This document shows positions 1 through 45,161 of a stretch of 45,161 bases of DNA, one piece after another. This DNA is from Escherichia phage KW1E_UTAR. Location of the stretch: the sequence record MZ506873; one strand, written 5' to 3'. Each line of letters opens with the position of its first letter. Position 1 is the first letter of the stretch. Position numbers and translations under genes: made by a program. The notes beneath the pieces were generated by a model. The model saw only the letters and a list, made by a program, of their open reading frames with translations, ran no database searches and was not told where the DNA came from.

Positions 1-152
1 GGGGATGCCTGAACATGCTGGAAGTGTCGGGCCGATACACTGGGGAGCGAGAAATCAGACTGGTGACTGTGGACCCTGACGACTGCGCGCTTTTCTCTGG
101 TGACGCCGCCGGGCGTCCGGCTTGGGGTATCGCCTGTTTAATTTATTCTTGA
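1..152 (+). CDS. DNA primase, C-terminal part (gene continues from 44425..45106 across the circular junction)
   Basis: Open frame runs in from the window end without a stop; stop TGA at 150-152; bases 1-55 duplicate 45107-45161. Confidence 0.6.
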   Translation, partial: GCLNMLEVSGRYTGEREIRLVTVDPDDCALFSGDAAGRPAWGIACLIYS

Positions 153-178
153 CGGCGAATAATGCCTTCGCCTATATT
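149..178 (+). promoter_or_regulatory. sigma70-like promoter candidate (TTGACG -35, about 18-nt spacer, TATATT -10) with AT-rich upstream tract
   Basis: Hexamers read directly; located upstream of the RBS-preceded ATG at 207. Confidence 0.35.
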
Positions 179-206
179 ACGCAGACCACATAACGGAGGA
201 TTCAAA

Positions 207-596
207 ATGTTACAGTCCAGAACAGTCACAGCCCGTAACGCCGGGGAATTGATTCGCACTATTTACGACAGCCTCGTCATTAGTCACGACGTCATTGTCA
301 GCACGAACGCGCCAGCAGTATCGGCGGTCATCGTGGACTCAATCGCATGTTATGCGCCTTTGGGCTTCAGCGTGACGAGGAACGACAAGTTCAGCCTGAA
401 CGCAGTGGCTAATTTCCTGGCTACGTCGCTGGAACAGAAGGGGCCGACGGCGAAGTTCGTCACCATCGCACCGAAGCACATCCAGATCGGAACGAAGCTT
501 CCTGTGTCCGTGACGCGTATTATCGTGGACGACGCGGCGGTGTTTCTGGGTGAAGTCATGGCGCTTATCGAAAATATGAAGGAAGACTCAAAATGA
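207..596 (+). CDS. hypothetical protein
   Basis: ORF-track frame 162..596; start chosen at ATG 207, 6 nt after GGAGGA (195-200). Confidence 0.55.
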   Translation: MLQSRTVTARNAGELIRTIYDSLVISHDVIVSTNAPAVSAVIVDSIACYAPLGFSVTRNDKFSLNAVANFLATSLEQKGPTAKFVTIAPKHIQIGTKLPVSVTRIIVDDAAVFLGEVMALIENMKEDSK

Positions 597-814
597 TCGC
601 CGACGAAATACACAAGATTGCGAAGGGAAGCCAGATCCTGAACAAAATGTTCACGGAAGCGATTATCAACGTCATGGACGGAATGTTCGAACAGCTTGAG
701 GAAGGCCGCCCTCCGCTGTATATCGAAGGGCTGAAAAACTGCGACCAGGAAGAAGTCATAACCTTCCTTTGCACTTACCACAAAATCAAAATGGAACAGG
801 AGCGAACCAAATGA
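593..814 (+). CDS. hypothetical protein
   Basis: 73-aa ORF with ATGA stop/start overlap to the upstream gene (translational coupling). Confidence 0.45.
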   Translation: MIADEIHKIAKGSQILNKMFTEAIINVMDGMFEQLEEGRPPLYIEGLKNCDQEEVITFLCTYHKIKMEQERTK

Positions 815-1539
815 AAGACGAACACGACAAGGTGACGATCGACTGCCTGGGTGCGGAACTTCCGAAGCGCTCAAGCCTGGTAATGGACGCGCTGAAGTCG
901 ATGAAACTGGAAGGCGTCGGCGATGCTGAAGCGCAGATCGGACAGCCTGAAGACGTCGTCAGCGGTCGCGCGTGGGCCGGGAGCAAGACGCCGGACCGGA
1001 AGCGCTCAAAGTGGGAAACTCCGCTGTGGATGGTTCAATATCTTGAGCTTCGCCAGAAGGCCCGTTTCGAAGTCGACGCGGCAGCCAGCGACAAGAATCA
1101 CAAGGCCCCTATCTGGTACACGGAAGAGACTGACGGCCTAAGCAAGGACTGGGGCGCTGACGGGAAGTTCATCTTCCTGAACCCGCCTTATGACGACATC
1201 ATTCCGTGGGTTGAGAAGGCGATCGAGCAGATTAAAGCCCATAAGCACATCACGATCCAGATCGTGCTTCCGAACGACAATTCAACGTACTGGTATCGCC
1301 TGGCGGCTATCAATGCCACGGAGGTCATAAACCTGATTCACGACGGCAAGAACTCTGGGCGGGTTGGGTTCATCGATCCTGACACCGGGAAGGCGGTGAA
1401 CAATAACAATAAGGGGACCCAAATATTCACGCTGACCGGGAAGGGGAAGATGTCGCGGACTGTTTACGTGTCACGCGTAGACATGGAACGCAAGGTCGAA
1501 TCAGACTATGAAAAGGCGTTCGGCGATGGCGCACAGTAA
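811..1539 (+). CDS. DNA N6-adenine methyltransferase, phage Dam-like
   Basis: NPPY (DPPY-type) catalytic motif in FLNPPYDD; start ATG 811 with AGGAG 8 nt upstream, overlapping the previous stop. Confidence 0.65.
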   Translation: MKDEHDKVTIDCLGAELPKRSSLVMDALKSMKLEGVGDAEAQIGQPEDVVSGRAWAGSKTPDRKRSKWETPLWMVQYLELRQKARFEVDAAASDKNHKAPIWYTEETDGLSKDWGADGKFIFLNPPYDDIIPWVEKAIEQIKAHKHITIQIVLPNDNSTYWYRLAAINATEVINLIHDGKNSGRVGFIDPDTGKAVNNNNKGTQIFTLTGKGKMSRTVYVSRVDMERKVESDYEKAFGDGAQ

Positions 1540-1801
1540 ACGCCAGGTATGGGAGGCGGCTAAGGCCGCCGAAATGGACGCATTCATCGGTGCCGTATCG
1601 AAGGCGTTCGGTAGCGACGCTATCGCGGAAGTGTCCATCACTGCTGGCGGGTATATAACCGCCACAAGCGACGACATGCTGGTCGAGCCTGAACGCGTGA
1701 ACATCTGCCCGATTGAAAATCGCATCAGGGACAGAATGGCGGATGTGTGGCGGATAAGAATATCCGCTATGCGTAATAATCCGCTTGTTGTTCCGAAGTG
1801 A
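1508..1801 (+). CDS. hypothetical protein
   Basis: 97-aa ORF overlapping the 3' end of the methyltransferase gene; start uncertain (1508 or 1526). Confidence 0.35.
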   Translation: MKRRSAMAHSKRQVWEAAKAAEMDAFIGAVSKAFGSDAIAEVSITAGGYITATSDDMLVEPERVNICPIENRIRDRMADVWRIRISAMRNNPLVVPK

Positions 1802-1816
1802 ATACGCTATATTACA

Positions 1817-1844
1817 AGGACCGAATAAATGGTCCTTTTTTATT
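1817..1844 (+). terminator. rho-independent terminator
   Basis: AGGACC-gaataaat-GGTCCT hairpin followed by TTTTTTATT. Confidence 0.6.
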
Positions 1845-1857
1845 GTCTGGAGAAAAT

Positions 1858-2520
1858 ATGTCATTCGCTCAATTTATACTGAAGAAGGTGGATAATGGTT
1901 CCGCCGCTGAAGCTGAAGTTCTGAAGCGTAGGAAGGCAGAAGGCCGGGCCGGGCTACCGAAGGCAGCGCCGAAGAAACGCGGACCTAAAGCGAAGTGGAC
2001 GCCGGAGCGCGACGAGCGACTTAAGAACCTGGCGCGCAGATATACCGGGCCGGAGATCGCCGAAAAGATGGGCCTGACTTACTGTTCCGTCAGGACTCGC
2101 GCTTCACGTATAGGCGTAAAGCTGATTGGTCATCGCGGCAAGTACCACGAATGGACTCATGAAGAAGTAGAGCTTGTCAAAATCATGAGGGAGAAGGGTT
2201 ACACGTCGGTTGAGATCGGGAAGGTCCTGAAGGTCAGCGATATCCAGGTTCGCGGCACAATCCACAGAATGAAACTTCCGGCGCTCAGGAAGAAGTGGTC
2301 GCTTGAAATGGAATACGCTGTCGCCGCTTACTACAAGGAGAAGGACAGCACGATCCTGGAGTTCGTTCTCAAGATCAAGAAGTCATCCCTACATTCACGA
2401 TATGGTCGACTATCTGCAATGCGTCGACTGTCTCACCTTCGCGGCCTGAAGAACGTCAAGGATCTGGTGGCTGAATACTGCGAAAAGAAAGGCATTGCAT
2501 TACCATCGCGTAATAGTTAA
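1858..2520 (+). CDS. DNA-binding protein with two tandem GcrA-like HTH repeats
   Basis: Repeats KWTPERDERLKNLARRYTGPEIAEKMGLTYCSVRTRASRIGVKL and EWTHEEVELVKIMREKGYTSVEIGKVLKVSDIQVRGTIHRMKL match the GcrA N-terminal pattern as I recall it; start ATG 1858 after GGAG. Confidence 0.5.
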   Translation: MSFAQFILKKVDNGSAAEAEVLKRRKAEGRAGLPKAAPKKRGPKAKWTPERDERLKNLARRYTGPEIAEKMGLTYCSVRTRASRIGVKLIGHRGKYHEWTHEEVELVKIMREKGYTSVEIGKVLKVSDIQVRGTIHRMKLPALRKKWSLEMEYAVAAYYKEKDSTILEFVLKIKKSSLHSRYGRLSAMRRLSHLRGLKNVKDLVAEYCEKKGIALPSRNS

Positions 2521-2553
2521 TAATCAATGTTCACAAACGAAAGAGGGTTCACC

Positions 2554-2904
2554 ATGCAACGCAAGAAATATAACTTCACACTGCCGCGCCACATCACCAG
2601 AAAGCAATGGCGCATAATCCACCGTGATATGAGAAACAAGCTTCGCGATCTAGGCGGCGACGGCGTAAAACTTATCAGCGAAAAATATGGGACTTGGGCC
2701 ATTTACACCGTGTCTAACCATTCGAAGATAAGCTTCTTCTGGGATCTTGCCAGTCACAAGGAACATGATCGCTCCTTCTTCGCGGCAGCCATTCGCGGAA
2801 ACACTCAGGGCCGAACCATTGATCGCGTATTCGGTACGGTCCTGGCGCTGAAAGACCCGGCACATCCGGCTAATAACCTTCCTCCTCTGGGGGGTGGCGA
2901 GTGA
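2554..2904 (+). CDS. hypothetical protein
   Basis: ORF-track frame 2527..2904; start chosen at ATG 2554, 7 nt after AGAGGG. Confidence 0.5.
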   Translation: MQRKKYNFTLPRHITRKQWRIIHRDMRNKLRDLGGDGVKLISEKYGTWAIYTVSNHSKISFFWDLASHKEHDRSFFAAAIRGNTQGRTIDRVFGTVLALKDPAHPANNLPPLGGGE

Positions 2905-3434
2905 AGCCGATCACCATCAACCTATCAGACGACGACATCGAATTCGCCTACTACCTTAATGGTAGGGAAGAGACATTCGCGAAGAGTTTAAGCCAGTGCA
3001 GCCCGGACAGTCGGGCTGTGGGAATACTGGGGGAAATGGCGGCGACTCACTTCCTTCGTGGAATGTACGGGACGAAGCGATCTGTCGTTCCTATGGGGCT
3101 GTCTGCCCGCGCTGGCGGCGGCCTTAACGCTTACGGAATGGGTGACATCATCACCGTGATGAACGGCTCGCCCTCCCACAGGACGAAGGAGGTTCACACG
3201 TTCGAAGTGAAGGCGCGCACCGCTGGTGCAGGTAAGGGAAACCTTGTTCGATGTGACAGCGCCGAACAGTATCAGGAGTCCGGCATTATGCGCGTCATCT
3301 TCGTGGACGTCGATGTCCAGCCTGATCGTGCAGTCTGCCAGATCGTCGGCTACCATCAGCCTGAAGACATCCTTGAATGGGACGTGGTCACAAATGGCAT
3401 GGGTCAGGAATGCTATATCATGCCCGTAATTTGA
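2901..3434 (+). CDS. hypothetical protein, possible PD-(D/E)XK (VRR-NUC-like) nuclease
   Basis: GTG start overlapping upstream stop; GMGDIIT...FEVK...SAEQ...RVIFV resembles a D...(E)xK nuclease core. Confidence 0.45.
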   Translation: MKPITINLSDDDIEFAYYLNGREETFAKSLSQCSPDSRAVGILGEMAATHFLRGMYGTKRSVVPMGLSARAGGGLNAYGMGDIITVMNGSPSHRTKEVHTFEVKARTAGAGKGNLVRCDSAEQYQESGIMRVIFVDVDVQPDRAVCQIVGYHQPEDILEWDVVTNGMGQECYIMPVI

Positions 3435-3459
3435 CCGACAAGATCCACGGCGTTACTAT

Positions 3460-3490
3460 TCCCCGGACTAACACTTCGGGGATTTTTTTT
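3460..3490 (+). terminator. rho-independent terminator
   Basis: TCCCCG-gactaacactt-CGGGGA hairpin followed by a T8 run. Confidence 0.55.
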
Positions 3491-3766
3491 ATGCATAAGA
3501 TGCTATGGGTCGCTATCGCTGGCCTGGTCGGGGCCATCATCGGGATGTTCCGTTCCAAGGCTGACACTCTCACACAGCGCGCTTCGTTCGTCCTGTTCGG
3601 ATTCGCCGCGTCAATCTTCCTGACTCCGCTGGCTGCCCGCTGGTTCGGTCTGGGTGACATTTACGAGGTCGGCGGCGCTGGCTTCATTATCGGCATGTTC
3701 TGGATTGCTATTCTGGACCGGGTGAAGCAAGCTATGACGGACGGTAAATTACCGGAGGTCAAATAA
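3491..3766 (+). CDS. putative holin (three predicted transmembrane segments)
   Basis: Small hydrophobic protein (MHKMLWVAIAGLVGAIIGMF...) immediately upstream of the endolysin cassette; no clear SD. Confidence 0.5.
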   Translation: MHKMLWVAIAGLVGAIIGMFRSKADTLTQRASFVLFGFAASIFLTPLAARWFGLGDIYEVGGAGFIIGMFWIAILDRVKQAMTDGKLPEVK

Positions 3767-4092
3767 TGCGTAACATTACCCTTACACAGTTCTACAGCGT
3801 GGACATGTTCTGGCTATCATACGTCGGGATCTTGTGCTTGCTGGTCTTCTTCATCGTGTCAGTGGTGAACGTGTATTCGCCATACTGCAAGGACACGGTG
3901 ATCGATCGTGTCCTGTACCTGGCGACGGCATTCATTAGCCTGGTAGGGCTTGAACAAGTCATCTTCAGCGATTACCCTGTGAACCTGACGACCAGCCTGA
4001 TCATCGTCTTCACACTTCGCCAGGCGAACAACATGGCAAAGAGAGTTATCAGGCATCACTGGCCCGAAATGGGGCGACGGTATCACTTCTAA
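3766..4092 (+). CDS. membrane protein, second holin/antiholin candidate
   Basis: Hydrophobic segments; ATG overlaps upstream TAA; GGAGGT 6 nt upstream. Confidence 0.45.
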   Translation: MRNITLTQFYSVDMFWLSYVGILCLLVFFIVSVVNVYSPYCKDTVIDRVLYLATAFISLVGLEQVIFSDYPVNLTTSLIIVFTLRQANNMAKRVIRHHWPEMGRRYHF

Positions 4093-4100
4093 CCGTTAAC

Positions 4101-4126
4101 GGGTCGCTTCGGCGGCCCTTTTCTTT
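4101..4126 (+). terminator. terminator-like hairpin (possible attenuator)
   Basis: GGGTCGC-ttcg-GCGGCCC stem with one G-U pair followed by TTTTCTTT, directly upstream of the endolysin start. Confidence 0.4.
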
Positions 4127-4141
4127 ATGAGGACTATCACA

Positions 4142-4636
4142 ATGATGAAGACCGGGAAGCGCGGCATCGCGCTGATGCATGGATTCGAAGACTGCCGCCT
4201 TCGTGCCTATCCAGATCCTAAGACTGGCGGCAAGCCGTACACGATCGGGTGGGGTAACACTCAATACGCTGATGGTCGCCCGGTAGGTCCGAACGACGTT
4301 ATCAGCCAGGCGCGCGCCGACGAAGAGTTCGTCTTCGACCTGATCACGTTCGAAACCATGATCGATAAGGCCGTGAAGGTTCCACTGACACAGAACCAGT
4401 TCGACGCGCTGGTCAGTATCGTCTACAACGTCGGCCCGGGCAGTAAGTACAAGTCCGGCATCCTGCGACTTAAGAACGGGCAGCCTTCGACGCTGTTACG
4501 CCTCCTGAACGCTGGGGACTACAAAGGGGCCGCTGACCAGTTCGACGTCTGGATCAGCAAAGGTTCGGCGGTTGAAAATGGTCTTCGTCGTCGCCGGGCA
4601 GCAGAAAAGGCCCTGTTCCTGGACAAGTCAGCATGA
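4142..4636 (+). CDS. endolysin, T4-type lysozyme (glycoside hydrolase family 24)
   Basis: E...D...T catalytic pattern in HGFEDCRLRAYPDPKTGGKPYTIGWG, comparable to T4 lysozyme; alternative start at 4127. Confidence 0.85.
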   Translation: MMKTGKRGIALMHGFEDCRLRAYPDPKTGGKPYTIGWGNTQYADGRPVGPNDVISQARADEEFVFDLITFETMIDKAVKVPLTQNQFDALVSIVYNVGPGSKYKSGILRLKNGQPSTLLRLLNAGDYKGAADQFDVWISKGSAVENGLRRRRAAEKALFLDKSA

Positions 4637-5115
4637 ACTGGCGAGTCGCCGCGATAGCTATGGTCTGTGCCGGGGCTTTCTTTCTGGGCGGTTACTGGAA
4701 GGGCCACCATGACGCCGACCAGTCCGCCACGGTTGAACGGCTAACCAATGAGCGCGACAGTATGGCCCGGACGATCGAGTCGTACCGGAACACCAACGAC
4801 AAATTGAGCGAGATCGCCAACAATGCAAAAGAGAAAGAAGAACGCGCGCGGACTGTGGCTTCTGCCCTTCGTCATGATGCTGACAGCTTGCGCGGACAGC
4901 TACAGGGCATCGTCGACGCTTATCGTCCCGGAACTACCAGCAGGGGCGCGCCAGCCAGCCAGGTCGTCGGTCTGCTTGCCGGACTGCTTGACGAAGCAAA
5001 CCGAACGTCAAACGAGCTATCAGAAGAGGCTGAACGATATCGTCGCGCCGGGGAGCAATGCGAATTAAGCTATGATGCCGTAAAACGCGCTCAAACGCTC
5101 TTAGAGAAGAGGTAA
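4633..5115 (+). CDS. Rz: i-spanin (Rz-like)
   Basis: N-terminal transmembrane segment, coiled-coil periplasmic domain, position directly after endolysin; ATGA overlap. Confidence 0.75.
   Translation: MNWRVAAIAMVCAGAFFLGGYWKGHHDADQSATVERLTNERDSMARTIESYRNTNDKLSEIANNAKEKEERARTVASALRHDADSLRGQLQGIVDAYRPGTTSRGAPASQVVGLLAGLLDEANRTSNELSEEAERYRRAGEQCELSYDAVKRAQTLLEKR
4823..5068 (+). CDS. Rz1: o-spanin (Rz1-like lipoprotein), embedded in the +1 frame of Rz
   Basis: Signal peptide with lipobox LTAC (LLPFVMMLTAC), short Pro-containing mature part, wholly inside the Rz gene. Confidence 0.7.
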   Translation: MQKRKKNARGLWLLPFVMMLTACADSYRASSTLIVPELPAGARQPARSSVCLPDCLTKQTERQTSYQKRLNDIVAPGSNAN

Positions 5116-5117
5116 AA

Positions 5118-5145
5118 GAAAGGCGACCGATAGGCCGCCTTTTTG
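5118..5145. terminator. bidirectional terminator between convergent gene blocks
   Basis: AAAGGCG-...-CGCCTTTTT hairpin flanked by A and T runs; between Rz (+) and the 5176..5940 gene (-). Confidence 0.5.
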
Positions 5146-5175
5146 ATTTAAACGTCACAGCTTCGCGCTGACGCT

Positions 5176-5940
5176 TCAGAATTCACGCTTAGGAGTGAAA
5201 TTAAAAGACATAACCTCACCGCCTAAATTAACAAGGCCGGAATGGTAAATCTTCCACCCTTCACCTTTTCCATCCACTTCGGACGGTCCAGAACCGTAGA
5301 TGATGCCTTCCATTTCTTCAGCGGATAACGCGGCGTAGCAGGTCAGGTCTGCCCGGCTGTCGATGGTCTTCGAGTCCTGTGCGCGCACCAGCTTCAGGCA
5401 CATAAGCAGGTCCCAGACGTCCATCGCGGTGAACTCCCGTCGCTTCAACGCGCTGAACATGGCAGCTACGCGGGCTGCGCTTCGTTCCTGTCCGTTGTCG
5501 TAACCTTCGCCGCGCTCGTTCAGCAGTTCAACGCCGTCCAGCAGGATCGCGCCAGCGGAACGCGGAAGACGTTCTTTGTCCATCTGATCCTGGGCGGCCT
5601 GATCCACGAACTTCGCGAAGTTATAGCGGGCCACTTCTGCGCGAGACATCGACTCACCAGTCCCGACAGCAAGATATTCACTGGCAGGGTACAGGCATTC
5701 AACCAGGCAATAGTCGACCTGGAATTCCACGCCAGGACAGTTAGGGTCTTCGATAATCCATTCGAACGTCACCAGCGTCTTGCCGTTGTGTTCTGTGGCG
5801 AAGCGTGGGATTACCAGCGCCTTTGATGGAGGTGTGTTTGTCTGATCAGGGCGTTCAAGGTCGCCGCGCGCAGGGTCATAGACGTGAATCATACCCAGCG
5901 TAGGCTTATACCCGTTGAACTTGTTGTTCATGTTAATCAT
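5176..5940 (-). CDS. hypothetical protein
   Basis: 254-aa ORF in leftward operon; the C-terminal half looks all-alpha, but no motif I can name confidently. Confidence 0.55.
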   Translation of the reverse strand: MINMNNKFNGYKPTLGMIHVYDPARGDLERPDQTNTPPSKALVIPRFATEHNGKTLVTFEWIIEDPNCPGVEFQVDYCLVECLYPASEYLAVGTGESMSRAEVARYNFAKFVDQAAQDQMDKERLPRSAGAILLDGVELLNERGEGYDNGQERSAARVAAMFSALKRREFTAMDVWDLLMCLKLVRAQDSKTIDSRADLTCYAALSAEEMEGIIYGSGPSEVDGKGEGWKIYHSGLVNLGGEVMSFNFTPKREF

Positions 5941-6193
5941 GCTGTGTCATCCTCATTTTTGCTATTTGACGGACCGCGATCTTGCGGTCGATGATTTTTA
6001 TCAGGTCGGCGTTTTCGACCTGCTGGTCGCGGTTAACGTTCGACGCGTTATTTCCTTTGATTCGCTCAAAGTAACGCCAGCGCCCACCCAGAATGTAGCG
6101 CCCAAATTCGCGACCGTTGAACGTTACGAACACTAAATCGTTGCGAGCGTGAAACGTTCCCGGCTTGTGCGCCCTCTTCCCGTTATATGCCAT
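5933..6193 (-). CDS. hypothetical protein
   Basis: 86-aa ORF in the same operon, overlapping neighbours by a few nt. Confidence 0.45.
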   Translation of the reverse strand: MAYNGKRAHKPGTFHARNDLVFVTFNGREFGRYILGGRWRYFERIKGNNASNVNRDQQVENADLIKIIDRKIAVRQIAKMRMTQHD

Positions 6194-6396
6194 TAGTAAA
6201 GCCTCAGTGTGAAGCCGTTCCGTTCCTTCGCCGTGTTGGGTCTGTTCGGGTCGACTTGTCGATAAACATGGATTGTGACCTTGTAGCCCATCTTCTGAGC
6301 GACAACCAGGACCGCGAAGTCGAAGCTGAACACCAGTGCCGTGATCACGATAAGCTTCACGACCTTCCTGACTACAGCGCTGATATTACGCTTCAC
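6193..6396 (-). CDS. small membrane protein
   Basis: 67 aa with hydrophobic stretch VVKLIVITALVFSFDFAVLVVA. Confidence 0.4.
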   Translation of the reverse strand: MKRNISAVVRKVVKLIVITALVFSFDFAVLVVAQKMGYKVTIHVYRQVDPNRPNTAKERNGFTLRLY

Positions 6397-6408
6397 GGAT
6401 AACCCCTG

Positions 6409-6954
6409 TCAACTTTTGTTTAGCGCGCGTTTCCTGCGCATGTTGTCCCGGTTCTTGCGGCGGCGTTCTGCTGCCTGTTCCGGCGTCTCGTTCTTCCGGC
6501 GTTCACGTTCGCGCTGGGCTGGCGTCATCACCTGGACACGTTCACCGTTCACAGTGACACGCGGAGGGATTAGCTCACCATCGATCGCCACGGTGTTCTG
6601 TGCGACAGCATATTCGACGTAATGCTGTGCAACATCACGGATGAACTGTGGCTGTGTACCATTAAGAAAGCGAATGATGTCAGAATATCCTATCAGGTCC
6701 AGCTTTTCGACCCGATCGTTTTCACCAGCATAAAGCGACCCTGACTTCGAACCATCGATCGCACTGAAGCGTACAACGTTCGCCCCGGTAAGCGAGCGAA
6801 CCACGCCTTTGCATCGAACGATTTTACCATCGCGAATAAACAGGTCGCCGTCCTGAAGCACCACGTGCCACGAAAGCAGTACGCCGGGACGGACCAGTAA
6901 CGCCAGGTTACGCGCTGCTGACATAACTGCCGATCTGTAGTGGAATGATGACAT
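6409..6954 (-). CDS. hypothetical protein with strongly basic C-terminal tail
   Basis: C-terminus RERERRKNETPEQAAERRRKNRDNMRRKRALNKS suggests nucleic-acid binding. Confidence 0.5.
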   Translation of the reverse strand: MSSFHYRSAVMSAARNLALLVRPGVLLSWHVVLQDGDLFIRDGKIVRCKGVVRSLTGANVVRFSAIDGSKSGSLYAGENDRVEKLDLIGYSDIIRFLNGTQPQFIRDVAQHYVEYAVAQNTVAIDGELIPPRVTVNGERVQVMTPAQRERERRKNETPEQAAERRRKNRDNMRRKRALNKS

Positions 6955-6955
6955 G

Positions 6956-7441
6956 TTAGTATTCCTGCCAGTTGTAATTCTCAGCTTCAGGGGTTACACC
7001 GCCAACCACCGTGTTGGGTGCACTAATTACTCTCTCTTCTGGCGTCATGTGCCCTGTCTGGGGGAGTATCACACCATGACGGATAAGGGTGTCCTGAAGG
7101 TCTTCAACGCGCTCAATGGCGAGGCGCAGACGCGATAGCTGATATCCCTTGCGACGAACCCAGTCAGCCATTGCGACCTTCTGGTCAAGACGCCAGGCGC
7201 TGACATGCGCGTCCTTCTTCGTCTTGCGCGCCCGGTTCCATCCCTTCGTCTTCAGGCAGTGATCGATCAATCCCTGGTCGACTACCGGGTTCTTGTCCCA
7301 GTCCCACGGAAGGCTTATGTGATAGACGAAGTGTTCTGTCTCTTTGATGACGACACGGCGTTCAGCGAACAGAGCGGAAGCACCATCCCCGCCGCGATTC
7401 CAGTCGCGATAGCGGTACACGTACACGTTTTTATCAATCAT
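6956..7441 (-). CDS. hypothetical protein
   Basis: 161-aa ORF, operon context. Confidence 0.5.
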   Translation of the reverse strand: MIDKNVYVYRYRDWNRGGDGASALFAERRVVIKETEHFVYHISLPWDWDKNPVVDQGLIDHCLKTKGWNRARKTKKDAHVSAWRLDQKVAMADWVRRKGYQLSRLRLAIERVEDLQDTLIRHGVILPQTGHMTPEERVISAPNTVVGGVTPEAENYNWQEY

Positions 7442-7803
7442 TTCGAACCCTCCACGCGGGATCTTGAGTAAAGAAAACCTTCAGCCATATAAACAGCGGT
7501 ACGGGTGGCGGCTGTCCGCTTATACACGTCGCCGGAATCCCCCTTCGCGACCACTCCGTCAGTGATATGCTTGAACTCTTCGCCCGTCATGCCGTTAAGG
7601 TGAGCCGTAACGCCTAACAGACAGGCCACAGCCAGCGCGTCGCGTGACTTCGGTAACATGTTCGGCGTGTCGCGGGCCACGGTGTCGTGGCAATACTGGA
7701 ATGCGGCTTCGTCCGGCATCTTTTCGGCAGCGCCGACGGTCCCAACATAACAGCTACCAACGACACAGGCAGCGGCGATAGCAATGGCAGTGATGCGTTT
7801 CAT
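7438..7803 (-). CDS. putative lipoprotein or secreted protein
   Basis: N-terminal signal peptide MKRITAIAIAAACVVGSC with lipobox-like VGSC. Confidence 0.55.
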   Translation of the reverse strand: MKRITAIAIAAACVVGSCYVGTVGAAEKMPDEAAFQYCHDTVARDTPNMLPKSRDALAVACLLGVTAHLNGMTGEEFKHITDGVVAKGDSGDVYKRTAATRTAVYMAEGFLYSRSRVEGSK

Positions 7804-7821
7804 GTCTTTATTCCTTATCGG

Positions 7822-8592
7822 TTACAGAGTCCAGCGACCAGTGTTATTGACCATCATGTCGTGTGCGCCGACTCGCTTGTTCATCTTGAACACGTATACG
7901 CGGTCAAGCGTCCCTTCCTGCCCGTAGCAGATGTTAGCCACCTGCTTCTTAACCTGCTTGCTGAAGTATGCCGCGTCAGTCGATTCGCGGATGACGTCGA
8001 CCGTTCTGGTTGAGCAGTCGATCGAGACAGCGACAGAACCTTCGAGCGACATACGGGACGCGTCTACCGGGTAAGACGGGACCACTTCAGCCTGGGCCGG
8101 GCTGACCAGTGAAGAGAAGACCAGCGCAGCACCAGCGAACGCCAGGCCGATTTTGTGCGACAGGCTGTTCCGACGGGCCAGTGTTTGAGTGATGGCCTGA
8201 TCCTGGGCGGATTTTTTAGTCATCATTCTGGCGCGGAAGTCACGACAGAAATCAGAATCATCGTCACGAAGTGAAGCGTAGCCAGCATCATTATCAATCG
8301 CGTCATTCATGCGCAGCGCTTCAGCGTGGTAAGCGTCCATCTGTTCTGACACGCGAAGGGCAGCTTCAGCACAATAAATAACAGTGCTCAGGTGGTTAAA
8401 GAAGTCACGACCAGAACGACGCTTCAGAACATTCTCAACGTTGAACAGGATGTCCGCTGGCAGTTCGTTAGACAGTTCACACAGGATTACGCGAAGGTCT
8501 GATTTACTCTCTTTCAGCTTCAGACCAGCGGCGCGCAGTTCGTAAACGCGGGTCATAATTTTCAGTGCAGAGCGGATAGCGATAGAGTTCAT
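7822..8592 (-). CDS. membrane-anchored protein (cytoplasmic N-domain, one transmembrane segment, periplasmic C-domain)
   Basis: Internal hydrophobic segment IGLAFAGAALVFSSLVSPAQA around residue 160. Confidence 0.55.
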   Translation of the reverse strand: MNSIAIRSALKIMTRVYELRAAGLKLKESKSDLRVILCELSNELPADILFNVENVLKRRSGRDFFNHLSTVIYCAEAALRVSEQMDAYHAEALRMNDAIDNDAGYASLRDDDSDFCRDFRARMMTKKSAQDQAITQTLARRNSLSHKIGLAFAGAALVFSSLVSPAQAEVVPSYPVDASRMSLEGSVAVSIDCSTRTVDVIRESTDAAYFSKQVKKQVANICYGQEGTLDRVYVFKMNKRVGAHDMMVNNTGRWTL

Positions 8593-8643
8593 TTTCGTGT
8601 TCCTTTGGATTTTGGCGGAACGTTGTGTCCCGCCTTGAGATAC

Positions 8644-8671
8644 ATATTACAGGAAGCGAATATTACGTCAA
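8644..8671 (-). promoter_or_regulatory. sigma70-like promoter (TTGACG-N16-TAATAT) on the minus strand
   Basis: Minus strand reads TTGACGtaatattcgcttcctgTAATAT, upstream of the 7822..8592 gene. Confidence 0.4.
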
Positions 8672-9000
8672 GAAGATATTTCGACTTTAATCGCAAAAAC
8701 TTCAACCGGGTCCGGCCCGAAGTGAGGATGTGTGATGGTCTTCACAGTGTAGCCACGGTAAGCGACATCGATCCGGCGACTGGCATCACCGCGCGGCGGG
8801 TAGCCCAGCGTAATGACCAGGCGGTCATATTTCCGACCCTCCAGGCGCTTCCTCCAGTACGGCGTGACAAGGCGATACTCTTCCACCTTCTCACCGCTTA
8901 CCATCTGGTCGAAGTAGACCTTCTTCACTGCTAACTGAAGCGTTACCATAGCCGTTTCACTCCTTCCTTCGCCATTTGCCATTCCATGTGATTGGCGCAC
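8668..9000 (-). CDS. ASCH/DUF3850-like domain protein (tentative)
   Basis: LAVKKVYFDQMVSGEKVEEYRL...VITLGY pattern resembles ASCH-type PUA-like domains; start may be the internal ATG at 8948. Confidence 0.45.
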   Translation of the reverse strand: MRQSHGMANGEGRSETAMVTLQLAVKKVYFDQMVSGEKVEEYRLVTPYWRKRLEGRKYDRLVITLGYPPRGDASRRIDVAYRGYTVKTITHPHFGPDPVEVFAIKVEISS

Positions 9001-9311
9001 TCTTCCATACAGAACTCTTCGATTAGGTCGTCGTCACCTTCGCTGTCGATGCGCATAAGCGCGTGTTCTGGAAGCATACCCCATCCGCTGCCGCTCTTTA
9101 TTTTGTCGCCGCTCGGATGCCTGGCGTTAAGGTCGCCAATCACCAACCAGGAAAAAGCCCCGTCTGTTCTCTTTGGCTTGAACTGGTACACTCCGCCGTC
9201 CGGCGCTTCGACAAGGCTGTCCTTATCGTGCCGACTCTGACAGCGCACCGTCTTGCCTGTGTGTGGTCCTTTGATGACCATCGCAAGGCATCCTGGGACT
9301 AATGGTTTCAT
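8943..9311 (-). CDS. hypothetical protein
   Basis: 122-aa ORF, operon context. Confidence 0.45.
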   Translation of the reverse strand: MKPLVPGCLAMVIKGPHTGKTVRCQSRHDKDSLVEAPDGGVYQFKPKRTDGAFSWLVIGDLNARHPSGDKIKSGSGWGMLPEHALMRIDSEGDDDLIEEFCMEECANHMEWQMAKEGVKRLW

Positions 9312-9346
9312 GTTGGTCCTTATGGCCCCATCTGGGCCGTGGTGGG

Positions 9347-10774
9347 TTATTCGTCTAACAGTGGATTGTTAGCCATTATCTTATAGTCGATGTACATCTG
9401 AACGGCGTTTTCGCCACGCCCTTCGGTCCGCTCAACGATGTGGTGGGCCTTGACCAGCGCGGACAGCGCGCTAATGACAGACCCGCGTGGCATCCCGGTG
9501 ATCTCCGTCACCATGCGGCGCGCTGCTGATACAGATTCGCGGCCCTTCAGTTCGGCGCAGAACACGCGATACACCTCTTTCTGGTTATCGGTCCAGCGGT
9601 GACGGGTTCGACGCTCTTCCGGCGTTTCCTGCTTCTCTTCCTTCTGACCGACCACTTCGGCGGAGTTATCCAGGATGTACGTCATGAACGGTGATTTGTT
9701 CACTCCGGGGATCTCCGTCGGCATGTCTTCCAGCTTGATCGTGAACTGGGATTCGTACTCGTCAAGCAACGCCTTCTCTTCGGCCTTCGGGACCGACAGC
9801 GTCGGGCGACCACACAGTCGAAGCGTGGCATTGAACCCGCCGCCGCGCTGCTTGTCCGGGGTCAACATGACACCGTCGCCGTCCTTCTCACGGCGAAGAG
9901 ACCACGTCTTCCACATCGCGCCCTTCGCCGCGCCACCGCCTCGCGAATCCATCTTGCCGTCACCGGACAGGCTGGCCTTCGTCGGGTGGGACAGGAAAAG
10001 CCCGGCAGCCCCGATCGATTTGCAGAACAGCAGAGAGTTCACGCTAATGGCTTGCTGGTCATCGTTGCTGTTCTCTTCCAGCGACGAACCGTTCGACCGG
10101 ATGCAATGGGTCATGAGCGCGGCCTTAGTGTCGAACACCACCAGCTTGATCGGCTCACCAGCGGCCCAGTCATACAGCGTATTGATGTGGTTCGTCAGCG
10201 CTTCGCCTGGGCGGATGCCTTCCTTCGTCTTAACGAACGCCATAAGGTTCGGGAAGTTCGCAGTCACATAGACGCGGTCCTGAAGCTGGACGTCTTCAGC
10301 CAGTTCGATAGCGCGCAGCATAGCGCGGAATCCTTCCGGGTCCTCTGAATACACCACGACCCGCCCAGGCACCACGCGGAACGCTCCGAGGAAGTGACCT
10401 ATCTGTGTGTCGGCGATGCAAGCGGCGAGGCGCGCCACCACTGTCGACTTCCCTGTCCCTGGCCCGGCGACCAGCTCATTGATGGTGTTCGAATACAGCA
10501 TGTGCTCCACCACGACGTCGGGGACGCGGCGATCGGACACCTTCTTCTTCGTCCCGGTCAGTAGGTCCAGCTTGCGCTGAAGGTCGGGAACAGAATCGTT
10601 CTCTTTGGCGTGGAACGCGTCCATGTCCCGATAGACTTCGGCCCACTCTTCCGGCGTCAGTTCGACCTGAAAATCGTCGTCTGTCTCACTTGTCGGAACG
10701 ACCATTTCGACAGGCATGTTCTGGTTGTCTTGCGACGTCGGTTCGACACCGCCGCCATTCTCTAAGTTATCCAC
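9347..10774 (-). CDS. AAA/RecA-like ATPase with C-terminal winged-helix domain (possible replication initiator, helicase or regulator)
   Basis: Walker A GPGTGKST, Walker B-like LVVFDT, C-terminal HTH-like segment; GTG start with AGAGGG upstream. Confidence 0.7.
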   Translation of the reverse strand: MDNLENGGGVEPTSQDNQNMPVEMVVPTSETDDDFQVELTPEEWAEVYRDMDAFHAKENDSVPDLQRKLDLLTGTKKKVSDRRVPDVVVEHMLYSNTINELVAGPGTGKSTVVARLAACIADTQIGHFLGAFRVVPGRVVVYSEDPEGFRAMLRAIELAEDVQLQDRVYVTANFPNLMAFVKTKEGIRPGEALTNHINTLYDWAAGEPIKLVVFDTKAALMTHCIRSNGSSLEENSNDDQQAISVNSLLFCKSIGAAGLFLSHPTKASLSGDGKMDSRGGGAAKGAMWKTWSLRREKDGDGVMLTPDKQRGGGFNATLRLCGRPTLSVPKAEEKALLDEYESQFTIKLEDMPTEIPGVNKSPFMTYILDNSAEVVGQKEEKQETPEERRTRHRWTDNQKEVYRVFCAELKGRESVSAARRMVTEITGMPRGSVISALSALVKAHHIVERTEGRGENAVQMYIDYKIMANNPLLDE

Positions 10775-10825
10775 AGATTTTGACCCTCTCTTGACTGAAC
10801 ATTTTGTCGCGACTGTCTCGCTTTC

Positions 10826-11121
10826 TTAAGACAATACAGCATAGACGCGGCGCGCGCAACGTTCCGACGTCTAAAACATGCATATTACGACCTCACTATC
10901 AGTATGTTGTTTAACCACAGTAAGACAAAAATCCCAAAAGTGGCCCGATATCAATGACTTACGCGTGTCTTAACTTTCCGCCCCCTAATAAATAAAAACA
11001 AGTAAGACAAAACACCTCACGCGTACACTTAACTACTATATATTCCACCCTTGAGGGGTGGATATATATTAGTAGTGTGTAATAAGTGCATCTTGAGGAA
11101 AACAGACAGTCTTGTCTTAAC
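10826..11121. repeat. Cluster of five TAAGACA/TGTCTTA iteron-like repeats in an AT-rich divergent intergenic region
   Basis: TAAGACA at 10827, 10921, 11003; reverse complement at 10966, 11113; palindrome CCACCCttgagGGGTGG at 11045-11061. Confidence 0.6.
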
Positions 11122-11152
11122 TGTTCGACAAAGTAGAATCATACCTCAGTCG

Positions 11153-11161
11153 TGATATAAT
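11153..11161 (+). promoter_or_regulatory. extended -10 promoter element (TGaTATAAT)
   Basis: Perfect TATAAT at 11156-11161 preceded by TG at 11153-11154; about 22 nt upstream of the ATG at 11184. Confidence 0.4.
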
Positions 11162-11183
11162 GAACGCCACAGGAGGACGCAAC

Positions 11184-11696
11184 ATGTCAGACGAAATTAA
11201 ACACGTAACGAAGCGCGGAGTCGGAAGGCAGTTAACCTACACTGACGACGTGCCTGAACGCCTCACAGACTTCTTCGACCGTGATGTGGATGAATTCATC
11301 GTCCATAACTTCACGACCGCTGAGAAGTCGAACTATCGCGTCAAGCCCATCCCTACACTGGCAGGGTTCTGTCGCGAACTGGGTATCGCACCGTCAACGC
11401 TGCACAGATGGATGTCCGTCGAATCGCAACTGACACAGGAGCAGCGCGATGAATTGTGCAATGCTTACTCACGCGCCCGCACGCTACAGGAAAATATCGT
11501 CACCCAGATCGGCATGATGACTAATGGCACGTTCGCCGCTTTCATGCTGAAATGTAACTTCGGATGGCGTGACAACACGGAAGTGAAGACCGACGAGAAC
11601 GTGAAGCCTATCCGTGTCAAGATCGTCAGCGAACGACCTGTCGATGTAGACATCCAGACCACAGAACAGAAACCGATCGAGTGGGGTGATGACTGA
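11184..11696 (+). CDS. terminase small subunit-like HTH protein (tentative)
   Basis: VKPIPTLAGFCRELGIAPSTLHRWM HTH pattern resembles TerS families; start ATG 11184 with AGGAGG 7 nt upstream. Confidence 0.5.
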   Translation: MSDEIKHVTKRGVGRQLTYTDDVPERLTDFFDRDVDEFIVHNFTTAEKSNYRVKPIPTLAGFCRELGIAPSTLHRWMSVESQLTQEQRDELCNAYSRARTLQENIVTQIGMMTNGTFAAFMLKCNFGWRDNTEVKTDENVKPIRVKIVSERPVDVDIQTTEQKPIEWGDD

Positions 11697-11788
11697 TGCG
11701 CTGGCTTAAGATGGCGTTCATGCTGTGGTCAGGCTTCGCTACCGGGTTCACATTACGCATACTAATCAACTGGGGATTCAACCTATGA
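11696..11788 (+). CDS. 30-aa hydrophobic micro-protein (MRWLKMAFMLWSGFATGFTLRILINWGFNL)
   Basis: Not in ORF track (under 60 aa); ATGA overlaps with both flanking genes imply translational coupling. Confidence 0.35.
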   Translation: MRWLKMAFMLWSGFATGFTLRILINWGFNL

Positions 11789-12240
11789 CCACCGCAAAGA
11801 AGTTAACCAAAGCACAGAAGGCTGACCTGGCTGTCAGCGAAACGAAGGCACTGTCCGGTCATCACGTAGCCCTGGCTGGCGGTACGCTGATCGGAGCTTC
11901 GATCTCTGTCGATCCAGACGCGCAGATCAAGTCCGAGATCCTTAACGGGATCGACCAGGCGCAGCAGCGCGCGACCGAAGAGTTCGAAGCGGAAGTTCTC
12001 CACATCCTGGAAGGCGTCAGTCGTGGGGCGGTAGCCACCATCACCGGGGACCTGAAGCGCGGCTTCCTCCGTGACCGCCACAACAATGACCATCCGAACA
12101 AGCTGGTCGTGGCGCTGGTGGAACACGGCCTTCTCGATCCTGGCTGGTATCGCGGCGTCATGATCCCCACATCGATCTACCATCTGCGCATCACCGATGC
12201 CGGGCGCGACTACCTGGCTGGCGTGAAGGCTGACGGCTGA
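11785..12240 (+). CDS. hypothetical protein
   Basis: ORF-track frame 11725..12240; start chosen at ATG 11785 overlapping the micro-ORF stop. Confidence 0.5.
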   Translation: MTTAKKLTKAQKADLAVSETKALSGHHVALAGGTLIGASISVDPDAQIKSEILNGIDQAQQRATEEFEAEVLHILEGVSRGAVATITGDLKRGFLRDRHNNDHPNKLVVALVEHGLLDPGWYRGVMIPTSIYHLRITDAGRDYLAGVKADG

Positions 12241-12260
12241 CGCGACGCGAGAAGAAAACA

Positions 12261-12284
12261 GGCTGCCTCTGGGTGGCCTTTTTT
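12261..12284 (+). terminator. terminator candidate
   Basis: GGCTGCC-tctg-GGTGGCC stem with two G-U pairs followed by TTTTTT. Confidence 0.45.
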
Positions 12285-12322
12285 GCGCCTGAAATATATT
12301 ACGCGAAAGTAATCGATAGTGC

Positions 12323-12351
12323 TTGCAGTGGTGATAGCTATGTCGTAATAT
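12323..12351 (+). promoter_or_regulatory. sigma70-like promoter (TTGCAG-N17-TAATAT)
   Basis: Hexamers and 17-nt spacer read directly; upstream of the gene at 12389. Confidence 0.5.
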
Positions 12352-12388
12352 GTATTCAACGAAACGAAACAACCAAAGGAAAACGAAA

Positions 12389-12655
12389 ATGACCACAGCA
12401 GAACGCATTGCCAAAGTTTGGAACGCAAGCCGTAACGAAGACCTGAACGCTATCGCAGCGCTGGAAATCGTCATCAACACTTCGTTCGGCGCTGGCAAGT
12501 CAAGCCTGTCAGACATCGCACGAATCAGCATTCACAACATGGAAGTGACCTATCTGGACGGCTCCATCCTGACCGTTCTGGACCATTCAGCGGCGTGTGA
12601 AGTTGGGCTTACTGAATTCAGCTACGCATTCAAGGCGCAGGCTAAAGCCTGTTAA
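12389..12655 (+). CDS. hypothetical protein
   Basis: ORF-track frame 12350..12655; start chosen at ATG 12389 after AAAGGAAAA. Confidence 0.5.
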   Translation: MTTAERIAKVWNASRNEDLNAIAALEIVINTSFGAGKSSLSDIARISIHNMEVTYLDGSILTVLDHSAACEVGLTEFSYAFKAQAKAC

Positions 12656-12696
12656 TCACCACCCGGCCCTTCGGGGCCACTACTGAGGGCATCAAT

Positions 12697-12960
12697 ATGA
12701 CCACTATCGCGCAAGCTATAGACCGCGCCACTGACGAAGGCGTCACCGTTTACAACGACGTCATGATCCCGTCAAAGAAGGGCCACGCCCCTGACACTCT
12801 GACCTTCATAGTTCGCAAGGGTAACAAGTCAGTCATGTGCACCCGACAGAAGGGGACGCTGAACGTCTGGACCATCACTGGCTTCGGCATCACTCCGCGC
12901 ACTCACACCGGGCGCGGGTTCACCATCATGGTCGCTATCGATCTGGTTCTGGGGGTCTGA
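12697..12960 (+). CDS. hypothetical protein
   Basis: 87-aa ORF with GAGGG upstream. Confidence 0.5.
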   Translation: MTTIAQAIDRATDEGVTVYNDVMIPSKKGHAPDTLTFIVRKGNKSVMCTRQKGTLNVWTITGFGITPRTHTGRGFTIMVAIDLVLGV

Positions 12961-12961
12961 C

Positions 12962-13288
12962 ATGTTTAAATTACTGAAATGCAAGATCGACGCAGAGCGG
13001 GCGCTTGTGTCCGCCGCTATCACCGACGCGCTGGAAGCTGTACGCGAAGCCGAAGCGCAGGGCATCACCGTAACCGAAGCCAGCCCGGTAGACTGTGGCT
13101 TCGACTACGTGGTCCTTGAGTTCTTCGTGTACGGATGCAAGCCAGGCGGGAACCGTCGCCGACTGGGTGCGATTCAGGACCGCCCCGGCTCCATGCTGTG
13201 GCGCATCCACGGACGTCAGGGAGCCTACTCACTGGCAGACATCATCCGCCGCATGACGAACGGCATCATCGAAGGGTCAGCACTATGA
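12962..13288 (+). CDS. hypothetical protein
   Basis: 108-aa ORF tightly packed after the previous gene. Confidence 0.5.
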   Translation: MFKLLKCKIDAERALVSAAITDALEAVREAEAQGITVTEASPVDCGFDYVVLEFFVYGCKPGGNRRRLGAIQDRPGSMLWRIHGRQGAYSLADIIRRMTNGIIEGSAL

Positions 13289-13521
13289 ACACAGTACAGG
13301 CGAAGTCATTAGCGAAAAGCAAACAGATGGAGGTTACGGCAGACCACACCCTGAACGGGAAGACATACTTCGTGGTGATTGATACCACCAATGACGAGGC
13401 GGTGATTGTAAACCGAGCCAGTCGCGTATGGTGGCGGCCTGAAGGGGCTATCGCTAACCATCTTCGTGGGGTGGCTATCGAAGTGGCTGTTTGCTCGTTA
13501 TTATGCCGCCGTAATAAATAA
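13285..13521 (+). CDS. hypothetical protein
   Basis: Start ATG 13285 in ATGA overlap with upstream stop (ORF-track frame 13135..13521). Confidence 0.45.
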   Translation: MNTVQAKSLAKSKQMEVTADHTLNGKTYFVVIDTTNDEAVIVNRASRVWWRPEGAIANHLRGVAIEVAVCSLLCRRNK

Positions 13522-13524
13522 TCC

Positions 13525-13552
13525 TTGACGCGTCATTCGTGGCGCGTAATAC
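13525..13552 (+). promoter_or_regulatory. sigma70-like promoter (TTGACG-N16-TAATAC), copy A of a duplicated 42-bp element
   Basis: Shares an identical 21-mer and ATTCGTGG spacer core with the element at 20806-20847. Confidence 0.5.
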
Positions 13553-13582
13553 TGTCCAGACACCAACCAATGAGGCCACAAC

Positions 13583-13915
13583 ATGATAAGCATGACCAAA
13601 ATTAAGCTTAACAACCACAATGGATACTCTTCTCTGAAGGACTACCCGTTCCCGGTTGTCGTGAAAGTGATCAACGAGCGAAGCGCAGCGTATTGCATCA
13701 ACGATGACGGCGGACTGATTGAAGTGTCATGTGACGAACTCGTCAAGGCAGCGCCTGAATGGGATGCTCCTTCATGGTTCGAAGGCGAGACAATCCACTT
13801 TTCACGAGGTGGCTGGTTCGATCCTGGAGAGAGGGCAGGCTGGAGTCCGATCGACGACAACCCGTTCGCGCACTGGAACGCCCTGAAGTCATCCCGTCCC
13901 GTGGGTGCGCTATGA
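13583..13915 (+). CDS. hypothetical protein
   Basis: 110-aa ORF with TGAGG upstream. Confidence 0.5.
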   Translation: MISMTKIKLNNHNGYSSLKDYPFPVVVKVINERSAAYCINDDGGLIEVSCDELVKAAPEWDAPSWFEGETIHFSRGGWFDPGERAGWSPIDDNPFAHWNALKSSRPVGAL

Positions 13916-14100
13916 GAAGAGTACGTGTCGCAAACTGCCCGGAGTGCGGGCAGATTGTACCGCTTGATCGGGCTAAGCCTCGCACGCGTCGCGATGGTCA
14001 GGTCCTCATTCAGCGCCTGGCGTTCACCGCGTGCGTCAACTGCTACCGCGTATTCAACAATGACAATGTTGAATCGTGGCTGACTAAACTGGGGGAATAG
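13912..14100 (+). CDS. small zinc-ribbon protein (CxxC...CxxC)
   Basis: MRRVRVANCPECGQ...CVNCYRVF; ATGA overlap with upstream gene. Confidence 0.45.
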   Translation: MRRVRVANCPECGQIVPLDRAKPRTRRDGQVLIQRLAFTACVNCYRVFNNDNVESWLTKLGE

Positions 14101-14370
14101 ATGATTCGAAAATCCGTATTAGACGACATGGACACAGACGCGGCGCTTCAGGCGCTGCTGTCACTGTCTGAGCGAAAGGCTATCAGTCAGACTGACCTGG
14201 CTGAAGGCGTGAAGCACATCATGCGCCGGGCGGCGTTCAGCGTCTTCCAGCTTCATCGCCTACAGTCCGGGCTGGACATGCCTGACGTCATGCCGTCATC
14301 GATCGAACTGGTCATCAAAGACCTGGCGCTTAACCAGGCAATCAAAAACCTGAATGAGTTACACCAATGA
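14101..14370 (+). CDS. hypothetical protein
   Basis: 89-aa ORF starting 1 nt after the upstream stop. Confidence 0.45.
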   Translation: MIRKSVLDDMDTDAALQALLSLSERKAISQTDLAEGVKHIMRRAAFSVFQLHRLQSGLDMPDVMPSSIELVIKDLALNQAIKNLNELHQ

Positions 14371-14873
14371 AGAAGCACCTGTCCGAAGCATTAACCAAAC
14401 TAGTTAGCGGGTACGAATGCCGCACCTATGGCAGCATCAAAGCGGAAGCTGTAGCGCTTGAGCAGTTAAAGATCGACCTTCACGGTCAGCTTAAGTTCTG
14501 CTATCACCATCTTACAGCGGACGCTCGCGGGTTCATCGATCGGGCCGGGAGCGCAAGCACCATGCATTACGCGTTAACGTGTATCACTGCCGCCGCTGCC
14601 GGACTGCTGACGTCTTACGAGATCGACAGGCAGATGAACGAGTCCATCATGTCGAACGTGACAGCGCAGGTGGACAGCCTGGCGATGAAGGCCACGACCA
14701 GACACGTCGGCCTACTGGATGGGCTGGCACAGCTTCAGCGCTACGACATCGAAGAGAAGAGCGGGAACCCGTTCGCCTCATACCGTTGCATTGAGGAAGA
14801 CGAGTTCGGCGACTATCTGAAGCGGGAAGATGTGATTCGTCTTCTGGGCGGGAACCCTGAAGAGTACCCGTAA
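14367..14873 (+). CDS. hypothetical protein
   Basis: 168-aa ORF, ATGA overlap. Confidence 0.5.
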   Translation: MKKHLSEALTKLVSGYECRTYGSIKAEAVALEQLKIDLHGQLKFCYHHLTADARGFIDRAGSASTMHYALTCITAAAAGLLTSYEIDRQMNESIMSNVTAQVDSLAMKATTRHVGLLDGLAQLQRYDIEEKSGNPFASYRCIEEDEFGDYLKREDVIRLLGGNPEEYP

Positions 14874-14940
14874 AATAATACTTGCGCCGGGCGTAATAGT
14901 CCGGCATTATTACGACTCACACAACAAAGGAGTGAATGAC

Positions 14941-15237
14941 ATGGCAAGAACGAAGGCTTTATCCGTACTCACGAACGCGCAGGTCTACACGTTGCGCCGC
15001 CTGGCCTCTGGTCGGTCGTACATGTGTCAGGGCAACGGGAAGCGAGCATTCGAGCGCCGCAAGGAATACCGCGTAGGCTTCGACGATGTGAACGCGCCGT
15101 CAATCCCGCCACTGATTCGGAAGGGACTCGCCAGGATTGACCCGCGCTACACCAACCCGAACCCGACCAGCTATTACCCGGTAGTTCTGACCGTGGAAGG
15201 CGTCAAGGCAGCAAAAGAGGCGGTGATTAATGATTAA
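14941..15237 (+). CDS. hypothetical protein
   Basis: ORF-track frame 14932..15237; start chosen at ATG 14941 after AGGAG. Confidence 0.5.
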   Translation: MARTKALSVLTNAQVYTLRRLASGRSYMCQGNGKRAFERRKEYRVGFDDVNAPSIPPLIRKGLARIDPRYTNPNPTSYYPVVLTVEGVKAAKEAVIND

Positions 15238-15949
15238 GCGCATGGTCATCTGGTCACTGTTCGACGGCTCCGGCTACGCGGTGAAGGACTACGCTGAAGC
15301 GGGCCACATCTGCTTTTGTGTCAACGCGGACGATGCCGACCACGGCGACTACACCAACCTGAACGCCAGGATCGAACACCACAACATTCACTACGTGAAC
15401 CGCTGGATCGACAAGGAGTTCTTTGACGACGCGGTCGCCGGGCTTATCCCTGAACTGGGTAAGCCGGACCTTATCCTTGCGTTTCCTCCGTGTACTGACC
15501 TGGCGAACAGCGGGTCACGATCATGGGCGAAGAAGCGCGAAGCGAACCCTGACTTCCAGATCGAGGCGGCACTGACTGCCCGAATCGCTGCCAATCTGGG
15601 GAATTACTTCCAGGTTCCGTGGATGGTAGAGAACCCGGCTGGCATGTTAAGCACTCTCTGGCGCAAGCCGGACGTGTACGTCGAGCCGTGGCACTTTGGG
15701 CGCTACCTGCCTGAAGGCGATGTCCATCCACACTTCCCGGAGTACATCAAAGCGCGCGACGCGTACCCGAAGAAGACGGGCCTTTGGTTCGGTCAGGGGT
15801 TCGTCATGCCACTGGCGAAGCCTGTCCCTATCGGTAAGGGGCTGTCCACTCAGTACAAGAAGTTAGGCGGCAAGTCCACGAAGACGAAGGTTATCCGTTC
15901 ACTCACTCCGCGCGGACTGGCGCGGGCAATCTATGAGGCAAACAAGTGA
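15230..15949 (+). CDS. DNA cytosine-5 methyltransferase-like protein, short and non-canonical
   Basis: Motif I-like LFDGSGY, motif IV-like DLILAFPPCTD (PPC-T instead of PCQ), motif VI-like ENP; 239 aa, no room for a typical target-recognition domain. Confidence 0.5.
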   Translation: MIKRMVIWSLFDGSGYAVKDYAEAGHICFCVNADDADHGDYTNLNARIEHHNIHYVNRWIDKEFFDDAVAGLIPELGKPDLILAFPPCTDLANSGSRSWAKKREANPDFQIEAALTARIAANLGNYFQVPWMVENPAGMLSTLWRKPDVYVEPWHFGRYLPEGDVHPHFPEYIKARDAYPKKTGLWFGQGFVMPLAKPVPIGKGLSTQYKKLGGKSTKTKVIRSLTPRGLARAIYEANK

Positions 15950-16299
15950 AGAAGATCGTCATCGCGCTATCACTGGCGCTGTTAACGTCAACGGCAGCGA
16001 ACGCCGTGGTAATCACTAAACCGCGCGACTACACGCCGGAAAACTCCGGCGCTCTGAACGCGCAAGCAGTAAACATCACTCCGGGGAAGAAGATCGGCTT
16101 CGTCACCTGTGGAGGGAATAACTTCGGCGGCGCTGGCTCGCTGGGGTGCAAGGACTACCAGGCCAAAGACAAACCCACTATTCCGTGGACCGCTTACCCT
16201 GGCTATAGACTGGGCGCAGCTATTCCGGCATCATATCGCGTGACCGGAATCAGCTTCGACAGTTACAACCATTCCGCAACTATCTACTTTGAATATTAA
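15946..16299 (+). CDS. secreted/periplasmic protein with cleavable signal peptide
   Basis: MKKIVIALSLALLTSTAANA signal peptide, two Cys in mature part; GTG start overlapping upstream stop. Confidence 0.55.
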   Translation: MKKIVIALSLALLTSTAANAVVITKPRDYTPENSGALNAQAVNITPGKKIGFVTCGGNNFGGAGSLGCKDYQAKDKPTIPWTAYPGYRLGAAIPASYRVTGISFDSYNHSATIYFEY

Positions 16300-16307
16300 G
16301 GGGCATC

Positions 16308-16514
16308 ATGTTAACGATTATTCTGTGGGTTCTCGGCGCTGTACTCACCTGGCGACTGTGTAGTCGCGACAGCACCACGCCGGAAGGCATCATGAAGTTC
16401 GCGCTGGGAATCCCTGAGCGAATCGCGGCTTCGGCGTTCTGGCCTGTCTGTGCTGCATACGTACTCTATGACGCGGTCATGGAGTGGATCGAAGAACGAC
16501 GCAATCGCCCGTAA
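16308..16514 (+). CDS. small membrane protein
   Basis: 68 aa, hydrophobic N-terminus MLTIILWVLGAVLTW. Confidence 0.45.
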   Translation: MLTIILWVLGAVLTWRLCSRDSTTPEGIMKFALGIPERIAASAFWPVCAAYVLYDAVMEWIEERRNRP

Positions 16515-16633
16515 TGGCGAAGCTGAAGTCCTGGGCGGTCAGGCATAAGTCGGGCCGCATATTGTTCATCACCAACAGCAAGCGGACCGCAATGAACCGC
16601 CTGTCGATGGGCTGGAAGGTAACGAGACAATGA
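16514..16633 (+). CDS. 39-aa basic micro-protein (tentative)
   Basis: Hand-translated MAKLKSWAVRHKSGRILFITNSKRTAMNRLSMGWKVTRQ; coupled by TAATG and ATGA overlaps. Confidence 0.3.
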   Translation: MAKLKSWAVRHKSGRILFITNSKRTAMNRLSMGWKVTRQ

Positions 16634-16803
16634 AGGCTCTGTTCTGGATCGTGGTTTTCGGTCTACTGTTCTTAATGGCTGGCCTTGAGTCAAACAGTCG
16701 CCGTGAACGTTGCGAAGTCGACATGGCAAAGCAGCTACACAGCGAAGCCATTTATCAGCATGGTGAATGTATTGTGAAAGGATGGGGCAAGGTTCGACTA
16801 TAG
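16630..16803 (+). CDS. 57-aa small membrane protein (tentative)
   Basis: Hand-translated MKALFWIVVFGLLFLMAGLE...; ATGA overlap with upstream micro-ORF. Confidence 0.35.
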   Translation: MKALFWIVVFGLLFLMAGLESNSRRERCEVDMAKQLHSEAIYQHGECIVKGWGKVRL

Positions 16804-16823
16804 CCACCAACCTGTAATAGAAT

Positions 16824-16856
16824 GGCCCCATTGATTTAACCTCATGGGGCCTTTTT
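16824..16856 (+). terminator. rho-independent terminator directly upstream of the terminase large subunit gene
   Basis: GGCCCCA-...-TGGGGCC hairpin followed by TTTTT; terminase ATG follows at 16858. Confidence 0.55.
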
Positions 16857-16857
16857 C

Positions 16858-18207
16858 ATGTCCACAGTTTCAGACCTGTCCTCATTCACAGAACTGACCC
16901 TTACGCCGCCACAGTGGGAATTCCTACAGCTTGACTGTAAACATCCGGCATTCGTCGCCGGGTTCGGTACTGGCAAATCCCAGACCCTTGCAGTGTCAGC
17001 AGTCATCGACTCATGCGAAGGCGGGGCCGACTCCCTCGTCGCTATCCTGGAACCAACCTTCGACCTGTGCCGCACGATCGCCGTCCCCCGCGTCCAGCAG
17101 ATCCTGTCTGAACTGGGAATCCGATCGAAGTACAACAAGAGCGACAACACGATCTACACGTCACACGGCGGGGTGGGTGACTTCCTGTTCCGCTCAATGG
17201 ATAACCCTTCCCGACTGGTAGGCTGGGAAGCGTACAGCGCACATCTTGACGAACTGGACACCCTGAAGAAGAAGGACGCAAAAAGCGTATGGCTGGCGAT
17301 GATCGGGCGTACCCGACAGACCGTTCGGGAAGTCAGCCTGATGGACTGGCTGCCGACCACACGACCAGCCAACCGCGTCGCCGCTTACTGTACGCCTGAA
17401 GGGTTTAACTTCCTCTATGGGCGATGGGCGAAGGACAAGGACCGCGCGCGTGATGCTGGCTACGGCATGATCCAGGCTGCGTCCATGTCTAACCCGTTCC
17501 TTCCGCCTGGCTACCTGGACAGCTTGCGAGCCAGTTATGACCCGCAACGCTTCCAGGCGTACGCTGAAGGCAGATTCGTCAACCTGAACGGCGGGTCCAT
17601 CTATCACAAGTTCGATCGCAAGCTGAACGGGTGCGACACGACAATCCAACCGGGCGAACCGCTGACCATCGGGCAGGACTTCAACGTCGGCAAAATGGCC
17701 ACTGTTATCTACGTGGACCGCTGGGGGGATGATGGTCTGGAGGAACTCCACGCCGTCGCGGAAATCAAAGACGGAGTAGACACACCGGACGTGATCGAGA
17801 AGTTAACGGCAGCCTATCCGGGCCACGAATTGAACCTGTACCCGGACGCCAGCGGACAGAACACTTCATCGAAGTCCGCTTCCGTGTCAGACGTCGGCCT
17901 GTTCGAAGAGGCTGGCTTCCTGGTGCATGTCCACGGCTCTAACCCACGCGTCAAGGACCGCGTTATCAGCATGAACACCATGATCTGTGACATGAATGGA
18001 CGCCGTCGCCTGAAGGTGAACGAAAAAGCCTGTCCGACGTTTGCAGACTGTCTGGAGCAACAGATCTACGCGGAGAACGGGGAGCCGGACAAGAAGGGGG
18101 GCAAGGACCATATGAACGATGCTGGCGGCTATCCTGTAGTTTATCGCTTCCCTATTATCCGTGATAAGATGGACGCCTCTGACATGACTATCAGATTCGC
18201 ACGATAA
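16858..18207 (+). CDS. terL: terminase large subunit
   Basis: Walker A-like VAGFGTGKSQT near N-terminus, Walker B-like HLDELD, about 450 aa, directly upstream of portal. Confidence 0.85.
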   Translation: MSTVSDLSSFTELTLTPPQWEFLQLDCKHPAFVAGFGTGKSQTLAVSAVIDSCEGGADSLVAILEPTFDLCRTIAVPRVQQILSELGIRSKYNKSDNTIYTSHGGVGDFLFRSMDNPSRLVGWEAYSAHLDELDTLKKKDAKSVWLAMIGRTRQTVREVSLMDWLPTTRPANRVAAYCTPEGFNFLYGRWAKDKDRARDAGYGMIQAASMSNPFLPPGYLDSLRASYDPQRFQAYAEGRFVNLNGGSIYHKFDRKLNGCDTTIQPGEPLTIGQDFNVGKMATVIYVDRWGDDGLEELHAVAEIKDGVDTPDVIEKLTAAYPGHELNLYPDASGQNTSSKSASVSDVGLFEEAGFLVHVHGSNPRVKDRVISMNTMICDMNGRRRLKVNEKACPTFADCLEQQIYAENGEPDKKGGKDHMNDAGGYPVVYRFPIIRDKMDASDMTIRFAR

Positions 18208-18221
18208 GGAGACAGACCATA

Positions 18222-19691
18222 ATGGCTGAAAATATGAACGTGGACACGAAGCACCCGCTATACACGGAATTCCACCCAGAATACAAACTGGTGGCTGACT
18301 GTGTGGCGGGCGAGCGTCGCATCAAGGCGGGGACCACGCTTTACCTTCCGCGCGTGTCCTCATGGGAAGACCAGCGCTACCTGAATTATATGCTTCGCGC
18401 CCGCTTCATGAACGGGACCGGGCGAACCCTGTCGGCCCTTATCGGTATCGCGATGGAGAAGCCGCTCGGAATCAACATGGACACGCAATTCGACTACCTG
18501 CGCGAAGACAGTGACGGGAAGGGCAAGTCCATCACCCAGCTTTTCCGTGATGCCCTAAGCCAGAACCTTCAGAAAGGGCGCGGCGGGATCCTGCTGGACA
18601 ACACGGCAATCAATGACGGCGAATACATGATCGGCGAGCGCACGATCGCCCAGAACTCAAAGGAACGCTGGGTCCTTCGCCACTTCGACGCGACGCACAT
18701 CATCAACTGGCGCACAGTCAACGGCAAGCTGTCCCTTCTGGTCCTGAAGTACCACGAAGAGATCGAGACAGAGGGCTTCGAGCATGAGCCGATCACCATC
18801 TGGCTGGAGTACCGCATGAAGGGCGGTCGATGCTACGGGCGAATCTGGAAGTCACCGCCAGGCGTCACCACTCCGACGGCTGTGGTAATGGGTACTGGCG
18901 AAGCGGAAACGGACCTGATCCCGCTGTCAATTAAGGGTAAGGCCCTAGATCATATCCCGTTCGCCTGGTACGGTTCGGAGAACAATGACGAGATCCCGGA
19001 CACGCCGCCTCTGGCTGACCTTGCGCGCCTGAACGTGGGCCACTATCAGGCCGACGCCGATATCGCTGAATCAGCATTCCAGGCCGGGCAACCTACAATC
19101 ACCATTTCCGGGCTGTCGGAAGCATGGGCGAAGAACTTCATGAAGAAGGGCGTGGAAGTGGGTTCGACGGAAGCCGTACTTCTGCCAGCTAACGCAAAAA
19201 TGGAGATCGTCCAGGCGAAGGAAACCACGGCATCTACAAAGCGCCAGGAAGCGCTGGAAACTCAGATGGCTAAGATGGGTGCGAAGTTCATCGAACGCGG
19301 CGCAGGGAACCGCACAGCGACCCAGGCGAGCGACGAAGCGCAGACGGACAATTCCATCCTGTCGCAATGCGTCGGGAACGTCGAAGCAGCTATCAACCTG
19401 GCTATGTCTTGGGTGGGCGCTGGCGAGATCACCGCGAACAAACGCTTCGTTGCCATTCAGGTAGACAGTCAGGCTCTGGTGGCTATGATGTCGGCAGTTC
19501 AGGCGAACCTGATGACCATCGAAGACTTCGTCCGCTGGCAGCAGCAGATCGGCCTTGCAGACCCGAACGCGACCGTCGAACAGATCGTCACCCAATTACG
19601 GAACCAGGTTATCGACCTGCCGGACAGTGACTTCACCGACGTGACCGACAAGGACGCGAAGACCACAACCGAAGAGGATGACGCGGAATAA
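18222..19691 (+). CDS. portal protein
   Basis: 489 aa immediately after terminase large subunit; strong RBS AAGGAG; acidic C-terminus. Confidence 0.75.
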   Translation: MAENMNVDTKHPLYTEFHPEYKLVADCVAGERRIKAGTTLYLPRVSSWEDQRYLNYMLRARFMNGTGRTLSALIGIAMEKPLGINMDTQFDYLREDSDGKGKSITQLFRDALSQNLQKGRGGILLDNTAINDGEYMIGERTIAQNSKERWVLRHFDATHIINWRTVNGKLSLLVLKYHEEIETEGFEHEPITIWLEYRMKGGRCYGRIWKSPPGVTTPTAVVMGTGEAETDLIPLSIKGKALDHIPFAWYGSENNDEIPDTPPLADLARLNVGHYQADADIAESAFQAGQPTITISGLSEAWAKNFMKKGVEVGSTEAVLLPANAKMEIVQAKETTASTKRQEALETQMAKMGAKFIERGAGNRTATQASDEAQTDNSILSQCVGNVEAAINLAMSWVGAGEITANKRFVAIQVDSQALVAMMSAVQANLMTIEDFVRWQQQIGLADPNATVEQIVTQLRNQVIDLPDSDFTDVTDKDAKTTTEEDDAE

Positions 19692-20809
19692 TGGCGAAAT
19701 CAGTCAATCAACGACTGGCAGACGAGGCGGTTAAACACCGCCTTTATCTGGCCCGTTACGGAACCGGGACCGCGCGCAAGATGCAAGCGGCGATGAAAAA
19801 GGCCGAACTGGAAATCAGTGTCCAGCTATTCCGCGCGCTTGAACAGGTTCAGCCCACAGCGATGAACTGGAACCAGCGCCACCTGGCGCAGATCAAGAAG
19901 TCCATCCAGAAGACCGTGTTCAGCGTATACGAACAGGTCTTCGGTCAGCTTAACGCAGACCTGAAGGAGCTAGTCCAGTATGAAGCGAAATATCAGGCGG
20001 CGAATCTCGCGTCAGCGATCCCTCTGGAGGCTCAACCGTTCGTGAACATCCAGTCGACGACGTGGTCACAGGTCTGGGCGTCAGCCACGGCGAAGCCATT
20101 CCAGGGCGCTCTTCTGAAGGAGTGGGCCGACCGTCTGCCGGAAGCGCTGGTCAACAAGATCGGTAACGCTGTCCAGCAGGGCGTGTTACTGGGCGAAAGC
20201 TACACCGATATCATCAAGCGCGTGAAGGGAACGAAGCAAGCAGGGTATGAAGACGGCGTCGTCGGGCGTCAGCGCAAGGGCGATCTGGCTAACCTGGTGA
20301 AGACCGCCGTGAACCATGTCACCGCTGAAGCGCGTGAAGAAACAGCGAAGGTGAACGAGGACATCATCCGGGCGCGGGAATGGCTATCCACTCTGGACAC
20401 GCACACATCGCCGATGTGCATCATTCGCGATCGCCTGATGTACACCGCTGGCAGCAAGCCGAAGCCAATCGGACACAGCATTCCATACGGGGCTGGACCT
20501 GGGAGGCTTCACTTCTGCTGTCGCTCCACTGAAACGTGGGTCATCAAGTCGTGGGAAGAGTTGGGTATTCCAATGAAGGAGCTGTCACCGGGTACGCGCG
20601 CCAGCATGAACGGGCAGGTCCCGGCAAACATGACCTATTCGAAGTGGCTGGCCCGACAGGACTACTCCACACAGGAGCAAGTATTGGGCGTGACCCGCGC
20701 GCAGATGCTACGCGACGGCAAGATCGACGTCCCTGATCTGTTCGGTGATAAGGGCGAATGGCTGACTCTGAAGCAACTGGCGGAATTAGACAGGATTACA
20801 GATTCGTAA
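19691..20809 (+). CDS. head morphogenesis protein (Mu F / SPP1 gp7-like)
   Basis: Position after portal; HTSPMCIIRD resembles the conserved Cys motif of MuF-like proteins. Confidence 0.7.
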   Translation: MAKSVNQRLADEAVKHRLYLARYGTGTARKMQAAMKKAELEISVQLFRALEQVQPTAMNWNQRHLAQIKKSIQKTVFSVYEQVFGQLNADLKELVQYEAKYQAANLASAIPLEAQPFVNIQSTTWSQVWASATAKPFQGALLKEWADRLPEALVNKIGNAVQQGVLLGESYTDIIKRVKGTKQAGYEDGVVGRQRKGDLANLVKTAVNHVTAEAREETAKVNEDIIRAREWLSTLDTHTSPMCIIRDRLMYTAGSKPKPIGHSIPYGAGPGRLHFCCRSTETWVIKSWEELGIPMKELSPGTRASMNGQVPANMTYSKWLARQDYSTQEQVLGVTRAQMLRDGKIDVPDLFGDKGEWLTLKQLAELDRITDS

Positions 20810-20819
20810 TAAATAATCC

Positions 20820-20847
20820 TTGACGTTGTATTCGTGGTAAGTAATAA
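20820..20847 (+). promoter_or_regulatory. sigma70-like promoter (TTGACG-N16-TAATAA), copy B of the duplicated 42-bp element
   Basis: 34 of 42 nt identical to 13511-13552, including the 21-mer CGTAATAAATAATCCTTGACG. Confidence 0.5.
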
Positions 20848-20879
20848 TCCCTCCCAGACATCAACCGGAGGGATTTTTT
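20848..20879 (+). terminator. hairpin plus T6 (terminator or attenuator) that sequesters the SD of the downstream gene
   Basis: TCCCTCC-cagacatcaacc-GGAGGGA then TTTTTT then ATG 20880; the 3' arm contains the GGAGGG RBS. Confidence 0.45.
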
Positions 20880-21110
20880 ATGGAGCGTAACGAGCGGTTA
20901 GCCCGCGAAGCCGTCATCATGCTGGAAAAGGAAGCTATGAACCTGCTTACCAACTTCCGCCAGGCCATACCGAAGCTGGGCGCGCAAGGCGGTGATCAGG
21001 GTGATAGTGACTGGGCTGACGTCAAGCTGTGCGAAATGGCAATGAACCGCATTGTCCGCGATCTGCGCTACATCATTCAACGTAACAACTGGTTAATCAA
21101 AGGTGAATAA
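20880..21110 (+). CDS. hypothetical protein
   Basis: 76-aa ORF downstream of the promoter/hairpin. Confidence 0.5.
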   Translation: MERNERLAREAVIMLEKEAMNLLTNFRQAIPKLGAQGGDQGDSDWADVKLCEMAMNRIVRDLRYIIQRNNWLIKGE

Positions 21111-21111
21111 C

Positions 21112-22134
21112 ATGGAACTTCAGAATCAATTCGGCATCAACGAACTAAACGTCATCGGCGCATACGCTAACTACAACGCCGCGCTGAACATCAACGTCGC
21201 AAGCTTCAACGTTCACGACGTCGCGGCAGCGGTCCAGATCGCACTTCAGGCCGACGGACTTCGCCAGCAGGTCGGCGAATCGGTGGAAGCTATCGAGAAG
21301 GTAACGCGCGATCATGCCGCTGAAGTTAACGGTATGCAGGAGAAGCTAACCGACGCAGAGATTCGCGTTAAGGAAGCTCGAAATGACACTCGCAAGGCCG
21401 AAGCGTACAGCGAGGAACTCAGCAAAGAACTGAACTCACTGCGCGAAAACCTGGCGTCCATGACAGAATTGAAGGTTAAGTTCAGTCTACTGTCATCCAC
21501 GCACTTCGAGAACGTTGAGTTCATTCGCGGACTGCTGAACATTGGCGAAGAAGTAGGTGACGAACAGTTCCGCGAAGTGGCGAAGGGCATCGTCGACGGC
21601 CTCAAGACGAGCGAGCAGAACCGGACGAAGGCCGCCATCTACTGGTACGACGCATTGCAGAAGGTTCACGAAGCTGTCGGCGGCGATGAAGTAATCGACT
21701 CTGATGGGCTGGGCGATGACGACTTCGTCAACACACTGCGCGATCATGTGGCATCACTTCGCAGTGCGGCAGAAAGCAAGCGCGACGACACGGCGATGAT
21801 CACCCTGAAGACCATCCTGAATATTCTGGATATCGATGTCGGATATCAGACCGAAAACATGCTGGAAATGGTTCGCGGTATCAAAGAGCGATCTGACAGA
21901 TACAACGCTCAAGAATGCGAATGGAAGCGCAACTATAACGAACTGTGCAACGCGCTGGGCGTAGACAGCGTAATTCATGCTGACGTCATAGACGAGGCGA
22001 AGAAGGATGTCGAGAGGCACAAGAAGCAGGAGAACTATCAGCGCAAATATAACGAACTGAAGGGCGCTTGTGGTCTTGCTGGAATGGTTCATGATGTAGC
22101 CGTTCGAATGGCTACTGAAAACCCGGTACGCTAA
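21112..22134 (+). CDS. coiled-coil protein of unknown function
   Basis: 340 aa, heptad-rich and Glu/Lys-rich; start chosen at ATG 21112 after AAAGGTGA (track GTG 21103). Confidence 0.55.
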   Translation: MELQNQFGINELNVIGAYANYNAALNINVASFNVHDVAAAVQIALQADGLRQQVGESVEAIEKVTRDHAAEVNGMQEKLTDAEIRVKEARNDTRKAEAYSEELSKELNSLRENLASMTELKVKFSLLSSTHFENVEFIRGLLNIGEEVGDEQFREVAKGIVDGLKTSEQNRTKAAIYWYDALQKVHEAVGGDEVIDSDGLGDDDFVNTLRDHVASLRSAAESKRDDTAMITLKTILNILDIDVGYQTENMLEMVRGIKERSDRYNAQECEWKRNYNELCNALGVDSVIHADVIDEAKKDVERHKKQENYQRKYNELKGACGLAGMVHDVAVRMATENPVR

Positions 22135-22152
22135 CAGATCTACCAATATTTG

Positions 22153-22180
22153 ACGCCTCCTTCTGGGGGCGTTATTATTT
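22153..22180 (+). terminator. terminator candidate
   Basis: ACGCCTCC-ttct-GGGGGCGT stem with one G-U pair followed by TATTATTT. Confidence 0.4.
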
Positions 22181-22373
22181 CCACGCATCCCGAACCCGAC
22201 AAGGTGGCATTTATGGACGAGTGCTTCCGGGGTGCATTCATTAGCGTCTTGACCCGGTGAAAAAAGCACTGGTTCGTACGGGACGACGCAGCCAGCAGGA
22301 CGCTAATGAATAGGGGTTAGGCTCCTGTTAATCGTGGTTAGGCCACAAAAACTGACATTCACAAGGTGAACCG

Positions 22374-23075
22374 ATGAAACTGACTAAGGCACAATGGGAA
22401 GCGTTACCGGACGGGCTTAAGGCTCTGTATAAGGCGACGGGCGAAGACACTTATGAACCGACGTTCATCACGGCAGAAGATCACGAACAGTCGATCACTG
22501 GCCTGAAGAAGAAAAACGAAGAACTGATCGGCAAAGATAAGGCGTCACGCGAAGCAGCAGCAGCGGCGGAAGCTGAACGTCTGCGCATCGAAGAAGAAGC
22601 CAACCGCAAAAACGGTAATGTGGAAGCGCTGGACGCATCCTGGAAGAAGAAGTTCGAAGAGCAAGAAAACCAGTTTAAGACTGAACTTGCTGGTCGCGAC
22701 GCGTTTATCACTAAGACTCTGGTGGACGCGAAGGCTTCAGAACTGGCTTCTACTCTGGGTCGCGACTCTGCCGCTGTATTACTGCCGCACATCAAGCCAC
22801 GCCTGTCTGTGGAGAAGGGCGAAGACGGAAGTTATTCGACCCGCATCCTGGATAAGGACGGCAAACCATCGGCGCTGACCTTTGAGGAACTGGAAAAGGA
22901 ATTCCGAAGCGATAAGGCATTCGCTGGCGTTATCACAGAACCATCCAGTTCAGGACTGGGCGGGGGCCTTCGTGATACCGGAACGCCATCAAAGGACGCA
23001 GGTAAGGACCTCATGGGAAGCCTGTCAGGTAACAGCAACATGTTAGCCGAAGCGATGAAGCTTGCGGCAGACTAA
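22374..23075 (+). CDS. scaffolding protein (tentative)
   Basis: Ala/Glu/Lys-rich alpha-helical protein immediately upstream of the major capsid gene. Confidence 0.6.
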   Translation: MKLTKAQWEALPDGLKALYKATGEDTYEPTFITAEDHEQSITGLKKKNEELIGKDKASREAAAAAEAERLRIEEEANRKNGNVEALDASWKKKFEEQENQFKTELAGRDAFITKTLVDAKASELASTLGRDSAAVLLPHIKPRLSVEKGEDGSYSTRILDKDGKPSALTFEELEKEFRSDKAFAGVITEPSSSGLGGGLRDTGTPSKDAGKDLMGSLSGNSNMLAEAMKLAAD

Positions 23076-23132
23076 CCAATCCGATAATATTAGCGGGTCT
23101 TAAATGTGGCCCGCTTAACAGGAGTTAACAGC

Positions 23133-24269
23133 ATGTCATTAACCGTATTGCAGTCAAAAGTTCAGACCGTAGCGACTCAGCTACTGGCAAACCAGCTTAA
23201 CGTGTGGAACGCCGCTTCAGGCGGTACGCTCGTTATGGGTTCAAACGTCCAGATCAATGACCTGGTGGAAACTCTTTCATGGGGCCTGATTGACGGTCTT
23301 GTGTCCGAGCGCAACGCGTTCGCCGCTCCGGGTACTCCGGCAGACCAGAAGGTCATGGCTCAAATGCTGGCTAACACCGTCAAGCTGGACGGCAAAGTCG
23401 GCCCTCTGGTCATCACCTCCGGCATGTTGGCGAAGCTGAATACTTCCATGCAGCAGATCGCGGCAGTGGTAGCTACCCAGGCAGCGCAGGGCATGATCGC
23501 CAGCTTCGTCGGTACTTCAGCGAAGGCACTGAAAGCGGCTATCAAGTCCGGCGCTTACCCTGGCGTTGTGACCGTTCAGCCAGCTAACGTGGCAACTGGT
23601 CGCATTCCGGTGGGCGCTAAGTTCCCAACCCTGATCGACCTGACCCTGGCGACCGTTCCGTTCGGCGATCGTGCTTCAGACATTCGCGCGTGGCTGATGT
23701 CCGGCGCTCAGTATACCTACTTCCAGGCATACGACGTTCTGACCAACCCGACCGAACTGTTCACCATCGACAAAGTACGCATCATGCAGGATGCATCTGG
23801 TCGCATGTTCATCGTTACCGATCAGGGTGATCTGGGTGATGATATCCTGGGTCTGACTCAGGGCGCGGCAATCCTGAACGCTGGCGCGCTGTCTATGGCT
23901 GGCGGTACTGTTCTGGGTGAAGAGAACATCAAGAACGTTCTTCAGGGCGAATTCTCTTATGACCTGGCTATCAAAGGTTATAAGCTGAAGTCATCCGCGA
24001 CCGCTAAGGCTGGTTCCGCTTCCTTCAACATCGCCGACGTGACCAACTCCGCTAACTGGGAGAAGATCGCGAACGCTGGCGTCGATAACGCTCCGGCATC
24101 CTTCGACGGCGCTGTCACTGACATCGTTGGCGGCGGCAAAGGTGGCTCCACTGGTGTGCTGACCCAGCAGGACGCACAGGCACAGATTCCAGTGGATGTG
24201 AAGAACTCCGCTGGTGTCATCCTGACGCTGACCGCTACAGAGGCCCCGGCTACTGGTGGCGGCGCTTAA
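23133..24269 (+). CDS. major capsid protein
   Basis: Position after scaffold, strong RBS AGGAG, followed by a strong terminator; start chosen at ATG 23133 (track 23106). Confidence 0.8.
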   Translation: MSLTVLQSKVQTVATQLLANQLNVWNAASGGTLVMGSNVQINDLVETLSWGLIDGLVSERNAFAAPGTPADQKVMAQMLANTVKLDGKVGPLVITSGMLAKLNTSMQQIAAVVATQAAQGMIASFVGTSAKALKAAIKSGAYPGVVTVQPANVATGRIPVGAKFPTLIDLTLATVPFGDRASDIRAWLMSGAQYTYFQAYDVLTNPTELFTIDKVRIMQDASGRMFIVTDQGDLGDDILGLTQGAAILNAGALSMAGGTVLGEENIKNVLQGEFSYDLAIKGYKLKSSATAKAGSASFNIADVTNSANWEKIANAGVDNAPASFDGAVTDIVGGGKGGSTGVLTQQDAQAQIPVDVKNSAGVILTLTATEAPATGGGA

Positions 24270-24288
24270 TAGCATCGTGCAAAATATA

Positions 24289-24310
24289 AACCCGCTTCGG
24301 CGGGTTTTTT
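24289..24310 (+). terminator. rho-independent terminator after the major capsid gene
   Basis: AACCCGC-ttcg-GCGGGTT hairpin followed by TTTTTT. Confidence 0.7.
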
Positions 24311-24346
24311 GCTATTATCGGGACGTAATTTAACGGAGGGTTAAGC

Positions 24347-24793
24347 ATGATCGGAACTATACCGGAATTAATCGTCTACGCCTCAGCGCGCGGACAGTCG
24401 ATCGAAGACACCGAAGGCGGCGTCGCGCTCGTCAAGGCTAACGACTATCTTTCTGGCCTGTGCTGGATTGGCTCCCCTGTCGACGAAGACCAGGATGACC
24501 CGTTCCCTCGCATCATCAAAGGTCAGCAGGTGGAAACGCCGAAGAAAGTCATCACGGCAGCCTACCGCCTGGCTATGGCATCGGCTGAAGGGGTTGAGCT
24601 TGAGCAGATCACGGAAGGCGGCGCGCAGGTAATCGAAGAGCGTGTCGAAGGAGCTATCACGATGAAGTACGCGGAAGCGACCATCGGCAGCGCTGCCAGC
24701 TTCCCCTGGCTTGAATCACTGGTCGGCACCTGGGTGGATGACTCTTGTGGTCAGAACTCTCTGGCTTGCAACGTATCGGTGAGAAGGGGTTAA
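24347..24793 (+). CDS. head-tail connector (adaptor) protein, tentative
   Basis: 148 aa, first gene after capsid; RBS GGAGGG. Confidence 0.5.
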   Translation: MIGTIPELIVYASARGQSIEDTEGGVALVKANDYLSGLCWIGSPVDEDQDDPFPRIIKGQQVETPKKVITAAYRLAMASAEGVELEQITEGGAQVIEERVEGAITMKYAEATIGSAASFPWLESLVGTWVDDSCGQNSLACNVSVRRG

Positions 24794-24795
24794 TC

Positions 24796-25158
24796 GTGGC
24801 TATCAACTACACAGCGTTAACGCGACGAATCCGCAAGCTGCTTAAGGCAAACGGCAAGCCTTACAACATTACCCGGAAGGGGCTTGTATACCGCAACAAC
24901 GACGGCGACGAAATCAAAGAGGATGACCGCGTCTATAGTTCGATCGGGATCCTGACGTCGTTCAGTCTGTACGAGCGCGCTGGGTCAACTGTGGAAGCTG
25001 GAGACATGAAGTTCATCTGTGTGATTCCGCCCACGGAAGTAATGGCGATTGGCGACGTGGTGGACATTAACGGGACCATGTGGCGAGTAGAGGACCCGCG
25101 CGCAGTACGTCCGAACGGTTCAGATATGTGCTATCTGGCACAGGTCCGCCTGTTATGA
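24796..25158 (+). CDS. head-tail joining / head closure protein, tentative
   Basis: GTG start 6 nt after AAGGGG (ORF-track frame 24745..25158); position. Confidence 0.45.
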   Translation: MAINYTALTRRIRKLLKANGKPYNITRKGLVYRNNDGDEIKEDDRVYSSIGILTSFSLYERAGSTVEAGDMKFICVIPPTEVMAIGDVVDINGTMWRVEDPRAVRPNGSDMCYLAQVRLL

Positions 25159-25760
25159 TGGGGCCTATGCCGCGCTCAAAGTTCGGCCTTGCCGTCCGGC
25201 AGTGGGCCGAACAGGTTGAGGAACGACAGGAGGAAGTGACACGCATCGCGATCTTTAAAGTGTTTGCGCGAATCGTGGAACGCTCCCCAGTCGGGAACCC
25301 TGATCTGTGGAAGGTGAACACTGACGCGGCGGCCTATAACCGGGCCGTCATTCAGCACAATGACACGCTACGTCAGGACCCGGACAATATCAGCAAGAAC
25401 GGAAGACTGAAGCCGGGCCGCAAGGTTCATGACTCAATGGACATCAAGAAGCCTGATGGTTACACAGGCGGACGATTCAGGGGGAACTGGCAGATCGGGT
25501 TAGACACCCTGCCTACAGAAGAGACTGGCAGGATCGACAAGACCGGGTCGCGTACCCTGAACGCCGGAATGTCAGTTCTTGAACAGTTCAGAGTGGGGCA
25601 GGTTCAGACGATCTACATCGCGAATAACGTTCCGTATGCTATCCCGCTGGAGTACGGGCATTCAAAACAGGCCCCGAACGGAATGGTCAGGCTGTCAGTG
25701 ATGGAATTCACTGACGCAATGGAAGAGGCGCTTCGTGAAGCGAAGAAGGTGACAACATGA
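25155..25760 (+). CDS. neck / tail completion protein, tentative
   Basis: Start ATG 25155 in ATGA overlap (track 25080); position between head-tail and tail genes. Confidence 0.45.
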   Translation: MMGPMPRSKFGLAVRQWAEQVEERQEEVTRIAIFKVFARIVERSPVGNPDLWKVNTDAAAYNRAVIQHNDTLRQDPDNISKNGRLKPGRKVHDSMDIKKPDGYTGGRFRGNWQIGLDTLPTEETGRIDKTGSRTLNAGMSVLEQFRVGQVQTIYIANNVPYAIPLEYGHSKQAPNGMVRLSVMEFTDAMEEALREAKKVTT

Positions 25761-26194
25761 CAGAAGTGGAAATCGACAAGGCGCTAGGCGTGATCCTGTC
25801 GAGCGTGGTTAGTGGCTACGGCTGGCGCGTGGCATGGGACAATCAGCATTTCCAGCCAAAGAATGAGACTTATGTTAAGCCGTCATTCATGCCAGCGACT
25901 ACCTGGGCAGCGTCGCTACAGAACAGAGGACGCATCTACCGGGGGATCTACCAGGTTCTTATCATCGCTCCTTCTGGAGAGGGAAGCCAGGGCGCAAGAG
26001 CGCGCGCTGAAGAGATTGTCGCGGCTTTTGAGGCTGCGGCATTGCCTGACGGCGAAGCGATGGTCAGCGGCCTCCGTGTTAATGCTGACGGCGATGAAGT
26101 ATACTTGACCGGGCCGGGAACCATCGGCGCTGGATTTAATACTGACTATGGATATAATATTCCGATTACCCTGAACTACAGGGCAGACAGTTAA
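25757..26194 (+). CDS. tail terminator protein, tentative
   Basis: 145 aa directly upstream of the major tail protein; ATGA overlap. Confidence 0.45.
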   Translation: MTEVEIDKALGVILSSVVSGYGWRVAWDNQHFQPKNETYVKPSFMPATTWAASLQNRGRIYRGIYQVLIIAPSGEGSQGARARAEEIVAAFEAAALPDGEAMVSGLRVNADGDEVYLTGPGTIGAGFNTDYGYNIPITLNYRADS

Positions 26195-26211
26195 CCACAG
26201 GAGAGACACAG

Positions 26212-26880
26212 ATGGGTTATCAATTACCGAACGGTTCTACCGTCATGCAGTCAAAGACGCTGTCAGCGCCAGCGAACATCACCGATATCAGCAACGCAGT
26301 AGAACCGGTTGTCACCCTGGCGGCGGCAATTACTGGGCTGGTTCCTGGTGAATACGTGCTGATTAACTCAGCGTGGACGGAGTTCGACAACGGCGTTTTC
26401 AAGGTGAAGGCCGTTGACGGTACTGACGTTACGCTTGAGGCGGCGAACAGCACGGACACCACGGACACGGACATCTTCCCCGCTGGCGCTGGCACTGGCA
26501 CTATGCGCCGCGTAGTTGAATGGGTCCCTCTGCCGTACATCACCGACGTGAACACCGCTGGCGGCGATCAGCAGAACACCAGCTTCCAGCCTCTTCAGCT
26601 TGACCGCGCGATCACGCTGAACACGTTCAAGAACGGCTTCACCCAGACCTTCACGATCACGCATGATTCATCTGATGCGATTCGTCCAGATCTGGAAGCG
26701 GCTGACCGTTCACAGGAAGTTGTGGCGGTTAAGTTCTACAACCCGCGCGCCAAAGAAAACCGTATGTACGGTGCACAGGTATCGTTCTCAAAGATCCCGG
26801 TAACGCAGCCTAACCAGGTTGAAACGTGTGCCGTGACTTACTCGCTTCAGTCCGATATGCGCTTCTACAAAGACGCGTAA
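26212..26880 (+). CDS. major tail protein
   Basis: 222 aa upstream of G/GT chaperones and tape measure; strong RBS; followed by strong terminator. Confidence 0.65.
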   Translation: MGYQLPNGSTVMQSKTLSAPANITDISNAVEPVVTLAAAITGLVPGEYVLINSAWTEFDNGVFKVKAVDGTDVTLEAANSTDTTDTDIFPAGAGTGTMRRVVEWVPLPYITDVNTAGGDQQNTSFQPLQLDRAITLNTFKNGFTQTFTITHDSSDAIRPDLEAADRSQEVVAVKFYNPRAKENRMYGAQVSFSKIPVTQPNQVETCAVTYSLQSDMRFYKDA

Positions 26881-26914
26881 CAGTGACGAAGTAGTCACGC
26901 GATGATAAGATAAT

Positions 26915-26941
26915 GACCGCCGCTTCAGGCGGTCTTTTTTT
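26915..26941 (+). terminator. rho-independent terminator after the major tail gene
   Basis: GACCGCC-gcttca-GGCGGTC hairpin followed by T7. Confidence 0.7.
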
Positions 26942-26961
26942 ACCTACAGGAGAACCAACCT

Positions 26962-27333
26962 ATGTCCGCAATTTTCAGCCTGGTCCCGAACAAGACATTC
27001 GACCACACTATCAACATTCCACGCGCCGGGTACGATGACGCGAAGCTGAAGATGACGTTCAACCATCACTCACTTCGCGACCTGAAGGCAGAACAGAAGA
27101 CCTTCGCCGAAGCTTACGAGAAGGTCAGCAAGATTAAGGACGAAGAGAAGCGCGACGACGAAGGCCGCAAGCTTCAGGTTAAGTTCCTTCAATGGCTGGC
27201 TTCTGGGTGGGAAGTGGCTGACGAATTCAATGAAGCGAACATCCTGACCATGCTGGAGAACTACCCTCGATCCTTCGACGCCATTACTACACAGTATCAG
27301 GCTGAATTGTGGTGCATCCGTTCAAAGGGTTAA
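26962..27333 (+). CDS. tail assembly chaperone (lambda G-like)
   Basis: Acidic 123-aa protein immediately upstream of tape measure; slippery heptamer at its 3' end. Confidence 0.7.
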   Translation: MSAIFSLVPNKTFDHTINIPRAGYDDAKLKMTFNHHSLRDLKAEQKTFAEAYEKVSKIKDEEKRDDEGRKLQVKFLQWLASGWEVADEFNEANILTMLENYPRSFDAITTQYQAELWCIRSKG

Positions 27334-27647
27334 GGGCTGCCGCTGACGGACTCTATCTTCCGGCCCCGCCGCAAACAATGATCGAAATGTTCGGCGGGAG
27401 CGCAGAAGACTACCTTCCCACTGTGGAGGTGGAACCAGCAATTCAGAAGGAATTCGCGCTGTTTGCTGATCTTGATACACAGTGGAATGTCTCATTCGCT
27501 GGCCCGGTAGGGCTGAAGTATGAGGTGGTGAAGGAACTGGCTGAACTGTACGACCTGACATTCGATCGTCTGCTTCTGGATGATATCAGAGTTATGGAGT
27601 CGGCAGCCCTACAGCGAATGAGAACCACGGCACAAGAAAGGGGTTAA
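27324..27647 (+). CDS. tail assembly chaperone GT, -1 frameshift extension
   Basis: -1 frame ORF (track 27309..27647) overlaps the G gene 3' end; slippery A_AAG_GGT at 27324-27330 precedes the G stop. Confidence 0.55.
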   Translation, partial: KGLRAAADGLYLPAPPQTMIEMFGGSAEDYLPTVEVEPAIQKEFALFADLDTQWNVSFAGPVGLKYEVVKELAELYDLTFDRLLLDDIRVMESAALQRMRTTAQERG

Positions 27648-27648
27648 C

Positions 27649-30234
27649 ATGGCAGACAATACCGAACGCCTAGTCATCGAAGCTGACGTCGGCGGCCTTG
27701 GGAAGGCTGGCGAAGCGCTGGATGAATTCGCGCAAAAGGCCGACGGCGCTGGTGAAGCGGCTGAAACGGCATCGAAGAAGACAAAGACCCTACAGGACGT
27801 CTTCGGAGGGGTGGCAACCCCGATCGACGATACCGGGAAGGCGCTGACTGGCCTGAAGGAAAACTATAAGGACCTGACCATTTCACAGGGGCAATATACC
27901 GCCTCTATGCGAATGCTCCCCGCCCAGATGACGGACATCGTCACTCAGTTGGCGGGCGGTCAGAACCCGTTCCTGATTATGATTCAACAGGGCGGACAGA
28001 TTAAGGACAGTTTTGGCGGCCTGTCGAACACGTTCAAGATCCTGAAGGCATCCATCACGCCTATGACTGTGGCGCTCGGTGCGGCTGCCACTGCTATCGG
28101 TCTGATGGGCGCGGCGGCGTACAAGTCCGGCGAACAGTTCGATCGCGTAGCGGAGTCCATTATTTTTATGGGCGGCGCTGGGTTCAAGTCCATGAACGAG
28201 CTAAACCGCGTCGCCAGTGAAGTAGCCGACAAGACCGGAACTTCCCTGTCCAGCGTGGTCGATACCCTGACCGACCTGAACAACAAGGGCGGCATGACGG
28301 CTGACCAGATGAAGACGGCGGCGACAGCTATCGAAATGATGGGTAAGGCCGGGCGCGACACGAACCAGGCGATGTCCGACTTCGCGAAGATCGCGAAGGA
28401 CCCGATCAAGGGAATGGCAGACCTTAACGAACAGTATGGCTTCGTCACCGAAGCTCAAGCGAAATACATCATCGGGCTGAAGGCGTCGAAGGGTGAAGAG
28501 GCAGCCAGTACCGAAGCGATTCGCCTGTTCAGCGACGCAATGCAACAACGCTCTGAAGAGGTCATCGCGGCGACTGATAACATCGGTCAGTTCTGGATTA
28601 GCACGAAGAAGGTCGCGTCCGACCAGTTCGGGCAGATGGGAATCACCATCCGCGCCTGGGGCAACCAGGTGATCGATATCTTCAACATGGTGAAGACCGC
28701 TGTTCAATACTTCTTCTCGTCACTGTCAGACCTTGACGCGAAATTCACCGGGGCGATTATCGACAGCGTCACGGAGATCGCCAACAAGATCCCAGGCGGC
28801 GACAAACTGGTCGACATGACTGGCCTGGCTGAATGGGGCGAGAAGGTAAAACAGCGCGGAGTAGAAGCCCGGAAAGAGCTTGAGATCCAGTCGAAGGAAT
28901 ATAACAAGCTTCTTGCTAAAGTCTCAGACCCGAACGCGCAAGCGAAGTATGAGGCTGAAGCCCGCAACAATTCCAACGTGAAAGCGTCCGGCACAGACGA
29001 GAAATCGCGCCGCGCAGTCAGCGACATGGCGAAGGAATCAGAGAAGAAGGCGAAGGCTGAACGCGTGTCTGTGGACATGGGTGACAGACTGCTTGAACAG
29101 TACCAGGCTCAATCCCTGGCGCTTGAGGCACAGATTAACGTGCTGAAGAACAGAACCGCCTTCCAGAACGACATGTCGCAGCAGATGAAGGACTATCAGC
29201 TTCTTCAGGCGAAGATTAACATCCTGGAGAAGATCAGCAGCGACGAGAAAGGCCGGGCGCTGACGAAACAGGAACAGCAACTTCTGGCACAGAAGGAGTC
29301 CGTCCTTGCGGCAGCGAAGCAGGTCGGCGAACAGGGTGAAGTGGTCCGCCAGCTTCAGAAACAGGCGCAGATCTCCGATGAACTGGCGCGCTCTCATAAC
29401 GACATCAACACGCAGGTCGAAGCTATCGCCGCTGGGTGGGGCAAGTCAGCCACGGACGCTGAACGTCTGCTTCAGCTTCAGACACGCGCGGCAGCACTCC
29501 GCGACAAGGGAGCCACGGACGACCAGATCGCCGTTGACGCGGCGGACATGGAAAAACTGTGGGCCGCTCAGGACAAGAAGCGCGGCGACTGGGTCGGCGG
29601 CCTGAAGTCAGGCATGGAAGAGTTCGCGACGTCGGCGACCGATTACGCCAGCATTGCATCTGATGCCGTATCGAAAGCGTTCGGCGGCATGTCTTCAGCG
29701 CTGGATGACTTCGTCATGACCGGGCGCTTGTCCATGAAGTCATTCACTGTGGACATGCTGAAGATGATTGTCCAGATCATCAACAAGTGGCTTATCCTGA
29801 AGGCTATTCAGGGGATCGGGTCCGCCGTCGGCGGTTCGTTCGGTGACTTCACTGCTGGCCTGTCAGCGTCGCCTGTAAGCGCTATGGCGGCCCCTGCGCT
29901 TGCTGGTGGTGTAATGACCCTCGCTTCGTTCGATAGCGGCTCACAGGAGCGCACAGCGGCCCCTGTGTCGACGTTCGCTTCTAACGTTGTGCCTGAACCG
30001 CAAATCAAGTCCGCTGGAGGCGTGGCGAACCAGTCGGCAGGTGGCGGAGGTGGGACGCAGATCGCACAGATTAACGTCAGCGTTCAGGACGGCAAGGCGT
30101 CAGCCACGACATCGGACGGCGGGGCGGTTGGCAGGGCTTACGCGGCGGTGATTAACGACAGCGTCAACGCCGGGATTGAACGAGCTATCGCGCCTGGTGG
30201 TCGTATCTTTATGGCGCGCAACGGTCGCGGCTGA
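27649..30234 (+). CDS. tail tape measure protein
   Basis: 861 aa, alpha-helical and Ala/Gln-rich, Gly-rich C-terminus, after G/GT. Confidence 0.85.
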   Translation: MADNTERLVIEADVGGLGKAGEALDEFAQKADGAGEAAETASKKTKTLQDVFGGVATPIDDTGKALTGLKENYKDLTISQGQYTASMRMLPAQMTDIVTQLAGGQNPFLIMIQQGGQIKDSFGGLSNTFKILKASITPMTVALGAAATAIGLMGAAAYKSGEQFDRVAESIIFMGGAGFKSMNELNRVASEVADKTGTSLSSVVDTLTDLNNKGGMTADQMKTAATAIEMMGKAGRDTNQAMSDFAKIAKDPIKGMADLNEQYGFVTEAQAKYIIGLKASKGEEAASTEAIRLFSDAMQQRSEEVIAATDNIGQFWISTKKVASDQFGQMGITIRAWGNQVIDIFNMVKTAVQYFFSSLSDLDAKFTGAIIDSVTEIANKIPGGDKLVDMTGLAEWGEKVKQRGVEARKELEIQSKEYNKLLAKVSDPNAQAKYEAEARNNSNVKASGTDEKSRRAVSDMAKESEKKAKAERVSVDMGDRLLEQYQAQSLALEAQINVLKNRTAFQNDMSQQMKDYQLLQAKINILEKISSDEKGRALTKQEQQLLAQKESVLAAAKQVGEQGEVVRQLQKQAQISDELARSHNDINTQVEAIAAGWGKSATDAERLLQLQTRAAALRDKGATDDQIAVDAADMEKLWAAQDKKRGDWVGGLKSGMEEFATSATDYASIASDAVSKAFGGMSSALDDFVMTGRLSMKSFTVDMLKMIVQIINKWLILKAIQGIGSAVGGSFGDFTAGLSASPVSAMAAPALAGGVMTLASFDSGSQERTAAPVSTFASNVVPEPQIKSAGGVANQSAGGGGGTQIAQINVSVQDGKASATTSDGGAVGRAYAAVINDSVNAGIERAIAPGGRIFMARNGRG

Positions 30235-30241
30235 TAGACTT

Positions 30242-30269
30242 AAGCCTTCACATTGTGGAGGCTTTTTTT
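30242..30269 (+). terminator. terminator/attenuator between tape measure and tail tip genes
   Basis: 10-bp stem AAGCCTTCAC-att-GTGGAGGCTT followed by T7, ending at the ATG of the next gene. Confidence 0.5.
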
Positions 30270-30623
30270 ATGGCAATTGATAAATGGAAGTGGGCCGTCC
30301 AGGTCCAGAATGGCGGCGGCGGAATCCAGTATCAGGATCGCCAGCGGACCGCCCAGTTCGGTGACGGTTACGCGCAGAACACGCCGGAAGGGATGAACCC
30401 TATTTCGCTAATCATTCAGGTGGTCTACACCGGGACCACAGCGAACGCGAAGGAAGTCCGTGACTTCATGAACGCGCACAAGACCAAACCATTCACTTAC
30501 GCGCCTCCTGGTGGCGTTCTGGGGCTGTACAACGTCCAGAAGGATAGCGTCCGCTACCAACCACTAAGCCGCAACGTCGCCACTGTGACGTGTACCTTTG
30601 AAACCAACTACGGATTTTATTAA
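30270..30623 (+). CDS. minor tail protein (lambda M-like)
   Basis: About 117 aa, first gene after tape measure, followed by L/K/I/J-like genes; track GTG start at 30255 lies inside the hairpin. Confidence 0.65.
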   Translation: MAIDKWKWAVQVQNGGGGIQYQDRQRTAQFGDGYAQNTPEGMNPISLIIQVVYTGTTANAKEVRDFMNAHKTKPFTYAPPGGVLGLYNVQKDSVRYQPLSRNVATVTCTFETNYGFY

Positions 30624-31372
30624 TGGCTAAGATTATCGACGAAGCGATCAGGCCGGACCCTTCCGGCAAAATCATCCTGGTAGAGGTCGACGGGACCGCG
30701 TTCGGGTCTGAGATCCTGCGCTTCCATTACTGCCCGATCCCGCACTCACCAGCGGAAATCATCGCGGCAAACGGCGACGCGTCGAAGCTGGCCCCGAAAT
30801 CAATCTGGTGGAATGGGTTAGAATTCGGGCTGTGGCCTTTCCAGGTGGAAAATATCGTACTGACAACCGAACAGCAGGAAGAGCCGAAGTTGTCCGTCGC
30901 CAACCTGAACGGCGTCGTCGGGTCGATGTGCGAAACGTTCGAAGACATGGTCGGCGCGAAGGTCAGGGTCATCCAGACTTATACCCGCTTCCTGGACGCG
31001 CGGAACTTCCCCGGAGGCAACCCGGAAGCGTCACCGTCTGAAGCGTACATCCAGACCTACTTCATAGATCGCAAGGACTACCTTGACGACGAGATCGCCA
31101 GCTTCGTTCTGACCAACCCGGCAGACTTCCAGGGGCTGACCATCCCTACCCGCACGATCACCGCATTCTGTCAGTGGCAAGCGCGCGGCCTGTACCGGAA
31201 AGACCCTTGCAACTACGCCGGGACCAAATACTTCGACGAGAAGGGTAATCCGGTATCAGACCCAGCACTAGACAAGTGCGGCGGCTGCCTTCAGGACTGT
31301 AAAAAGCGCTTCGGCGATGACGCGGTTCTTCCATTCGGCGGCTTCCCGGCAGCACAGCTAATTAACAGGTAA
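30623..31372 (+). CDS. minor tail protein (lambda L-like)
   Basis: Position and C-terminal Cys cluster CGGCLQDC typical of gpL-like proteins. Confidence 0.75.
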   Translation: MAKIIDEAIRPDPSGKIILVEVDGTAFGSEILRFHYCPIPHSPAEIIAANGDASKLAPKSIWWNGLEFGLWPFQVENIVLTTEQQEEPKLSVANLNGVVGSMCETFEDMVGAKVRVIQTYTRFLDARNFPGGNPEASPSEAYIQTYFIDRKDYLDDEIASFVLTNPADFQGLTIPTRTITAFCQWQARGLYRKDPCNYAGTKYFDEKGNPVSDPALDKCGGCLQDCKKRFGDDAVLPFGGFPAAQLINR

Positions 31373-31376
31373 CGAC

Positions 31377-32114
31377 ATGAAAATCACAAAGACCAATCTG
31401 GACCAGTTCATCAAACTGGCAAAAGAGAAAGCGCCACAGGAAGCGGTGGGCTTCATCGTCATGAAGGGACGGAAACAGGTGTTCATTCCTGGGCGGAACA
31501 TCGCAGACAACCCCACGGAGTTCTTCGCGATCGACCCTGACGACTACGTCGCGGCGGAACAGGAAGGCGACATCGTGGTGATCCTCCATTCCCACACCGG
31601 GGAACACGCCACGGCGATGATGTCAGACTTCGACATGTCCAGCCTGATCATGGAAGAAATCACCTTCGGGATCTACAGCGTGACGTCCGGCGAATATCTG
31701 GAACACGAACCAGTTAACCAGTCGCTTGTGGGCCGCTTCTTCTGCCTTGGCGCTACAGACTGTTATGGCCTTGTCATGGCATGGCACAAGCAGCAGGGGA
31801 TCGACCTGCTGGACTTCCGCGTTCCGTATGCATGGTGGGAGCGCGGCGAACAGCTTTTCACGAAGGAGAACTTCGAGCGGGCCGGGTTCGTGGAGTCCGA
31901 TCTTGTGCCCGGCGCGATGGTGGTCATGGAAGTGGCGGCTTCCGTCCCTAACCATTGCGGCATCATGATCGACGAAGACCAGCTTCTTCACCATCTACCG
32001 AAATCACTGTCAAACCGCGTAGGCTTCCACGGCTCCTATTTCCACGATAAAATGGTCTACGTGGTCAGACATAAAGACCTTCCACCTCCGGGAGAACTAA
32101 AACCGTGGCATTGA
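31377..32114 (+). CDS. tail assembly protein (lambda K-like)
   Basis: HSHTGEHATAMMSDFD metalloprotease-like motif and Cys/His hydrolase-like C-terminal half; position. Confidence 0.75.
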   Translation: MKITKTNLDQFIKLAKEKAPQEAVGFIVMKGRKQVFIPGRNIADNPTEFFAIDPDDYVAAEQEGDIVVILHSHTGEHATAMMSDFDMSSLIMEEITFGIYSVTSGEYLEHEPVNQSLVGRFFCLGATDCYGLVMAWHKQQGIDLLDFRVPYAWWERGEQLFTKENFERAGFVESDLVPGAMVVMEVAASVPNHCGIMIDEDQLLHHLPKSLSNRVGFHGSYFHDKMVYVVRHKDLPPPGELKPWH

Positions 32115-32695
32115 AAACGATTCGACTATATGGACGACTGGGCGCGCTCTTTGGGCGCGTTCATCGCCTCCACATCGAAACCTGTTCCGAAGCTATCCGG
32201 GCGCTGTGCGTGACCGTTGACGGCTTCGAACAGTACCTTCGCGACAGTAAGAGCATGGGGATCAGGTTCGCGTGTTTTAAGGGGAAACGTAATGTCGGCG
32301 TGGACCAGTTAGCGCTGGGCTTGGGCGAAGAGGATTTTCGCATCGCGCCAGTTCTGGCAGGTGCGAAGAAGGGCGGCGTATTCCAGACCATTTTGGGCGC
32401 TGTCATGGTCGTGGCTGGCATCGTGGCGACGTTTATCCCCGGTGCACAGGCGGCGGCCCCTTACCTTATCGCTGGCGGGATCTCCACTATGGCTGGCGGC
32501 GTAATCCAGCTATTGACGCCACAACCGCCTGGAATGAGCCAGCGGCAGGATGCGGATAATAAGCCGTCATACGCGTTCGGGCAGCCAGTGAACACCACGG
32601 CTCAGGGGAACCCAGTCGGCATCCTCTGGGGGGAGCGTGAAATCGGCGGCGCTGTAATTGGCGCGGGCATTATTGCAAACGAAGTGAGGAACTAA
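32105..32695 (+). CDS. tail assembly protein (lambda I-like)
   Basis: Position between K-like and J-like genes; Gly/Ala-rich hydrophobic C-terminal region. Confidence 0.7.
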   Translation: MALKTIRLYGRLGALFGRVHRLHIETCSEAIRALCVTVDGFEQYLRDSKSMGIRFACFKGKRNVGVDQLALGLGEEDFRIAPVLAGAKKGGVFQTILGAVMVVAGIVATFIPGAQAAAPYLIAGGISTMAGGVIQLLTPQPPGMSQRQDADNKPSYAFGQPVNTTAQGNPVGILWGEREIGGAVIGAGIIANEVRN

Positions 32696-35600
32696 TGGAC
32701 CAGCCTGACAACATGAAGATCATCGAAAAGGCTACCGGGAAAGTAGTGCGCGGCGCGAAGGGTGGTGGCGGAAGCGTTCACACGCCAAAGGAAGACCCGG
32801 ACAGCCTGACAAGCCTGGCTGTCGTTCGTATGCTTCTGGCCCTTGGGGAAGGTGAGTTCGAATCGTTCGGCACTGATGACCTGAAGAAGCGCGTCATGCT
32901 GAACGGTACGCCGATCATGAACGCTGACGGGACCTATAACTTCAATGACGTCGTGATCGACTACCGCCCAGGAACATCTGGTCAATCCCACATTGCCGGG
33001 ATGCCAGCGGTCGAGTCTGAAACGGGTGTCGGCGTGGACCTGAAGGCCACGAACGAATGGACCCAGGCCCTGACAAACACGTCAATCGACGCTGTTCGCG
33101 TTCGAATCGGATTCCCCACCCTTCTACAGCAGAAGTCAAACGGGGACCGTGTAGGCTCGCGCATCGACTACACGATCTTTATCCGCAACCTGTCCGGCGG
33201 TGAGCTGTGGAAGAAGGACTTCAGCGCGATCGGCAAGACTACAACGCTGTATGAACGCGACCATCGAATCGACCTTCCACCATCACAGACAGGGTGGATT
33301 GTGGCTGTGCGACGTAACACGGCAGATAGCACAGACAGCAACCTGGTTAACCCGACTAAAATCCAGGCTTACACAGAGATCGTGGACCTTAAGCTGTCCT
33401 ACCCTAACACCGCGCTTTTGTACGTGGAGTTTAACGCGAAGCTTTTCCAGTCCATCCCGAAAGTGTCCATTAAGGCGAAGGGCCGCAAAATCCGCGTACC
33501 TCAGAACTATGACCCGATCACGCGGACGTATAACGGTTCGTGGGACGGCTCGTTCAAGTGGGCGTGGAGCAATAACCCGGCGTGGGTCTTCTTCGACTGC
33601 GCAACGGAACCGCGCTTCGCTCTGGGTAATAAGATTAACGCGTCCATGCTGGATAAGTGGGAACTGTACCGCATCGCGCAGCGTTGCGATCAGCTTGTCC
33701 CAGACGGTCGTGGCGGAGAGGAACCGCGCTACCTGTGCGACGTCTATATCCAGGGGCGTGAACAAGCCTGGACCGTCCTGAAGGACCTGGCGGCTATCTT
33801 CGCCGGAATGACGTTCTGGGGTGGCGGAATGCTGAACGTGCTTTCCGATCGTCCTGGCGATGTTAAGCAGGTGCTTACCCGCGCAAACGTGGTGAACGGT
33901 AAATTCCAGCGCCACGGCGGAAGCGGGCGAAACCGTCGCAGCGTGGCTAACGTGTCATGGGATGACCCGGCGAACCATTACCAGACGAACGTGGCTGTCA
34001 CGCCTATGATTGAGCTTGTGAACCGCTACGGATGGACTGAACCACTGGAACTGTCGGCGATCGGCTGTACTCGCTTGGGCGAAGCGCAGCGTCGCGGCAA
34101 GAACGCGCTTATCACCAACGTGACCGACGGGACCACGGACTTCAGCATCGGCATGGAAGGGATCGAATTTATGCCGGGCGACATCATCGGCATCGCCGAC
34201 GATACCTTCAGCGGCGGACAGTTCGGCGGACGTGTCGTTCGCGCAAATGGAGCGCGCTCTGTCATCCTCGATCGACCAGTGAACGAAGTTACGAAGGCGA
34301 ACGACTGGATCCTGTTCCGACAGGCCACAGACCCGGACGTTTCCCGCTTCCAGATCGCGTCCATTTCTGCTGACCGGAAGACCATCACCGTGACGACTGA
34401 CATCCTGAAAGGCGTAAACCCGTTCACGCCGTGGGTCGTCGACACTCAGGCGATCGCCATTACCCAGCATCGCGTGATCTCCGTTACCTGGAACGAGCAG
34501 GACAACACGTTCGACTGTGTGGTTCTGAAACATGACCCGTCAAAATATGACGCGGTTGACTTGGGCGCTCACCTGGATGACAGGCCGACCACCCTGATCC
34601 CGCCGGGATTCATGGAAGTGCCGAAGAACATCCAGATCACCAGTTACGAAATGCTCGTTCAGGGTACGCGTCAAACCGTCCTGCGAACCACTTGGGACAA
34701 GGTGAAGGGCGCGGTGGTGTACGATGCTCAGTGGCGTCGCGACAATAACGACTGGATTAACGTTCCGTCCACGTCCACAGAAGGATTCGAGGTTCAAGGG
34801 ATCTTCTCTGGCGATTACTGGGTTCGCGTTCGTGCGACAAACAGTTCTGGCGTGTCATCCCCGTGGGGGGAGGCAGTCAAGACCGGAATCACTGGTCGCG
34901 AAGGTGCTGTTCCTGTTCCGCAAGGTCTGAAGGCTACCAGTCAGAACTGGGGCATCAAATGGAACTGGCTAGCAGGTCGACAGGCTGACACGTCTGACAT
35001 CGCGTTCACCGAACTGGAACACTCAGTCAAGGGACTGTCCGGCTATGGCCCGTTCACGCTCCTGACGACCGTGGCCTTCCCTGCTGACTCGTTCGTTCAG
35101 GATGGTCTTGCCTTCGGTCAGTATATCCGCGTCCGCGCGCGTTACGTTGACCGCTTGGGGAATAAGTCAGACTGGTCGGCAGTGGTTGAGGGTAACGCTA
35201 ACGAAGACGCTGGCGACTACCTAGCTGGAATTACCGACGACCTGCTGACGTCGGAAGACGGCAAGGAGTTAATGAACCAGATTAACACCATGCCGGAAGC
35301 GGTCTATGAATCCATGCTGACCGACTATAAGACCCTTCTGGACGTGAAGGCTGGGGAAGGTAATCAGGTCGCCAGAATCCAAATCGCCTACAACGTGGCA
35401 GTGGAAGCGAACGAGGCAGTCGCGCAGCTTGAAACGCTGGTGGGTTCACGTATCGACGACGCTGAAGCGGCTATTCACACACTACAGACCGCCCAGGCAT
35501 CAATTGAGCAGTCATTCGCGCAGTATCAGCAGACGGTTAGCGCGAAATTCGGTGACGTTCAGGCGTCATTCGATGAACAGGGCAACCTGATCGACGCACA

Positions 35601-36252
35601 GGGGAATCGCATCACTCAGCAGGGCGTCAGAATTGACGATCAGGGCCGACTGATTGACGCGCAGGGTAACAGGATCGCGCAAGCTGAAGCGGCTATCAGC
35701 CAGAACCAGACGGCGATCGCGAACGCTAACCAGGCTCTTGCTACTTACAAGACTCAGGTGGCGGCCCAGTTTAACCAGCAGTCGGCAGCGATTGAGCAGA
35801 AGATGACGTCTCAGTTCACGGCGACAGGCGGTTCAGCGATCTACAGCCTGAAGGCTGGCGTGACCTATAACGGCGTTTACTATGACGCTGGTATGACGCT
35901 GTCAACCATCGCCAACGGCTCAGGAGTGAAGACCCGCGTAGCGTTCAAGGCTGACCAGTTTATCATCGCACACCCTACAACTGGCGGCCTGTTCGCGGCG
36001 TTCGCCGTGGTGGGGAACGATGTGTTCATTGATACGGCACGAATCAGGGCGGCGTCCATTTCGTTCGCACAGATCTCCGACACGCTTCAGTCGTCGAACT
36101 TTGCGTCCGGTCAGAACGGGTGGAGACTGCTGAAGAACGGCACGTTCGAAATTAACAGCGCCAGCGGTAACGGTCGCCTGTTAATCCAAAATAACCAGAT
36201 CCTTGTTTACGATGCATCTGGTCGCCTTCGTGTTCGTTTTGGTCTGTGGTAA
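32695..36252 (+). CDS. central tail fibre / host specificity protein (lambda J-like)
   Basis: 1185 aa; conserved J-like block NPAWVFFDCATEPRFALGNKI...RIAQRCDQLVPDGRGGEEPRY; position. Confidence 0.85.
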   Translation: MDQPDNMKIIEKATGKVVRGAKGGGGSVHTPKEDPDSLTSLAVVRMLLALGEGEFESFGTDDLKKRVMLNGTPIMNADGTYNFNDVVIDYRPGTSGQSHIAGMPAVESETGVGVDLKATNEWTQALTNTSIDAVRVRIGFPTLLQQKSNGDRVGSRIDYTIFIRNLSGGELWKKDFSAIGKTTTLYERDHRIDLPPSQTGWIVAVRRNTADSTDSNLVNPTKIQAYTEIVDLKLSYPNTALLYVEFNAKLFQSIPKVSIKAKGRKIRVPQNYDPITRTYNGSWDGSFKWAWSNNPAWVFFDCATEPRFALGNKINASMLDKWELYRIAQRCDQLVPDGRGGEEPRYLCDVYIQGREQAWTVLKDLAAIFAGMTFWGGGMLNVLSDRPGDVKQVLTRANVVNGKFQRHGGSGRNRRSVANVSWDDPANHYQTNVAVTPMIELVNRYGWTEPLELSAIGCTRLGEAQRRGKNALITNVTDGTTDFSIGMEGIEFMPGDIIGIADDTFSGGQFGGRVVRANGARSVILDRPVNEVTKANDWILFRQATDPDVSRFQIASISADRKTITVTTDILKGVNPFTPWVVDTQAIAITQHRVISVTWNEQDNTFDCVVLKHDPSKYDAVDLGAHLDDRPTTLIPPGFMEVPKNIQITSYEMLVQGTRQTVLRTTWDKVKGAVVYDAQWRRDNNDWINVPSTSTEGFEVQGIFSGDYWVRVRATNSSGVSSPWGEAVKTGITGREGAVPVPQGLKATSQNWGIKWNWLAGRQADTSDIAFTELEHSVKGLSGYGPFTLLTTVAFPADSFVQDGLAFGQYIRVRARYVDRLGNKSDWSAVVEGNANEDAGDYLAGITDDLLTSEDGKELMNQINTMPEAVYESMLTDYKTLLDVKAGEGNQVARIQIAYNVAVEANEAVAQLETLVGSRIDDAEAAIHTLQTAQASIEQSFAQYQQTVSAKFGDVQASFDEQGNLIDAQGNRITQQGVRIDDQGRLIDAQGNRIAQAEAAISQNQTAIANANQALATYKTQVAAQFNQQSAAIEQKMTSQFTATGGSAIYSLKAGVTYNGVYYDAGMTLSTIANGSGVKTRVAFKADQFIIAHPTTGGLFAAFAVVGNDVFIDTARIRAASISFAQISDTLQSSNFASGQNGWRLLKNGTFEINSASGNGRLLIQNNQILVYDASGRLRVRFGLW

Positions 36253-36256
36253 TATC

Positions 36257-36278
36257 AGCCCCTTCGGGGGCTTTTTTA
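36257..36278 (+). terminator. rho-independent terminator after the J-like gene
   Basis: AGCCCC-ttcg-GGGGCT hairpin followed by TTTTTT. Confidence 0.65.
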
Positions 36279-36290
36279 TTGGGGGTTATC

Positions 36291-36605
36291 ATGCCGCAAG
36301 GCTTGCAAGCTTGGGACGCGTCAGGGCGTATTGTGGTGGACCTGGGGGACTATTCGACAAGGTTCATCAGGTCACTGACTGTCAACCTACCAGCCAATCA
36401 GGTCGCCGTTAATGTGGCGGTGGCTGGCGTTACCGACACCGGACACTTCGCCGTAATCACGAAGGGAAACGAGTCGATCGTGTCTGGTCTGCTTATGACG
36501 TCGTTAACTGCCGTAACGAGGAACGGCGGGGTCTGGGTTATTGCCCTTGACGGGGCGCTGACTCTTGCCCGATCTGTAGTGGTCGACATTTACGCGTTTA
36601 CATAA
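36291..36605 (+). CDS. hypothetical protein, paralogue of the next gene (tail-associated?)
   Basis: N-terminus MPQGLQAWDASGRIVVD matches MSGFQVWNEAGALTID of the 36615 gene. Confidence 0.45.
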   Translation: MPQGLQAWDASGRIVVDLGDYSTRFIRSLTVNLPANQVAVNVAVAGVTDTGHFAVITKGNESIVSGLLMTSLTAVTRNGGVWVIALDGALTLARSVVVDIYAFT

Positions 36606-36614
36606 GGAGGGGGT

Positions 36615-37253
36615 ATGTCAGGTTTTCAGGTATGGAATGAGGCTGGCGCTCTGACCATTGATTCAGATAACAGGCACACGATCGTGACCGCTCAATCGAC
36701 GCCAGGGCTAACTGACGTCGGGGCATATGGCGGGGCCACGCCATTCGGAGACTGGAAGGAGTTAGGATATTTGACCCCGGCAGCGATGCCAGTCCAGAAC
36801 AATTTATACTGGGTCAGGCTCAACACTAACGCGTGGTGCTTCCCTGGCGCGTGGATGTTTAAGCCTGGAACATTCCAGATCATCACGACGTCAAGAACTC
36901 AAGCGCTTACTTCTGGAATTCTTGACGTTTATAATTCTGCTGGTGGCCTGATCTGGTCGGCTGTATCAGCCCAGAACATGCCACGAACAAGGCAGATTGT
37001 TTCCATCACTTCCGCCGCCGACAATGCTGTAGCAAGCGTGACGCCTGGGTTCAGTCCGTGGTTCCTTATGGGGGCCTGTCCGGGTAACTACTCATACGAC
37101 GGCGAAACGACTGGGTATTCAGGTTTAATTTTTAGATGGACGGGAACCCAGTTACAATATGCATGGGTTAGAAAGAACCAGAAGACATTCGCGGAAACGT
37201 TCGGCGGAAGAGGCGGATTAAGAATTCCACTGGCTGAATTCCCTGGGAGGTAG
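36615..37253 (+). CDS. hypothetical protein, paralogue of the previous gene (tail-associated?)
   Basis: Strong RBS AAGGAGGGGG; shared N-terminal motif with the 36291 gene. Confidence 0.55.
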   Translation: MSGFQVWNEAGALTIDSDNRHTIVTAQSTPGLTDVGAYGGATPFGDWKELGYLTPAAMPVQNNLYWVRLNTNAWCFPGAWMFKPGTFQIITTSRTQALTSGILDVYNSAGGLIWSAVSAQNMPRTRQIVSITSAADNAVASVTPGFSPWFLMGACPGNYSYDGETTGYSGLIFRWTGTQLQYAWVRKNQKTFAETFGGRGGLRIPLAEFPGR

Positions 37254-37259
37254 ATCAGC

Positions 37260-39110
37260 ATGGCACAAGGCACAATCAAAGTAACAAACGGTAGCGTCGA
37301 CGTTGTCGGGACCGGGACGGCATTCACCAGCATGAAGGCTGGCAGCTTCCTAACGTTCGTCCTGACTGGCGTGGCGTACACTGTAGCGATCGACAGCATT
37401 CAAAGCGCCACAGCGCTGAAGCTGGCGGTCAAGTTCGACGGACCGACTACCAGCGGCGTGGCGTTCAATGAATCACCTGTCGGCTCTATGGCGCTGGCGA
37501 CGATGGGCGTCACCGTTCAGGCCCAGAAAGCGCTTCGCATGATGATCGCCGACCAAACGAACTGGCGAGAAGTGTTCAGCAATAAGCAGACCATCACTGT
37601 AACCCTCCCAGACGGAACGCAGTATTCCGGCTATTCTTGGGGCTACATTAGCGACCTGCTGAAGGAAATTAACATCCCGGCGCTGGAGGGCATTCGCGAC
37701 CAGACGATCGCGGCTCGCAACCAGGCGCAGACCTACGCGACTAACGCTTCGAACTCAGCGACGTCAGCAAACACGGCGAACACTGGCGCACAGGCGGCGA
37801 AGACGGCAGCAGAGACAGCCAGGACAGGGGCACAGACGGCGCAGCAGGGAGCGGCAGCCTCAGCCACCACAGCAGGGGCAGCGGCTACCACAGCCACCAA
37901 TAAAGCCACAGAAGCCACTAACCAGGCGGCGCTGGCGAAGCAGTACGCCGACAGCGTCAACCCGGCTAACCTGCTGGCGAAGGCGAACAACCTGTCAGAC
38001 GTGCCGGACAAGGCCGCAGCAAGAACAAACTTGCAGATCAACAGATTCAACCAGGACTCAGCGACAGAAACAAGAGTGCTTTCTGGTGATGGTTCTCAGG
38101 CAGTGATTGTTTCAAATAGTGCGGCGTGGGGTGTTTATAAATTTGGATCTGGATGGATTCCGCTTGGGGTTGGTCAAGGTGGAACTGGATCTACATCGGC
38201 GGCTGGAGCGAGATCCAATCTTGGGGCCATTGGTGTTGGAGAGTATGGCTGGGGTGCTAACTCTATTCCAACGTGGGACCTTAGCGGGAACGTTGCTGCT
38301 GGGCTTTACAATACAGGGATTAACAATAGCGTATGGGGTAGCACTGGGGGATTAACACTTCATATGCCTCAGGGTGGAAATTGGGGTTTTGATATCTGCG
38401 TTCCTGCTGGTGGTCAGCCTGGGCTTGCTGTTAGAACCTATAACGGATCTGGTGCTGGTCTTAACTTTGTTAAGATGATGCACGCGCAGACCGGATCGAA
38501 TGCTGTTATCACGACAAACGCAAACTCAATTCAGGAGCCGGGATTGAGTAATGGTATTGTTCAGCACACAGCATCAAACAACATGCCAACCACTGCAACA
38601 AACAACTATAACTATTTGCAAGTTATTAGCAGGGGGCTTGGTGACAATGCGGCGTGGCAGCAATTCGCCCTGCCTTACGCAACGCAAACGGACGCTGGGA
38701 GGATGTTCTTTAGGGGGTGGAACACAAACACATTCTCACCATGGAAAGAGATATCAACAGTTCCTGTGTCCGATGAAAGACTAAAGGATGTAAAGGGTAA
38801 TCTTAATGTTGAGTGTTCACTCGATAACATAAACAGAATGGAGTTCAAGATCTTCAAGTACCTTAACGACTCCCCTGAAAGATCTGCGCGGCGTGGATTA
38901 ATCTCGCAACAGATAAGATGGATTGATCGTGAGTACGTGAAGGAAATCGGCGGTTATTATCATCTTGACGAGACTCCGCTAATGCTTGACGGTCTTGCGG
39001 CAATCAAGGCACTTCGCGCCCGCGACGTTGAAAATAAGGGGCGGATCGAAAAACTGGAAAGTGATATTGAAGAGTTAAAATTGCTGCTTGCTTCCATGGC
39101 GGCTAAATAA
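37260..39110 (+). CDS. tail fibre protein with C-terminal intramolecular chaperone (peptidase S74-like) domain
   Basis: Ala/Thr/Gln-rich repeat shaft, Gly-rich distal domain, C-terminal SDERLK...coiled-coil module starting at about 38769. Confidence 0.8.
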   Translation: MAQGTIKVTNGSVDVVGTGTAFTSMKAGSFLTFVLTGVAYTVAIDSIQSATALKLAVKFDGPTTSGVAFNESPVGSMALATMGVTVQAQKALRMMIADQTNWREVFSNKQTITVTLPDGTQYSGYSWGYISDLLKEINIPALEGIRDQTIAARNQAQTYATNASNSATSANTANTGAQAAKTAAETARTGAQTAQQGAAASATTAGAAATTATNKATEATNQAALAKQYADSVNPANLLAKANNLSDVPDKAAARTNLQINRFNQDSATETRVLSGDGSQAVIVSNSAAWGVYKFGSGWIPLGVGQGGTGSTSAAGARSNLGAIGVGEYGWGANSIPTWDLSGNVAAGLYNTGINNSVWGSTGGLTLHMPQGGNWGFDICVPAGGQPGLAVRTYNGSGAGLNFVKMMHAQTGSNAVITTNANSIQEPGLSNGIVQHTASNNMPTTATNNYNYLQVISRGLGDNAAWQQFALPYATQTDAGRMFFRGWNTNTFSPWKEISTVPVSDERLKDVKGNLNVECSLDNINRMEFKIFKYLNDSPERSARRGLISQQIRWIDREYVKEIGGYYHLDETPLMLDGLAAIKALRARDVENKGRIEKLESDIEELKLLLASMAAK

Positions 39111-39139
39111 AAAAAGGGGCCGAAAGGCCCCTATTTTTT
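39109..39139. terminator. bidirectional rho-independent terminator
   Basis: A7-AGGGGCC-gaaa-GGCCCCT-ATTTTTT between convergent tail fibre (+) and replication-block (-) transcription. Confidence 0.65.
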
Positions 39140-39238
39140 ACCGCTCTTTCTGTGCTTCCATTCCGCCCAGAACACGAATCCCATTCCAACGAAGTACGCC
39201 GCGAACAGCCACGCCGTAACAATCAAGAACGGCTTCAT
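39131..39238 (-). CDS. 35-aa hydrophobic micro-protein (MKPFLIVTAWLFAAYFVGMGFVFWAEWKHRKSGKK)
   Basis: Hand-translated; ATGA overlap with the stop of the HTH gene; stop codon inside the terminator hairpin. Confidence 0.35.
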   Translation of the reverse strand: MKPFLIVTAWLFAAYFVGMGFVFWAEWKHRKSGKK

Positions 39239-39432
39239 TCAGTCACCGTGATCACGTCATGCCACTGGCAACCCAGGACGCCGGACAGCTTCAGGCAAGT
39301 CTCAGGTGTAGGGACTTCCTTGCCAGCTTCATACTGGCTAATGCGCGGCTGGCTTACGCCGGACTGGATGGACAGCGCGCGCTGTGACAGACCAGCTTTT
39401 TCGCGCAGCTCTTTAATGTTAGTGGTGATCAT
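39235..39432 (-). CDS. XRE-family HTH transcriptional regulator (Cro/CI-like)
   Basis: LREKAGLSQRALSIQSGVSQPRISQYEAG is a classic XRE helix-turn-helix. Confidence 0.7.
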   Translation of the reverse strand: MITTNIKELREKAGLSQRALSIQSGVSQPRISQYEAGKEVPTPETCLKLSGVLGCQWHDVITVTE

Positions 39433-39467
39433 TGTCTCTTTCCTCTTCCGTAATTTGTGAGGGCCAT

Positions 39468-39496
39468 ATTATCACGGCCCCGTCATTATTGTCTAA
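39468..39496 (-). promoter_or_regulatory. sigma70-like promoter (TTAGAC-N17-GATAAT) for the HTH gene, overlapped by a short GC-clamped inverted repeat
   Basis: Minus strand reads TTAGACaataatgacggggccgtGATAAT; GGGCC...GGCCC at 39461-39480. Confidence 0.4.
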
Positions 39497-39502
39497 CCGT
39501 TA

Positions 39503-39976
39503 TCAGAACGGGATATCATCGTCGAACCCGCTGGTCTGCTGCTGACGCTGTGGAGCTTGCTGCTGTGGCTGTCGCTGTGGCTGCTGTGTCTGCTGGCGTG
39601 GCTGTGAAGGCTGCTGTGGTTCACCCCATCCGCCGCCCTGTGGCGTCTTCTGACCAAAGAGAAGTTTAGGATCTACCATTTCAAGGGTGATATAGGTCTG
39701 CCCGTTATTACCTTCACGCTGATCGATGTTAAGCGCCTCAGACTGGATGGACACGATCTTACCCTTCACCAGGATGTCGTCATAAAAGGCGATCGCCGCC
39801 GGGGTCTTCGCGAACAGGGTGGCCTTATAGTTCGTGTAAACGCGTTCGTTATTCTGTCGGCGATCCTTGAACGATTCGGACATGTCCACGCCGTACATAA
39901 CATACGTACCGTTATTGTTGCTTCCTTCCTTGCGGAACACGTCGCGGCGAATCTCGCCTGTGATAATGTGTGGCAT
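39503..39976 (-). CDS. ssb: single-stranded DNA-binding protein
   Basis: Gln/Pro-rich linker and acidic C-terminal tip DDDIPF typical of SSB. Confidence 0.85.
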   Translation of the reverse strand: MPHIITGEIRRDVFRKEGSNNNGTYVMYGVDMSESFKDRRQNNERVYTNYKATLFAKTPAAIAFYDDILVKGKIVSIQSEALNIDQREGNNGQTYITLEMVDPKLLFGQKTPQGGGWGEPQQPSQPRQQTQQPQRQPQQQAPQRQQQTSGFDDDIPF

Positions 39977-40021
39977 AACGTTAAATCCTTAATATGCGGC
40001 CCGCTGTGGGCCGCTAATAGT

Positions 40022-40720
40022 TTAGAAGTCCCCGAACTCGCCTTCTTGCGCTTGAGCGTCCTGTGGCGGTTCTGGCTGGATATTTTCGCCTGTTTCCGCC
40101 TGAACCACAACCGCGCGCCCTTTCCTGGCGTTCCCACGGTCGTCTGGGTTGAACTTAACCGTCCCGGCGTTTTCCAGTTCGACCTTGCGCTTCGTGTAGG
40201 CGTCGCGAAGGATCTGGAGCGATGCCCGATCATTCGCGAATCGTTCGGTGATCTCTCTGGACATGCCGTTCAGCGCGCCGATGTCAGGGGCTTCCATCAT
40301 TTCACGCTTCCAGTCTGACGCGGTCTTGATAGCCTTCACGCCGTCGTCGTCTGTCGCGTTCAGGTCGAAGATCGACATCTTCGCATAGCGCCGGGCGTAT
40401 GTGTTCGTGGAGCCGAACCCTTGAGCGTCGTTTTTAGCCAGCGGGATCTGTGTCTCAAAGGTCATGGACTGGCCTGATTCGACGTGTATCAGGATGGTTT
40501 CCAGGATCAGGATATCCTTCGATTGATACTCTTTGTGAATCGGGCATTGAATCAGTACCAGCCCGGCTTCGGTAAGCGCTGGGTTAATGGCTTCAGCTAC
40601 CGCCGTCAGGTCGGCGTAAGTGCTTCGCGTATTGTTCTTGTTCTTTACTGGGTCGACGACCAGGCGGCGACACTCAGCGAACGCCTTCAGCACTTTGTCG
40701 GATGGGGTGGATAAAATCAA
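40022..40720 (-). CDS. ERF-family single-strand annealing protein
   Basis: TYADLTAVAEAINPALTEAGLVLIQ pattern resembles ERF; start chosen at TTG 40720, 7 nt after AAGGAG (track start 40759 lacks an RBS). Confidence 0.65.
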   Translation of the reverse strand: MILSTPSDKVLKAFAECRRLVVDPVKNKNNTRSTYADLTAVAEAINPALTEAGLVLIQCPIHKEYQSKDILILETILIHVESGQSMTFETQIPLAKNDAQGFGSTNTYARRYAKMSIFDLNATDDDGVKAIKTASDWKREMMEAPDIGALNGMSREITERFANDRASLQILRDAYTKRKVELENAGTVKFNPDDRGNARKGRAVVVQAETGENIQPEPPQDAQAQEGEFGDF

Positions 40721-40744
40721 TTTTAAACTCCTTCTGTTTTGGTG

Positions 40745-40770
40745 GGCGTAATATACCAATATATTACGCC
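40745..40770. promoter_or_regulatory. perfect 11-bp inverted repeat with 4-bp spacer (GGCGTAATATA ccaa TATATTACGCC) in the ERF leader
   Basis: Read directly; lies between exonuclease and ERF genes on the transcribed minus strand. Confidence 0.5.
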
Positions 40771-40780
40771 TGACACAATA

Positions 40781-41851
40781 TTATTTAGCTGTTTCCAGAT
40801 CTTCCCAAAGGTGCTTAAACTCACGTTCAACGTAGAACGGAGGGTCAAGATCGATCGGGTTCCCACCGCCGTATGTCGTCCAGTGGTCGTTATCCTTCGC
40901 GAACTTGTACATCGCCAGCGCCTGGCGAAGCGCCGCTGTACCGATAAGCAGGGTCTTGCGCGTCATGCGGAACTCTTCAGGGATGAACGGCGCGTCCTTT
41001 TCCTGCGCCAGCAGAACGACGCCTTTCGGGTTACGTCCCCACACTGCCCGGAACGCGTGGAACTGAAGCGCCATTTTCATATGGTAGCCCAGATCGAACG
41101 CCTTCCGGCGGAACTTGTCCGTCTGACATGAATCAGTCGTCTTGTAGTCCCAGATCTCACCGTCATCTGTCAGGCGGTCCCAGCGGACCTTAACCTTTAC
41201 GCCGAACAGTTCGAAGAAGACAGACACTTCAGACTTACCGCCGTGAATGACGCGGTGATACTGTGGGTTATTCAGGATGACTTCGCGCATCCTCATACAC
41301 TTGTCGAAGTCCTCCGCCGGGACCTGTACGCGTTCACCTGCTTCTTCCTTCGCAGCCTTCTCGACCTCATGCCAGAAGACAGGCATCACTTCATCACCGC
41401 CGTTTTCCTGGGAGGAAATGACAGCCTGACGGATTGTTTCCGCCAGCGCTGCAGGATCACTATTTGAGCGCCCGGCAAGTCCGCGCTCTTTGGCCCATCG
41501 TTGCATGGCAGCCACAGACGTCAGTGGCGCGAAGGTGACATTCCCTTCGTCGTCGCGGGTCGTGTAGTCCTCAGGGCAAGGCATACGGAAGAACTCAGCG
41601 TCGAAGCGATCAGGTTCAAGCATCATGGCGTGTGACGTGGTCCCAAAGACCAGCGCCTTCGACTTCTGCTTCTTCTCTTCGCTGTCCTCATAGCGCCATT
41701 TTGCCAAGCATAGCTGGTACATCTTCCATAATGAAGTCCCGCTTATATGGTCTTCGTCCTTGTGGTAGTCTTCGTTGCTCAGTTCGTCAGCGTAGAAGAT
41801 GATCGGCTGATATGGCTCCGGCGCTACTTGATCGATAATCTGGTCTGTCAT
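40781..41851 (-). CDS. recombination exonuclease, PD-(D/E)XK superfamily
   Basis: VRWDRLTDDGEIWDYKTT resembles a D...(D/E)xK core; sits beside ERF and SSB; start chosen at ATG 41851 after GAGGAAA (track 41911). Confidence 0.65.
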   Translation of the reverse strand: MTDQIIDQVAPEPYQPIIFYADELSNEDYHKDEDHISGTSLWKMYQLCLAKWRYEDSEEKKQKSKALVFGTTSHAMMLEPDRFDAEFFRMPCPEDYTTRDDEGNVTFAPLTSVAAMQRWAKERGLAGRSNSDPAALAETIRQAVISSQENGGDEVMPVFWHEVEKAAKEEAGERVQVPAEDFDKCMRMREVILNNPQYHRVIHGGKSEVSVFFELFGVKVKVRWDRLTDDGEIWDYKTTDSCQTDKFRRKAFDLGYHMKMALQFHAFRAVWGRNPKGVVLLAQEKDAPFIPEEFRMTRKTLLIGTAALRQALAMYKFAKDNDHWTTYGGGNPIDLDPPFYVEREFKHLWEDLETAK

Positions 41852-41871
41852 GTTATGTTTCCTCTGCAAAT

Positions 41872-41898
41872 AAAAAAAGGGGCCTTCTATCCGGCCCC
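41872..41898 (-). terminator. minus-strand hairpin plus U7 (internal terminator or attenuator)
   Basis: Minus strand reads GGGGCC-ggatagaa-GGCCCC followed by TTTTTTT, between the VRR-NUC-like and exonuclease genes. Confidence 0.45.
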
Positions 41899-41907
41899 TG
41901 TAATATC

Positions 41908-42378
41908 TCATTCTGTGATTACGCCGTCAAGATACCAGCGCATAAAAATCATAAAACTTTTCCATCCATAGCAGACGACGCCGAACCCTCCGCCTTTTAT
42001 GGACTTCACCAGCCATTCAGATTGTTCTTCGCTTACCGCCGAAGCTAGTGTCTTCGTGGCCCGCTTTAACTCCACAGCGGCGAACCCGAACCGCCCACAG
42101 TGGGACCTGTGATTCACCTGGATGTCACTCGCTCCCTTCTCAAGTCCCATCTGGCGAAGCTGGCTTCTGTACTGCGCCGGAAGGTCTGCCGACTCGTTCA
42201 CGATGTGGCAGATAGCGACGTCCTTCCAGTGCTTCCGCCAGTGGCTAGCGCAGTCGATTTGGTGTAGCTTTTCGACGCGCTTGTCGGTCTTGTCCATGCT
42301 GTAAAGTTCGCAATATCCAGCGGGGTTCATGGACAGCGCCAGCGGGATCCTGTTCTTGTCAGATATCAAACGATTCAT
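41908..42378 (-). CDS. VRR-NUC-like nuclease (tentative)
   Basis: GASDIQV...FAAVELKRA...SEEQSEW...GGGFGVVCYG resembles VRR-NUC; follows the helicase with a 20-nt overlap. Confidence 0.5.
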   Translation of the reverse strand: MNRLISDKNRIPLALSMNPAGYCELYSMDKTDKRVEKLHQIDCASHWRKHWKDVAICHIVNESADLPAQYRSQLRQMGLEKGASDIQVNHRSHCGRFGFAAVELKRATKTLASAVSEEQSEWLVKSIKGGGFGVVCYGWKSFMIFMRWYLDGVITE

Positions 42379-44350
42379 CTACAAATACCTTTCTTGTAAT
42401 AACGTCTTTACGACCATTTTCCACCTTTCTGTGGGTCACTTTTACCGGTGCCATAAATTTATGGATGTGGCCCATTAATGCCTTTGCGTCCCTGATCTTC
42501 GACAGCGCGGCTCGCTCTTTCGGGTCCAGGACGTGCTTGTTAATGCCATTGTTGCGCCAGTGCATCCTTGCCCCTGGGTTCGTACTGGCGGGCCAGAATA
42601 TTTCCCACGCTCTGAAGGTGGCTTCGCCCTGGTTCCCGATGTCATAGCAGAACGCCAGGCCAGCGCCGTCCTTCGTCGGCTCGATCTTGAACCCACGGAC
42701 GTTGACGAAGTCGTCCTGTGTGTAGTTCTTCCGGTCAAGCTGCTTGTTAGGGTCAATAAGGCGCGCGCCACATCCACGACAGAACCGCGCGACAATGTCG
42801 TTCTCCACGCCACATCCGGCCTGAATGAATTCACCGCGATCGCCGTGAACGTCTTCGCACACGCGGGACTTCCAGAAGTATTCACAGCGCGCTTCGCTGC
42901 CGTCCGGCTGGGTAATCATGTTCGAACAGCGGCGGGCGTGTTCGCCGTTCTGGTGTCCACAGTCCGGGCAGTGCTTATATGACGCGTCACGGACGTCTTT
43001 CACGTACTGGTATTGCTCAAGCATCGGTGAGAAGTAAAGTTCAGCAAGGCAGTCCATAGCCCCGGCGTAGTCCAGAACCAGGTTGTTAATCTTCACGATA
43101 CCCAGTTCGACGTGGTAGTCCTTCAGTTTGCGCATACCGCGCCCGATAAGCTGGGTGATTAGCGTCAAGCTGCCAATCCTGCGAAGGATGACTATCGTGT
43201 CCCACGGCGGAACGTTCACACCAGTGGTAAGACAACCCACCTGGAATATGAACTTCAGCTTCCCGTCATAAGCCTCTTTCAGCATCCGGCGGCGATCTGC
43301 TTTTGAGGTCTTATCTGTCACGATGCCGTATGACACGCCAGGCGGAAGCGCTGCCGCCGCTTCCTGGCAGTGTTTTTGCCCGGCACACGTAACCAGTACA
43401 CAGTTGCGGTTCTTCGTCTTCTCTACCACATCCAGCATGATCTTCTGTGTCATGCTGCCCTGCGCAAGTATGCGCTTCTGCATTTCGTTTAGCTGCGCGT
43501 CGCTGAAGTCACCAGCCCCGTCATTGCCGTCACTTTCGAACCCTTCCAGATCGTAGGTCATTTCCTCTTCGATGGTCCCGAAGTCAGTCGGAACTACCGC
43601 GCCGAAGTCGACCAGATATTCCGTGGAAATATCCACGATGACCTTACGCCAGAATCCTGGCGTCGACATGTCCGTGTTCACGATCGGCTGTATGCCACGA
43701 TAGTCTGTTCCGGTGTACCCGATGACGACTAGCGGCTTCCCGTACTTTTCCATGCATCGGCGCTGTAGTTCACGGATGATAAGGGTGTAGCCTTTGCGTC
43801 CGGCATCAATCATCTTTTCAAGCGTGTCTTCTGGGTGGTAAGCCCGGCCCTTCTTCTGGACCATAGTTTCCTGTGAGTCGACCAGGTCGTCGACGTCGAC
43901 ATGGTGGCATTCATCGATCGCCAGTATGCGCGGGACGTAGTCCTTCAGTCGCTTGTTCAACGCATTAACGACGGTCCCTTCCGACCCGACAATGACAGGG
44001 TAAAACGTGGACTTTCGACCCAGCGACGCGCAGAAGATGGAGTTCTCTACGCCGAAGTTGAGCATTTCGGCGGCGTCCTGTTCGACGATCTCACCCTGGC
44101 GTGAAAGAACCATCATTCCCCAGTTAATCTTTCGAGCGCGGCGCGCCAGCAGTGAAATCAGCGTGGTCTTACCTGCTGACACGGCAGCCTTGATAATGAA
44201 CGGGGCCTGATAGCCGTTTATCTCTTTCGATGTCTCGTTATGCGTGGCCCACTGGTATGAATACGGTTCGTATGGGGTCACGCCTACGCCAGCCTTCAGG
44301 CGTGACAGGTCCATGTCTGCAATCTGTTCAGTAATAGACTTTACCAACAT
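42359..44350 (-). CDS. superfamily-2 DNA helicase (DEAH-like) with C-terminal zinc ribbons
   Basis: Walker A AAVSAGKTT, DECH box LAIDECHHVD, CPDCGH...CRGCGARL zinc-ribbon-like motifs. Confidence 0.8.
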   Translation of the reverse strand: MLVKSITEQIADMDLSRLKAGVGVTPYEPYSYQWATHNETSKEINGYQAPFIIKAAVSAGKTTLISLLARRARKINWGMMVLSRQGEIVEQDAAEMLNFGVENSIFCASLGRKSTFYPVIVGSEGTVVNALNKRLKDYVPRILAIDECHHVDVDDLVDSQETMVQKKGRAYHPEDTLEKMIDAGRKGYTLIIRELQRRCMEKYGKPLVVIGYTGTDYRGIQPIVNTDMSTPGFWRKVIVDISTEYLVDFGAVVPTDFGTIEEEMTYDLEGFESDGNDGAGDFSDAQLNEMQKRILAQGSMTQKIMLDVVEKTKNRNCVLVTCAGQKHCQEAAAALPPGVSYGIVTDKTSKADRRRMLKEAYDGKLKFIFQVGCLTTGVNVPPWDTIVILRRIGSLTLITQLIGRGMRKLKDYHVELGIVKINNLVLDYAGAMDCLAELYFSPMLEQYQYVKDVRDASYKHCPDCGHQNGEHARRCSNMITQPDGSEARCEYFWKSRVCEDVHGDRGEFIQAGCGVENDIVARFCRGCGARLIDPNKQLDRKNYTQDDFVNVRGFKIEPTKDGAGLAFCYDIGNQGEATFRAWEIFWPASTNPGARMHWRNNGINKHVLDPKERAALSKIRDAKALMGHIHKFMAPVKVTHRKVENGRKDVITRKVFVDESFDI

Positions 44351-44424
44351 GTTTTTTGTCCTTGCGTTAATGAATGTTCGGTCGTATTCTGTGCCCGTAA
44401 TATTGATATGTCAAGGGGTATAAA

Positions 44425-45161
44425 GTGGCTAGTTACGATAAAACTGAAGTCCTTCAGGCAATGCTGACCAGGTGGCCTTCGGCCCTTGCGGAGCTGTGCG
44501 GATGGTCTGCTGATACGTTCAATGAACGGAAGCATTCATCATGCCCGGTCTGTGGTGGGCGGGACCGCTTCAGATGGGGGCATAAGAAGCCGAAGCAGCG
44601 CGACGAAGGGTTCGCATGGTGCAACCAGTGCGGAAGTCACGATGGGATATGGTGGTTCAGTAAGGCGCGAAATCAGTCGTTCGCTGAAGCCATTAACGAT
44701 CTGGGTGAATGGATAGGCGGTATGTCCGTCCAGCAGTTCGACAACGTCGCGAAGAAGGCGAAGGCGATGTCGAAGACGGTGGAGCGTCCGACGGTCCGCA
44801 TAAGCCACGAACAGGCCGAAGAACTGCTATCCCGCCCAGCGAAGGAAGGGTTCATCTATCTGCCGTGTCACGAAGTGGTCGACGGCGACATTCAGGCGCG
44901 CCCGGTCAACGTTGCGCGGGTAGGTAAGGACTTCAGCGTAACATTCGCCGCTGGTCGTGCATTCCCTGATTCACCGACCACGTTCACCTGGGGAAGCGTG
45001 ACGCCAATCAACCGGAAGCTGGACGGGTCGCCTGTCTACATGATCGAGGATCTCGATCTTGGCCTTGAGATAGCGGAGCGACACGACCGCGAAGTGTGGA
45101 TCGCGTGGGGATGCCTGAACATGCTGGAAGTGTCGGGCCGATACACTGGGGAGCGAGAAAT
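44425..45161 (+). CDS. DNA primase (zinc-binding N-terminus plus TOPRIM-like region), N-terminal part
   Basis: CPVCGGRDRFRW...WCNQCGSHDG zinc motif; YMIEDLDLGLEIAE acidic TOPRIM-like block; GTG start at 44425 after AAGGGG; no stop before window end. Confidence 0.7.
   Translation, partial: MASYDKTEVLQAMLTRWPSALAELCGWSADTFNERKHSSCPVCGGRDRFRWGHKKPKQRDEGFAWCNQCGSHDGIWWFSKARNQSFAEAINDLGEWIGGMSVQQFDNVAKKAKAMSKTVERPTVRISHEQAEELLSRPAKEGFIYLPCHEVVDGDIQARPVNVARVGKDFSVTFAAGRAFPDSPTTFTWGSVTPINRKLDGSPVYMIEDLDLGLEIAERHDREVWIAWGCLNMLEVSGRYTGERE
45107..45161. repeat. 55-bp exact duplicate of positions 1-55 (circular closure overlap)
   Basis: Read directly: GGGGATGCCTGAACATGCTGGAAGTGTCGGGCCGATACACTGGGGAGCGAGAAAT at both ends. 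Confidence 0.9.

Follow-up and report, generated by a model that had tools for sequence, protein, structure and literature searches.

Two neighboring genes of the lytic siphophage Escherichia phage KW1E_UTAR, one encoding a DNA N6-adenine methyltransferase (Dam) and the other a tandem-repeat HTH protein, are best explained as independent of one another. The first would be an orphan, anti-restriction Dam and the second a D5-like DNA-binding regulator of the early-to-late transition, a reading which we consider probable, if by no means secure. The window, that is, the entire 45,161-nucleotide stretch that was analyzed (sequence record MZ506873), derives from a phage sharing 89.5% identity and the same gene order with phage KLB22, and its relevant features are collected in Table 1. 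The literature on KW1E_UTAR, KLB22 and ChibiTotoro does not cover the HTH protein. Its homologs were gathered by an exhaustive HMMER search, a word-indexed search having returned just three near-identical proteins, and a genome scan with the HTH protein alone yielded one close relative. Structural analysis was based on an AlphaFold model calculated from the family alignment, whereas the model obtained from the single sequence (pLDDT 46) was discarded.

Table 1. Position and basis of the features of the Dam/HTH region (window numbering)
Feature	Position	Strand	Basis
T1-type orphan DNA N6-adenine methyltransferase (phage Dam)	811..1539	+	Pfam, TIGR01712, PHROG, PADLOC, T1 Dam identity
Small DUF7334 protein	1508..1801	+	PF24022 1.5e-7; overlaps Dam 3' end
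Candidate sigma70-like promoter (TTGTTG, 17 nt, TATATT)	1785..1813	+	Read from sequence; abuts terminator hairpin
Intrinsic terminator closing the early primase-Dam operon	1816..1845	+	Terminator scan; stem 1816-1822/1831-1837, then T-run
Predicted 220-aa DNA-binding protein (HTH protein)	1858..2520	+	Pfam, PHROG, repeat HMM, structure model; GenBank QYA57168 'putative DNA-binding protein'
HTH repeat 1, aa 46-90 (helices 49-59, 64-71, 75-84)	1993..2127	+	5YIU profile match, GcrA BLASTP, AF2 model
HTH repeat 2, aa 98-142 (helices 101-112, 117-124, 128-137)	2149..2283	+	Pfam GcrA, AF2 model, GcrA alignment
HTH repeat 3, aa 146-190 (helices 149-158, 165-171, 175-187)	2293..2427	+	Repeat HMM, W147, AF2 model
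125-aa protein, co-transcribed with HTH gene	2527..2904	+	No Pfam/PHROG/PADLOC match
177-aa phrog_10558 protein, final gene before lysis cassette	2901..3434	+	phrog_10558 2.8e-28
Second promoter-plus-terminator junction (TTGACC, 17 nt, TACTAT; hairpin 3460-3482 and T-run)	3431..3490	+	Promoter and terminator scan

On the strength of an NPPY motif the preliminary description had taken the first of these genes for an amino-methyltransferase, and profile searches confirm it as a Dam-family m6A enzyme. Its 242-residue product matches Pfam PF05869 'Dam' (1.6e-38, 132.5 bits against a cut-off of 28.1), NCBIfam TIGR01712 'phage N-6-adenine-methyltransferase' (112.7 bits, cut-off 97.05), phrog_111 (3.8e-54) and the PADLOC 'orphan methyltransferase' model (1.7e-33), and shares 40% identity with phage T1 Dam (E 5e-38). 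The catalytic NPPY occupies residues 124-127 (nt 1180-1191) inside the sequence FLNPPYDD. With an ATG overlapping the stop of the reading frame at 593-814, it is the final enzyme gene in the early primase operon, and it is an orphan, its neighbors being the primase, two small hypothetical proteins and DUF7334, with no cognate restriction endonuclease among them. Characterized members of the T1-type Dam family act on GATC, a site occurring across the genome about as often as expected (O/E 1.06). Identification as a non-specific adenine methyltransferase of the Hia5/Hin1523 or M.EcoGII type was considered and rejected, neither of these belonging to PF05869; M.EcoGII is a class beta enzyme, and Hia5-type enzymes carry DPPY and FxGxG motifs and are kin of the Dam family of E. 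coli and T4 (PMC3299994). The DUF7334 gene, the sole gene between those of Dam and the HTH protein, accompanies Dam across relatives, even in phages devoid of the HTH gene, and the Dam-DUF7334 pair is present in genomes L007, L010, L013, L016, L017, L011 (a Webervirus) and in phage JVSB2.

The early operon ends in a terminator hairpin (1816-1837) kept in six relatives, including L010 where a C-G pair is changed to G-C in compensatory fashion, and the records of KLB22 and KLB16 annotate a corresponding terminator. Together with its T-run and the RBS GGAGAA preceding the ATG at 1858, this upholds the earlier observation that the HTH gene lies behind a terminator and has an RBS of its own. The HTH gene is probably transcribed from the TTGTTG/TATATT element next to the hairpin, and the promoter block TATATTACAAGGACnGAATAA is unchanged in six relatives despite diverged flanking coding DNA; since the consensus scan did not detect the element, it is listed here as a candidate. 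A second junction of this kind directly precedes the holin start at 3491 and includes a GATC (3442) in its promoter spacer. When aligned in five relatives, its -10 element and hairpin are kept, and both GATC and the -35 element are lost in L010. The possibility of GATC acting as a regulatory mark was rejected in view of the unremarkable genome-wide frequency given above, the loss of this spacer site in L010, and inspection of the pre-HTH and terS promoters, where no GATC was found. The spacer of the terS promoter contains a GAATC that KLB16 lacks. Elsewhere, a GATC cluster lies at 11889-11952, and a further predicted promoter at 11130-11161.

The HTH protein begins with a conserved N-terminal helix (residues 3-27) and a basic linker; three HTH repeats come next, and a C-terminal helical tail, likewise conserved (residues 191-211), closes the chain. 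Its N-terminal MSFAQ is kept in all orthologs, supporting ATG 1858 as the start codon. Two GcrA-like repeats had been described in this protein; their nature as tandem HTH modules resembling the GcrA DNA-binding domain (DBD) stands, but their number is three, both by a repeat HMM and in the alignment-based AlphaFold model (pLDDT 84.9), where they form three three-helix bundles. Repeats 1 and 2 align well with one another (z = 5.5, with equally good shuffles 1/500), and repeat 3 is the most degenerate copy, its pairwise self-alignment being weak (z 1.7). Tryptophans W47, W99 and W147 are kept across the HTH family, and the recognition helix of repeat 2 carries a near-invariant QVRG motif, in which Q130 is nearly invariant. 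The module is widespread: at E <= 0.001 it is detected in 473 proteins, the best 150 of which have 2-10 repeats each. BFVD fold matches of the HTH protein include 'D5 protein', a Mor activator and a phage GcrA, and PADLOC defense models contained no match to it or to its neighbors, apart from the orphan methyltransferase match of Dam.

By architecture and best family match the HTH protein is most likely a relative of the T5 regulator D5 (T5.118). The family in question is phrog_323, 'transcriptional regulator, D5-like', matched at 1.9e-17 (64.8 bits; next PHROG 2.5e-5) with residues 38-187 aligned to profile positions 88-250, and to which T5 D5 itself belongs (1.2e-71). The repeat HMM identifies three copies in T5 D5 as well, so that both proteins place three tandem units of one HTH module behind an N-terminal region, and both are early or middle phage proteins. 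When D5 is compared with the HTH family profile, hhalign pairs repeats 1-2 with D5 residues 130-235 (E 5e-5, 101 columns, probability 68%, about 19% identity). The link to D5 depends on the PHROG profile and on an hhalign score of modest size, and is carried by the repeats, themselves a widespread module. The two proteins differ in that their similarity is at the profile level only, their N-terminal parts are unlike, and the T5 gene sits among replication genes; a search of the 50-99 kb segment of T5 yielded no Dam homolog. The T5 GenBank record describes D5 as a 'DNA-binding protein; required for DNA replication and late transcription; also is involved in shutoff of expression'.

Resemblance to Caulobacter crescentus GcrA (PF07750; 5YIU/5YIW/5YIX, 7YE1) is significant and confined to the DBD, of which GcrA has one and the HTH protein three. 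Pfam GcrA matches at E 1.8e-5 with a score of 25.6 bits, below the gathering cut-off of 26.9, over profile positions 2-58 and HTH protein residues 98-155, and the HTH family profile matches the GcrA DBD structure 5YIU at E 7.9e-6. BLASTP aligns repeat 1 with C. crescentus GcrA (33% identity, E 8e-5), and gave no alignment to that protein for repeats 2 and 3. A GcrA-type N-terminal three-helix DNA-binding domain is thus present, as the preliminary description had suggested, and the refutation it had named, absence of any significant GcrA match, does not apply. The module nevertheless fits Sigma70_r4_2, HTH_23 and Myb models about equally well, and Sigma70_r4_2 matches 13/14 family members as opposed to 9/14 for GcrA. 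Other functional determinants of GcrA are missing or mostly replaced. Its C-terminal sigma70 region-2 interaction domain includes a CCCH zinc finger, C-X14-C-X9-C-X2-H (PMC5887438), and was not found in the HTH protein, whose match to full-length GcrA (7YE1_G) spans residues 2-47 only. A search of this protein, which has two cysteines, found no CCCH-like pattern, and the pattern occurs in 4/150 repeat-bearing relatives. Residues R33, N34, I37, G38, H41 and R42 of GcrA form its m6A pockets and base contacts (PMC5887438). Their equivalents in a MAFFT alignment are Y75, C76, R79, T80, S83 and R84 in repeat 1 and D128, I129, R132, G133, H136 and R137 in repeat 2, showing the set to be mostly substituted; for repeat 1, the profile match to 5YIU and the BLASTP alignment give the same pairing. 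In GcrA, I37E and pocket-filling substitutions lowered activation (PMC5887438).

The two genes are also uncoupled in their distribution. Homologs of Dam appear in 1778 phage records and those of the HTH protein in 5, and within the lineage identities measured over the same genomes are 74-85% for Dam versus 31-36% for the HTH protein. The Dam block and its terminator occur without the HTH gene in T1, in a Webervirus and in the same-family phage JVSB2. In nine related genomes the HTH gene follows the early-operon terminator and precedes the lysis cassette, while two orthologs, P0022 and P0041, belong to two unrelated phage types with no Dam nearby, and are placed after NinG or RecT modules (NinB/NinG in the case of P0022) and 1.4-1.5 kb upstream of terminase genes. 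Judged by gene order, the adjacency of Dam and HTH genes is lineage synteny. Since the late programs of JVSB2, T1 and Webervirus phages run without it, the lineage cannot strictly require the HTH protein for late activation. From the slot occupied by its orthologs, between early/recombination and terminase/structural genes, and from its kinship with D5, we infer a regulator of the early-to-late transition. Downstream, the 125-aa protein is limited to the HTH-bearing Klebsiella/Escherichia branch (31-55% identity in KLB16, L010, L016 and L017); no homologs were found in Serratia phages, L008, L009 or JVSB2, and no conserved partner outside the lineage. The 177-aa phrog_10558 protein, 36% identical to the product of JVSB2 34730-35254, is ancestral to the module, as JVSB2 has that gene but no HTH gene. 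No late regulators of the Ogr/Delta or Q type were detected in the minus-strand block.

According to the independent-gene reading, Dam would be made from the early primase operon and methylate adenines of replicating phage DNA, most plausibly shielding it from restriction or maintaining its full methylation. Transcription of Dam and DUF7334 would end at the intrinsic terminator, as in T1, and a new transcription unit beginning with the HTH gene would start at the conserved promoter. The HTH protein may act as a monomeric multi-module binder, its three GcrA-DBD/Myb-like repeats joined by short basic linkers and each inserted in a major groove so as to read a long asymmetric site, leaving the N-terminal helix and C-terminal tail available to contact RNA polymerase or other partners. 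Through such methylation-independent binding to phage DNA it would tune the early-to-late switch.

Parts of this arrangement have counterparts in known systems. Phage T1 has a similar helicase/primase operon with a Dam containing LNPPY, a small overlapping ORF, a terminator and later lysis genes, but the two Dam proteins differ by an N-terminal extension of ~50 aa and the small T1 ORF has no detectable similarity to DUF7334. Tandem three-helix HTH units connected by short basic linkers and reading an extended site as a monomer are known from Myb R1R2R3 (1H88) and crenarchaeal Cbp1/Cbp2 (2LVS). The latter structure aligns with two consecutive repeats (E 1e-7) in the family-profile comparison and, separately, ranks first in Foldseek, and NCBIfam HTH_Cbp1 weakly matches the HTH protein; nevertheless, this is a fold-class likeness with low sequence identity, in an unrelated biology and genomic context. 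Lambda Q and the lambdoid late regulators offer a positional analogy only (P0022, the slot between early operon and lysis genes, and the promoter-plus-hairpin junctions), as no Q family appeared among the Pfam, PHROG and fold matches of the HTH protein, and no evidence of antitermination was found.

An alternative put forward in the preliminary description is that the two proteins form a writer/reader pair, in which Dam marks phage or host promoters while the triple GcrA-like protein favors methylated sites and alters transcription at them, timing late or lysis expression to replication and methylation. This proposal gained no positive support and appears improbable, because the HTH protein has no sigma70-interaction domain, its pocket residues are mostly replaced (Arg stands in place of I37 in both aligned repeats, and neither R33 nor N34 is retained), its GcrA score ties with other HTH models, Dam is present in phages lacking the HTH gene, two HTH orthologs have no Dam in their vicinity, and the two genes evolve at strongly differing rates. 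Moreover, GcrA reads the CcrM-made GANTC rather than the product of a T1-type Dam, and here the phage grows on a gammaproteobacterium, which lacks a CcrM/GANTC system, and the adjoining methyltransferase is of another family (PF05869). In an E. coli host GATC is methylated anyway, so that a mark at this site would not set phage DNA apart, and the promoter-spacer GATC at 3442 is lost in L010, a carrier of both genes. A related suggestion is that a triplicated GcrA-derived module lacking the sigma70 anchor senses methylation of phage DNA by the adjacent Dam and couples lysis and late transcription to replication. Such a sensor could, for instance, tell fully from hemi-methylated GATC in promoter spacers like that at 3442, and we regard its existence as decidedly improbable.

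A role outside transcription is unlikely, if less so than either of these. The HTH protein might coat or organize DNA in the manner of T5 D5, which binds dsDNA and is annotated as needed for DNA replication besides late transcription, or mark a cis site for replication or packaging. One such site could be the segment at 10775-11159, between the AAA_25 gene and terS, where five copies of TAAGACA occur within 385 bp, compared with one elsewhere in the 45 kb. This cluster, the sole one of any motif to emerge, is retained in KLB22 and based on another word in KLB16, whose HTH protein shows just 50% identity, and weak PHROG matches to small-terminase and DNA-binding families, as well as the two orthologs directly upstream of terminase genes, point in the same direction. 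On the other hand, the phage already has its own terS (PF16677), the adjacent AAA_25/RepA-like protein explains iteron-like repeats equally well, and TAAGACA is unclustered in L008, L009 and L010. Finally, the gene could be moron-like, a domesticated or decaying DNA-binding domain derived from a homing endonuclease or mobile element, with no part in the phage program. Its presence in only part of the lineage (JVSB2 and T1 lack it at this position), its own promoter behind a terminator, and the endonuclease fusions in which the tandem HTH module takes part elsewhere among phages (weak PHROG HNH and BFVD endonuclease matches) are compatible with such an origin, but the HTH protein contains neither a nuclease domain nor a remnant of one. 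Its full-length architecture, N-terminal helix and C-terminal tail included, persists in at least three phage types even where identity falls to 30%, suggesting selection on the whole protein, and this leaves the moron-like origin a very faint prospect.

Were the methylation-sensor proposal true, an m6A-reading transcription factor would for the first time be known beyond Alphaproteobacteria, and for the first time be encoded by a virus, bringing epigenetic transcription control to lytic coliphages. For annotation purposes, a Pfam 'GcrA' flag beside a Dam gene is insufficient for assigning a writer/reader pair, as only the DNA-binding module is common to these proteins. An uncharacterized protein of KW1E_UTAR/KLB22-like phages is now most likely tied, through its repeats, to the T5 D5 regulator family, and the construction of D5 itself from three GcrA-DBD-like repeats offers a structural hypothesis for a classic, poorly understood T5 function. 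The GcrA DBD belongs to a large tandem-repeat HTH family of which a few members keep the zinc-finger tail, an observation that bears on the origin of GcrA.

The sequence is the complete 45,161-bp genome of KW1E_UTAR, opened within the primase gene, and its first 6 kb share 89.5% identity and the same gene order with Klebsiella phage vB_KM5a1-KLB22. The latter has been assigned to the proposed family Ca. Mavericviridae, a neighbour of the T1-like Drexlerviridae (PMC11845039), and KW1E_UTAR, in which lysogeny genes are absent, is considered strictly lytic (PMC11445585). The preliminary description took the gene at 811–1539 for an amino-methyltransferase with an NPPY motif, and family profiles bear this out. 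It matches Pfam PF05869 "Dam" at 1.6e-38 and NCBIfam TIGR01712 "phage N-6-adenine-methyltransferase" with 112.7 bits (cut-off 97.05), is classed by PADLOC as an orphan methyltransferase, and shares 40% identity with phage T1 Dam over a stretch spanning the LNPPY motif. Identical to QYA57166 "DNA methylase", it is an unremarkable representative of a phage family that is very common. A second methyltransferase gene (~15230–15949), situated among the small genes that separate terS from the large terminase, has a counterpart in KLB22, MVRL005, whose annotation reads C-5 cytosine DNA methylase. The phage thus carries at least two orphan methyltransferases, consistent with an anti-restriction role.

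Features of the Dam-to-lysis and terS regions of KW1E_UTAR
Feature	Position	Strand	Basis or detail
Primase, then two small ORFs	5' of Dam	+	
Dam	811–1539	+	PF05869, TIGR01712, NPPY at nt 1180–1191
DUF7334	1508–1801	+	
Promoter-like element	within 1785–1845	+	TTGTTG-17-TATATT
Hairpin terminator and T-run	hairpin 1816–1837	+	terminator scan
HTH protein	1858–2520	+	
125-aa ORF	2527–2904	+	
177-aa phrog_10558 ORF	2901–3434	+	
Promoter-like element	within 3431–3490	+	TTGACC-17-TACTAT
Second hairpin	3460–3482	+	
Holin, endolysin, spanins	3' of second hairpin	+	
AAA_25/RepA-like gene	9347–10774	-	flanks TAAGACA region
terS	11160–11696		flanks TAAGACA region

The HTH protein (220 aa, identical to QYA57168 "putative DNA-binding protein") had been credited with two GcrA-like repeats. 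The repeats are real (repeat 1 vs repeat 2, z = 5.5) but number three: an HMM built on the family's repeats finds three copies, the orthologs conserve W47, W99 and W147, and the AlphaFold model computed from the family alignment (mean pLDDT 84.9) consists of a helix at aa 3–27, three three-helix bundles in succession and two short helices at the C-terminal end. In architecture, the nearest solved structures are those of Myb R2R3 and of the crenarchaeal CRISPR-repeat-binding protein 2LVS, each of which reads one extended site through tandem HTH units on a single chain. The proposed likeness to GcrA is borne out for the DNA-binding domain (DBD). Pfam GcrA aligns aa 98–155 with profile positions 2–58 (E 1.8e-5), although the 25.6 bits fall short of the gathering threshold of 26.9; a profile of 14 family members matches the GcrA DBD crystal structure 5YIU (7.9e-6), and full-length GcrA 7YE1_G over residues 2–47 only; and BLASTP aligns repeat 1 with C. 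crescentus GcrA (33% identity, E 8e-5). Sigma70_r4_2, HTH_23 and Myb models score about equally well, with Sigma70_r4_2 matching 13 of the 14 family members and GcrA nine, in line with the similarity of the GcrA DBD itself to sigma region 4 (PMC5887438).

GcrA consists of a C-terminal domain, stabilised by a CCCH zinc finger, that interacts with sigma70 region 2 and pre-loads the protein on RNA polymerase, and a DBD in which two methyl pockets are made up of R33, N34, I37 and G38, residues that also, with H41 and R42, read YGAKTCG; activation is crippled by I37E and most pocket-filling substitutions (PMC5887438). The sigma70 domain is absent from the HTH protein, where every Pfam or structure-profile match ends inside the DBD, as is the CCCH pattern (there are two cysteines). 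In an alignment whose placement of repeat 1 agrees with the profile–structure and BLASTP alignments, the six reading residues, in the order R33, N34, I37, G38, H41, R42, become Y, C, R, T, S, R in repeat 1 and D, I, R, G, H, R in repeat 2, so that I37, the floor of pocket 1, is Arg in both. Methyl reading is unsupported, since most of the pocket residues are replaced, I37 by Arg, and since GcrA with I37E or most of the pocket-filling changes activates poorly. Judged by its sequence the HTH protein is not a GcrA, and it may sense methylation by some mode other than GcrA's.

These substitutions and the missing sigma70 domain also weigh against the proposal that Dam and the HTH protein form an m6A writer/reader pair, the one reading the mark made by the other. 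Speaking for it are a uniquely good structural match of the module to GcrA, the fact that repeat 2 partly retains G38, H41 and R42, and a stable adjacency: the order Dam, DUF7334, terminator, HTH recurs in nine related genomes, at HTH identities from 93% down to ~30%. By comparison of these genomes, the adjacency is whole-module synteny in a single phage lineage. Homologs of Dam occur in 1778 phage records, those of the HTH protein in five. T1 and a Klebsiella Webervirus have Dam, a small ORF (overlapping in T1) and a terminator in the equivalent place without the HTH gene, and in JVSB2, of the same proposed family, two tiny ORFs link Dam–DUF7334 to the phrog_10558 and holin genes, again without it. 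Two other phage types encode full-length orthologs, with three repeats behind the N-terminal MS(F/L)A helix. One (P0022) lies downstream of DnaB, NinB, NinG and ANT, 1.5 kb upstream of an intein-containing large terminase, the other (P0041) downstream of RecT, 1.4 kb upstream of the small and large terminase genes, and neither Dam nor any methyltransferase was found within 6–8 kb of either. Across the same genomes Dam retains 74–85% identity whereas the HTH protein falls to 31–36%, a gap that would not be expected of a reader tied to the mark of its writer. Because each gene occurs without the other nearby and their rates of change differ, the two are evolutionarily uncoupled. Two further points speak against GATC as a regulatory mark: its genome-wide O/E of 1.06 indicates neither enrichment nor avoidance, and the one in the spacer of the promoter-like element preceding the holin gene is missing in the related genome L010, though both genes are present there; the remaining candidate promoters have none. 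The writer/reader pairing is accordingly unsupported, and we consider it improbable.

A different relationship is indicated by PHROG 323, "transcriptional regulator, D5-like", the protein's best family (E 1.9e-17, aa 38–187), the next PHROG being twelve orders of magnitude worse. T5 D5 is a member (1.2e-71) and aligns with the HTH family profile over repeats 1–2 (hhalign E 5e-5, probability 68%); BFVD fold matches include a Vibrio-phage "D5 protein", a Mor activator and a phage "GcrA", amid many tandem-HTH proteins. The T5 record annotates D5 as a DNA-binding protein required for late transcription and also for replication, with a part in shutting off expression. Placed between the early operon and the lysis genes, the HTH gene opens a terminator-insulated unit; orthologs of other phages lie just upstream of packaging genes. 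From the D5 likeness, the tandem-HTH architecture and gene position, the best-supported reading is that the protein would act independently of methylation as a D5-like DNA-binding regulator governing the early-to-late transition, to which we give somewhat better than even chances as a general role rather than a specific mechanism. Since JVSB2 and T1 lack it, it would be an accessory and not a universal switch. A non-transcriptional role in organising, replicating or packaging DNA, for which the replication requirement of T5 D5 and the cluster of TAAGACA repeats that separates the RepA-like gene from terS may be cited, seems rather doubtful, and conservation of the whole architecture at 30% identity makes a decaying mobile-element DNA-binding domain very unlikely.

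The terminator and RBS previously noted ahead of the HTH gene are real: the scan finds the hairpin, KLB22 and KLB16 annotate one, and it is kept in six relatives, a compensatory change in L010 having turned C-G into G-C. Immediately 5' of both hairpins stands a -10-like hexamer for which there is a plausible -35, and because these elements abut the hairpins, predicted transcripts would begin inside the hairpin or at its foot. At both junctions the -10 and hairpin block is better conserved in distant relatives than flanking coding DNA. By sequence, the early, HTH and lysis units seem to be separated by two copies of one 'stop upstream, restart here' junction. The fast-evolving 125-aa ORF product co-travels with the HTH gene. 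The phrog_10558 protein, encoded directly before the holin gene, is 36% identical between KW1E_UTAR and JVSB2 and weakly matches the terminase gpA endonuclease domain (E 0.046). Serratia relatives, e.g. phage ChibiTotoro (L013 12869–13054), encode in their minus-strand block a 61-aa zinc-finger protein of the Ogr/Delta type, the P2 late-activator family; no counterpart was detected in the minus-strand block 5176–10774 of KW1E_UTAR.

The divergent 385-bp region 10775–11159 contains five copies of TAAGACA (often TAAGACAA) in both orientations, against one elsewhere in the 45 kb. Four are kept in KLB22, and KLB16 has five copies of another word, TAGTAAA, in the equivalent region. The repeats may be iterons, origin or operator sites. 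An imperfect 28-nt palindrome lies at 11024–11081 and a conserved extended -10, TGATATAAT, at 11153–11161, ahead of terS. The genome's densest cluster of GATC sites lies within the gene after terS (11889–11952, six sites in 64 bp, ~12-bp spacing; P ~0.015 for one as dense anywhere in the genome), with three further sites 250 bp downstream (12136–12177); the orthologous place in KLB22 holds four in 43 bp, again the densest of its genome. The cluster is reminiscent of the pac site of phage P1, which is methylation-dependent, and if it were P1-like, the phage Dam would have a packaging-related role.

The ~50-aa GcrA-DBD-like module itself occurs in 473 representative proteins (E ≤ 0.001), the best 150 of which carry arrays of 2–10 tandem modules in chains of up to 879 aa. 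Four of these 150 (P0046, P0137, P0140, P0152) end in a GcrA-like CCCH tail, 'CRWP...C...CxxH', and on this pattern are multi-DBD versions of true GcrA. T5 D5 (L020 17311–18078) has an N-terminal region and then three such modules, at ~aa 72–118, 136–182 and 190–236. Both the arrays and the composition of D5 are useful, if not very surprising, side results, and the HTH protein adds a new, uncharacterised member to a family of D5-like/GcrA-DBD-type tandem HTH proteins that is known but poorly understood.

Follow-up and report, generated by a model that had tools for sequence, protein, structure and literature searches.

Two overlapping plus-strand genes in the genome of Escherichia phage KW1E_UTAR (record MZ506873; the whole stretch of 45,161 bases that was analyzed is referred to here as the window) very probably encode a two-component spanin, the functional unit that would close a canonical holin-endolysin-spanin lysis cassette in this lytic siphophage. 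The longer gene (4633..5115, from the ATG at 4633 to the TAA at 5115) encodes the putative Rz-like i-spanin of 160 aa, and the shorter gene (4823..5068, from the ATG at 4823 to the TAA at 5068) encodes the putative Rz1-like o-spanin of 81 aa. The function of the pair is carried over by analogy from the spanins of lambda, T7, and P2, and the lambda Rz/Rz1 basis of the mechanism has been reviewed (PMC6139136). An earlier note on this DNA had placed a small open reading frame (ORF) fully inside an i-spanin gene in the +1 frame, a proposal that is borne out to the base by the ORF list and the sequence. The distance between the two start codons (4823-4633 = 190 = 63x3+1) puts Rz1 in the +1 frame of Rz, and Rz1 lies wholly within Rz, spanning 0.39 L to 0.90 L of the Rz length. 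This position fits the usual geometry of embedded spanins, approximately 70% of which run from 0.4-0.5 L to 0.9-1 L (PMC6139136). The ATG of Rz overlaps the stop codon of the endolysin gene by 4 nt (ATGA), which suggests that translation of Rz is coupled to that of the endolysin. Rz1 would be translated independently, from its own ATG, and is preceded by a weak, GAG-type Shine-Dalgarno sequence (4810-4812).

The genes upstream support the additional claim of the earlier note that this region is a complete lysis cassette, since Pfam, PHROG, hydropathy, and PDB comparisons identify two holin-family membrane proteins and a GH24 endolysin ahead of the spanin pair. The first gene (3491..3766, plus strand) encodes a 91-aa holin with three hydrophobic segments and a charged C-terminus (PHROG 2359, 8e-21), and its counterparts are annotated as holins in the Klebsiella phages vB_KM5a1-KLB22 (PP554336) and vB_KM5a1-KLB16 (PP197198), referred to below as KLB22 and KLB16. 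The second codon (His) and third codon (Lys) of the holin gene both carry synonymous changes in KLB16. The next gene (3766..4092, plus strand), whose start codon overlaps the holin stop codon (TAATG), encodes a second holin-family membrane protein of 108 aa, recognized by PHROG 2508 (holin, 2.6e-12) and by hydropathy, that is possibly an antiholin or a second holin. Each of the two membrane proteins contains two to three hydrophobic segments, and searches of Pfam and NCBIfam returned nothing for either. The holin starts with Met-His-Lys-Met, a possible dual start that recalls the S107/S105 dual start of lambda. The endolysin gene (4127..4636, plus strand) encodes a 169-aa GH24 enzyme of the T4/P22 type (PF00959 Phage_lysozyme, 3e-34; PHROG 7 endolysin, 2.3e-53), with matches to PDB sequences down to 6e-35, among them 2anv (P22 lysozyme) and 8b2s (a GH24 muramidase). 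Since it contains no hydropathy window of 1.6 or more and no hydrophobic N-terminal segment, the endolysin is predicted to be soluble and holin-dependent rather than of the SAR type.

Hairpins are found between the genes of the cassette and at both of its ends. Directly 5' of the holin ATG, a hairpin (8-bp stem, then T8; 3460..3490, plus strand; RNA fold -17.4 kcal/mol, z -2.25) carries an SD-like GGGGA in its 3' arm and is abutted on its 5' side by a sigma-70-like TTGACC-17-TACTAT (3431-3459) found in a consensus scan. The surrounding 86 bases (3425-3510) are 97% identical in KLB22 and KLB16, compared with an average of ~80% for KLB16, and the hairpin would probably have a regulatory role in the cassette. 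A GC-rich conserved hairpin followed by TTTTCTTT (4101..4125, plus strand) separates the membrane-protein genes from the endolysin gene and shows 95% column identity across KW1E_UTAR, KLB22, and KLB16. A further hairpin (5119..5142) is located between the Rz gene and the convergent minus-strand gene at 5176..5940; it receives a terminator score on the minus strand, and its plus-strand stem has one A.C mismatch. Covariation in this terminator was considered and rejected, as the A.C in the window and the G.T in KLB16 are apparently two independent single changes. Across the whole window, nothing was returned by the Rfam gathering scan or by the tRNA scan.

The length of the embedded ORF was rejected as evidence for coding. 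When Rz was recoded 5000 times with synonymous codons at the codon usage of the window, 10.8% of the recodings contained an ATG-initiated +1-frame ORF of at least 81 codons, a frequency that leaves room for Rz1 to be an untranslated chance frame, with Rz functional alone or with another partner. The weak Shine-Dalgarno sequence, as well as the apparent lack of the Rz1 protein in the phage's own public record, would also agree with such a frame. Nevertheless, this explanation is extremely improbable in view of how the overlap has changed between the window and KLB16, which are 80.5% identical in nucleotide sequence over the cassette (93.8% for KLB22). Substitutions are less dense inside the overlap (33/246) than in the remainder of Rz (52/237; Fisher p=0.017), and the favored site shifts from Rz codon position 3 outside the overlap (25/52) to Rz position 1, equivalent to Rz1 position 3, inside it (18/33; p=0.013 for the shift). 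Of the 33 changes in the overlap, 17 leave the Rz1 protein unaltered against an expectation of 24% (p=4.7e-4), and only 8 alter both proteins, versus 51% expected (p=1.8e-3). As judged from this alignment, the pattern shows purifying selection acting on the Rz1 frame, which is, if anything, the more constrained of the two within the overlap, and the embedded frame (4823..5068), like that of Rz, is demonstrably protein-coding and conserved on comparative grounds. In the +2 frame of Rz, no ATG ORF exceeds 5 codons. The few amino acid differences among KW1E_UTAR, KLB22, and KLB16 leave Rz1 residues 34-59 identical in all three. The codons for ARQP..CxPxC, the best-conserved part of Rz1, overlap those for the linker and the beginning of helix 2 in Rz, and the best-conserved motif of Rz (AG..CE..YD) falls mostly past the Rz1 stop codon, an arrangement in which constraint is sensibly shared out between the frames.

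Conservation of the embedded frame, at amino acid identities of 95% (KLB22) and 81% (KLB16) and also in distant phages that have a +1-frame ORF with a lipobox, likewise argues against a chance origin. The cassettes of KLB22 and KLB16 are orthologous to that of KW1E_UTAR and agree with it in gene order, lengths, and frame (PMC11845039), although the isolation host of both is Klebsiella sp. M5a1 rather than Escherichia. Rz identity to KW1E_UTAR is 94% in KLB22 and 76% in KLB16, the lipobox is LTAC or LTSC, and the annotations name the two genes i-spanin and o-spanin, with the i-spanin annotation of KLB22 noting 'two coil domains'. A tblastn search with Rz1 matched 77 phage records, including homologs at 30-50% identity in phages of Escherichia, Klebsiella, Enterobacter, Pectobacterium, and Burkholderia. 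In all of the approximately ten loci that were fetched (KLB22, KLB16, JenP1, ChristophMerian, Tyrion, PAS61, Phi05_1999B, K70PH128C1, Taid, and the Burkholderia phages KL4 and KS9), an Rz homolog is accompanied by a lipobox ORF in its +1 frame. The lipobox Cys23, A42, R43, Q44, Cys51, Pro53, and Cys55 of Rz1 are invariant among the homologs, ARQP is present in 9/10 aligned Rz1 sequences, and AG..CE..YD with Cys143 is invariant across ten Rz homologs. In several of the fetched phages Rz1 is better conserved than Rz, and conservation of Rz1 is thus no by-product of the conservation of Rz, another finding that would not be expected of a chance frame. Taid has a deviant lipobox (LNGC) that the strict pattern missed and that was found by reading the frame by eye; LNGC is a known variant of the o-spanin lipobox (PMC6139136).

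The lipoprotein signal that the earlier note had attributed to the embedded product is present according to a pattern test (lipobox [LVI][ASTVI][GAS]C). The Rz1 precursor reads MQKRKKNARGLWLLPFVMMLTA up to the predicted cleavage point and CADSYR... beyond it. Its putative signal peptide (residues 1-22) has an n-region with five Lys/Arg and an uncharged, hydrophobic h-region, the lipobox LTAC occupies residues 20-23 and includes Cys23, and the +2 residue is Ala, not Asp, an outer-membrane-type sorting signal (Ala, Ser, Thr, or Lys occurs at this position in all relatives). The mature part of 59 aa contains 5 Pro (8.5%) together with ARQ (A42 R43 Q44) and C51-x-P-x-C55, and hydropathy reveals no hydrophobic segment after Cys23. 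Two results from this part of the analysis stand against an untranslated frame, namely that Rz1 carries the sole lipoprotein signal found by a rule-based scan of the six frames of the window, and that PHROG 11621 (Rz-like spanin) matches Rz1 with an E-value of 1.7e-16, aligning residues 1-80 to positions 1-82 of an 88-position profile. Pfam and NCBIfam gave no match for Rz1, leaving PHROGs as the only collection in which it was matched. Small phage lipoproteins with other roles exist (e.g., T5 Llp and Cor), and the embedded lipoprotein could in principle be real without being a spanin subunit, acting instead in superinfection exclusion or receptor blocking of the Cor/Llp type while Rz acts without Rz1. 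This is very unlikely, however, since Rz1 is always located beside an Rz homolog and overlaps the same part of it, despite unrelated holins and endolysins or a different gene order, and its placement within Rz is typical of embedded spanins. The size of Rz1, its periplasmic cysteines, and its outer-membrane sorting signal fit o-spanins, and the genome contains no second lipoprotein candidate that could partner Rz.

The features of Rz fit those of an i-spanin. Residues 5-22 (VAAIAMVCAGAFFLGGYW) form a short, uncharged segment between Arg4 and Lys23 that is helical in the structure model, and the mean Kyte-Doolittle hydropathy of these 18 residues is ~1.8 by hand count. In 19-residue Kyte-Doolittle windows at a threshold of 1.6 this anchor falls below threshold because of the flanking charges Arg4 and Lys23. 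The model (AlphaFold2, single-sequence; pLDDT 82) consists of a helix (3-96), a coil linker (97-106, RPGTTSRGAP), and a second helix (107-159), and the predicted layout is that of an i-spanin, with an anchor, coiled-coil 1, a linker, and coiled-coil 2. Pfam PF10721 (DUF2514) matches Rz with 59.2 bits against a cut-off of 26, covering positions 1-160 of a 161-position profile, and PHROG 312 (Rz-like spanin) matches at 2e-24, with ten weaker spanin PHROGs besides; spanin-specific HMMs therefore recognize both proteins, in keeping with the spanin pair described in the earlier note. A single periplasmic cysteine, Cys143, lies inside the AG..CE..YD motif. The names attached to the Rz protein cluster at source ('DUF2514' and, for one member, 'chromosome segregation ATPase'), as well as weak coiled-coil-type matches to unrelated families, could be taken to indicate that Rz is a coiled-coil protein of other function and that lysis is completed by a unimolecular spanin (T1 gp11 type) or is spanin-independent. 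This can be given next to no probability, as the other names are generic coiled-coil artefacts far under the cut-offs, whereas all eleven PHROGs mentioned above are 'Rz-like spanin' families and the gene is apparently translationally coupled behind the endolysin. Rz1, for its part, has no C-terminal membrane segment and is consequently no u-spanin.

By analogy with known systems, the two-component spanin would operate as follows. Rz would be anchored in the inner membrane, its helical domain projecting into the periplasm, and Rz1, lipidated at Cys23 and cut by signal peptidase II, would reach the inner leaflet of the outer membrane via Lol sorting. Binding between the C-terminal regions of Rz and Rz1 would give a complex that passes through the peptidoglycan mesh, reaching across the whole periplasm, and that is probably covalently dimerized via Rz Cys143 and/or Rz1 Cys51/Cys55; one or more periplasmic cysteines for intermolecular disulfides are found in 507/528 spanin systems (PMC6139136). 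Upon permeabilization of the inner membrane by the holin, possibly modulated by the second membrane protein, the soluble GH24 endolysin would then degrade the murein, and the spanin complexes, once freed, would collapse and bring about fusion of the inner membrane with the outer, thereby completing lysis.

The resemblance to lambda extends to the arrangement of the genes, with Rz1 wholly in the +1 frame of Rz and the pair placed last in the cassette after the holin and endolysin (PMC6139136). As in lambda, Rz has the features of a type II membrane protein whose two helical segments are joined by a linker, Rz1 has those of an outer-membrane lipoprotein, and both have periplasmic cysteines. However, the two systems differ in their details. 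Mature Rz1 has 59 aa with 5 Pro (~8%) in KW1E_UTAR and 40 aa with 10 Pro (25%) in lambda, a CxPxC pair replaces the single Cys of lambda Rz1, and Rz has a single periplasmic Cys where lambda Rz has two. The endolysins are also of different types, since lambda R is a transglycosylase and the enzyme of KW1E_UTAR is a GH24 lysozyme. Neither protein matched a lambda-type Rz or Rz1 Pfam family at E<=1, the P2 LysB model TIGR03495 reached 14.6 bits against a cut-off of 92.75, and NF038368 P2_Rz1 reached 12 bits against a cut-off of 27, on the wrong protein. By analogy, the Rz/Rz1 pair is expected to work like the spanins of lambda and P2, but it lies outside their sequence families.

The kind of system described here is already known, and the pair is a textbook embedded spanin whose sole yield is an annotation fix. 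Rz of KW1E_UTAR is on record as QYA57174.1, named only 'protein of unknown function DUF2514', and an exact-sequence look-up in a collection of 15 billion proteins found no record of its Rz1 sequence; the o-spanin of this phage was probably never called. Embedded o-spanins are a known blind spot of gene callers, as remarked for the related Ymer phages (PMC11445585). Members of the family are already annotated as Rz/Rz1 or as i-/o-spanin in KS9, KL4, Tyrion, ChristophMerian, and KLB22 (the last at 94-95% identity), and a search of the literature for the phage name found a single comparative-genomics mention. Adding the Rz1 gene completes the lysis cassette of KW1E_UTAR and has little import beyond annotation hygiene, while the substitution signature in the overlap provides a tidy teaching case of dual-frame constraint rather than a discovery.

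Relatives of the pair at greater distance differ both in the genes around it and in the extent of the overlap. The Burkholderia phages KL4 (Rz/Rz1) and KS9 (gp24/gp24') and the Uetakevirus phages Tyrion and PAS61 encode proteins of the same families (31-45% identity for Rz and 30-51% for Rz1), with Rz1 embedded in the +1 frame, a lipobox of LTAC or LGAC, and shared ARQP..C.P.C and AG..CE..YD motifs. The holins and endolysins of these four phages are mostly unrelated to those of KW1E_UTAR, which argues that the spanin pair moves as a mosaic module of its own. In the Nonagvirus phages (9g, JenP1, and ChristophMerian; 33% identity for Rz and 40% for Rz1), the o-spanin is again in the +1 frame, with a lipobox of MTGC, and the spanin genes are located upstream of the endolysin gene. 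Here Rz1 extends 31 nt past the Rz stop codon (JenP1 and ChristophMerian), making the genes overlapped, not embedded. Embedded members of the DUF2514/PHROG 11621 family are found in KW1E_UTAR, KLB16, KLB22, KL4, KS9, Tyrion, PAS61, Taid, and K70PH128C1. On the sequence similarities available, the balance tips slightly towards a spanin family that mixes embedded and overlapped members, whereas the 2018 survey of spanins reported no family in which embedded members occur alongside overlapped or separated ones (PMC6139136). If the homology holds, this family would provide natural intermediates for how one gene comes to lie wholly inside another.

The window (1-45161) is the complete genome of Escherichia phage KW1E_UTAR, in which neither tRNA genes nor Rfam matches were found over the whole length. 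Within the phage collection, only the Klebsiella phages KLB22 and KLB16 ('Ca. Mavericviridae') are closely related to it. The region before the holin gene contains a sigma-70-like promoter (TTGACC-17-TACTAT; 3431-3459) that adjoins a terminator-like hairpin (stem-loop 3460-3482), followed by a T8 tract that runs right up to the holin ATG (3491). The promoter/hairpin stretch (3431-3503) is shared with KLB22 and KLB16 at 97% identity, the latter being ~80% identical overall, and an SD-like GGGGA lies within the 3' arm of the hairpin. Since transcripts begun at this promoter would lack the 5' arm, the hairpin could act as a discriminator between read-through and locally initiated transcripts. The holin itself begins Met-His-Lys-Met (3491-3502), with ATG codons at 3491 and 3500, a start that resembles the lambda S107/S105 dual-start holin/antiholin motif and is retained in the KLB16 holin, where the His and Lys codons differ synonymously.

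Further hairpins occur within and after the lysis cassette. One of them, conserved and rich in GC (GGGTCGC-TTCG-GCGGCCC, with TTTTCTTT after it; 4101-4125), separates the gene for the second membrane protein from that for the endolysin and may affect RNA stability or act as an attenuator. Where Rz and the convergent - strand gene meet, the terminator hairpin (5119-5142) has one stem position that forms A.C on the + strand and G.U on the - strand, and the same position is reversed in KLB16, so that the two phages appear to differ in which strand the terminator favors. On either side of the cassette lie genes for a 177-aa protein of unknown function (2901-3434, + strand; PHROG 10558) and for a DUF6378 protein of 254 aa, the latter gene being convergent with the cassette (5176-5940, - strand; PHROG label 'phosphofructokinase'). 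Homologues of both proteins likewise flank the lysis genes of the more distant phages Taid and K70PH128C1, indicating that conservation of the neighborhood reaches beyond the lysis genes.

While the KW1E_UTAR Rz protein is recorded (QYA57174.1), the exact Rz1 protein was not found in a collection of 15 billion proteins, and Rz1 (4823-5068) was therefore probably left unannotated in the KW1E_UTAR record. The Nonagvirus Rz1 homologues run 31 nt past the Rz stop and are thus overlapped (JenP1 locus L003, 1281-1809; ChristophMerian locus L008, 1233-1764), whereas Rz1 is embedded in every other fetched relative. Both architectures therefore occur within one homologous family, a mixture that contradicts one of the statements of the 2018 spanin survey (PMC6139136).

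What the first reader, a model, noticed from the sequence alone, without database searches (positions are those of the whole stretch)
7438..8592. Membrane-anchored protein plus lipoprotein: candidate superinfection-exclusion module
Two adjacent leftward genes encode a bitopic inner-membrane protein (cytoplasmic 150-aa domain, one transmembrane segment, periplasmic 90-aa domain) and a signal-peptide/lipobox protein, driven by their own promoter (8644-8671). In a phage with no lysogeny genes, envelope-targeted pairs like this often block entry of related phages.
Basis: inference. Interest (0 to 1): 0.4.

Follow-up and report, generated by a model that had tools for sequence, protein, structure and literature searches.

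The report
Phage TonB-mimic receptor blocker, plus orphan partner
The larger gene ends in a small exported domain that resembles the end of the bacterial TonB protein and belongs to a phage family thought to jam the phage's own outer-membrane receptor from inside, so the exclusion idea holds for it, while the second gene remains an exported protein of unknown role.

Summary
Both genes are real and at the stated coordinates. The window is Escherichia phage KW1E_UTAR.

P1 (7822-8592, minus strand, 256 aa):
- Its last 88 residues belong to PHROG 25729. This is the family of IsaakIselin SIP-1, a TonB-C-terminal-like protein predicted in 2025 to block the PqqU/YncD receptor from the periplasm.
- The window also encodes the matching YncD-type receptor-binding pair (36291-37253).
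- All 40 listed phage records carrying a SIP homologue also carry that receptor-binding protein.
- Here the gene lies far from the tail genes, in a leftward operon behind a promoter and 5' hairpin conserved in eight relatives.
- It is fused, through an internal signal-peptide-like segment with a conserved AxA site, to a mosaic N-terminal region that is replaced by unrelated sequence in relatives.
- Relatives carry a plain secreted SIP in the same slot. I therefore infer cleavage and release of the domain.

P2 (7438-7803, 121 aa):
- It is an exported four-helix protein with two conserved cysteines and no known relative.
- The lipobox is ambiguous: the cysteine is missing in 4 of about 20 relatives.
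- Its role is unknown.

Verdict: the exclusion reading is supported for P1 by homology and is unproven for P2. This is a new variant of a putative known kind. Nothing has been tested experimentally.

The parts
8644..8671 (-). Sigma-70-type promoter, TTGACG-16 nt-TAATAT, overlapping the stop codon of the upstream DUF3850-like gene
   Evidence: Found by the scan. The -35 hexamer is invariant; the -10 hexamer is invariant in six relatives and TAATAC in two more, while upstream coding sequence diverges. The 28-bp motif is unique in the window. Function is inferred.
8614..8634 (-). Conserved 8-bp GC-rich stem-loop at the predicted 5' end of the transcript (GGCGGGAC-ACAAC-GTTCCGCC)
   Evidence: RNAalifold consensus of 8 pairs, including one compensatory A-U/G-C pair and two G-C/G-U pairs. 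Different hairpin sequences occupy the same place in L100, L101 and L102. No Rfam match. A role as mRNA stabiliser or regulator is inferred.
8601..8606 (-). Shine-Dalgarno-like AAAGGA, 8 nt upstream of the P1 ATG
   Evidence: Read from the sequence. AAAGG is invariant in six relatives.
7822..8592 (-). P1, 256 aa: N-terminal extension, internal signal-like segment and TonB-C-terminal-like SIP domain
   Evidence: ORF. 23 homologues, mostly on contigs of about 45 kb. dN/dS 0.16-0.29. Identical to QYA57179.1.
8155..8592 (-). P1 residues 1-146: predicted cytoplasmic, helical, mosaic N-terminal region with a HAEALRMN motif at residues 89-96
   Evidence: AF2 helices with pLDDT 70-85 up to about residue 107. 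Relatives replace this region with unrelated N-terminal sequences (I count about five types by eye), all joined at HAEALxMN. The same N-terminal type is fused to other C-termini that lack the hydrophobic segment and SIP domain. No Pfam or PHROG match.
8089..8154 (-). P1 residues 147-168: positive flank, 16-residue hydrophobic core (I148-V163) and SPAQA; predicted signal peptidase I cleavage after A168
   Evidence: Hydropathy. Small residues at -1 and -3 are conserved in all fused homologues: AQA, VQA, THA, TRA. The twin arginine is not conserved (RR, RH, RQ, RK, RN), so this is not a Tat signal. Cleavage itself is inferred.
7825..8088 (-). P1 residues 169-256: SIP domain (PHROG 25729) with a TonB-C-terminal-like fold, the YPxxAxRxSLxG motif and two conserved cysteines (C193, C222)
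   Evidence: PHROG 25729 at E 7e-22. BLASTP to IsaakIselin SIP-1: 45% identity, E 5e-14. The family profile hits only TonB among PDB sequences. AF2 pLDDT 84-95 with helix-strand-strand-helix-strand order. Top Foldseek hits are FusB and TonB C-terminal domains. Near-invariant residues listed.
7438..7803 (-). P2, 121 aa: exported four-helix protein of an orphan family
   Evidence: ORF. AF2 four-helix bundle, pLDDT about 90 for residues 30-119. C61 invariant and a second cysteine present in every member (aligned with C38 in most). dN/dS 0.06-0.21. No match in Pfam, PHROG, PDB, PADLOC or NCBIfam, and none with a known function in BFVD.
7729..7803 (-). P2 leader, residues 1-25 (MKRITAIAIAAACVVGSCYVGTVGA): lipobox-like VGSC18 followed by a signal peptidase I-like VGA|AE
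   Evidence: The same leader precedes unrelated mature domains, including SIP domains in P0041, P0042 and P0046. The cysteine is absent (GSS) in P0034, P0039, P0046 and the L013 gene. The AxA site is always kept.
36291..36605 (+). Homologue of IsaakIselin RBP-2 (QXV80561), directly after the gpJ-like gene
   Evidence: tblastn: 43% identity, E 2e-18. The position after gpJ matches KLB22 MVRL052.
36615..37253 (+). Homologue of IsaakIselin RBP-1 (QXV80560), the YncD/PqqU-type receptor-binding protein
   Evidence: BLASTP: 50% identity over 215 aa, E 2e-71. It does not resemble T1 gp31 of the FhuA type. 58 phage records carry it, including all 40 listed SIP carriers.
32695..36252 (+). gpJ-like central tail fibre gene (1185 aa), which anchors the receptor-binding locus
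   Evidence: ORF. The KLB22 homologue MVRL053 is annotated as tail fibre protein.

Best explanation
Proposed mechanism. P1 is a precursor of a receptor-jamming exclusion protein.

1. A conserved host-type promoter transcribes the gene, probably early in infection.
2. Residues 147-168 direct the C-terminal 88 residues across the inner membrane through the Sec pathway.
3. Signal peptidase I cuts after A168.
4. The freed disulfide-bonded domain copies the fold of the TonB C-terminal domain. It binds the periplasmic face of the TonB-dependent transporter that this phage's own receptor-binding pair recognises, most likely PqqU (YncD).
5. This makes the receptor unusable for further phage of the same receptor type. 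For a strictly lytic phage, it also keeps progeny from being wasted on infected cells and envelope debris.

Other parts.
- The 146-residue N-terminal region is an exchangeable add-on. After cleavage it would remain as a membrane-tethered cytoplasmic fragment of unknown role.
- P2 is a second, fast-diverging exported protein made from the same transcript. It is probably another binder of an envelope component, but its target is unknown.

What is shown: the gene structures, the homology, the fold, the co-occurrence with the receptor-binding proteins, and the promoter conservation.
What is inferred: export, cleavage, the identity of the target, the exclusion phenotype, and any role for P2.
For: Family and fold.
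- The C-terminal domain matches PHROG 25729 at E 7e-22.
- It matches IsaakIselin SIP-1 (QXV80559): 45% identity over 71 aa, E 5e-14.
- PMC12124388 predicts that SIP-1 binds the periplasmic side of PqqU, calls it TonB-C-terminal-like, and proposes it as an Llp-like exclusion factor.
- Independent checks here agree. The family profile hits only six PDB sequences, all TonB C-terminal domains, aligned over the YP...EG motif.
- The only relevant sub-threshold Pfam and NCBIfam hits are TonB.
- AF2 gives helix-strand-strand-helix-strand with pLDDT 84-95.
- The top Foldseek PDB hits are FusB, H. pylori TonB and E. coli TonB C-terminal domains.

Cognate receptor-binding proteins.
- The window encodes RBP-2 and RBP-1 homologues after gpJ (E 2e-18 and 3e-63; 50% identity).
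- IsaakIselin and IME347 both carry this trio and are experimentally YncD-dependent.
- Preprint 10.64898/2026.04.02.716166 ties this protein family specifically to YncD.
- All 40 listed SIP-carrying phage records are among the 58 records (of 50,697) that carry RBP-1. They span Drexlerviridae, HK639-like temperate phages and this group.
- T1's FhuA-type locus has unrelated proteins, gp31 and Cor, in the same positions.

Export and cleavage.
- Every homologue has an export signal directly before E-V-x-P-x-Y-P: a lipobox, an ordinary signal peptide, a P2-type leader, or the P1-type internal segment.
- The AxA site is conserved.
- Two conserved cysteines are present.
- In relatives L100 and L101 the same slot, behind the same promoter and hairpin, holds a plain secreted SIP of 105 or 113 aa.
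- Only 10 residues separate the hydrophobic core from the YP motif. TonB needs a spacer of roughly 100 residues to reach the outer membrane (established knowledge).

Precedent.
- T5 Llp jams FhuA from the periplasm (PMC9586334).
- The Rtp accessory protein is reported to bind the periplasmic face of LptD.
Against: - No experiment exists for P1, and none for SIP-1. The family's function rests on an AlphaFold complex and gene position.
- The TonB similarity is weak by every statistic: E 0.03-0.24; 13.9 bits against the 24.6-bit Pfam cut-off; Foldseek E 0.076 and TM-score 0.53.
- Unlike every other listed carrier examined, the gene is not next to the receptor-binding locus.
- A 146-residue cytoplasmic extension ahead of a signal peptide is unusual. 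It might hinder Sec targeting or mean that the protein stays anchored.
- The AF2 confidence of the hydrophobic segment is below 50.
- No signal-peptide predictor (SignalP, LipoP) could be run.
- The receptor of KW1E_UTAR has not been determined.
- For P2 there is no positive functional evidence at all.
Confidence: 0.6

Rival explanations
1. P1 stays uncleaved as a bitopic inner-membrane protein. Its TonB-like domain, held close to the inner membrane, acts on the energy-transducing machinery itself. For example, it could pair with the host TonB C-terminal domain or with ExbD. That would shut down TonB-dependent uptake in general and block any phage or colicin that needs TonB, rather than jamming one receptor.
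For: - The ORF is continuous, and the N-terminal extension is kept in more than 15 homologues.
- The linker is only 10 residues.
- TonB C-terminal fragments are known to dimerise, and when overproduced in the periplasm they inhibit transport (my own knowledge of Howard et al. 2001, not checked here).
- AF2 draws one long helix through residues 129-159.
Against: - The AxA site is conserved in all fused forms.
- The hydrophobic core is short (16 residues) and only moderately hydrophobic.
- The same slot in L100 and L101 holds freely secreted forms.
- Prophage homologues carry lipoboxes LVAGC-T or LLAGC-T/A, whose residue after the cysteine is not Asp, which by the +2 sorting rule predicts outer-membrane anchoring.
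- The family occurs only together with one receptor-binding family. A general TonB poison would not be expected to show that pattern.
Confidence: 0.15
2. The two genes are unrelated in function. P1 is the exclusion factor. P2 does something else in the envelope, for example regulating lysis timing in the manner of an antiholin, or inhibiting a host periplasmic enzyme. It sits next to P1 only because this slot collects exported cassettes.
For: - P2 has no similarity to any exclusion family or solved structure.
- Its leader is rich in Ala, Gly, Ser, Thr and Cys, as in signal-anchor-release segments (read from the sequence).
- JVSB2 keeps a P2-like gene without any SIP.
- L101 has a SIP without P2.
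- The same leader is used on unrelated mature domains.
Against: - The P1-P2 order is kept in window, KLB22, KLB16, L010, L013, L014, L017 and L100 despite only 33-63% P2 identity.
- P2 is not in the lysis cassette.
- There are no conserved catalytic-looking residues, only cysteines and glycines.
Confidence: 0.45
3. The long ORF is not the working product. Translation starts internally (for example at M133/M134 here) and gives an ordinary secreted SIP precursor. The upstream 130 codons are then a separate or decaying gene fused in frame by chance.
For: - Standalone SIPs of 105-113 aa exist in the same slot.
- Methionines occur near the junction in several homologues, because the EALxMN motif supplies one.
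Against: - No internal start or ribosome-binding site is conserved. Several homologues have no Met between the motif and the hydrophobic segment (P0006, P0007, P0013).
- No Shine-Dalgarno sequence precedes M133.
- The N-terminal part is under constraint as protein: whole-P1 dN/dS is 0.29 against KLB22, and AF2 pLDDT is 70-85.
- Several unrelated N-terminal modules are all kept in frame.
Confidence: 0.1

Closest known systems
IsaakIselin SIP-1 (QXV80559, bas10_0024) and its relatives in Drexlerviridae and HK639-like prophages; PHROG 25729
   Same: - Homologous domain: 38-45% identity, with the shared YPxxAxRxSLxG motif, two cysteines and a late arginine.
- TonB-C-terminal-like fold.
- Always preceded by an export signal.
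- Always found in genomes that carry the YncD-type RBP-1/RBP-2 pair.
   Different: - SIP-1 is a standalone protein of about 110 aa encoded next to gpJ and the receptor-binding genes.
- P1 is 256 aa, carries a mosaic cytoplasmic N-terminal region ahead of an internal signal-like segment, and lies about 28 kb away in a leftward operon behind its own promoter.
- The function of SIP-1 is itself only predicted.
Phage T5 Llp, the outer-membrane lipoprotein that jams FhuA (PMC9586334)
   Same: - A small phage protein acting from the periplasm on a TonB-dependent transporter that is the phage's own receptor.
- It prevents re-infection and loss of progeny on debris.
   Different: - No sequence or fold relation was found: no solved structure matched either model with E <= 0.001.
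- Llp is a lipoprotein. P1's domain is probably released as a soluble protein.
- Llp is encoded next to its receptor-binding gene.
Cor of phages T1, phi80 and N15 (FhuA-directed exclusion)
   Same: Cor occupies the same genomic position in T1 that SIP occupies in YncD-type Drexlerviridae: convergent with gpJ, after two small genes.
   Different: - Not homologous. hhalign aligns only the signal peptide, with probability 6%.
- The T1 partner gp31 is also unrelated to the window's RBP-1.
C-terminal domain of TonB and of the TonB homologue FusB (PF03544)
   Same: - The YP motif and the helix-strand-strand-helix-strand fold.
- TonB is the only family detected in PDB sequence, Pfam, NCBIfam and fold searches.
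   Different: - Below every curated threshold.
- No N-terminal TonB-type anchor and no proline-rich spacer.
- Carries a disulfide pair.
- A mimic, not an energy transducer.
Accessory exclusion protein of phage Rtp, acting on LptD (as reported in preprint 10.64898/2026.04.02.716166)
   Same: An accessory protein of the gpJ-proximal receptor locus, reported to bind the periplasmic face of the receptor.
   Different: - A different receptor class and, according to the preprint, an unrelated protein family.
- Not compared by sequence here.

Membership tests
SIP-1 / PHROG 25729 (putative receptor-directed exclusion proteins of YncD-type loci) | Significant sequence similarity to family members | tested here: met
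   PHROG 25729 at E 7e-22, residues 172-253. BLASTP to QXV80559 at E 5e-14. tblastn finds 42 phage records. 86 proteins found with the family profile.
SIP-1 / PHROG 25729 | Conserved core motif YPxxAxRxSLxG, two cysteines and a C-terminal arginine | tested here: met
   Y174, P175, A178, R180, S182, L183, G185, C193, C222 and R253 are at least 90% conserved over 103 sequences.
SIP-1 / PHROG 25729 | Export signal immediately before the domain | tested here: met
   Hydrophobic I148-V163 plus AQA|E. It is internal rather than N-terminal.
SIP-1 / PHROG 25729 | Encoded beside gpJ and the RBP-2/RBP-1 genes | tested here: not met
   P1 is at 7822-8592 and the receptor-binding genes are at 36291-37253. 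No SIP follows RBP-1; a 616-aa ORF does.
SIP-1 / PHROG 25729 | Same genome carries the YncD-type RBP-1/RBP-2 pair | tested here: met
   RBP-1 is 50% identical with E 2e-71, and RBP-2 has E 2e-18. 40 of 40 listed SIP records carry RBP-1.
SIP-1 / PHROG 25729 | Binds the periplasmic face of PqqU and excludes same-receptor phages | not testable with these tools
   Only single-chain prediction is available here. The published evidence for SIP-1 is an AlphaFold2 complex.
TonB_C domain (Pfam PF03544) | Score above the Pfam gathering threshold | tested here: not met
   13.9 bits against a 24.6-bit cut-off, E 0.075. NCBIfam TonB at E 0.054.
TonB_C domain (Pfam PF03544) | TonB C-terminal fold | tested here: inconclusive
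   The top Foldseek PDB hits are FusB and TonB C-terminal domains, with probability 0.98 but E 0.076 and target TM-score 0.53. The secondary-structure order matches.
TonB proper (energy transducer) | N-terminal membrane anchor plus a long proline-rich periplasmic spacer | tested here: not met
   The hydrophobic segment is at residues 148-163, with only 10 residues before the YP motif and no proline-rich region.
Cor (T1, phi80, N15) | Sequence or profile similarity to Cor | tested here: not met
   hhalign of the family profile against T1 Cor gives probability 5.9%, aligning the signal peptide only.
T5 Llp and T4 Spackle (periplasmic exclusion proteins with solved structures) | Fold similarity of P1 or P2 | tested here: not met
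   Foldseek against PDB gives no hit with E <= 0.001 for either model, and neither protein is named in the top 50.
Bacterial lipoproteins (for P2) | Lipobox [LVI][ASTVI][GAS]C with an essential cysteine | tested here: inconclusive
   V-G-S-C18 fits the loose PROSITE-style pattern but not the strict one. Relatives have (I/L/V)-(L/I)-G-C. The cysteine is replaced by Ser in 4 of about 20 relatives, and a conserved AxA site follows. LipoP and SignalP are not available.
Tat signal peptides (for the P1 internal segment) | Conserved twin-arginine motif | tested here: not met
   RR in the window, but RH, RQ, RK and RN in homologues.
Known anti-phage defence proteins (PADLOC) | Match to a defence-system model | tested here: not met
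   No hits for P1 or P2 at E <= 0.1.

The most novel reading that the evidence does not exclude
P1 is a two-in-one precursor. A single cut by signal peptidase yields a soluble TonB mimic that jams the outer-membrane receptor. It also yields a membrane-tethered cytoplasmic module that acts at the inner membrane, for example against incoming DNA or a host defence. The cytoplasmic module is swapped between phages at the HAEALxMN joint, while the receptor-jamming half stays matched to the tail genes. P2 would be a further interchangeable periplasmic binder from the same cassette pool, which shares one leader peptide. That would make this promoter-hairpin slot a dedicated, modular envelope-defence locus of a lytic phage family.
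Probability: 0.15. Interest if true: 0.7.

Novelty: new variant of a known kind. Interest (0 to 1): 0.5.

Why it matters
- Receptor-jamming exclusion proteins have been shown structurally for T5 Llp on FhuA, and reportedly for Rtp on LptD. The TonB-mimic class is so far only a 2025 prediction.
- This locus gives that class an independent line of support: the same domain travels with the same receptor-binding family even when it is moved 28 kb away.
- It also provides a natural set of variants (secreted, lipidated, leader-swapped, N-terminally fused) with which to test how such a domain must be delivered.
- It shows that exclusion genes of lytic siphoviruses can lie outside the tail region, where current receptor-locus-based annotation would miss them.
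- If the domain really blocks PqqU, it predicts the receptor of KW1E_UTAR and of the candidate family Mavericviridae. It would also be a tool for shutting one TonB-dependent transporter from inside.

Tried and rejected
- Pfam, PADLOC and NCBIfam scans of both proteins gave nothing above threshold.
- The Rfam scan of 6000-9500 found nothing.
- P2: Foldseek against PDB and BFVD gave no functionally named match. The profile against PDB sequences gave only noise. An exhaustive profile search of 1.8 billion proteins gave 14 hits, all unnamed. tblastn against phages found only KLB22 and KLB16. The AFDB50 fold library was not available.
- The 'foot protein' label on the KLB16 and one metagenomic homologue has no support in any search and was disregarded.
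- Tat export for P1 is rejected because the twin arginine is not conserved.
- Cor homology is rejected. T1 gp31 homology of the window's RBP-1 is rejected.
- Strong diversifying selection on P2 is not seen as a gene-wide average: dN/dS is 0.21 against 0.13-0.16 for neighbours. P2 is nevertheless the most divergent gene of the operon.
- Check that the Klebsiella hosts of close relatives carry PqqU. The scan relies on exact peptide patterns, so this is inconclusive. PMC12124388 lists K. pneumoniae as a PqqU producer.
- My first promoter pattern search had a spacing error and found nothing. It was corrected.
Full report
WHAT IS THERE

The window is the complete 45,161-bp genome of Escherichia phage KW1E_UTAR. 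Both proteins are identical to QYA57179.1 and QYA57180.1 on a contig of that exact length. The region studied (7300-8800) is 92% identical to Klebsiella phage vB_KM5a1-KLB22. KLB22 belongs to the proposed family Mavericviridae (PMC11845039).

- P1, 7822-8592, 256 aa.
- P2, 7438-7803, 121 aa.

Both are annotated only as hypothetical proteins in relatives. Both are under purifying selection, with dN/dS 0.06-0.29, so they are genuine genes. No integrase or repressor is annotated in KLB22. PMC11445585 describes KW1E_UTAR as lacking lysogeny genes.

PROMOTER AND TRANSCRIPT

TTGACG-16 nt-TAATAT lies at 8644-8671. As a bare consensus match it is no better than chance: 7 sites were found where 3.8 +/- 2.0 are expected. 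Conservation makes the case instead.
- The -35 hexamer is invariant. The -10 hexamer is invariant in KLB22, KLB16 and three metagenomic relatives and is TAATAC in two further relatives. The coding sequence just upstream is unalignable in the more distant of these relatives.
- The 28-bp motif occurs once in the genome.
- An 8-bp GC-rich hairpin (8614-8634) follows directly. Its sequence changes between relatives but its pairing is kept, with one compensatory pair.
- I read the hairpin as a 5'-terminal stem-loop of the transcript. That reading is an inference.

The unit is longer than two genes. The P2 stop overlaps the next start codon. The leftward genes continue to the first terminator-like site with a strong stem (10 pairs), at 5119-5142. 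In KLB22 this leftward cluster runs from the repA gene to the lysis cassette.

P1, C-TERMINAL DOMAIN

Family.
- Residues 172-253 match PHROG 25729 at E 7e-22.
- tblastn with residues 135-256 finds 42 phage records.
- In Drexlerviridae (IsaakIselin, Skenny, IME347) the homologue is a secreted protein of about 110 aa. It is the last gene of a three-gene block convergent with gpJ.
- In the temperate phages HK639 and LMessi it is a 120-aa protein with a canonical lipobox, in the same neighbourhood.

Published function.
- The IsaakIselin protein (QXV80559) is 'SIP-1' in PMC12124388.
- That paper predicts with AlphaFold2 that it binds the periplasmic side of PqqU (YncD), and finds it TonB-C-terminal-like by Foldseek.
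- It proposes SIP-1 as an exclusion factor analogous to T5 Llp.
- P1 aligns to it with 45% identity and E 5e-14.

My own checks agree with the TonB relation, though weakly.
- A profile of ten family members hits only six PDB sequences at E <= 10. All six are TonB C-terminal domains (E 0.03-0.24), aligned across YP..A....EG.
- The only relevant sub-threshold Pfam and NCBIfam hits are TonB.
- An AF2 model built on 103 sequences gives helix-strand-strand-helix-strand with pLDDT 84-95.
- The best Foldseek PDB hits are the C-terminal domains of FusB (a TonB homologue, probability 0.98, E 0.076), H. pylori TonB and E. coli TonB.
- Two cysteines (C193, C222) are conserved in at least 90% of 103 sequences. 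This fits a periplasmic disulfide.

THE MATCHING RECEPTOR-BINDING GENES

- The other two genes of the IsaakIselin block, RBP-2 and RBP-1, have clear homologues in the window directly after the gpJ-like gene. They lie at 36291-36605 (E 2e-18) and 36615-37253 (E 3e-63, 50% identity over 215 aa).
- IsaakIselin and IME347 are experimentally YncD-dependent (PMC8594841).
- Of 50,697 phage records, 58 carry an RBP-1 homologue and 42 a SIP homologue. All 40 listed SIP carriers are among the 58. They come from three unrelated phage groups.
- T1, which uses FhuA, has unrelated proteins in both positions: gp31 and Cor.
- The SIP domain therefore travels with one receptor-binding family. Only in the KLB22/KW1E group are the two separated by many kilobases.

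HOW P1 IS BUILT, AND WHY I INFER CLEAVAGE

- The only hydrophobic stretch is I148-V163. It has a positive upstream flank and is followed by SPAQA|EVVPSYP.
- Residues at -1 and -3 are always small in the fused homologues: AQA, VQA, THA, TRA.
- In every standalone homologue the signal peptide ends at the same point, just before E-V-x-P-x-Y-P or its equivalent.
- The twin arginine is not conserved, so Tat export is unlikely.
- Only ten residues separate the hydrophobic core from the YP motif. TonB needs a long proline-rich spacer to reach outer-membrane transporters (established knowledge). An anchored P1 could therefore not reach PqqU.
- In relatives L100 and L101 the same slot, after the same DUF3850-like gene, promoter and hairpin, holds a plain secreted SIP of 105 or 113 aa.
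- I conclude that the working part is the released domain, and that the N-terminal 146 residues are an addition.

The N-terminal addition.
- It is helical in the model, with pLDDT 70-85 up to about residue 107.
- It has no family match.
- It is mosaic. About five unrelated N-terminal types (my count by eye) are all joined through a HAEALxMN motif to the conserved SAQDQ...KIGLAFAG segment.
- The window's N-terminal type also occurs fused to other, non-membrane C-termini, for example in a different 61.6-kb phage contig.
- Its role is unknown.

P2

Export signal.
- The leader MKRITAIAIAAACVVGSCYVGTVGA|AE is a clear export signal.
- An exhaustive profile search found 14 proteins that share this leader almost exactly but have very different mature parts.
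- Three leader-bearing proteins have a SIP domain as the mature part: P0041, P0042 and P0046. The leader therefore behaves as a shared handle for exchangeable periplasmic cassettes.

Lipoprotein status.
- The cysteine is at position 17 or 18 in most members.
- It is serine in P0034, P0039, P0046 and the L013 gene, whereas the downstream AxA site is always kept.
- Lipoprotein status is therefore undecided.

Mature protein.
- The model is a four-helix bundle with pLDDT about 90.
- C61 is invariant and a second cysteine is present in every member, aligned with C38 in most.
- It has no match in PDB, and none with a known function in BFVD, by fold. It has no match in PDB, Pfam, PHROG, PADLOC or NCBIfam by sequence.

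Position and divergence.
- It is the most divergent gene of the operon: 61% identity to KLB16 and 33-34% to L013 and L017, against 48-84% for its neighbours.
- It keeps its position after P1 in eight genomes.
- It is absent in L101. A P2-like gene is present without any SIP in JVSB2.
- I can say only that it is an exported, probably binding, protein. An exclusion role is possible but unsupported.

MECHANISM AND RIVALS

The best-supported account is this. The promoter is of host sigma-70 type, so expression is probably early. P1 is inserted through the Sec pathway and cut after A168. The freed TonB-like domain occupies the periplasmic face of the phage's own TonB-dependent receptor, most likely PqqU. 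This blocks further adsorption or injection by same-receptor phages and protects progeny from debris, as shown structurally for T5 Llp on FhuA (PMC9586334).

The rivals are:
- An uncleaved, inner-membrane-anchored protein acting on TonB or ExbD.
- P2 having an unrelated envelope role.
- Internal translation initiation giving an ordinary secreted precursor.

Each is set out with its evidence in the rival-explanations section.

COMPARISON AND NOVELTY

- P1's domain is a member of the SIP-1 / PHROG 25729 family on sequence, motif, export signal and co-occurrence. It fails the family's usual genomic position.
- It resembles but does not qualify as a Pfam TonB_C domain.
- It is unrelated to Cor. 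No solved structure, and therefore neither Llp nor Spackle, matched by fold at E <= 0.001.
- New here are the relocation to a leftward operon behind a dedicated conserved promoter and hairpin, the in-frame fusion to swappable cytoplasmic modules through an internal signal peptide, and the leader-sharing cassette pool that includes P2.
- This is a new variant of a kind that is itself still only predicted. Nothing here has been tested experimentally.

Noticed in passing
window 8614-8634 (-): A GC-rich 8-bp hairpin lies right after the promoter. Its pairing is kept in eight relatives although the sequence differs (one compensatory pair, two wobble changes). It has no T-run, so it is not a terminator. 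It may be a 5' mRNA stabiliser or an operator.
   Followed up: partly
window 8305-8328 (-), P1 residues 89-96; also P0013, P0020, P0022 and others: The motif (A)HxEALxMN occurs one to four times in P1-like proteins and marks the joints between unrelated sequence modules. It may be a recombination joint or a structural repeat. The window's N-terminal type is also fused to C-termini that lack the hydrophobic segment and SIP domain, for example in a 61.6-kb phage contig (L015).
   Followed up: partly
L100 5001-5698; L101 2554-2895; L009 8001-8342; L102 2311-2649: The slot after the DUF3850-like gene is variable. It can hold a standalone SIP plus a P2-like gene (L100), or a single P2-leader::SIP gene with no P2 (L101). 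P2-leader::SIP genes also occur beside Dam genes in a different gene neighbourhood, which in L009 includes DNA polymerase A and an SNF2 helicase (L009, L102).
   Followed up: partly
window 6193-6396 (-), with a promoter-like site at 6383-6412 (-): A third small membrane protein lies in the same leftward operon: 67 aa with an N-terminal hydrophobic segment. It is preceded by the best promoter match in the scanned region 5000-11500 (10 of 12 positions).
   Followed up: no
L099 3214-3576 (Klebsiella phage JVSB2, MVRN051): JVSB2 has an RBP-1 homologue (49% identity) and a P2-family gene but no detectable SIP. This raises the question of what, if anything, masks its receptor.
   Followed up: partly
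window 8668-8949 (-): The gene upstream of the promoter matches phrog_625. Its homologues in relatives carry Pfam DUF3850. Its stop codon lies inside the -35 hexamer.
   Followed up: no
L019-L098 (genome scan with E. coli PqqU): The 80 best PqqU loci come from Escherichia, Citrobacter, Salmonella, Enterobacter, Buttiauxella, Serratia, Rahnella and others. None is from Klebsiella, although several phages with this RBP/SIP set infect Klebsiella. The scan depends on exact peptide patterns, so this may be a miss.
   Followed up: partly
window 37260-39110 (+): In this phage group a 616-aa ORF follows RBP-1 where Drexlerviridae have the SIP gene. The shorter (512 aa) KLB22 protein at the same position carries an endosialidase-chaperone profile, suggesting a lateral fibre.
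   Followed up: no
KLB16 MVRK021 and protein P0026: The P2 homologues are labelled 'foot protein' in two public records. No search here gives any basis for that name.
   Followed up: yes

Follow-up and report, generated by a model that had tools for sequence, protein, structure and literature searches.

A RepA-type SF4 helicase with a C-terminal winged helix beside a candidate origin in a 45-kb siphophage genome

In the 45,161-nt stretch of Escherichia phage KW1E_UTAR DNA analyzed here (record MZ506873; hereafter the window), the gene that adjoins terS encodes a divergent enzyme of an established family of helicases, the RSF1010 RepA/Pfam AAA_25 type of SF4 enzyme, to which a winged helix has been added. 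The protein is the only candidate ring helicase of the phage genome and is very probably its replicative SF4 helicase. We incline further to the explanation that, taken whole, it is a self-loading RepA-type initiator-helicase acting at an origin next to its own gene. The narrower proposition that the protein both reads this origin and loads itself is more tentative, falling a little short of evenly balanced.

Under this explanation, the phage replicative helicase would be expected to form a hexameric ring moving 5'->3' on the lagging-strand template, and its gene would be the first of a leftward early operon. A flexible acidic linker would tie the motor to a basic arm and the C-terminal winged helix, which most likely reads TTGTCTTA(A/C) repeats in the adjoining intergenic region; an inverted pair of these repeats around an AT-rich tract, beside an IHF site, would constitute the origin to be melted. 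The helicase would deliver itself to the melted origin and then bring in the separate Zn-ribbon primase and host DNA polymerase III, the latter being needed because the phage appears to lack a polymerase of its own. Binding at sites over both divergent promoters would also yield autoregulation.

The gene and its relatives

The gene and the segments of its product are arranged as follows.

9347-10774, minus strand: gene for a RepA-like helicase with a C-terminal winged helix (SF4, Pfam AAA_25), 475 aa plus stop
10523-10774, minus strand: acidic, mostly disordered N-terminal extension, aa 1-84, pI 4.24
9785-10522, minus strand: RecA-fold helicase core, aa 85-330
10442-10465, minus strand: Walker A, GPGTGKST, aa 104-111
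10127-10144, minus strand: Walker B, LVVFDT, aa 211-216, aligning to LMVLDT of RepA (D140)
9593-9784, minus strand: acidic linker, aa 331-394, pI 4.7, modeled with low confidence
9380-9592, minus strand: winged-helix domain, aa 395-465, with PRGSVISALSALVKAHH as helix 3
9350-9379, minus strand: conserved C-terminal tail ending in NNPLLDE, aa 466-475

The gene starts with GTG, and the purine-rich AGAGAGGG upstream is its likely ribosome-binding site. The ends of the window (1-55 and 45107-45161) are identical; hence, it is a circular assembly with a 55-nt k-mer overlap, and the unique genome measures 45,106 bp. The orthologue MVRL019 (DNA identity 95%, protein identity 98.7%) belongs to Klebsiella phage vB_KM5a1-KLB22 (KLB22), a 45-kb siphophage of the proposed family 'Ca. 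Mavericviridae' (PMC11845039). GenBank names it 'regulatory protein repA'. Because the RSF1010 RepA helicase is deposited under the same name, the label was probably transferred from that enzyme and would have no bearing on regulatory function; the helicase assignment, if true, would thus put right a misleading database name.

In a full HMMER scan of 1.84 billion representatives, only 16 matches passed E<1e-3 and six passed E<1e-30; these six clusters make up the tiny sub-family to which the window protein belongs. More distant relatives, detected by tblastn at about 31% identity over aa 86-446, are found in 48 further phage records from Klebsiella, Pantoea, Escherichia, and Stutzerimonas siphophages. 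These encode proteins of 513-565 aa annotated as 'DNA primase/helicase' or 'hypothetical', and no primase domain is detectable in them. A tblastn search of 72,556 plasmids found no homologue.

A RecA-fold motor with the catalytic set of RepA

The Pfam AAA_25 profile matches aa 85-267 at 1.7e-16, its score of 60.9 bits exceeding the cut-off of 27, and the match runs over positions 22-193 of the 195 in the profile; all the relatives match it likewise. No other family match was significant, an NCBIfam search returned nothing significant, the PHROGs matches are the helicase halves of primase/helicase families, and the structural neighbors have the RecA fold. Despite its name, AAA_25 is described, in the account consulted, as a RecA-fold family akin to RepA and DnaB (PMC8965321). 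The sequence-only reading of this gene as a RecA-like P-loop ATPase with a C-terminal winged helix is borne out, and the Walker motifs and acidic N-terminus that it listed are all present; its accompanying 'AAA' label has to give way, as the domain is of the RecA type and not AAA+.

The best solved relative of a 12-sequence family profile is RSF1010 RepA (1G8Y), a hexameric 5'-3' helicase. With an IncQ RepA sequence recovered from a plasmid, hhalign aligned the family profile over aa 95-291 (96.5%, E 8.6e-10). The core motifs comprise K109 in Walker A, E144/D145 in motif 1a (YSEDP), D215 in Walker B, an EENSNDDQQ block, H263/K266 in motif 3 (SHPTK), an invariant SRGGG (R278), and K308/R310. 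The residue pairs in the alignment are K109/K43, E144/E77 (YSEDP/PAEDP), D215/D140, H263/H179, and K266/K182, together with the EEN block, and all these phage residues and the block are invariant in the 12-sequence family alignment. The reported arginine finger of RepA, R207, aligns to M287, and R278 of the phage protein pairs with RepA R197; candidates for a trans-acting finger are R278, K289, and R310, each of them invariant. The core fold is of the RecA type and closest to the ring helicases.

The full-length AlphaFold model has a pLDDT of 52.7, with an alignment of seven sequences; it is weak because only seven homologues were usable, word-indexed protein searches having given only 6-7 relatives and hence a shallow alignment. 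Foldseek searches with this low-confidence model returned generic RecA-superfamily matches, mainly KaiC and RAD51 paralogues, and were for that reason left out of the family assignment.

Regions appended to the motor

The N-terminal extension has one predicted helix (aa 41-55), and T40 and W44 are invariant in the close relatives. At the other end of the motor, the acidic linker closes with a conserved basic arm, RRTRHR, directly before the winged helix, and the C-terminal domain is itself basic (pI 8.9). Within it, the wing tip TEGRG is invariant in the close relatives and helix 3 varies by lineage. A helix 3 that varies beside a wing tip that does not is what a winged helix that reads DNA sequence would show. 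Profile comparison gave a nonsignificant DnaD-like match over this domain (E 0.072). Two of its matches, the Cdc53 WHB and PolB1-binding protein 2, are protein-contact domains; given their presence among the matches, the winged helix may contact proteins rather than DNA. In the other AAA_25 proteins P0015, P0016, and P0019, winged-helix-like C-termini are seen by eye, and the hhalign matches are weak (P 0.002-0.04).

Within the conserved tail, P471 is invariant and L472 nearly so across the wider family, and a tail with the P-L pair is kept by all family members, even at 25-30% identity. This conservation makes a partner-binding peptide possible; as a short linear motif, the tail may contact, for instance, the primase, SSB, or a replisome component of the host.

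Between two related contigs, L014 and L007, the end of the gene that codes for the winged helix (L014:2739-3038) shows 45-63% nucleotide identity against roughly 90% over the rest. So sharp a mosaic block indicates recombinational exchange of the putative DNA-binding domain, which behaves like a swappable cassette.

The divergent intergenic region

The stretch that separates the helicase gene from terS has the following elements.

10775-11183, no strand: divergent intergenic region of 409 bp; candidate origin and regulatory region
10826-10833, minus strand: repeat TGTCTTAA, copy 1, over the likely -10 of the helicase promoter; missing in KLB22
10920-10927, minus strand: repeat TGTCTTAC, copy 2
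10949-10961, plus strand: IHF-consensus match TATCAATGACTTA, the sole exact match to WATCAANNNNTTR in the window
10966-10973, plus strand: repeat TGTCTTAA, copy 3, left arm of an inverted pair around the AT-rich tract
10985-11001, no strand: AT-rich tract CTAATAAATAAAAACAA, candidate DNA-unwinding element, kept in all close lineages
11002-11009, minus strand: repeat TGTCTTAC, copy 4, right arm of the inverted pair
11024-11081, no strand: palindrome/hairpin with 28-nt arms (ssDNA dG -15.6 kcal/mol, z -5.3)
11113-11120, plus strand: repeat TGTCTTAA, copy 5, overlapping a -35-like TTGTCT hexamer that faces terS

The region has a GC content of 41.8%, against 55.2% for the genome, and five of the six genomic copies of TGTCTTA[AC] fall within 10826-11120. 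Short repeats in both orientations thus flank an AT-rich tract next to the gene, and relatives share this layout. The repeats are irregularly spaced, and no tandem iteron array is present anywhere in the window; given this spacing, the overlap with promoter hexamers, and the absence of one copy from KLB22, operators fit as well as iterons do. An IHF element nearly identical to that of the window occurs in every close relative examined, in an orientation that depends on the lineage; in the most distant relative, L011, it is mismatched at the first (W) position only. The hairpin is kept in the 78%-related contig L010 with a compensatory C:G to T:A change, and other lineages have in its place a different GC stem between A- and T-runs, resembling a bidirectional terminator; a priming signal, a cos/pac element, and a terminator are all possible roles. 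On the terS side, an extended -10 element (TGATATAAT, 11153-11161) is kept in all lineages, and the true start of terS is probably the ATG at 11184, which follows the ribosome-binding site GGAGGA and is so annotated in KLB22, rather than the first ATG at 11160. The cumulative GC skew reaches its minimum near 11-13 kb, a signal confounded by the switch in transcription direction.

Several other sequence elements were seen in passing. A 19-nt element, TATTACGAC-N4-CTATCA, occurs exactly at 10883-10901 (plus strand) and 12332-12350 (minus strand), with three further copies at 2-3 mismatches (0.5 expected); each exact copy points to the start of a downstream gene. The element is kept in relatives, in opposite orientation, and may be a phage promoter or a regulator site. 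A 25-nt inverted repeat (8589-8613 and 12368-12392, 88% complementary) consists of the near-identical ribosome-binding-site and start-codon regions (CCAAAGGAAnACGAAAATGA) of two oppositely oriented genes, a likeness that may reflect shared translational control. The imperfect tandem repeat at 39539-39619, built of CTGCTGTGG-like units, is low-complexity coding sequence of the SSB gene rather than an iteron array. Contigs L014 and L007 differ by more mosaic blocks in terS and in the downstream small genes.

Repeat words and winged helices across lineages

Metagenomic relatives keep the terS -10, GTACGCGTGAG, the AT-rich tract, the IHF site, and a hairpin, and have the repeat word replaced. The P0002 contig encodes a winged helix of 77% identity and has CTTGTCGGA nine times at homologous positions; in the P0003, P0004, and P0006 contigs, where helix 3 is of the EYNTxK... 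class, the words are of the GTGAA/TTCAGT type. Over about three independent lineages, the repeat word therefore tracks the helix-3 class of the winged helix and not the helix-turn-helix (HTH) of TerS. TerS was itself considered as the reader of the repeats and rejected: the window and the P0003 contig (L008) have one and the same TerS HTH, and because it accompanies completely different repeat words in these two lineages, TerS is unlikely to be the reader. The cassette swap between P0005 and P0006 is not decisive for the covariation, since their winged helices are very different, the core sites flanking the AT-rich tract barely change, and TerS differs too. These observations are compatible with the earlier idea of origin binding. 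It is conceivable, if short of probable, that an SF4 ring helicase serves here as its own origin-recognition protein, with a winged helix that can be exchanged as a module of specificity and evolves together with the repeats.

Other replication genes and alternative explanations

The sequence-only reading had assumed that a separate SF2 helicase and a primase already fill the helicase role. The second helicase (42359-44350) is indeed an SF2 enzyme (ResIII + Helicase_C), and it sits amid a VRR-NUC nuclease, a RecE-like exonuclease, ERF, and SSB, that is, in a recombination module; it is the protein studied here that has the catalytic set of RepA, so the assumption is not supported. The primase is encoded elsewhere.

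44425-45161 (start 44425 or 44461), plus strand, continuing at 56-152: separate primase with a Zn_Ribbon_Prim domain

Its gene crosses the window junction because of the circular assembly with its overlap, and its Zn-ribbon is of the type found in primase-helicases. In the source cited, SF4 helicases are described as typically pairing with a separately encoded DnaG-type primase (PMC4889955), and the Zn-ribbon primase is the likely partner of the window helicase. No polymerase, initiator, or loader was recognized in the KLB22 annotation or by Pfam/PHROG comparison of 20 window proteins, many ORFs having no assigned function; the related phage MED16 is described likewise (PMC8306585). Pfam, NCBIfam, and PHROGs gave no match to DnaC/DnaI, lambda P, or a Rep_3 iteron-plasmid initiator, and with nothing like DnaC/DnaI or lambda P found, the earlier suggestion of a helicase loader is left unsupported. 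Since the SF2 enzyme belongs to a recombination module, the primase is separate, and no polymerase, initiator, or loader was recognized, the window protein is the likeliest fork helicase.

What the winged helix and the repeats do is open to other explanations. The protein could be a RepA-type replicative helicase whose winged helix binds a partner (the primase, SSB, or a host protein) or DNA nonspecifically, with the TGTCTTA repeats acting as operators of another phage regulator at divergent early/late promoters and loading proceeding via transcription, recombination intermediates, or an unrecognized small protein. We consider this unlikely, as a conserved basic arm precedes the domain, the variable helix 3 and invariant TEGRG form a sequence-reading pattern, the repeat word follows the helix-3 class, and no other candidate reader of the repeats was identified. 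A still less probable explanation makes the repeats, hairpin, and IHF site a cos or pac packaging signal for the terminase, the helicase being adjacent only incidentally. All relatives have the region immediately upstream of terS, including those with a reversed helicase gene, and this constant adjacency makes a packaging role possible for its conserved parts; symmetric nicking is a possible role of the palindrome, and in lambda cosB repeated sites for TerS stand together with one for IHF. Yet the window and L008 combine one TerS HTH with wholly unlike repeat words, and the hairpin sequence differs between lineages whose TerS C-terminal parts are near-identical. Moreover, TerS matches P22 gp3 (GP3_package), and the P22 pac site lies inside gp3's own gene. 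The record ends need not be the physical genome ends: that of the window is the seam of a circular assembly, and the KLB22 record opens with the gene for the terminase large subunit, a start that the methods of its paper give as one arbitrary re-orientation option (PMC11845039).

The least likely of the alternatives denies the protein a place at the fork, casting it as an ATP-dependent regulator, a loader of host DnaB, or a RadA/RecA/KaiC-like recombination or signaling ATPase, with the winged helix as a repressor. Speaking for it are the KaiC and RAD51 paralogues that dominate the Foldseek results with the low-confidence model, the GenBank name of the KLB22 orthologue, and the overlap of repeat sites with promoters; as seen above, those structural matches are generic and the name was probably inherited from a helicase. 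An ATP-dependent regulator had also been proposed from the sequence alone; as the main role this is unlikely, and a side function in autoregulation is still compatible with the self-loading initiator-helicase that we prefer.

Comparison with known systems and significance

Among the closest known counterparts of the window protein are the uncharacterized 'DNA primase/helicase' proteins HSE3 gp019, C130_2 gp8, and MED16 gp68 from Klebsiella, Pantoea, and Escherichia siphophages, which share about 31% identity over aa 86-446, the AAA_25 core, the same C-terminal domain, a PPL tail, and a gene position beside terS; they differ in their longer, unrelated N-termini (513-565 aa in total). Their genomes carry the same SSB/ERF/exonuclease/VRR-NUC/SF2 module, again without a polymerase (PMC8306585). 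Lactococcus phage F13 gp46 and corynephage BFK20 gp43 are, like the window protein, RepA-cluster phage proteins. The former has been shown to be an oligomerizing, ATP-dependent 5'-3' helicase (PMC8965321), and a C-terminal origin-binding domain is absent from the published descriptions of both, in the portions drawn on here.

RSF1010 RepA (PDB 1G8Y; Pfam AAA_25/SF4, DnaB-like class) is, in contrast, a bare 279-aa core, related to the phage protein at only about 19-28% identity; for loading at oriV it depends on another protein, the iteron-binding initiator RepC. In the phage protein, such a core is extended by an acidic N-terminus of 84 aa, a linker of 64 aa, the winged helix, and the conserved tail, and the R207 finger of RepA is without a counterpart at the aligned phage position. 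Bacterial-type (SF4) ring helicases are usually said to depend on a separate initiator, a loader, or both, as in DnaA/DnaC, lambda O/P, SPP1 G38P/G39P, and RSF1010 RepC; self-loading initiator-helicases have been characterized for the AAA+ lineage. Should the winged helix not read the origin, the protein would be an ordinary, if divergent, phage replicative helicase; it is plausible, nonetheless, that the added domain makes it a variant of the self-loading theme.

The systems that embody this theme offer the nearest parallel. In the SaPI Rep proteins (Rep1, PriRep5), as described in the account cited, a C-terminal winged helix reads 5-6-nt iterons that lie in opposite orientation around an AT-rich center, adjoining the rep gene (PMC9371898), and the same arrangement is described for P4 alpha (PMC4889955). 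With these, the phage system shares, on the points covered by the two accounts, a motor with a C-terminal winged helix, adjoining opposed repeats of 5-8 nt around an AT-rich center, and a primase that is either separate or fused. The winged helices themselves show no detectable sequence relationship, and origin binding and loading, demonstrated for SaPI Rep and P4 alpha in those accounts, are proposed by us for the phage protein. The motors also differ: those of SaPI Rep and P4 alpha are AAA+ (SF3 or SF6) and move 3'-5', whereas the phage motor is RecA-fold SF4 with an expected 5'-3' polarity. In the passages of these two sources drawn on here (PMC9371898; PMC4889955), every initiator-helicase fusion described is built on an AAA+ (SF3/SF6) motor. 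If our explanation is true, a compact three-part replicon, consisting of the helicase-winged helix protein, the primase, and a roughly 400-bp origin, would serve the Klebsiella and enterobacterial siphophages of a proposed family, and the one-protein initiator-helicase would have arisen also on a RecA-fold motor, with the opposite polarity.

Follow-up and report, generated by a model that had tools for sequence, protein, structure and literature searches.

Genomic setting of the intergenic region

The DNA analysed here (hereafter the window) is the whole 45,161-nt sequence of Escherichia phage KW1E_UTAR (MZ506873). Positions 1-55 recur exactly at 45107-45161 and, because of this 55-bp end overlap, we take the window to be a complete genome of about 45,106 bp that was assembled as a circle; its ends are not the physical ends of the phage. 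The region of interest is a 409-bp gap (10775-11183) between a leftward operon headed by a 475-aa AAA_25 gene and a rightward operon headed by a GP3_package gene (Table 1). A preliminary description of this DNA had called the first an AAA/winged-helix gene and the second a TerS-like gene, and both identities hold: the former product matches Pfam AAA_25 (E 1.7e-16) and has a C-terminal winged helix in its AlphaFold model, and the latter matches GP3_package and a PHROG terminase family. In Klebsiella phage vB_KM5a1-KLB22, which is 93% identical to the window over the 3 kb tested, the AAA_25 protein is annotated as 'regulatory protein repA', and we refer to it here as RepA. KLB22 is a siphophage assigned to the proposed family Ca. 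Mavericviridae (PMC11845039). Where termini could not be predicted with PhageTerm, its authors set the start of a genome by the closest relative or by an arbitrary gene such as the terminase (PMC11845039), and the KLB22 record begins at the large terminase gene.

Other replication and recombination genes of the window encode an SF2 (ResIII/DEAD-type) helicase, a VRR-NUC nuclease, a RecE-like exonuclease and an SSB. The window ORFs that were scanned against Pfam and PHROGs gave no polymerase or primase domain, so that host machinery would need to be recruited. Neither a CI/Cro-type regulator nor a repressor-type gene was found among the same ORFs. The only other evident DNA-binding regulator found is a 240-aa protein (1798-2520) with GcrA/sigma-70 region 4-like HTH matches and a match to the PHROG 'transcriptional regulator, D5-like', which makes it an alternative candidate reader of the repeats described below. 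Between the TerS-like gene and the large terminase gene (16858-18207) lie about 5 kb of small unknown ORFs; in the related locus L017 a small-terminase-like gene is directly upstream of TerL.

The gap itself contains no ORF of 40 aa or more, the shorter ORFs look random, and no known RNA family was matched at E ≤ 1. GC skew turns near the gap and was considered as evidence of an origin, but its turning points coincide with switches in gene orientation and it is therefore uninformative.

Table 1. Features of the gap, its flanking genes and the replacement genes of KLB16-type relatives (window coordinates unless a locus is named)
Feature	Position	Strand	Remarks
RepA-like gene	9347..10774	-	475 aa; Pfam AAA_25
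DnaA box TTATCCACA	10767..10775	+	perfect TTWTNCACA match; overlaps repA start codon
Site 1 TTAAGACAA	10826..10834	+	overlaps -10 of weak candidate repA promoter
Candidate repA promoter	TTGCGC 10854-10859; TATTGT 10831-10836	-	17-nt spacer; read by eye; below scan threshold
Block Y TATTACGACCTCACTATCAGTATG	10883..10907	+	conserved 24-bp block
Site 2 AGTAAGACAAAA	10919..10930	+	CCGACA counterpart in L003
IHF consensus site TATCAATGACTTA	10949..10961	+	match to WATCAANNNNTTR; between convergent sites 2 and 3
Site 3 GTTAAGACAC	10965..10974	-	invariant in three genomes; L003 counterpart TCCGACCGACAAG
AT-rich tract	10985..11014		80% AT; contains site 4
Site 4 AGTAAGACAAAA	11001..11012	+	TAAGACA copy at 11003
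Block V GTGTACGCGTGAGG	11015..11028	-	14/14 bases shared with L009, same orientation
Long imperfect palindrome	11024..11081		58 bp; GC core and alternating-AT arms
Palindrome GC core	CCACCC 11045-11050; GGGTGG 11056-11061		TTGAG between the arms
Site 5 GTTAAGACAA	11112..11121	-	overlaps -35-like TTGTCT of candidate rightward promoter
Extended -10 TGATATAAT	11153..11161	+	predicted promoter of TerS-like operon
Shine-Dalgarno AGGAGG	11171-11176	+	RBS as annotated in KLB22
TerS-like gene	11184..11696	+	170 aa; GP3_package / PHROG terminase; has HTH
562-563-aa P-loop gene	L011 (KLB16) 1928-3616; L014 868-2559; L015 905-2593		

Five TAAGACA repeats are clustered in the gap

The gap holds five copies of TAAGACA, three forward (10827, 10921 and 11003) and two inverted (10966 and 11113), as had been described. 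A search of the whole 45,161-base window found a single copy outside the gap, at 43228; the enrichment that the preliminary description had anticipated is thus real, with five of the six genome copies within 409 bp (binomial p = 3.6e-10). When the gap was shuffled with its dinucleotides preserved, a non-trivial 7-mer reached five or more copies in 2 of 5000 shuffles. Genome-wide the gap is the only 409-bp stretch in which an 8-mer is present four times, and one of two places in which a 7-mer is present five times, the other being a cluster of CGACGTC, which is counted on both strands because it is self-complementary. This CGACGTC/GACGTCG cluster (self-complementary AatII-type core GACGTC) gives five counts in the interval 10501-10909, across the beginning of repA and into the left part of the gap, and includes the inverted pair GACGTCGG (10734) and CCGACGTC (10864).

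Brought into one orientation, the five sites (numbered here from left to right) give the consensus KTAAGACAA. An extended 11-mer had been reported to occur twice; it does so, but the repeated unit is really a 12-mer, which constitutes sites 2 and 4. The TAAGACA copies are spaced by 94, 45, 37 and 110 bp. That they are few (four or five), short, dispersed and of mixed orientation, unlike the tandem 17-22-bp iterons of classical plasmids, counts against an origin; tandem direct repeats with helical-turn spacing are absent from the window and were found only in L015, a relative of the KLB16 type.

Predicted promoter-like hexamers are touched only by the outer sites. Site 1 is a possible autoregulatory operator at the candidate repA promoter, and site 5 stands about 50 bp upstream of the extended -10 promoter. 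The latter promoter, already noticed in the preliminary description, has an equivalent in all relatives read, in every one of which a TGnTAnAnT element precedes the TerS-like gene. A GC-rich alternating tract, ACGCGGCGCGCGCAACGT (10845-10862), lies within the otherwise AT-rich gap over the -35 of the candidate repA promoter; it is kept in KLB22 and in a contig from IMG/VR, but not in the related contig L003.

Host-factor sites, an easily melted stretch and conserved blocks

The IHF consensus has only one match in the 45-kb window, and that match lies in the gap; the equivalent gap contains a match in 9 of 13 related loci. Likewise, the box at the start of repA is the only match to the DnaA consensus in the whole window. 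The equivalent gaps of KLB22, L003, KLB16, L010 and L016 each have a DnaA box, which is the sole box of its locus, and in L016 it is the same AAATCTGTGGATAAC, there in non-coding DNA. We rejected the box as a universal feature, since it is absent from L004, L006, L009, L014, L015 and L017. That several relatives are without a DnaA box, and several without a strict IHF consensus, counts against an origin.

The least stable and most AT-rich 100 bp of the genome are at 10986-11085, where the computed stability (dG -118.5, against a mean of -147.8 and an sd of 6.9) is 4.2 sd below the genome mean, although other 100-bp stretches are nearly as AT-rich (0.67 against 0.68), which again counts against an origin. 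Within this region we propose the AT-rich tract and the AT arms of the long palindrome as an unwinding element. The previously noted GC palindrome, CCACCC-ttgag-GGGTGG with AT flanks, is present and turns out to be the core of the longer imperfect one, which as single-stranded DNA has a fold z of -5.4. In L003 the core reads CCATCC/GGATGG as against CCACCC/GGGTGG in the window, a compensatory pair. Distant relatives have in the same slot a run of A8, a GC hairpin and a run of T7, an element that looks like a bidirectional terminator; checked as an intrinsic terminator, the window palindrome has no proper T-run on either strand, and it lies between divergent promoters.

Blocks Y and V are conserved far above the rest of the gap. 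Y shares 18-21 of its 24 bases with relatives of 48-53% RepA identity, in which it is flipped in place, and is duplicated in L016 with the copies 127 bp apart. Y and V could be read by TerS, as a pac signal, or by host factors. Both Y and the block containing the IHF site (10941-10963) are reverse-complemented in place in L009 (counterparts at 1441-1465 and 1377-1404), and the flips separate the window, KLB22 and L003 from L004, L006, L009 and L010 with order and position unchanged. Since each block is flipped in place and the order is kept, a single segmental inversion cannot explain the pattern.

RepA joins a predicted helicase core to a winged helix

The N-terminal 80 residues of RepA are acidic and disordered. 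Downstream of these, Walker A (GPGTGKST, 103-110), Walker B (D214), H262 and R277 could be aligned to RSF1010 RepA, so that the protein appears to have a hexameric-helicase ATPase core with intact catalytic motifs. Its PHROG matches are to the helicase portions of primase/helicase families, its best PDB sequence match is RSF1010 RepA (1g8y, E 1.2e-5), and the best structural match of the AlphaFold model by TM-score in Foldseek is also RSF1010 RepA (1nlf; TM 0.62, rmsd 4.0), making this the closest solved homologue of the helicase core. No SF3 or MCM-type family is among the Pfam, PHROG and PDB matches. As modelled, the core is a RecA-fold helicase of the RSF1010 RepA/DnaB class.

On the same polypeptide AlphaFold predicts a C-terminal winged helix (about 395-462; pLDDT about 88-90, topology H-S-H-H-S-S), which Foldseek matches to the winged helices of PadR, MecI, BlaI and MarR with a probability of about 1.0. 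We propose that RepA is an initiator-helicase; the likeness of its winged helix to generic transcription regulators (PadR, MecI, MarR) and not specifically to initiators counts against an origin. RepA homologues are rare, with six clusters among 5.8 billion proteins and 17 matches among 1.84 billion representatives, and none was found among 72,556 plasmids (PLSDB). A search for further relatives gave only one contig, of 98%, in IMG/VR and none in JGI metagenomes or GTDB genomes.

A concerted change of motif in a relative

The gap of KLB22 is 98% identical to that of the window, against 93% for the surrounding 3 kb. Among the window, KLB22 and the IMG/VR contig, sites 2 to 5 show no substitutions, while the bases beside sites 2 and 5 do. 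Both of the closest genomes have a degenerate site 1 (TTGAAACA in KLB22 and GTGAGACA in the IMG/VR contig), and conservation of the repeats among these three genomes stands for four of the sites and fails for site 1. With so few substitutions, the three-genome footprint is only suggestive.

The layout of terS-like gene, gap (445-514 bp) and repA is kept in five more contigs. In L003, whose RepA is 78% identical to that of the window, the gap retains the backbone of -10 element, palindrome, blocks V and Y, IHF site and DnaA box, but all five positions occupied by TAAGACA in the window are occupied by CCGACA, and YCCGACAR is present in ten copies in 468 bp. Judged from the alignment, the change from TAAGACA to CCGACA is a concerted specificity switch at conserved positions, and such a change is what altered specificity of a trans-acting binding protein predicts. 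The presumed recognition helix of RepA differs between the window and L003 at four residues (PRGSVISALSAL versus PRGTVISSLDSL) and the wing at one. We conclude from these comparisons that the repeats are, in all appearance, real and evolving binding sites.

Three CCGACA pairs of L003 (730-760, 958-985 and 1077-1098) are arranged head to head with a spacing of 11-17 bp, like dimer operators; one of the pairs arose through an insertion of 22 bp with respect to the window.

In distant relatives the repeats appear to track the replication gene

Distant contigs in which RepA is 47-53% identical have 13-15 copies of STGAA each, and the gap of each relative has its own strongly enriched motif, the HSE3-type phages apart. 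In these (RepA 32% identical) the terS-gap-repA layout is kept, and a simple search gave no clear iteron cluster. The TerS-like protein is 67-84% identical across relatives. Its recognition helix is IAPSTLHRWMS in both the window and L004 and IAPVTLHRWMS in both KLB16 and L003, yet these four have four different repeats. The suggestion that the TerS-like protein binds the repeats is therefore not upheld, and we ruled out TerS as the reader of the variable repeats because identical helix-turn-helices accompany different repeats.

KLB16, L014 and L015 have a near-identical TerS HTH and, in the RepA slot, an unrelated 562-563-aa P-loop protein (Table 1). It has no Pfam or PDB match, only weak matches to the PHROG 'DNA primase', and it probably represents an uncharacterised family of replication initiators or helicases. 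The repeats in these three loci are TAGTAAA, TTACTAT and TAGTATT, and in L015 an AT-rich centre is flanked on either side by three 11-bp copies in tandem. Yet another helicase gene lies upstream of the gap in L016, where the repeats are TGACAGA, and L017 has an AAA_25 gene that is co-directional. Across these loci the repeats appear to follow the replication gene and not TerS. Because TerS is constant and the repeats change together with the replication gene, the family would use the long gap upstream of terS as a slot for repeats linked to that gene. Counting against an origin here is the fact that the KLB16-type replacement is one contiguous block, so that its association with the replication gene could reflect no more than physical adjacency.

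The RepA proteins of L009 (P0005) and L010 (P0006) are 98-99% identical over residues 1-400 and 48% identical over the C-terminal 90 or so, the winged helix, which by sequence comparison looks like a clean domain swap within one gene. The two gaps are 98% identical near terS and 35% near repA, and the combined pattern would fit a swap of the winged helix plus iterons. Co-variation of repeats and initiator is thus suggested by the L003 switch, the block replacement and the P0005/P0006 swap; on the other side, L009 and L010 differ in several other mosaic patches, which counts against the swap, and the shift in counts of CTGAA and GTGAA between L010 and L009 is not significant (Fisher p = 0.20).

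Alternative functions of the gap

Could the gap be a purely transcriptional operator array for the divergent repA and terS-operon promoters, read by the RepA winged helix or by the 240-aa HTH protein, with replication starting elsewhere or by recombination? Its place between divergent promoters, the overlap of sites 1 and 5 with promoter-like hexamers, the three operator-like pairs of L003 and a winged helix like those of PadR, MecI and MarR repressors would all suit such an array. IHF and DnaA also regulate promoters, and the recombination genes (RecE-like exonuclease, SSB and SF2 helicase) are present. We nevertheless regard this as unlikely. Sites 2 to 4 are grouped around the IHF site and AT-rich tract, at a distance of 100-250 bp from both promoters; the repeats of the various relatives appear to go with a helicase-class gene that belongs to several unrelated families; the 11-bp tandem arrays of L015 around an AT-rich centre are typical of origins; and the ORFs scanned include no repressor-type gene.

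A packaging site of the lambda cosB or SPP1 pac type, in which the small terminase binds inverted repeats with the help of IHF bending, seems to us very improbable. In lambda cosB short inverted gpNu1 R sites flank the IHF site I1 just upstream of the small terminase gene, R3 on one side and R2 on the other, and the convergence of sites 2 and 3 on the IHF site resembles this R3-I1-R2 arrangement. TerS also has an HTH, and the TerS-like gene invariably follows the gap directly, also in L016 and L017, whose replication genes are co-directional. The repeats of KW1E_UTAR, however, show no co-variation with the recognition helix of TerS (one helix is shared by the window and L004 and another by KLB16 and L003, all with different repeats) and turn over completely while TerS is conserved. 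Blocks Y and V may nonetheless be read by TerS. As a further difference from lambda, the genome was assembled as a circle in which no cohesive end is defined. The last alternative, in which the repeats arose by chance or from the composition of an AT-rich intergenic region and serve no specific function, would draw on the repeat-prone, AT-rich nature of such regions and on the loss of site 1 from the closest relatives. The clustering (p about 4e-10, with 2 of 5000 shuffles), the concerted replacement of the motif at the same five positions in L003 and the enrichment of every relative's gap for its own motif speak against it, and we regard it as effectively refuted by the comparative data.

A probable origin with divergent operator functions

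The initial reading of the gap as an iteron origin or multi-site operator gains support from the concerted motif switch and from the exchange of the repeats along with the replication gene. Several features outside that initial reading point towards an origin: the sole IHF consensus, the sole DnaA box and the least stable 100 bp of the genome, and the lack of any phage polymerase or primase among the ORFs scanned. Probably the gap plays both roles. On balance we think it probable that a self-loading helicase-initiator uses the gap as its iteron-type origin and that the outer sites also serve as operators of the divergent promoters. As expected of an iteron origin, it has short repeats clustered beyond chance, an adjacent AT-rich element (by computation) and DnaA and IHF consensus sites. 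The clustered repeats, the IHF bending site and the easily melted stretch make it the most likely landing place of the phage helicase.

In the scheme that we infer for the protein bound at the sites, DNA melting, helicase loading and promoter control, RepA, as a hexameric RecA-fold helicase, would bind the KTAAGACAA sites through its C-terminal winged helix, host IHF would bend the DNA between convergent sites 2 and 3, and DnaA may bind the box at the start of repA. Melting would then occur in the AT-rich tract and the palindrome's AT arms (10985-11081), RepA would load itself at the melted region, and host primase and polymerase would complete the work. Because the outer sites 1 and 5 overlap or abut the promoters of repA and the terS operon, the same binding could feed back on transcription.

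More tentatively, and with somewhat less than even confidence, we suggest that a RecA-fold helicase of the RSF1010-RepA/DnaB class with a swappable winged helix acts as a one-protein initiator and replicative helicase in a lytic enterobacterial siphophage, that the winged helix and the iterons form an exchanged or co-evolving specificity cassette, and that the origin consists of orientation-independent blocks, the last in view of the in-place reversal of the IHF and Y blocks between lineages. The known bacterial self-loading initiator-helicases have SF3 or MCM-like motors. Should RepA prove to be a self-loading helicase of the SF4 class, more motor classes would have independently acquired an origin-reading winged helix.

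The locus offers a testable origin and initiator for the recently proposed and unstudied Ca. Mavericviridae (PMC11845039), which must capture the host replisome since they are apparently without a polymerase or primase of their own. The motifs TAAGACA, CCGACA, STGAA and TAGTAAA provide a natural set of variants for studying how initiator-iteron specificity evolves, and a defined origin would be useful for engineering these Klebsiella phages.

Comparison with known origins

At the origins of Staphylococcus aureus pathogenicity islands (SaPIs), a self-loading helicase uses its C-terminal winged helix to recognise short iterons that lie on both sides of an AT-rich centre and point in opposite directions (PMC9371898). 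Like the KW1E_UTAR locus, they combine a hexameric motor (proposed in the case of RepA) and a C-terminal winged helix in one protein, place the iterons beside the rep gene and differ in specificity between related elements (PMC9371898). The SaPI motors are SF3 or MCM-like AAA+ proteins, whereas that of RepA is RecA-fold of the RSF1010 RepA/DnaB class, and SaPI iterons are 5-6 nt long, in 6-12 copies downstream of rep, as against four or five sites of 7-10 nt upstream of repA and between divergent promoters. There is no sequence homology, and the gap has in addition an IHF site, a DnaA box and a long palindrome. With its RecA-fold motor, an origin upstream of the gene, and these added host-factor sites and palindrome, it would be an analogue of the SaPI origin and not a family member.

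In oriV of the IncQ plasmid RSF1010, iterons occur together with an AT-rich stretch and a large palindrome (ssiA/ssiB); its 20-bp tandem iterons are recognised by a separate protein, RepC, and RepB' primes at the palindrome. In KW1E_UTAR, on the other hand, the winged helix is part of the predicted helicase, and homologues of RepB and RepC were not found. The alpha protein of satellite phage P4 unites a helicase and a C-terminal winged helix that binds the origin at short repeated sites, but it has a primase domain and an SF3 helicase and needs a distant second repeat cluster (crr), whereas RepA, which is not homologous in sequence to alpha, has no primase domain and a predicted RecA-fold motor, and the window has no second TAAGACA cluster (only the stray copy at 43228). 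In plasmids pSC101, F and P1 the initiator gene lies beside an origin with a DnaA box, an IHF site, an AT-rich region and autoregulatory initiator sites; the initiators are Rep proteins of WH1-WH2 type that have no motor and need DnaB/DnaC, and the iterons are tandem direct repeats of 17-22 bp. With these plasmids the KW1E_UTAR gap shares the adjacent initiator-like gene, the DnaA box, the IHF site, the AT-rich region and a site over the predicted initiator promoter.

Follow-up and report, generated by a model that had tools for sequence, protein, structure and literature searches.

The packaging genes of Escherichia phage KW1E_UTAR (sequence record MZ506873; the whole stretch of 45,161 nucleotides is referred to here as the window) raise the question of where the terminase small subunit is encoded. 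The large-subunit gene, terL (16858..18207, + strand, 449 aa), is identified by matches to Pfam Terminase_6N (5.3e-13) and Terminase_6C (9.9e-6) and to phrog_10250 and phrog_2, and is followed by a portal protein gene (18222..19691, +; Pfam DUF4055, 9e-31; phrog_145, 1e-107) and, 3' of it, a Mu F-like head morphogenesis gene (19691..20809, +; phrog_241, 6e-130). The TerS-like gene (11184..11696, +; ATG start with AGGAGG 6 nt upstream) encodes a 170-aa protein, and was reported in the initial annotation to be set apart from terL by about 5 kb; the coordinates proved exact, with 5,161 bp between the terS stop and the terL start. Either the packaging genes are split, or the 11184 product is another helix-turn-helix (HTH) regulator, in which case TerS itself would be among the unassigned small proteins encoded in between. 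The gap contains 15 plausible + strand ORFs (o01 to o15), or 16 if a doubtful 30-aa ORF (11696..11788) is counted, rather than the "about 18" first listed. Many were described as translationally coupled, which is borne out by 9 of the 15 junctions from o01 to terL that overlap or are at most 8 nt apart (ATGA, TAATG, TAGATG and GTGA types); their "early-type" character was inferred in the same annotation.

The 11184 product matched Pfam GP3_package (PF16677) with a score of 32.0 bits (E 1.5e-7, residues 50-134; curated cut-off 29.4 bits) and PHROG 'terminase'/TerS families with E-values of 1.6e-22 (phrog_3064, 'terminase'), 4e-6 and 6e-5, and PF16677 is carried by 33 of its 38 database homologues. 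Searching the PDB with a 39-sequence profile gave Sf6 gp1 as the top four matches (E 1.4e-3 to 3.8e-3, the N-terminal GRPxxY motif included), as well as matches to P22 gp3 (E 0.23, residues 15-110) and to 2ao9, a Bacillus cereus protein deposited only as 'Phage protein'; single-sequence phmmer with the 11184 product gave no match to solved TerS proteins. Matches to transposase-type HTH families were weak and sub-threshold (HTH_Tnp_1, E 0.009). When all six frames of the window were searched with the profile of 39 family members, the 11184 ORF was recovered at E 1e-70 and the next best match had an E of 3.9, and neither the family models nor the profile found a TerS-family match among the 15 intervening ORFs, in agreement with the earlier designation of 11184..11696 as the sole TerS-like candidate. 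Sf6 gp1 (PDB 3HEF, 4DYC) and P22 gp3 (PDB 3P9A) have PF16677 in common with KW1E_UTAR TerS, which is ~12% identical in sequence to these solved proteins and differs from them by an extra predicted beta-hairpin of ~25 residues (39-53) that separates the HTH from the first helix. The protein would comprise an N-terminal HTH, a long helical core for oligomerisation and a C-terminal tail that is conserved; as a TerS of this type it would be expected to assemble into a ring of 8-11 subunits, to bind pac DNA and to stimulate TerL. Across relatives, TerS/TerL identities to the window are 100/99, 78/89, 74/83, 58/72, 51/68 and 47/65%, and TerS divergence keeps pace with TerL divergence. The direct TerS function of the 11184 product, like the location of pac, is a prediction from sequence.

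The synteny of related phages agrees with this assignment, with terS orthologues adjoining or overlapping terL in several of them. In the metagenomic phage L011 (ENA ERZ28599741) and Serratia phage vB_SmaS-Smarc2, the TerS stop and the TerL start are 75 bp and 148 bp apart, respectively, leaving no room for a second TerS. In Dhillonvirus Ioannina, Pantoea phage MED16 and Vibrio NF, the terS orthologue overlaps the next large ORF, as it does in ~20 distant IMG/VR loci; this ORF is TerL by Pfam in 6 of the 10 overlapping loci tested. L011, Smarc2, Ioannina and MED16 encode homologous TerS proteins (29-58% identity) and Terminase_6-type TerL, with the portal and Mu F-like genes in the same order as in KW1E_UTAR. 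The gap measures 1,040 bp in L017 and 2.2-2.3 kb in K34PH164, L009 and L018; in Ymer it is 1.7 kb to the annotated start of an intein-containing terL, or 2.6 kb to the resumption of TerL homology. It reaches 4.8 kb in L008, 5.0 kb in KLB16, 5.3 kb in L006 and 5.4 kb in KLB22, compared with 5.16 kb in the window. Across the family, the gap widens in steps, from 75 bp through 1-2.6 kb to 4.8-5.4 kb, and gap content differs lineage by lineage, being mosaic even among near-identical phages. An immediate terL neighbour, which is typical of the family and not strictly defining, is lacking for terS in the window and present for the orthologues of L011, Smarc2, Ioannina, MED16, NF and the majority of the distant IMG/VR loci. 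The gene order is unusual but unproblematic, and is already visible in annotated relatives.

The same layout is found in Klebsiella phages vB_KM5a1-KLB22 (PP554336) and KLB16 (PP197198), and is already known in that the GenBank record of KLB22 annotates the same order: 'terminase small subunit' is followed by 16 CDS, of which one is a C-5 cytosine methylase and 15 are hypothetical, and these by the terminase large subunit. KLB22 TerS and TerL are 100% and 98.7% identical, respectively, to the KW1E_UTAR proteins. KLB22 has been placed in the proposed Ca. Mavericviridae, Ca. Buckeyevirus (PMC11845039), and the terminase and packaging passages of that paper do not comment on the terS/terL split.

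The locus is very probably explained by a real TerS at 11184..11696 and a lineage-specific accessory island that parts terS from terL, with separate predicted transcription units; that is, the packaging genes are split, as the first of the two original options proposed. The ancestral order would be terS immediately upstream of terL, retained in several relatives, and the island would have expanded as genes were added and replaced at this junction, so that terS lies 5.2 kb from terL because the lineage accumulated 15 small accessory genes in between. In P22 and Sf6, by contrast, terS is adjacent to terL. TerS would act in trans with TerL, starting headful packaging, and adjacency of the two genes would thus be unnecessary; the split layout leaves the current understanding of packaging unchallenged. 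The series from 75 bp to 5.4 kb within one family makes this a clear case of accretion at the junction of two essential, co-evolving genes.

The first intervening gene, o01 (11785..12240, +), encodes a protein of 151 aa that has a winged-helix DNA-binding domain at its C-terminus, and belongs to the same predicted operon as terS. The first part of the accessory island (12389..15237, +) consists of o02 (12389..12655), o03 (12697..12960), o04 (12962..13288), o05 (13285..13521), o06 (13583..13915), o07 (13912..14100), o08 (14101..14370), o09 (14367..14873) and o10 (14932..15237), all on the + strand, with family matches only to PHROGs of unknown function; o07 has a zinc-ribbon-like CxxC...CxxC pattern. 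The next gene, o11 (15230..15949, +), encodes a 239-aa C5-cytosine DNA methyltransferase (phrog_757, 7.6e-80; FPPC motif in the translation; no Pfam or NCBIfam match). The KLB22 and KLB16 annotations name its counterpart a C-5 cytosine DNA methylase; L006 has none at this position, and that of L011 is located elsewhere on the other strand. The last part, o12-o15 (15946..16803, +), matched phrog_8805 and phrog_14089, two families without an assigned function, and comprises o12 (15946..16299, 117 aa, signal-peptide-like N-terminus), o13 (16308..16514, 68 aa, hydrophobic), the very conserved o14 (16514..16633, 39 aa, pI 12) and o15 (16630..16803, 57 aa, hydrophobic N-terminus), all on the + strand, with maximum 19-residue Kyte-Doolittle values of 2.07, 1.77, 0.12 and 2.22, respectively. 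As candidates for a true TerS near terL, these four were rejected, since o12, o13 and o15 contain a strongly hydrophobic segment, o14 has only 39 aa, and none matches a TerS family.

The island cargo, which includes the C5 DNA methylase, winged-helix proteins, the zinc-ribbon protein and small membrane proteins, varies between close relatives. TerS and TerL of KLB22 and L006 are 99-100% identical to those of the window, yet identity in the island is 59-99% where a gene is present at all: neither o03 nor o06 is represented in these two closest relatives (o06 has a match of only 31% in KLB16), o07 has a counterpart in KLB22 alone, and the KLB22 island is without o03, o06 and o15 and carries three other ORFs around o10. 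No homologues of the 15 ORFs were found in the gaps of Ymer, L009 and K34PH164, and distant relatives without any of them in the gap still have 65-72% identical TerL. As judged from these comparisons, the terS-terL gap is a lineage-specific, fast-changing accessory block. With a methylase and small DNA-binding and membrane proteins there, the island is a reasonable place to search for anti-defence or host-takeover genes.

The arrangement of predicted promoters and terminators suggests that terS-o01, the island and terL form separate transcription units. The first would begin at a promoter-like region (11112..11161, +) in which the consensus scan identified two elements, TTGTCT-16-TAGAAT (11112..11139) and TGATATAAT (11153..11161), a perfect extended -10 that is retained in KLB22, L006 and KLB16 and, almost unchanged, in L008 and Ymer; the unit would end at an intrinsic terminator-like hairpin (12260..12285, +; 8-bp stem then T6) that is kept in five genomes, with differences that preserve the stem. 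The island would be driven by one or more sigma-70-type promoters, the candidates being TTGCAG-17-TAATAT at its start (12323..12351, +), whose GCTTGC and TCGTAATAT blocks do not vary across five genomes despite differing downstream genes, and TTGACG-16-TAATAC in the o05/o06 intergenic gap (13525..13552, +). A -10 of the same 'cgTAATAT' type as in the latter is also present at two - strand positions of the leftward operon, 8671 and 6412. Scanning 10500..18500 for the sigma-70 consensus gave 6 sites against 4.6 +/- 1.9 expected and hence no promoter enrichment, nor was there an excess of terminators in the region. The initial annotation had given the gap genes their own promoters, a claim that finds no backing in the scan as a whole and is partly supported by the conserved promoter-like element at 12323..12351 and the intergenic one at 13525..13552. 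Promoter and terminator activity across the region, and the interplay of these elements, are read from sequence features.

Immediately upstream of terL, a -10-like TAGAAT is directly followed by a predicted hairpin, GGCCCCAT-N12-ATGGGGCC with a T5 tract (16818..16855, +; -19.5 kcal/mol, z -2.5), which ends 2 nt before the terL ATG and holds the SD-like GGGG of terL in its 3' arm. It is conserved in KLB22, L006, KLB16 and L008, and missing where terS abuts terL, as in L011 and Smarc2; no terminator hairpin precedes terL in Ioannina and MED16 either. A 48-kb Klebsiella phage clade has the version TGcTATCAT plus hairpin, in which a compensatory change turns one A-T pair into G-C, and as there is only one such pair, support for the hairpin comes mainly from conservation. 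In the model of separate transcription units, the -10-like hexamer could restart transcription within the 5' arm of this predicted terminator, which would free the terL ribosome-binding site. More tentatively, we propose that the terS/terL junction might serve accessory genes as a landing pad insulated from neighbouring transcription, with a conserved terminator/promoter module at either end, in which the downstream overlapping promoter and terminator hairpin would stop island transcription and hide the terL ribosome-binding site. If so, terL would be translated only from transcripts starting inside the hairpin, and the cargo might have anti-restriction, host-takeover or exclusion functions. 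The conserved predicted terminator abutting the terL start codon is in any case a testable small regulatory element.

Between terS and the leftward AAA_25 (RepA-like) gene lies a 409-bp divergent control region (10775..11183). The heptamer TAAGACA occurs six times in the 45-kb window, and five of these copies are in this region (10827, 10921 and 11003 on the + strand; 10966 and 11113 on the - strand); the same spacer in relatives has other repeated 7-mers. The repeats may represent an operator, a pac site or the iterons of an origin. It is conceivable, though unlikely, that a true TerS also autoregulates through them, as pac and operator combined in a self-controlled terS operon, much as SPP1 pacL overlaps the terminase promoters. 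One copy overlaps the -35-like hexamer at 11112, the repeat sequence shifts lineage by lineage along with the proteins, and a pac site in Smarc2, known by the depositor's annotation only, lies 142 nt upstream of terS in the equivalent spacer. The repeats are, however, equally explicable as iterons of the AAA_25 (RepA-like) protein or as operator sites of o01, the winged-helix protein, and in KLB16, where TerS is still 78% identical, the repeat differs and the replication gene is unrelated, a pattern that fits the replication protein no less well.

A genome rearrangement that moved terS, or the block from terL to the tail genes, would lead to the same end state as gradual insertion, and the comparison is unrooted; we nevertheless consider it improbable, as in every relative terS keeps its left neighbours (the divergent spacer and the AAA_25 gene), terL keeps its right neighbours (the portal and Mu F-like genes), and the gaps are graded with lineage-specific content, as repeated insertion and replacement would produce.

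That the 11184 product is an HTH regulator merely resembling TerS, with the real TerS an unassigned small ORF near terL, is highly improbable: its HTH with the weak HTH_Tnp_1 match, its position as first gene beside a divergent control region with repeated motifs and its distance from terL fit a regulator, but it scores above the TerS family threshold and its profile finds solved TerS first, its orthologues in L011, Smarc2, Dhillonvirus, MED16 and NF lie directly upstream of terL with no rival candidate there, and no island ORF either matches a TerS family or is common to the relatives with 65-72% identical TerL. Neither a non-terminase assignment for 11184..11696 nor a TerS match near 16858 was found.

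The accessory island invites comparison with morons, accessory genes with transcription of their own that have been inserted among the conserved late genes in lambdoid phages. Like these, it consists of variable genes between two conserved virion-assembly genes, with promoter-like and terminator-like flanks; unlike single-gene morons, it comprises 15 genes in several translationally coupled runs and lies between the terminase genes. For annotation, the matter is settled in that, in this phage group, the gene for the small terminase heads the rightward operon and is not a terL neighbour, so that automated 'look next to TerL' rules miss it; terS is still labelled hypothetical in KLB16 and several relatives.

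The window is a complete siphophage genome of 45,161 bp, in which a rightward block spanning about 28 kb begins with ORF 11184..11696 (+) and extends over the terminase large subunit gene (terL, 16858..18207, +) and the portal, Mu F-like and tail genes. A 409-bp spacer (10775..11183) separates this block from a leftward AAA_25 (RepA-like) gene (9347..10774), the last gene of the leftward operon. ORF 11184..11696 and terL have exactly the coordinates assigned in the initial annotation and lie 5,161 bp apart. The closest annotated relative is Klebsiella phage vB_KM5a1-KLB22 (KLB22, PP554336), with about 90% nucleotide identity over 10800..18300; passages of PMC11845039 assign it to the proposed family Ca. 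Mavericviridae. A literature search found no described precedent in this phage group, and no paper on KW1E_UTAR or Serratia phage Smarc2.

ORF 11184..11696 encodes a 170-aa protein, with AGGAGG located 6 nt 5' of the ATG. The product passes the Pfam GP3_package threshold (32.0 bits against a cut-off of 29.4), its other Pfam matches being sub-threshold transposase-type helix-turn-helix (HTH) domains and nothing else, and PF16677 is present in 33 of its 38 database homologues. It also matches phrog_3064 'terminase' at 1.6e-22 and two small terminase (TerS) PHROGs; NCBIfam gave no match for it or for nine proteins encoded between it and TerL. Searches of PDB sequences by single-sequence phmmer or with a shallow 16-sequence profile returned nothing relevant. 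Only the deeper profile of 39 homologues, run against all PDB sequences, reached Sf6 gp1, which supplied the best four matches (E 1.4e-3 to 3.8e-3) in an alignment taking in the N-terminal GRPxxY motif and the HTH, followed by 2ao9 (deposited only as 'Phage protein', Bacillus cereus) and then P22 gp3 (E 0.23). The AlphaFold2 model (pLDDT 71) contains a helix (23-31), a β-hairpin (39-53), the HTH (59-77), a long helix (85-113) and a further helix (116-126), followed by a disordered yet conserved tail ending in WGDD. Foldseek comparison of the monomer model with the PDB gave no match below E 1; TerS protomers are elongated, and monomers of this shape give poor alignments. When all six frames of the window were searched with the family profile, ORF 11184..11696 (E 1e-70; next best E 3.9) was detected and nothing else, in agreement with its earlier description as the only TerS-like candidate. 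Judged by its sequence matches, the product belongs to the Sf6 gp1 / P22 gp3 family.

Synteny, the comparison proposed in the initial annotation, decides the identity question at the sequence level. In metagenomic phage L011 (ENA ERZ28599741) a TerS 58% identical to that of the window is encoded 75 bp from terL, and in Smarc2 (51%) the gap is 148 bp and contains one 50-aa ORF; a depositor-annotated pac site lies 142 nt upstream of the Smarc2 homologue. In Dhillonvirus Ioannina, Pantoea MED16 and Vibrio NF (25-29%) the two genes overlap (-1 to -8 nt). About 20 more distant IMG/VR homologues, from loci retrieved with the 16-sequence TerS alignment, share 1-32 nt with the large ORF that follows, which Pfam classes as TerL at six of ten tested loci. 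Intermediate gaps are found in L017 (45%, 1.04 kb), Pectobacterium phage Ymer (47%, 1.7 kb to the annotated terL start and 2.6 kb to the resumption of TerL homology) and the 48-kb Klebsiella phages K34PH164, L009 and L018 (47-48%, 2.2-2.3 kb), and large ones in L008 (74%, 4.8 kb), Klebsiella phage KLB16 (PP197198; 78%, 5.0 kb), L006 (99%, 5.3 kb) and KLB22 (100%, 5.4 kb). Identity to the window drops in step for TerS and TerL (100/99, 78/89, 74/83, 58/72, 51/68 and 47/65%). Ymer TerL (OP748252.2, 2451..4715) is annotated as a 754-aa hypothetical protein and is interrupted exactly within the Walker A loop by an intein-like insert of about 286 aa (AGFG/CVHPH...HIHHN/TGKSQ, against AGFGTGKSQ in the window).

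The GP3_package match, together with synteny with the adjacent genes of relatives, makes it very probable that terS and terL are split packaging genes, the first of two readings offered in the initial annotation. The second, in which the 11184 product is a different HTH regulator and the true small subunit is hidden among the small ORFs, is highly improbable. For the 15 intervening ORFs, the terS-terL gaps of Ymer, L009 and K34PH164 contain no homologue, and the gaps of L011 and Smarc2 are too small for an alternative TerS; taken together, these observations refute a hidden TerS. The intervening ORFs themselves weaken it further, as o12, o13 and o15 encode a strongly hydrophobic segment and the o14 product has only 39 aa.

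The non-adjacent order is atypical for the Sf6 gp1 / P22 gp3 family, and is mechanistically unproblematic because the terminase subunits assemble in trans. KLB22 already shows this order in its GenBank annotation, and the passages on terminase and packaging in PMC11845039 do not discuss it. Drexlerviridae, described in part of that paper as closely related to Ca. Mavericviridae, include the T1-like phages T1 and Rtp, in which the terminase genes are adjacent (PMC8421802). The split reading yields a correct annotation of the small terminase, a clear case of genes accreting stepwise at a single junction, and a small, conserved and testable terminator/promoter element at the terL start.

The 5.2 kb between terS and terL is a mosaic accessory island. 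We counted 15 credible + strand ORFs (o01 to o15, 39-239 aa), or 16 with a doubtful 30-aa ORF (11696..11788), fewer than the roughly 18 reported initially; the extensive translational coupling noted there holds, as 9 of the 15 junctions from o01 to TerL overlap or are separated by at most 8 nt. KLB22 and L006 match the window at 99-100% in TerS and TerL; in these phages, island genes are 59% to 99% identical or absent. Among these close relatives, o03 and o06 occur in the window only and o07 has a counterpart in KLB22 only, while KLB22 lacks o15 and L006 lacks o11 and o12. Recognisable content is limited to a C5-cytosine methyltransferase (o11; phrog_757 at 7.6e-80, FPPC motif), the zinc-ribbon-like o07 and, at the 3' end, one signal-peptide protein and two small hydrophobic proteins. 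L011, without the island, encodes a methylase homologue elsewhere on the other strand, which fits the view of island genes as movable accessory genes. Overall, the island resembles a large insertion of the moron type.

The very basic 39-aa product of o14 (16514..16633, pI 12) is 92-95% identical in KLB22, L006 and KLB16, in the last exceeding the conservation of TerL, and 79% identical in L008; the neighbouring o13 and o15 fall to 28-63%. Because the L008 substitutions are mostly synonymous, o14 is taken as a real coding gene. A role as a packaging factor or cis-acting element was considered and rejected, given this coding signature, its restriction to the KLB clade and a length too short for TerS.

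The claim that the intervening genes have their own promoters stands in part. Over 10500..18500, a σ70 consensus scan found 6 promoter-like sites (4.6 ± 1.9 expected), and terminator-like sites also numbered 6 (7.2 ± 2.5 expected), neither in statistical excess, so the case for internal promoters rests on conservation among relatives. A terminator-like hairpin 3' of o01 (12260..12285, 8 bp, GC-rich, T6) and the promoter-like TTGCAG-17-TAATAT 3' of it (12323..12351, +) are conserved in five genomes, even where flanking genes differ, and the o05/o06 gap contains a further site of this cgTAATA type (13525..13552, +). Putative promoters of the shared form TTGAC(A/G)-N16-18-(c/t)gTAATA(T/C) were observed both at these two island sites and in the leftward, presumably early, operon (8644..8671 and 6383..6412, -), which hints that the island may be co-regulated with the leftward genes.

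Directly 5' of terL lies TAGAAT-GGCCCCAT-N12-ATGGGGCC-T5 (16818..16855), which ends 2 nt short of the ATG and holds the sole SD-like sequence of terL, GGGG, in the 3' arm of its hairpin. In the window, L001, L002, L004, L006, L008, L009, L017 and L018, a GC-rich hairpin and T-run finish 0-2 nt short of the terL start codon; the -10-like hexamer in front of them is either TAGAAT or the extended -10 TGcTATCAT. The KLB clade keeps this element; among the 48-kb Klebsiella phages, TGcTATCAT replaces TAGAAT and one stem pair shows a compensatory A-T to G-C change. It is conserved in two clades with unrelated upstream genes, and is absent where terS abuts terL. TAGAAT occurs three times in the whole window, two copies being just upstream of terS and terL. 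A reading of the copy before terL as nothing but the A-rich flank of a bidirectional terminator was rejected as a general explanation, since TGcTATCAT in the 48-kb clade is unpaired with the T-run. On the simplest reading of these elements, we hypothesize three separate transcription units: terS-o01, the island and a terL-led late block. Transcription starting about 7 nt past the -10-like hexamer would begin inside the 5' arm of the hairpin; terL transcripts would then escape the terminator, and their ribosome-binding site would no longer be occluded.

Upstream of terS, a perfect extended -10, TGATATAAT (11153..11161), is located 22 nt 5' of the ATG; the KLB22, L006 and KLB16 sequences retain it and those of L008 and Ymer nearly do, and it was missed by the consensus scan because it lacks a -35. 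Its presence suggests that terS may be transcribed by unmodified host RNA polymerase. The spacer 10775..11183 also holds five of the window's six copies of the heptamer TAAGACA, three direct and two inverted, one of which overlaps a -35-like TTGTCT at 11112. Such spacer repeats might serve as operators, as origin iterons or as pac repeats. The spacers of relatives each carry another repeated 7-mer, for example TAGTAAA (five copies) in KLB16, TACGCGA (seven) in L009 and GTGGGGA (five) in Ymer.
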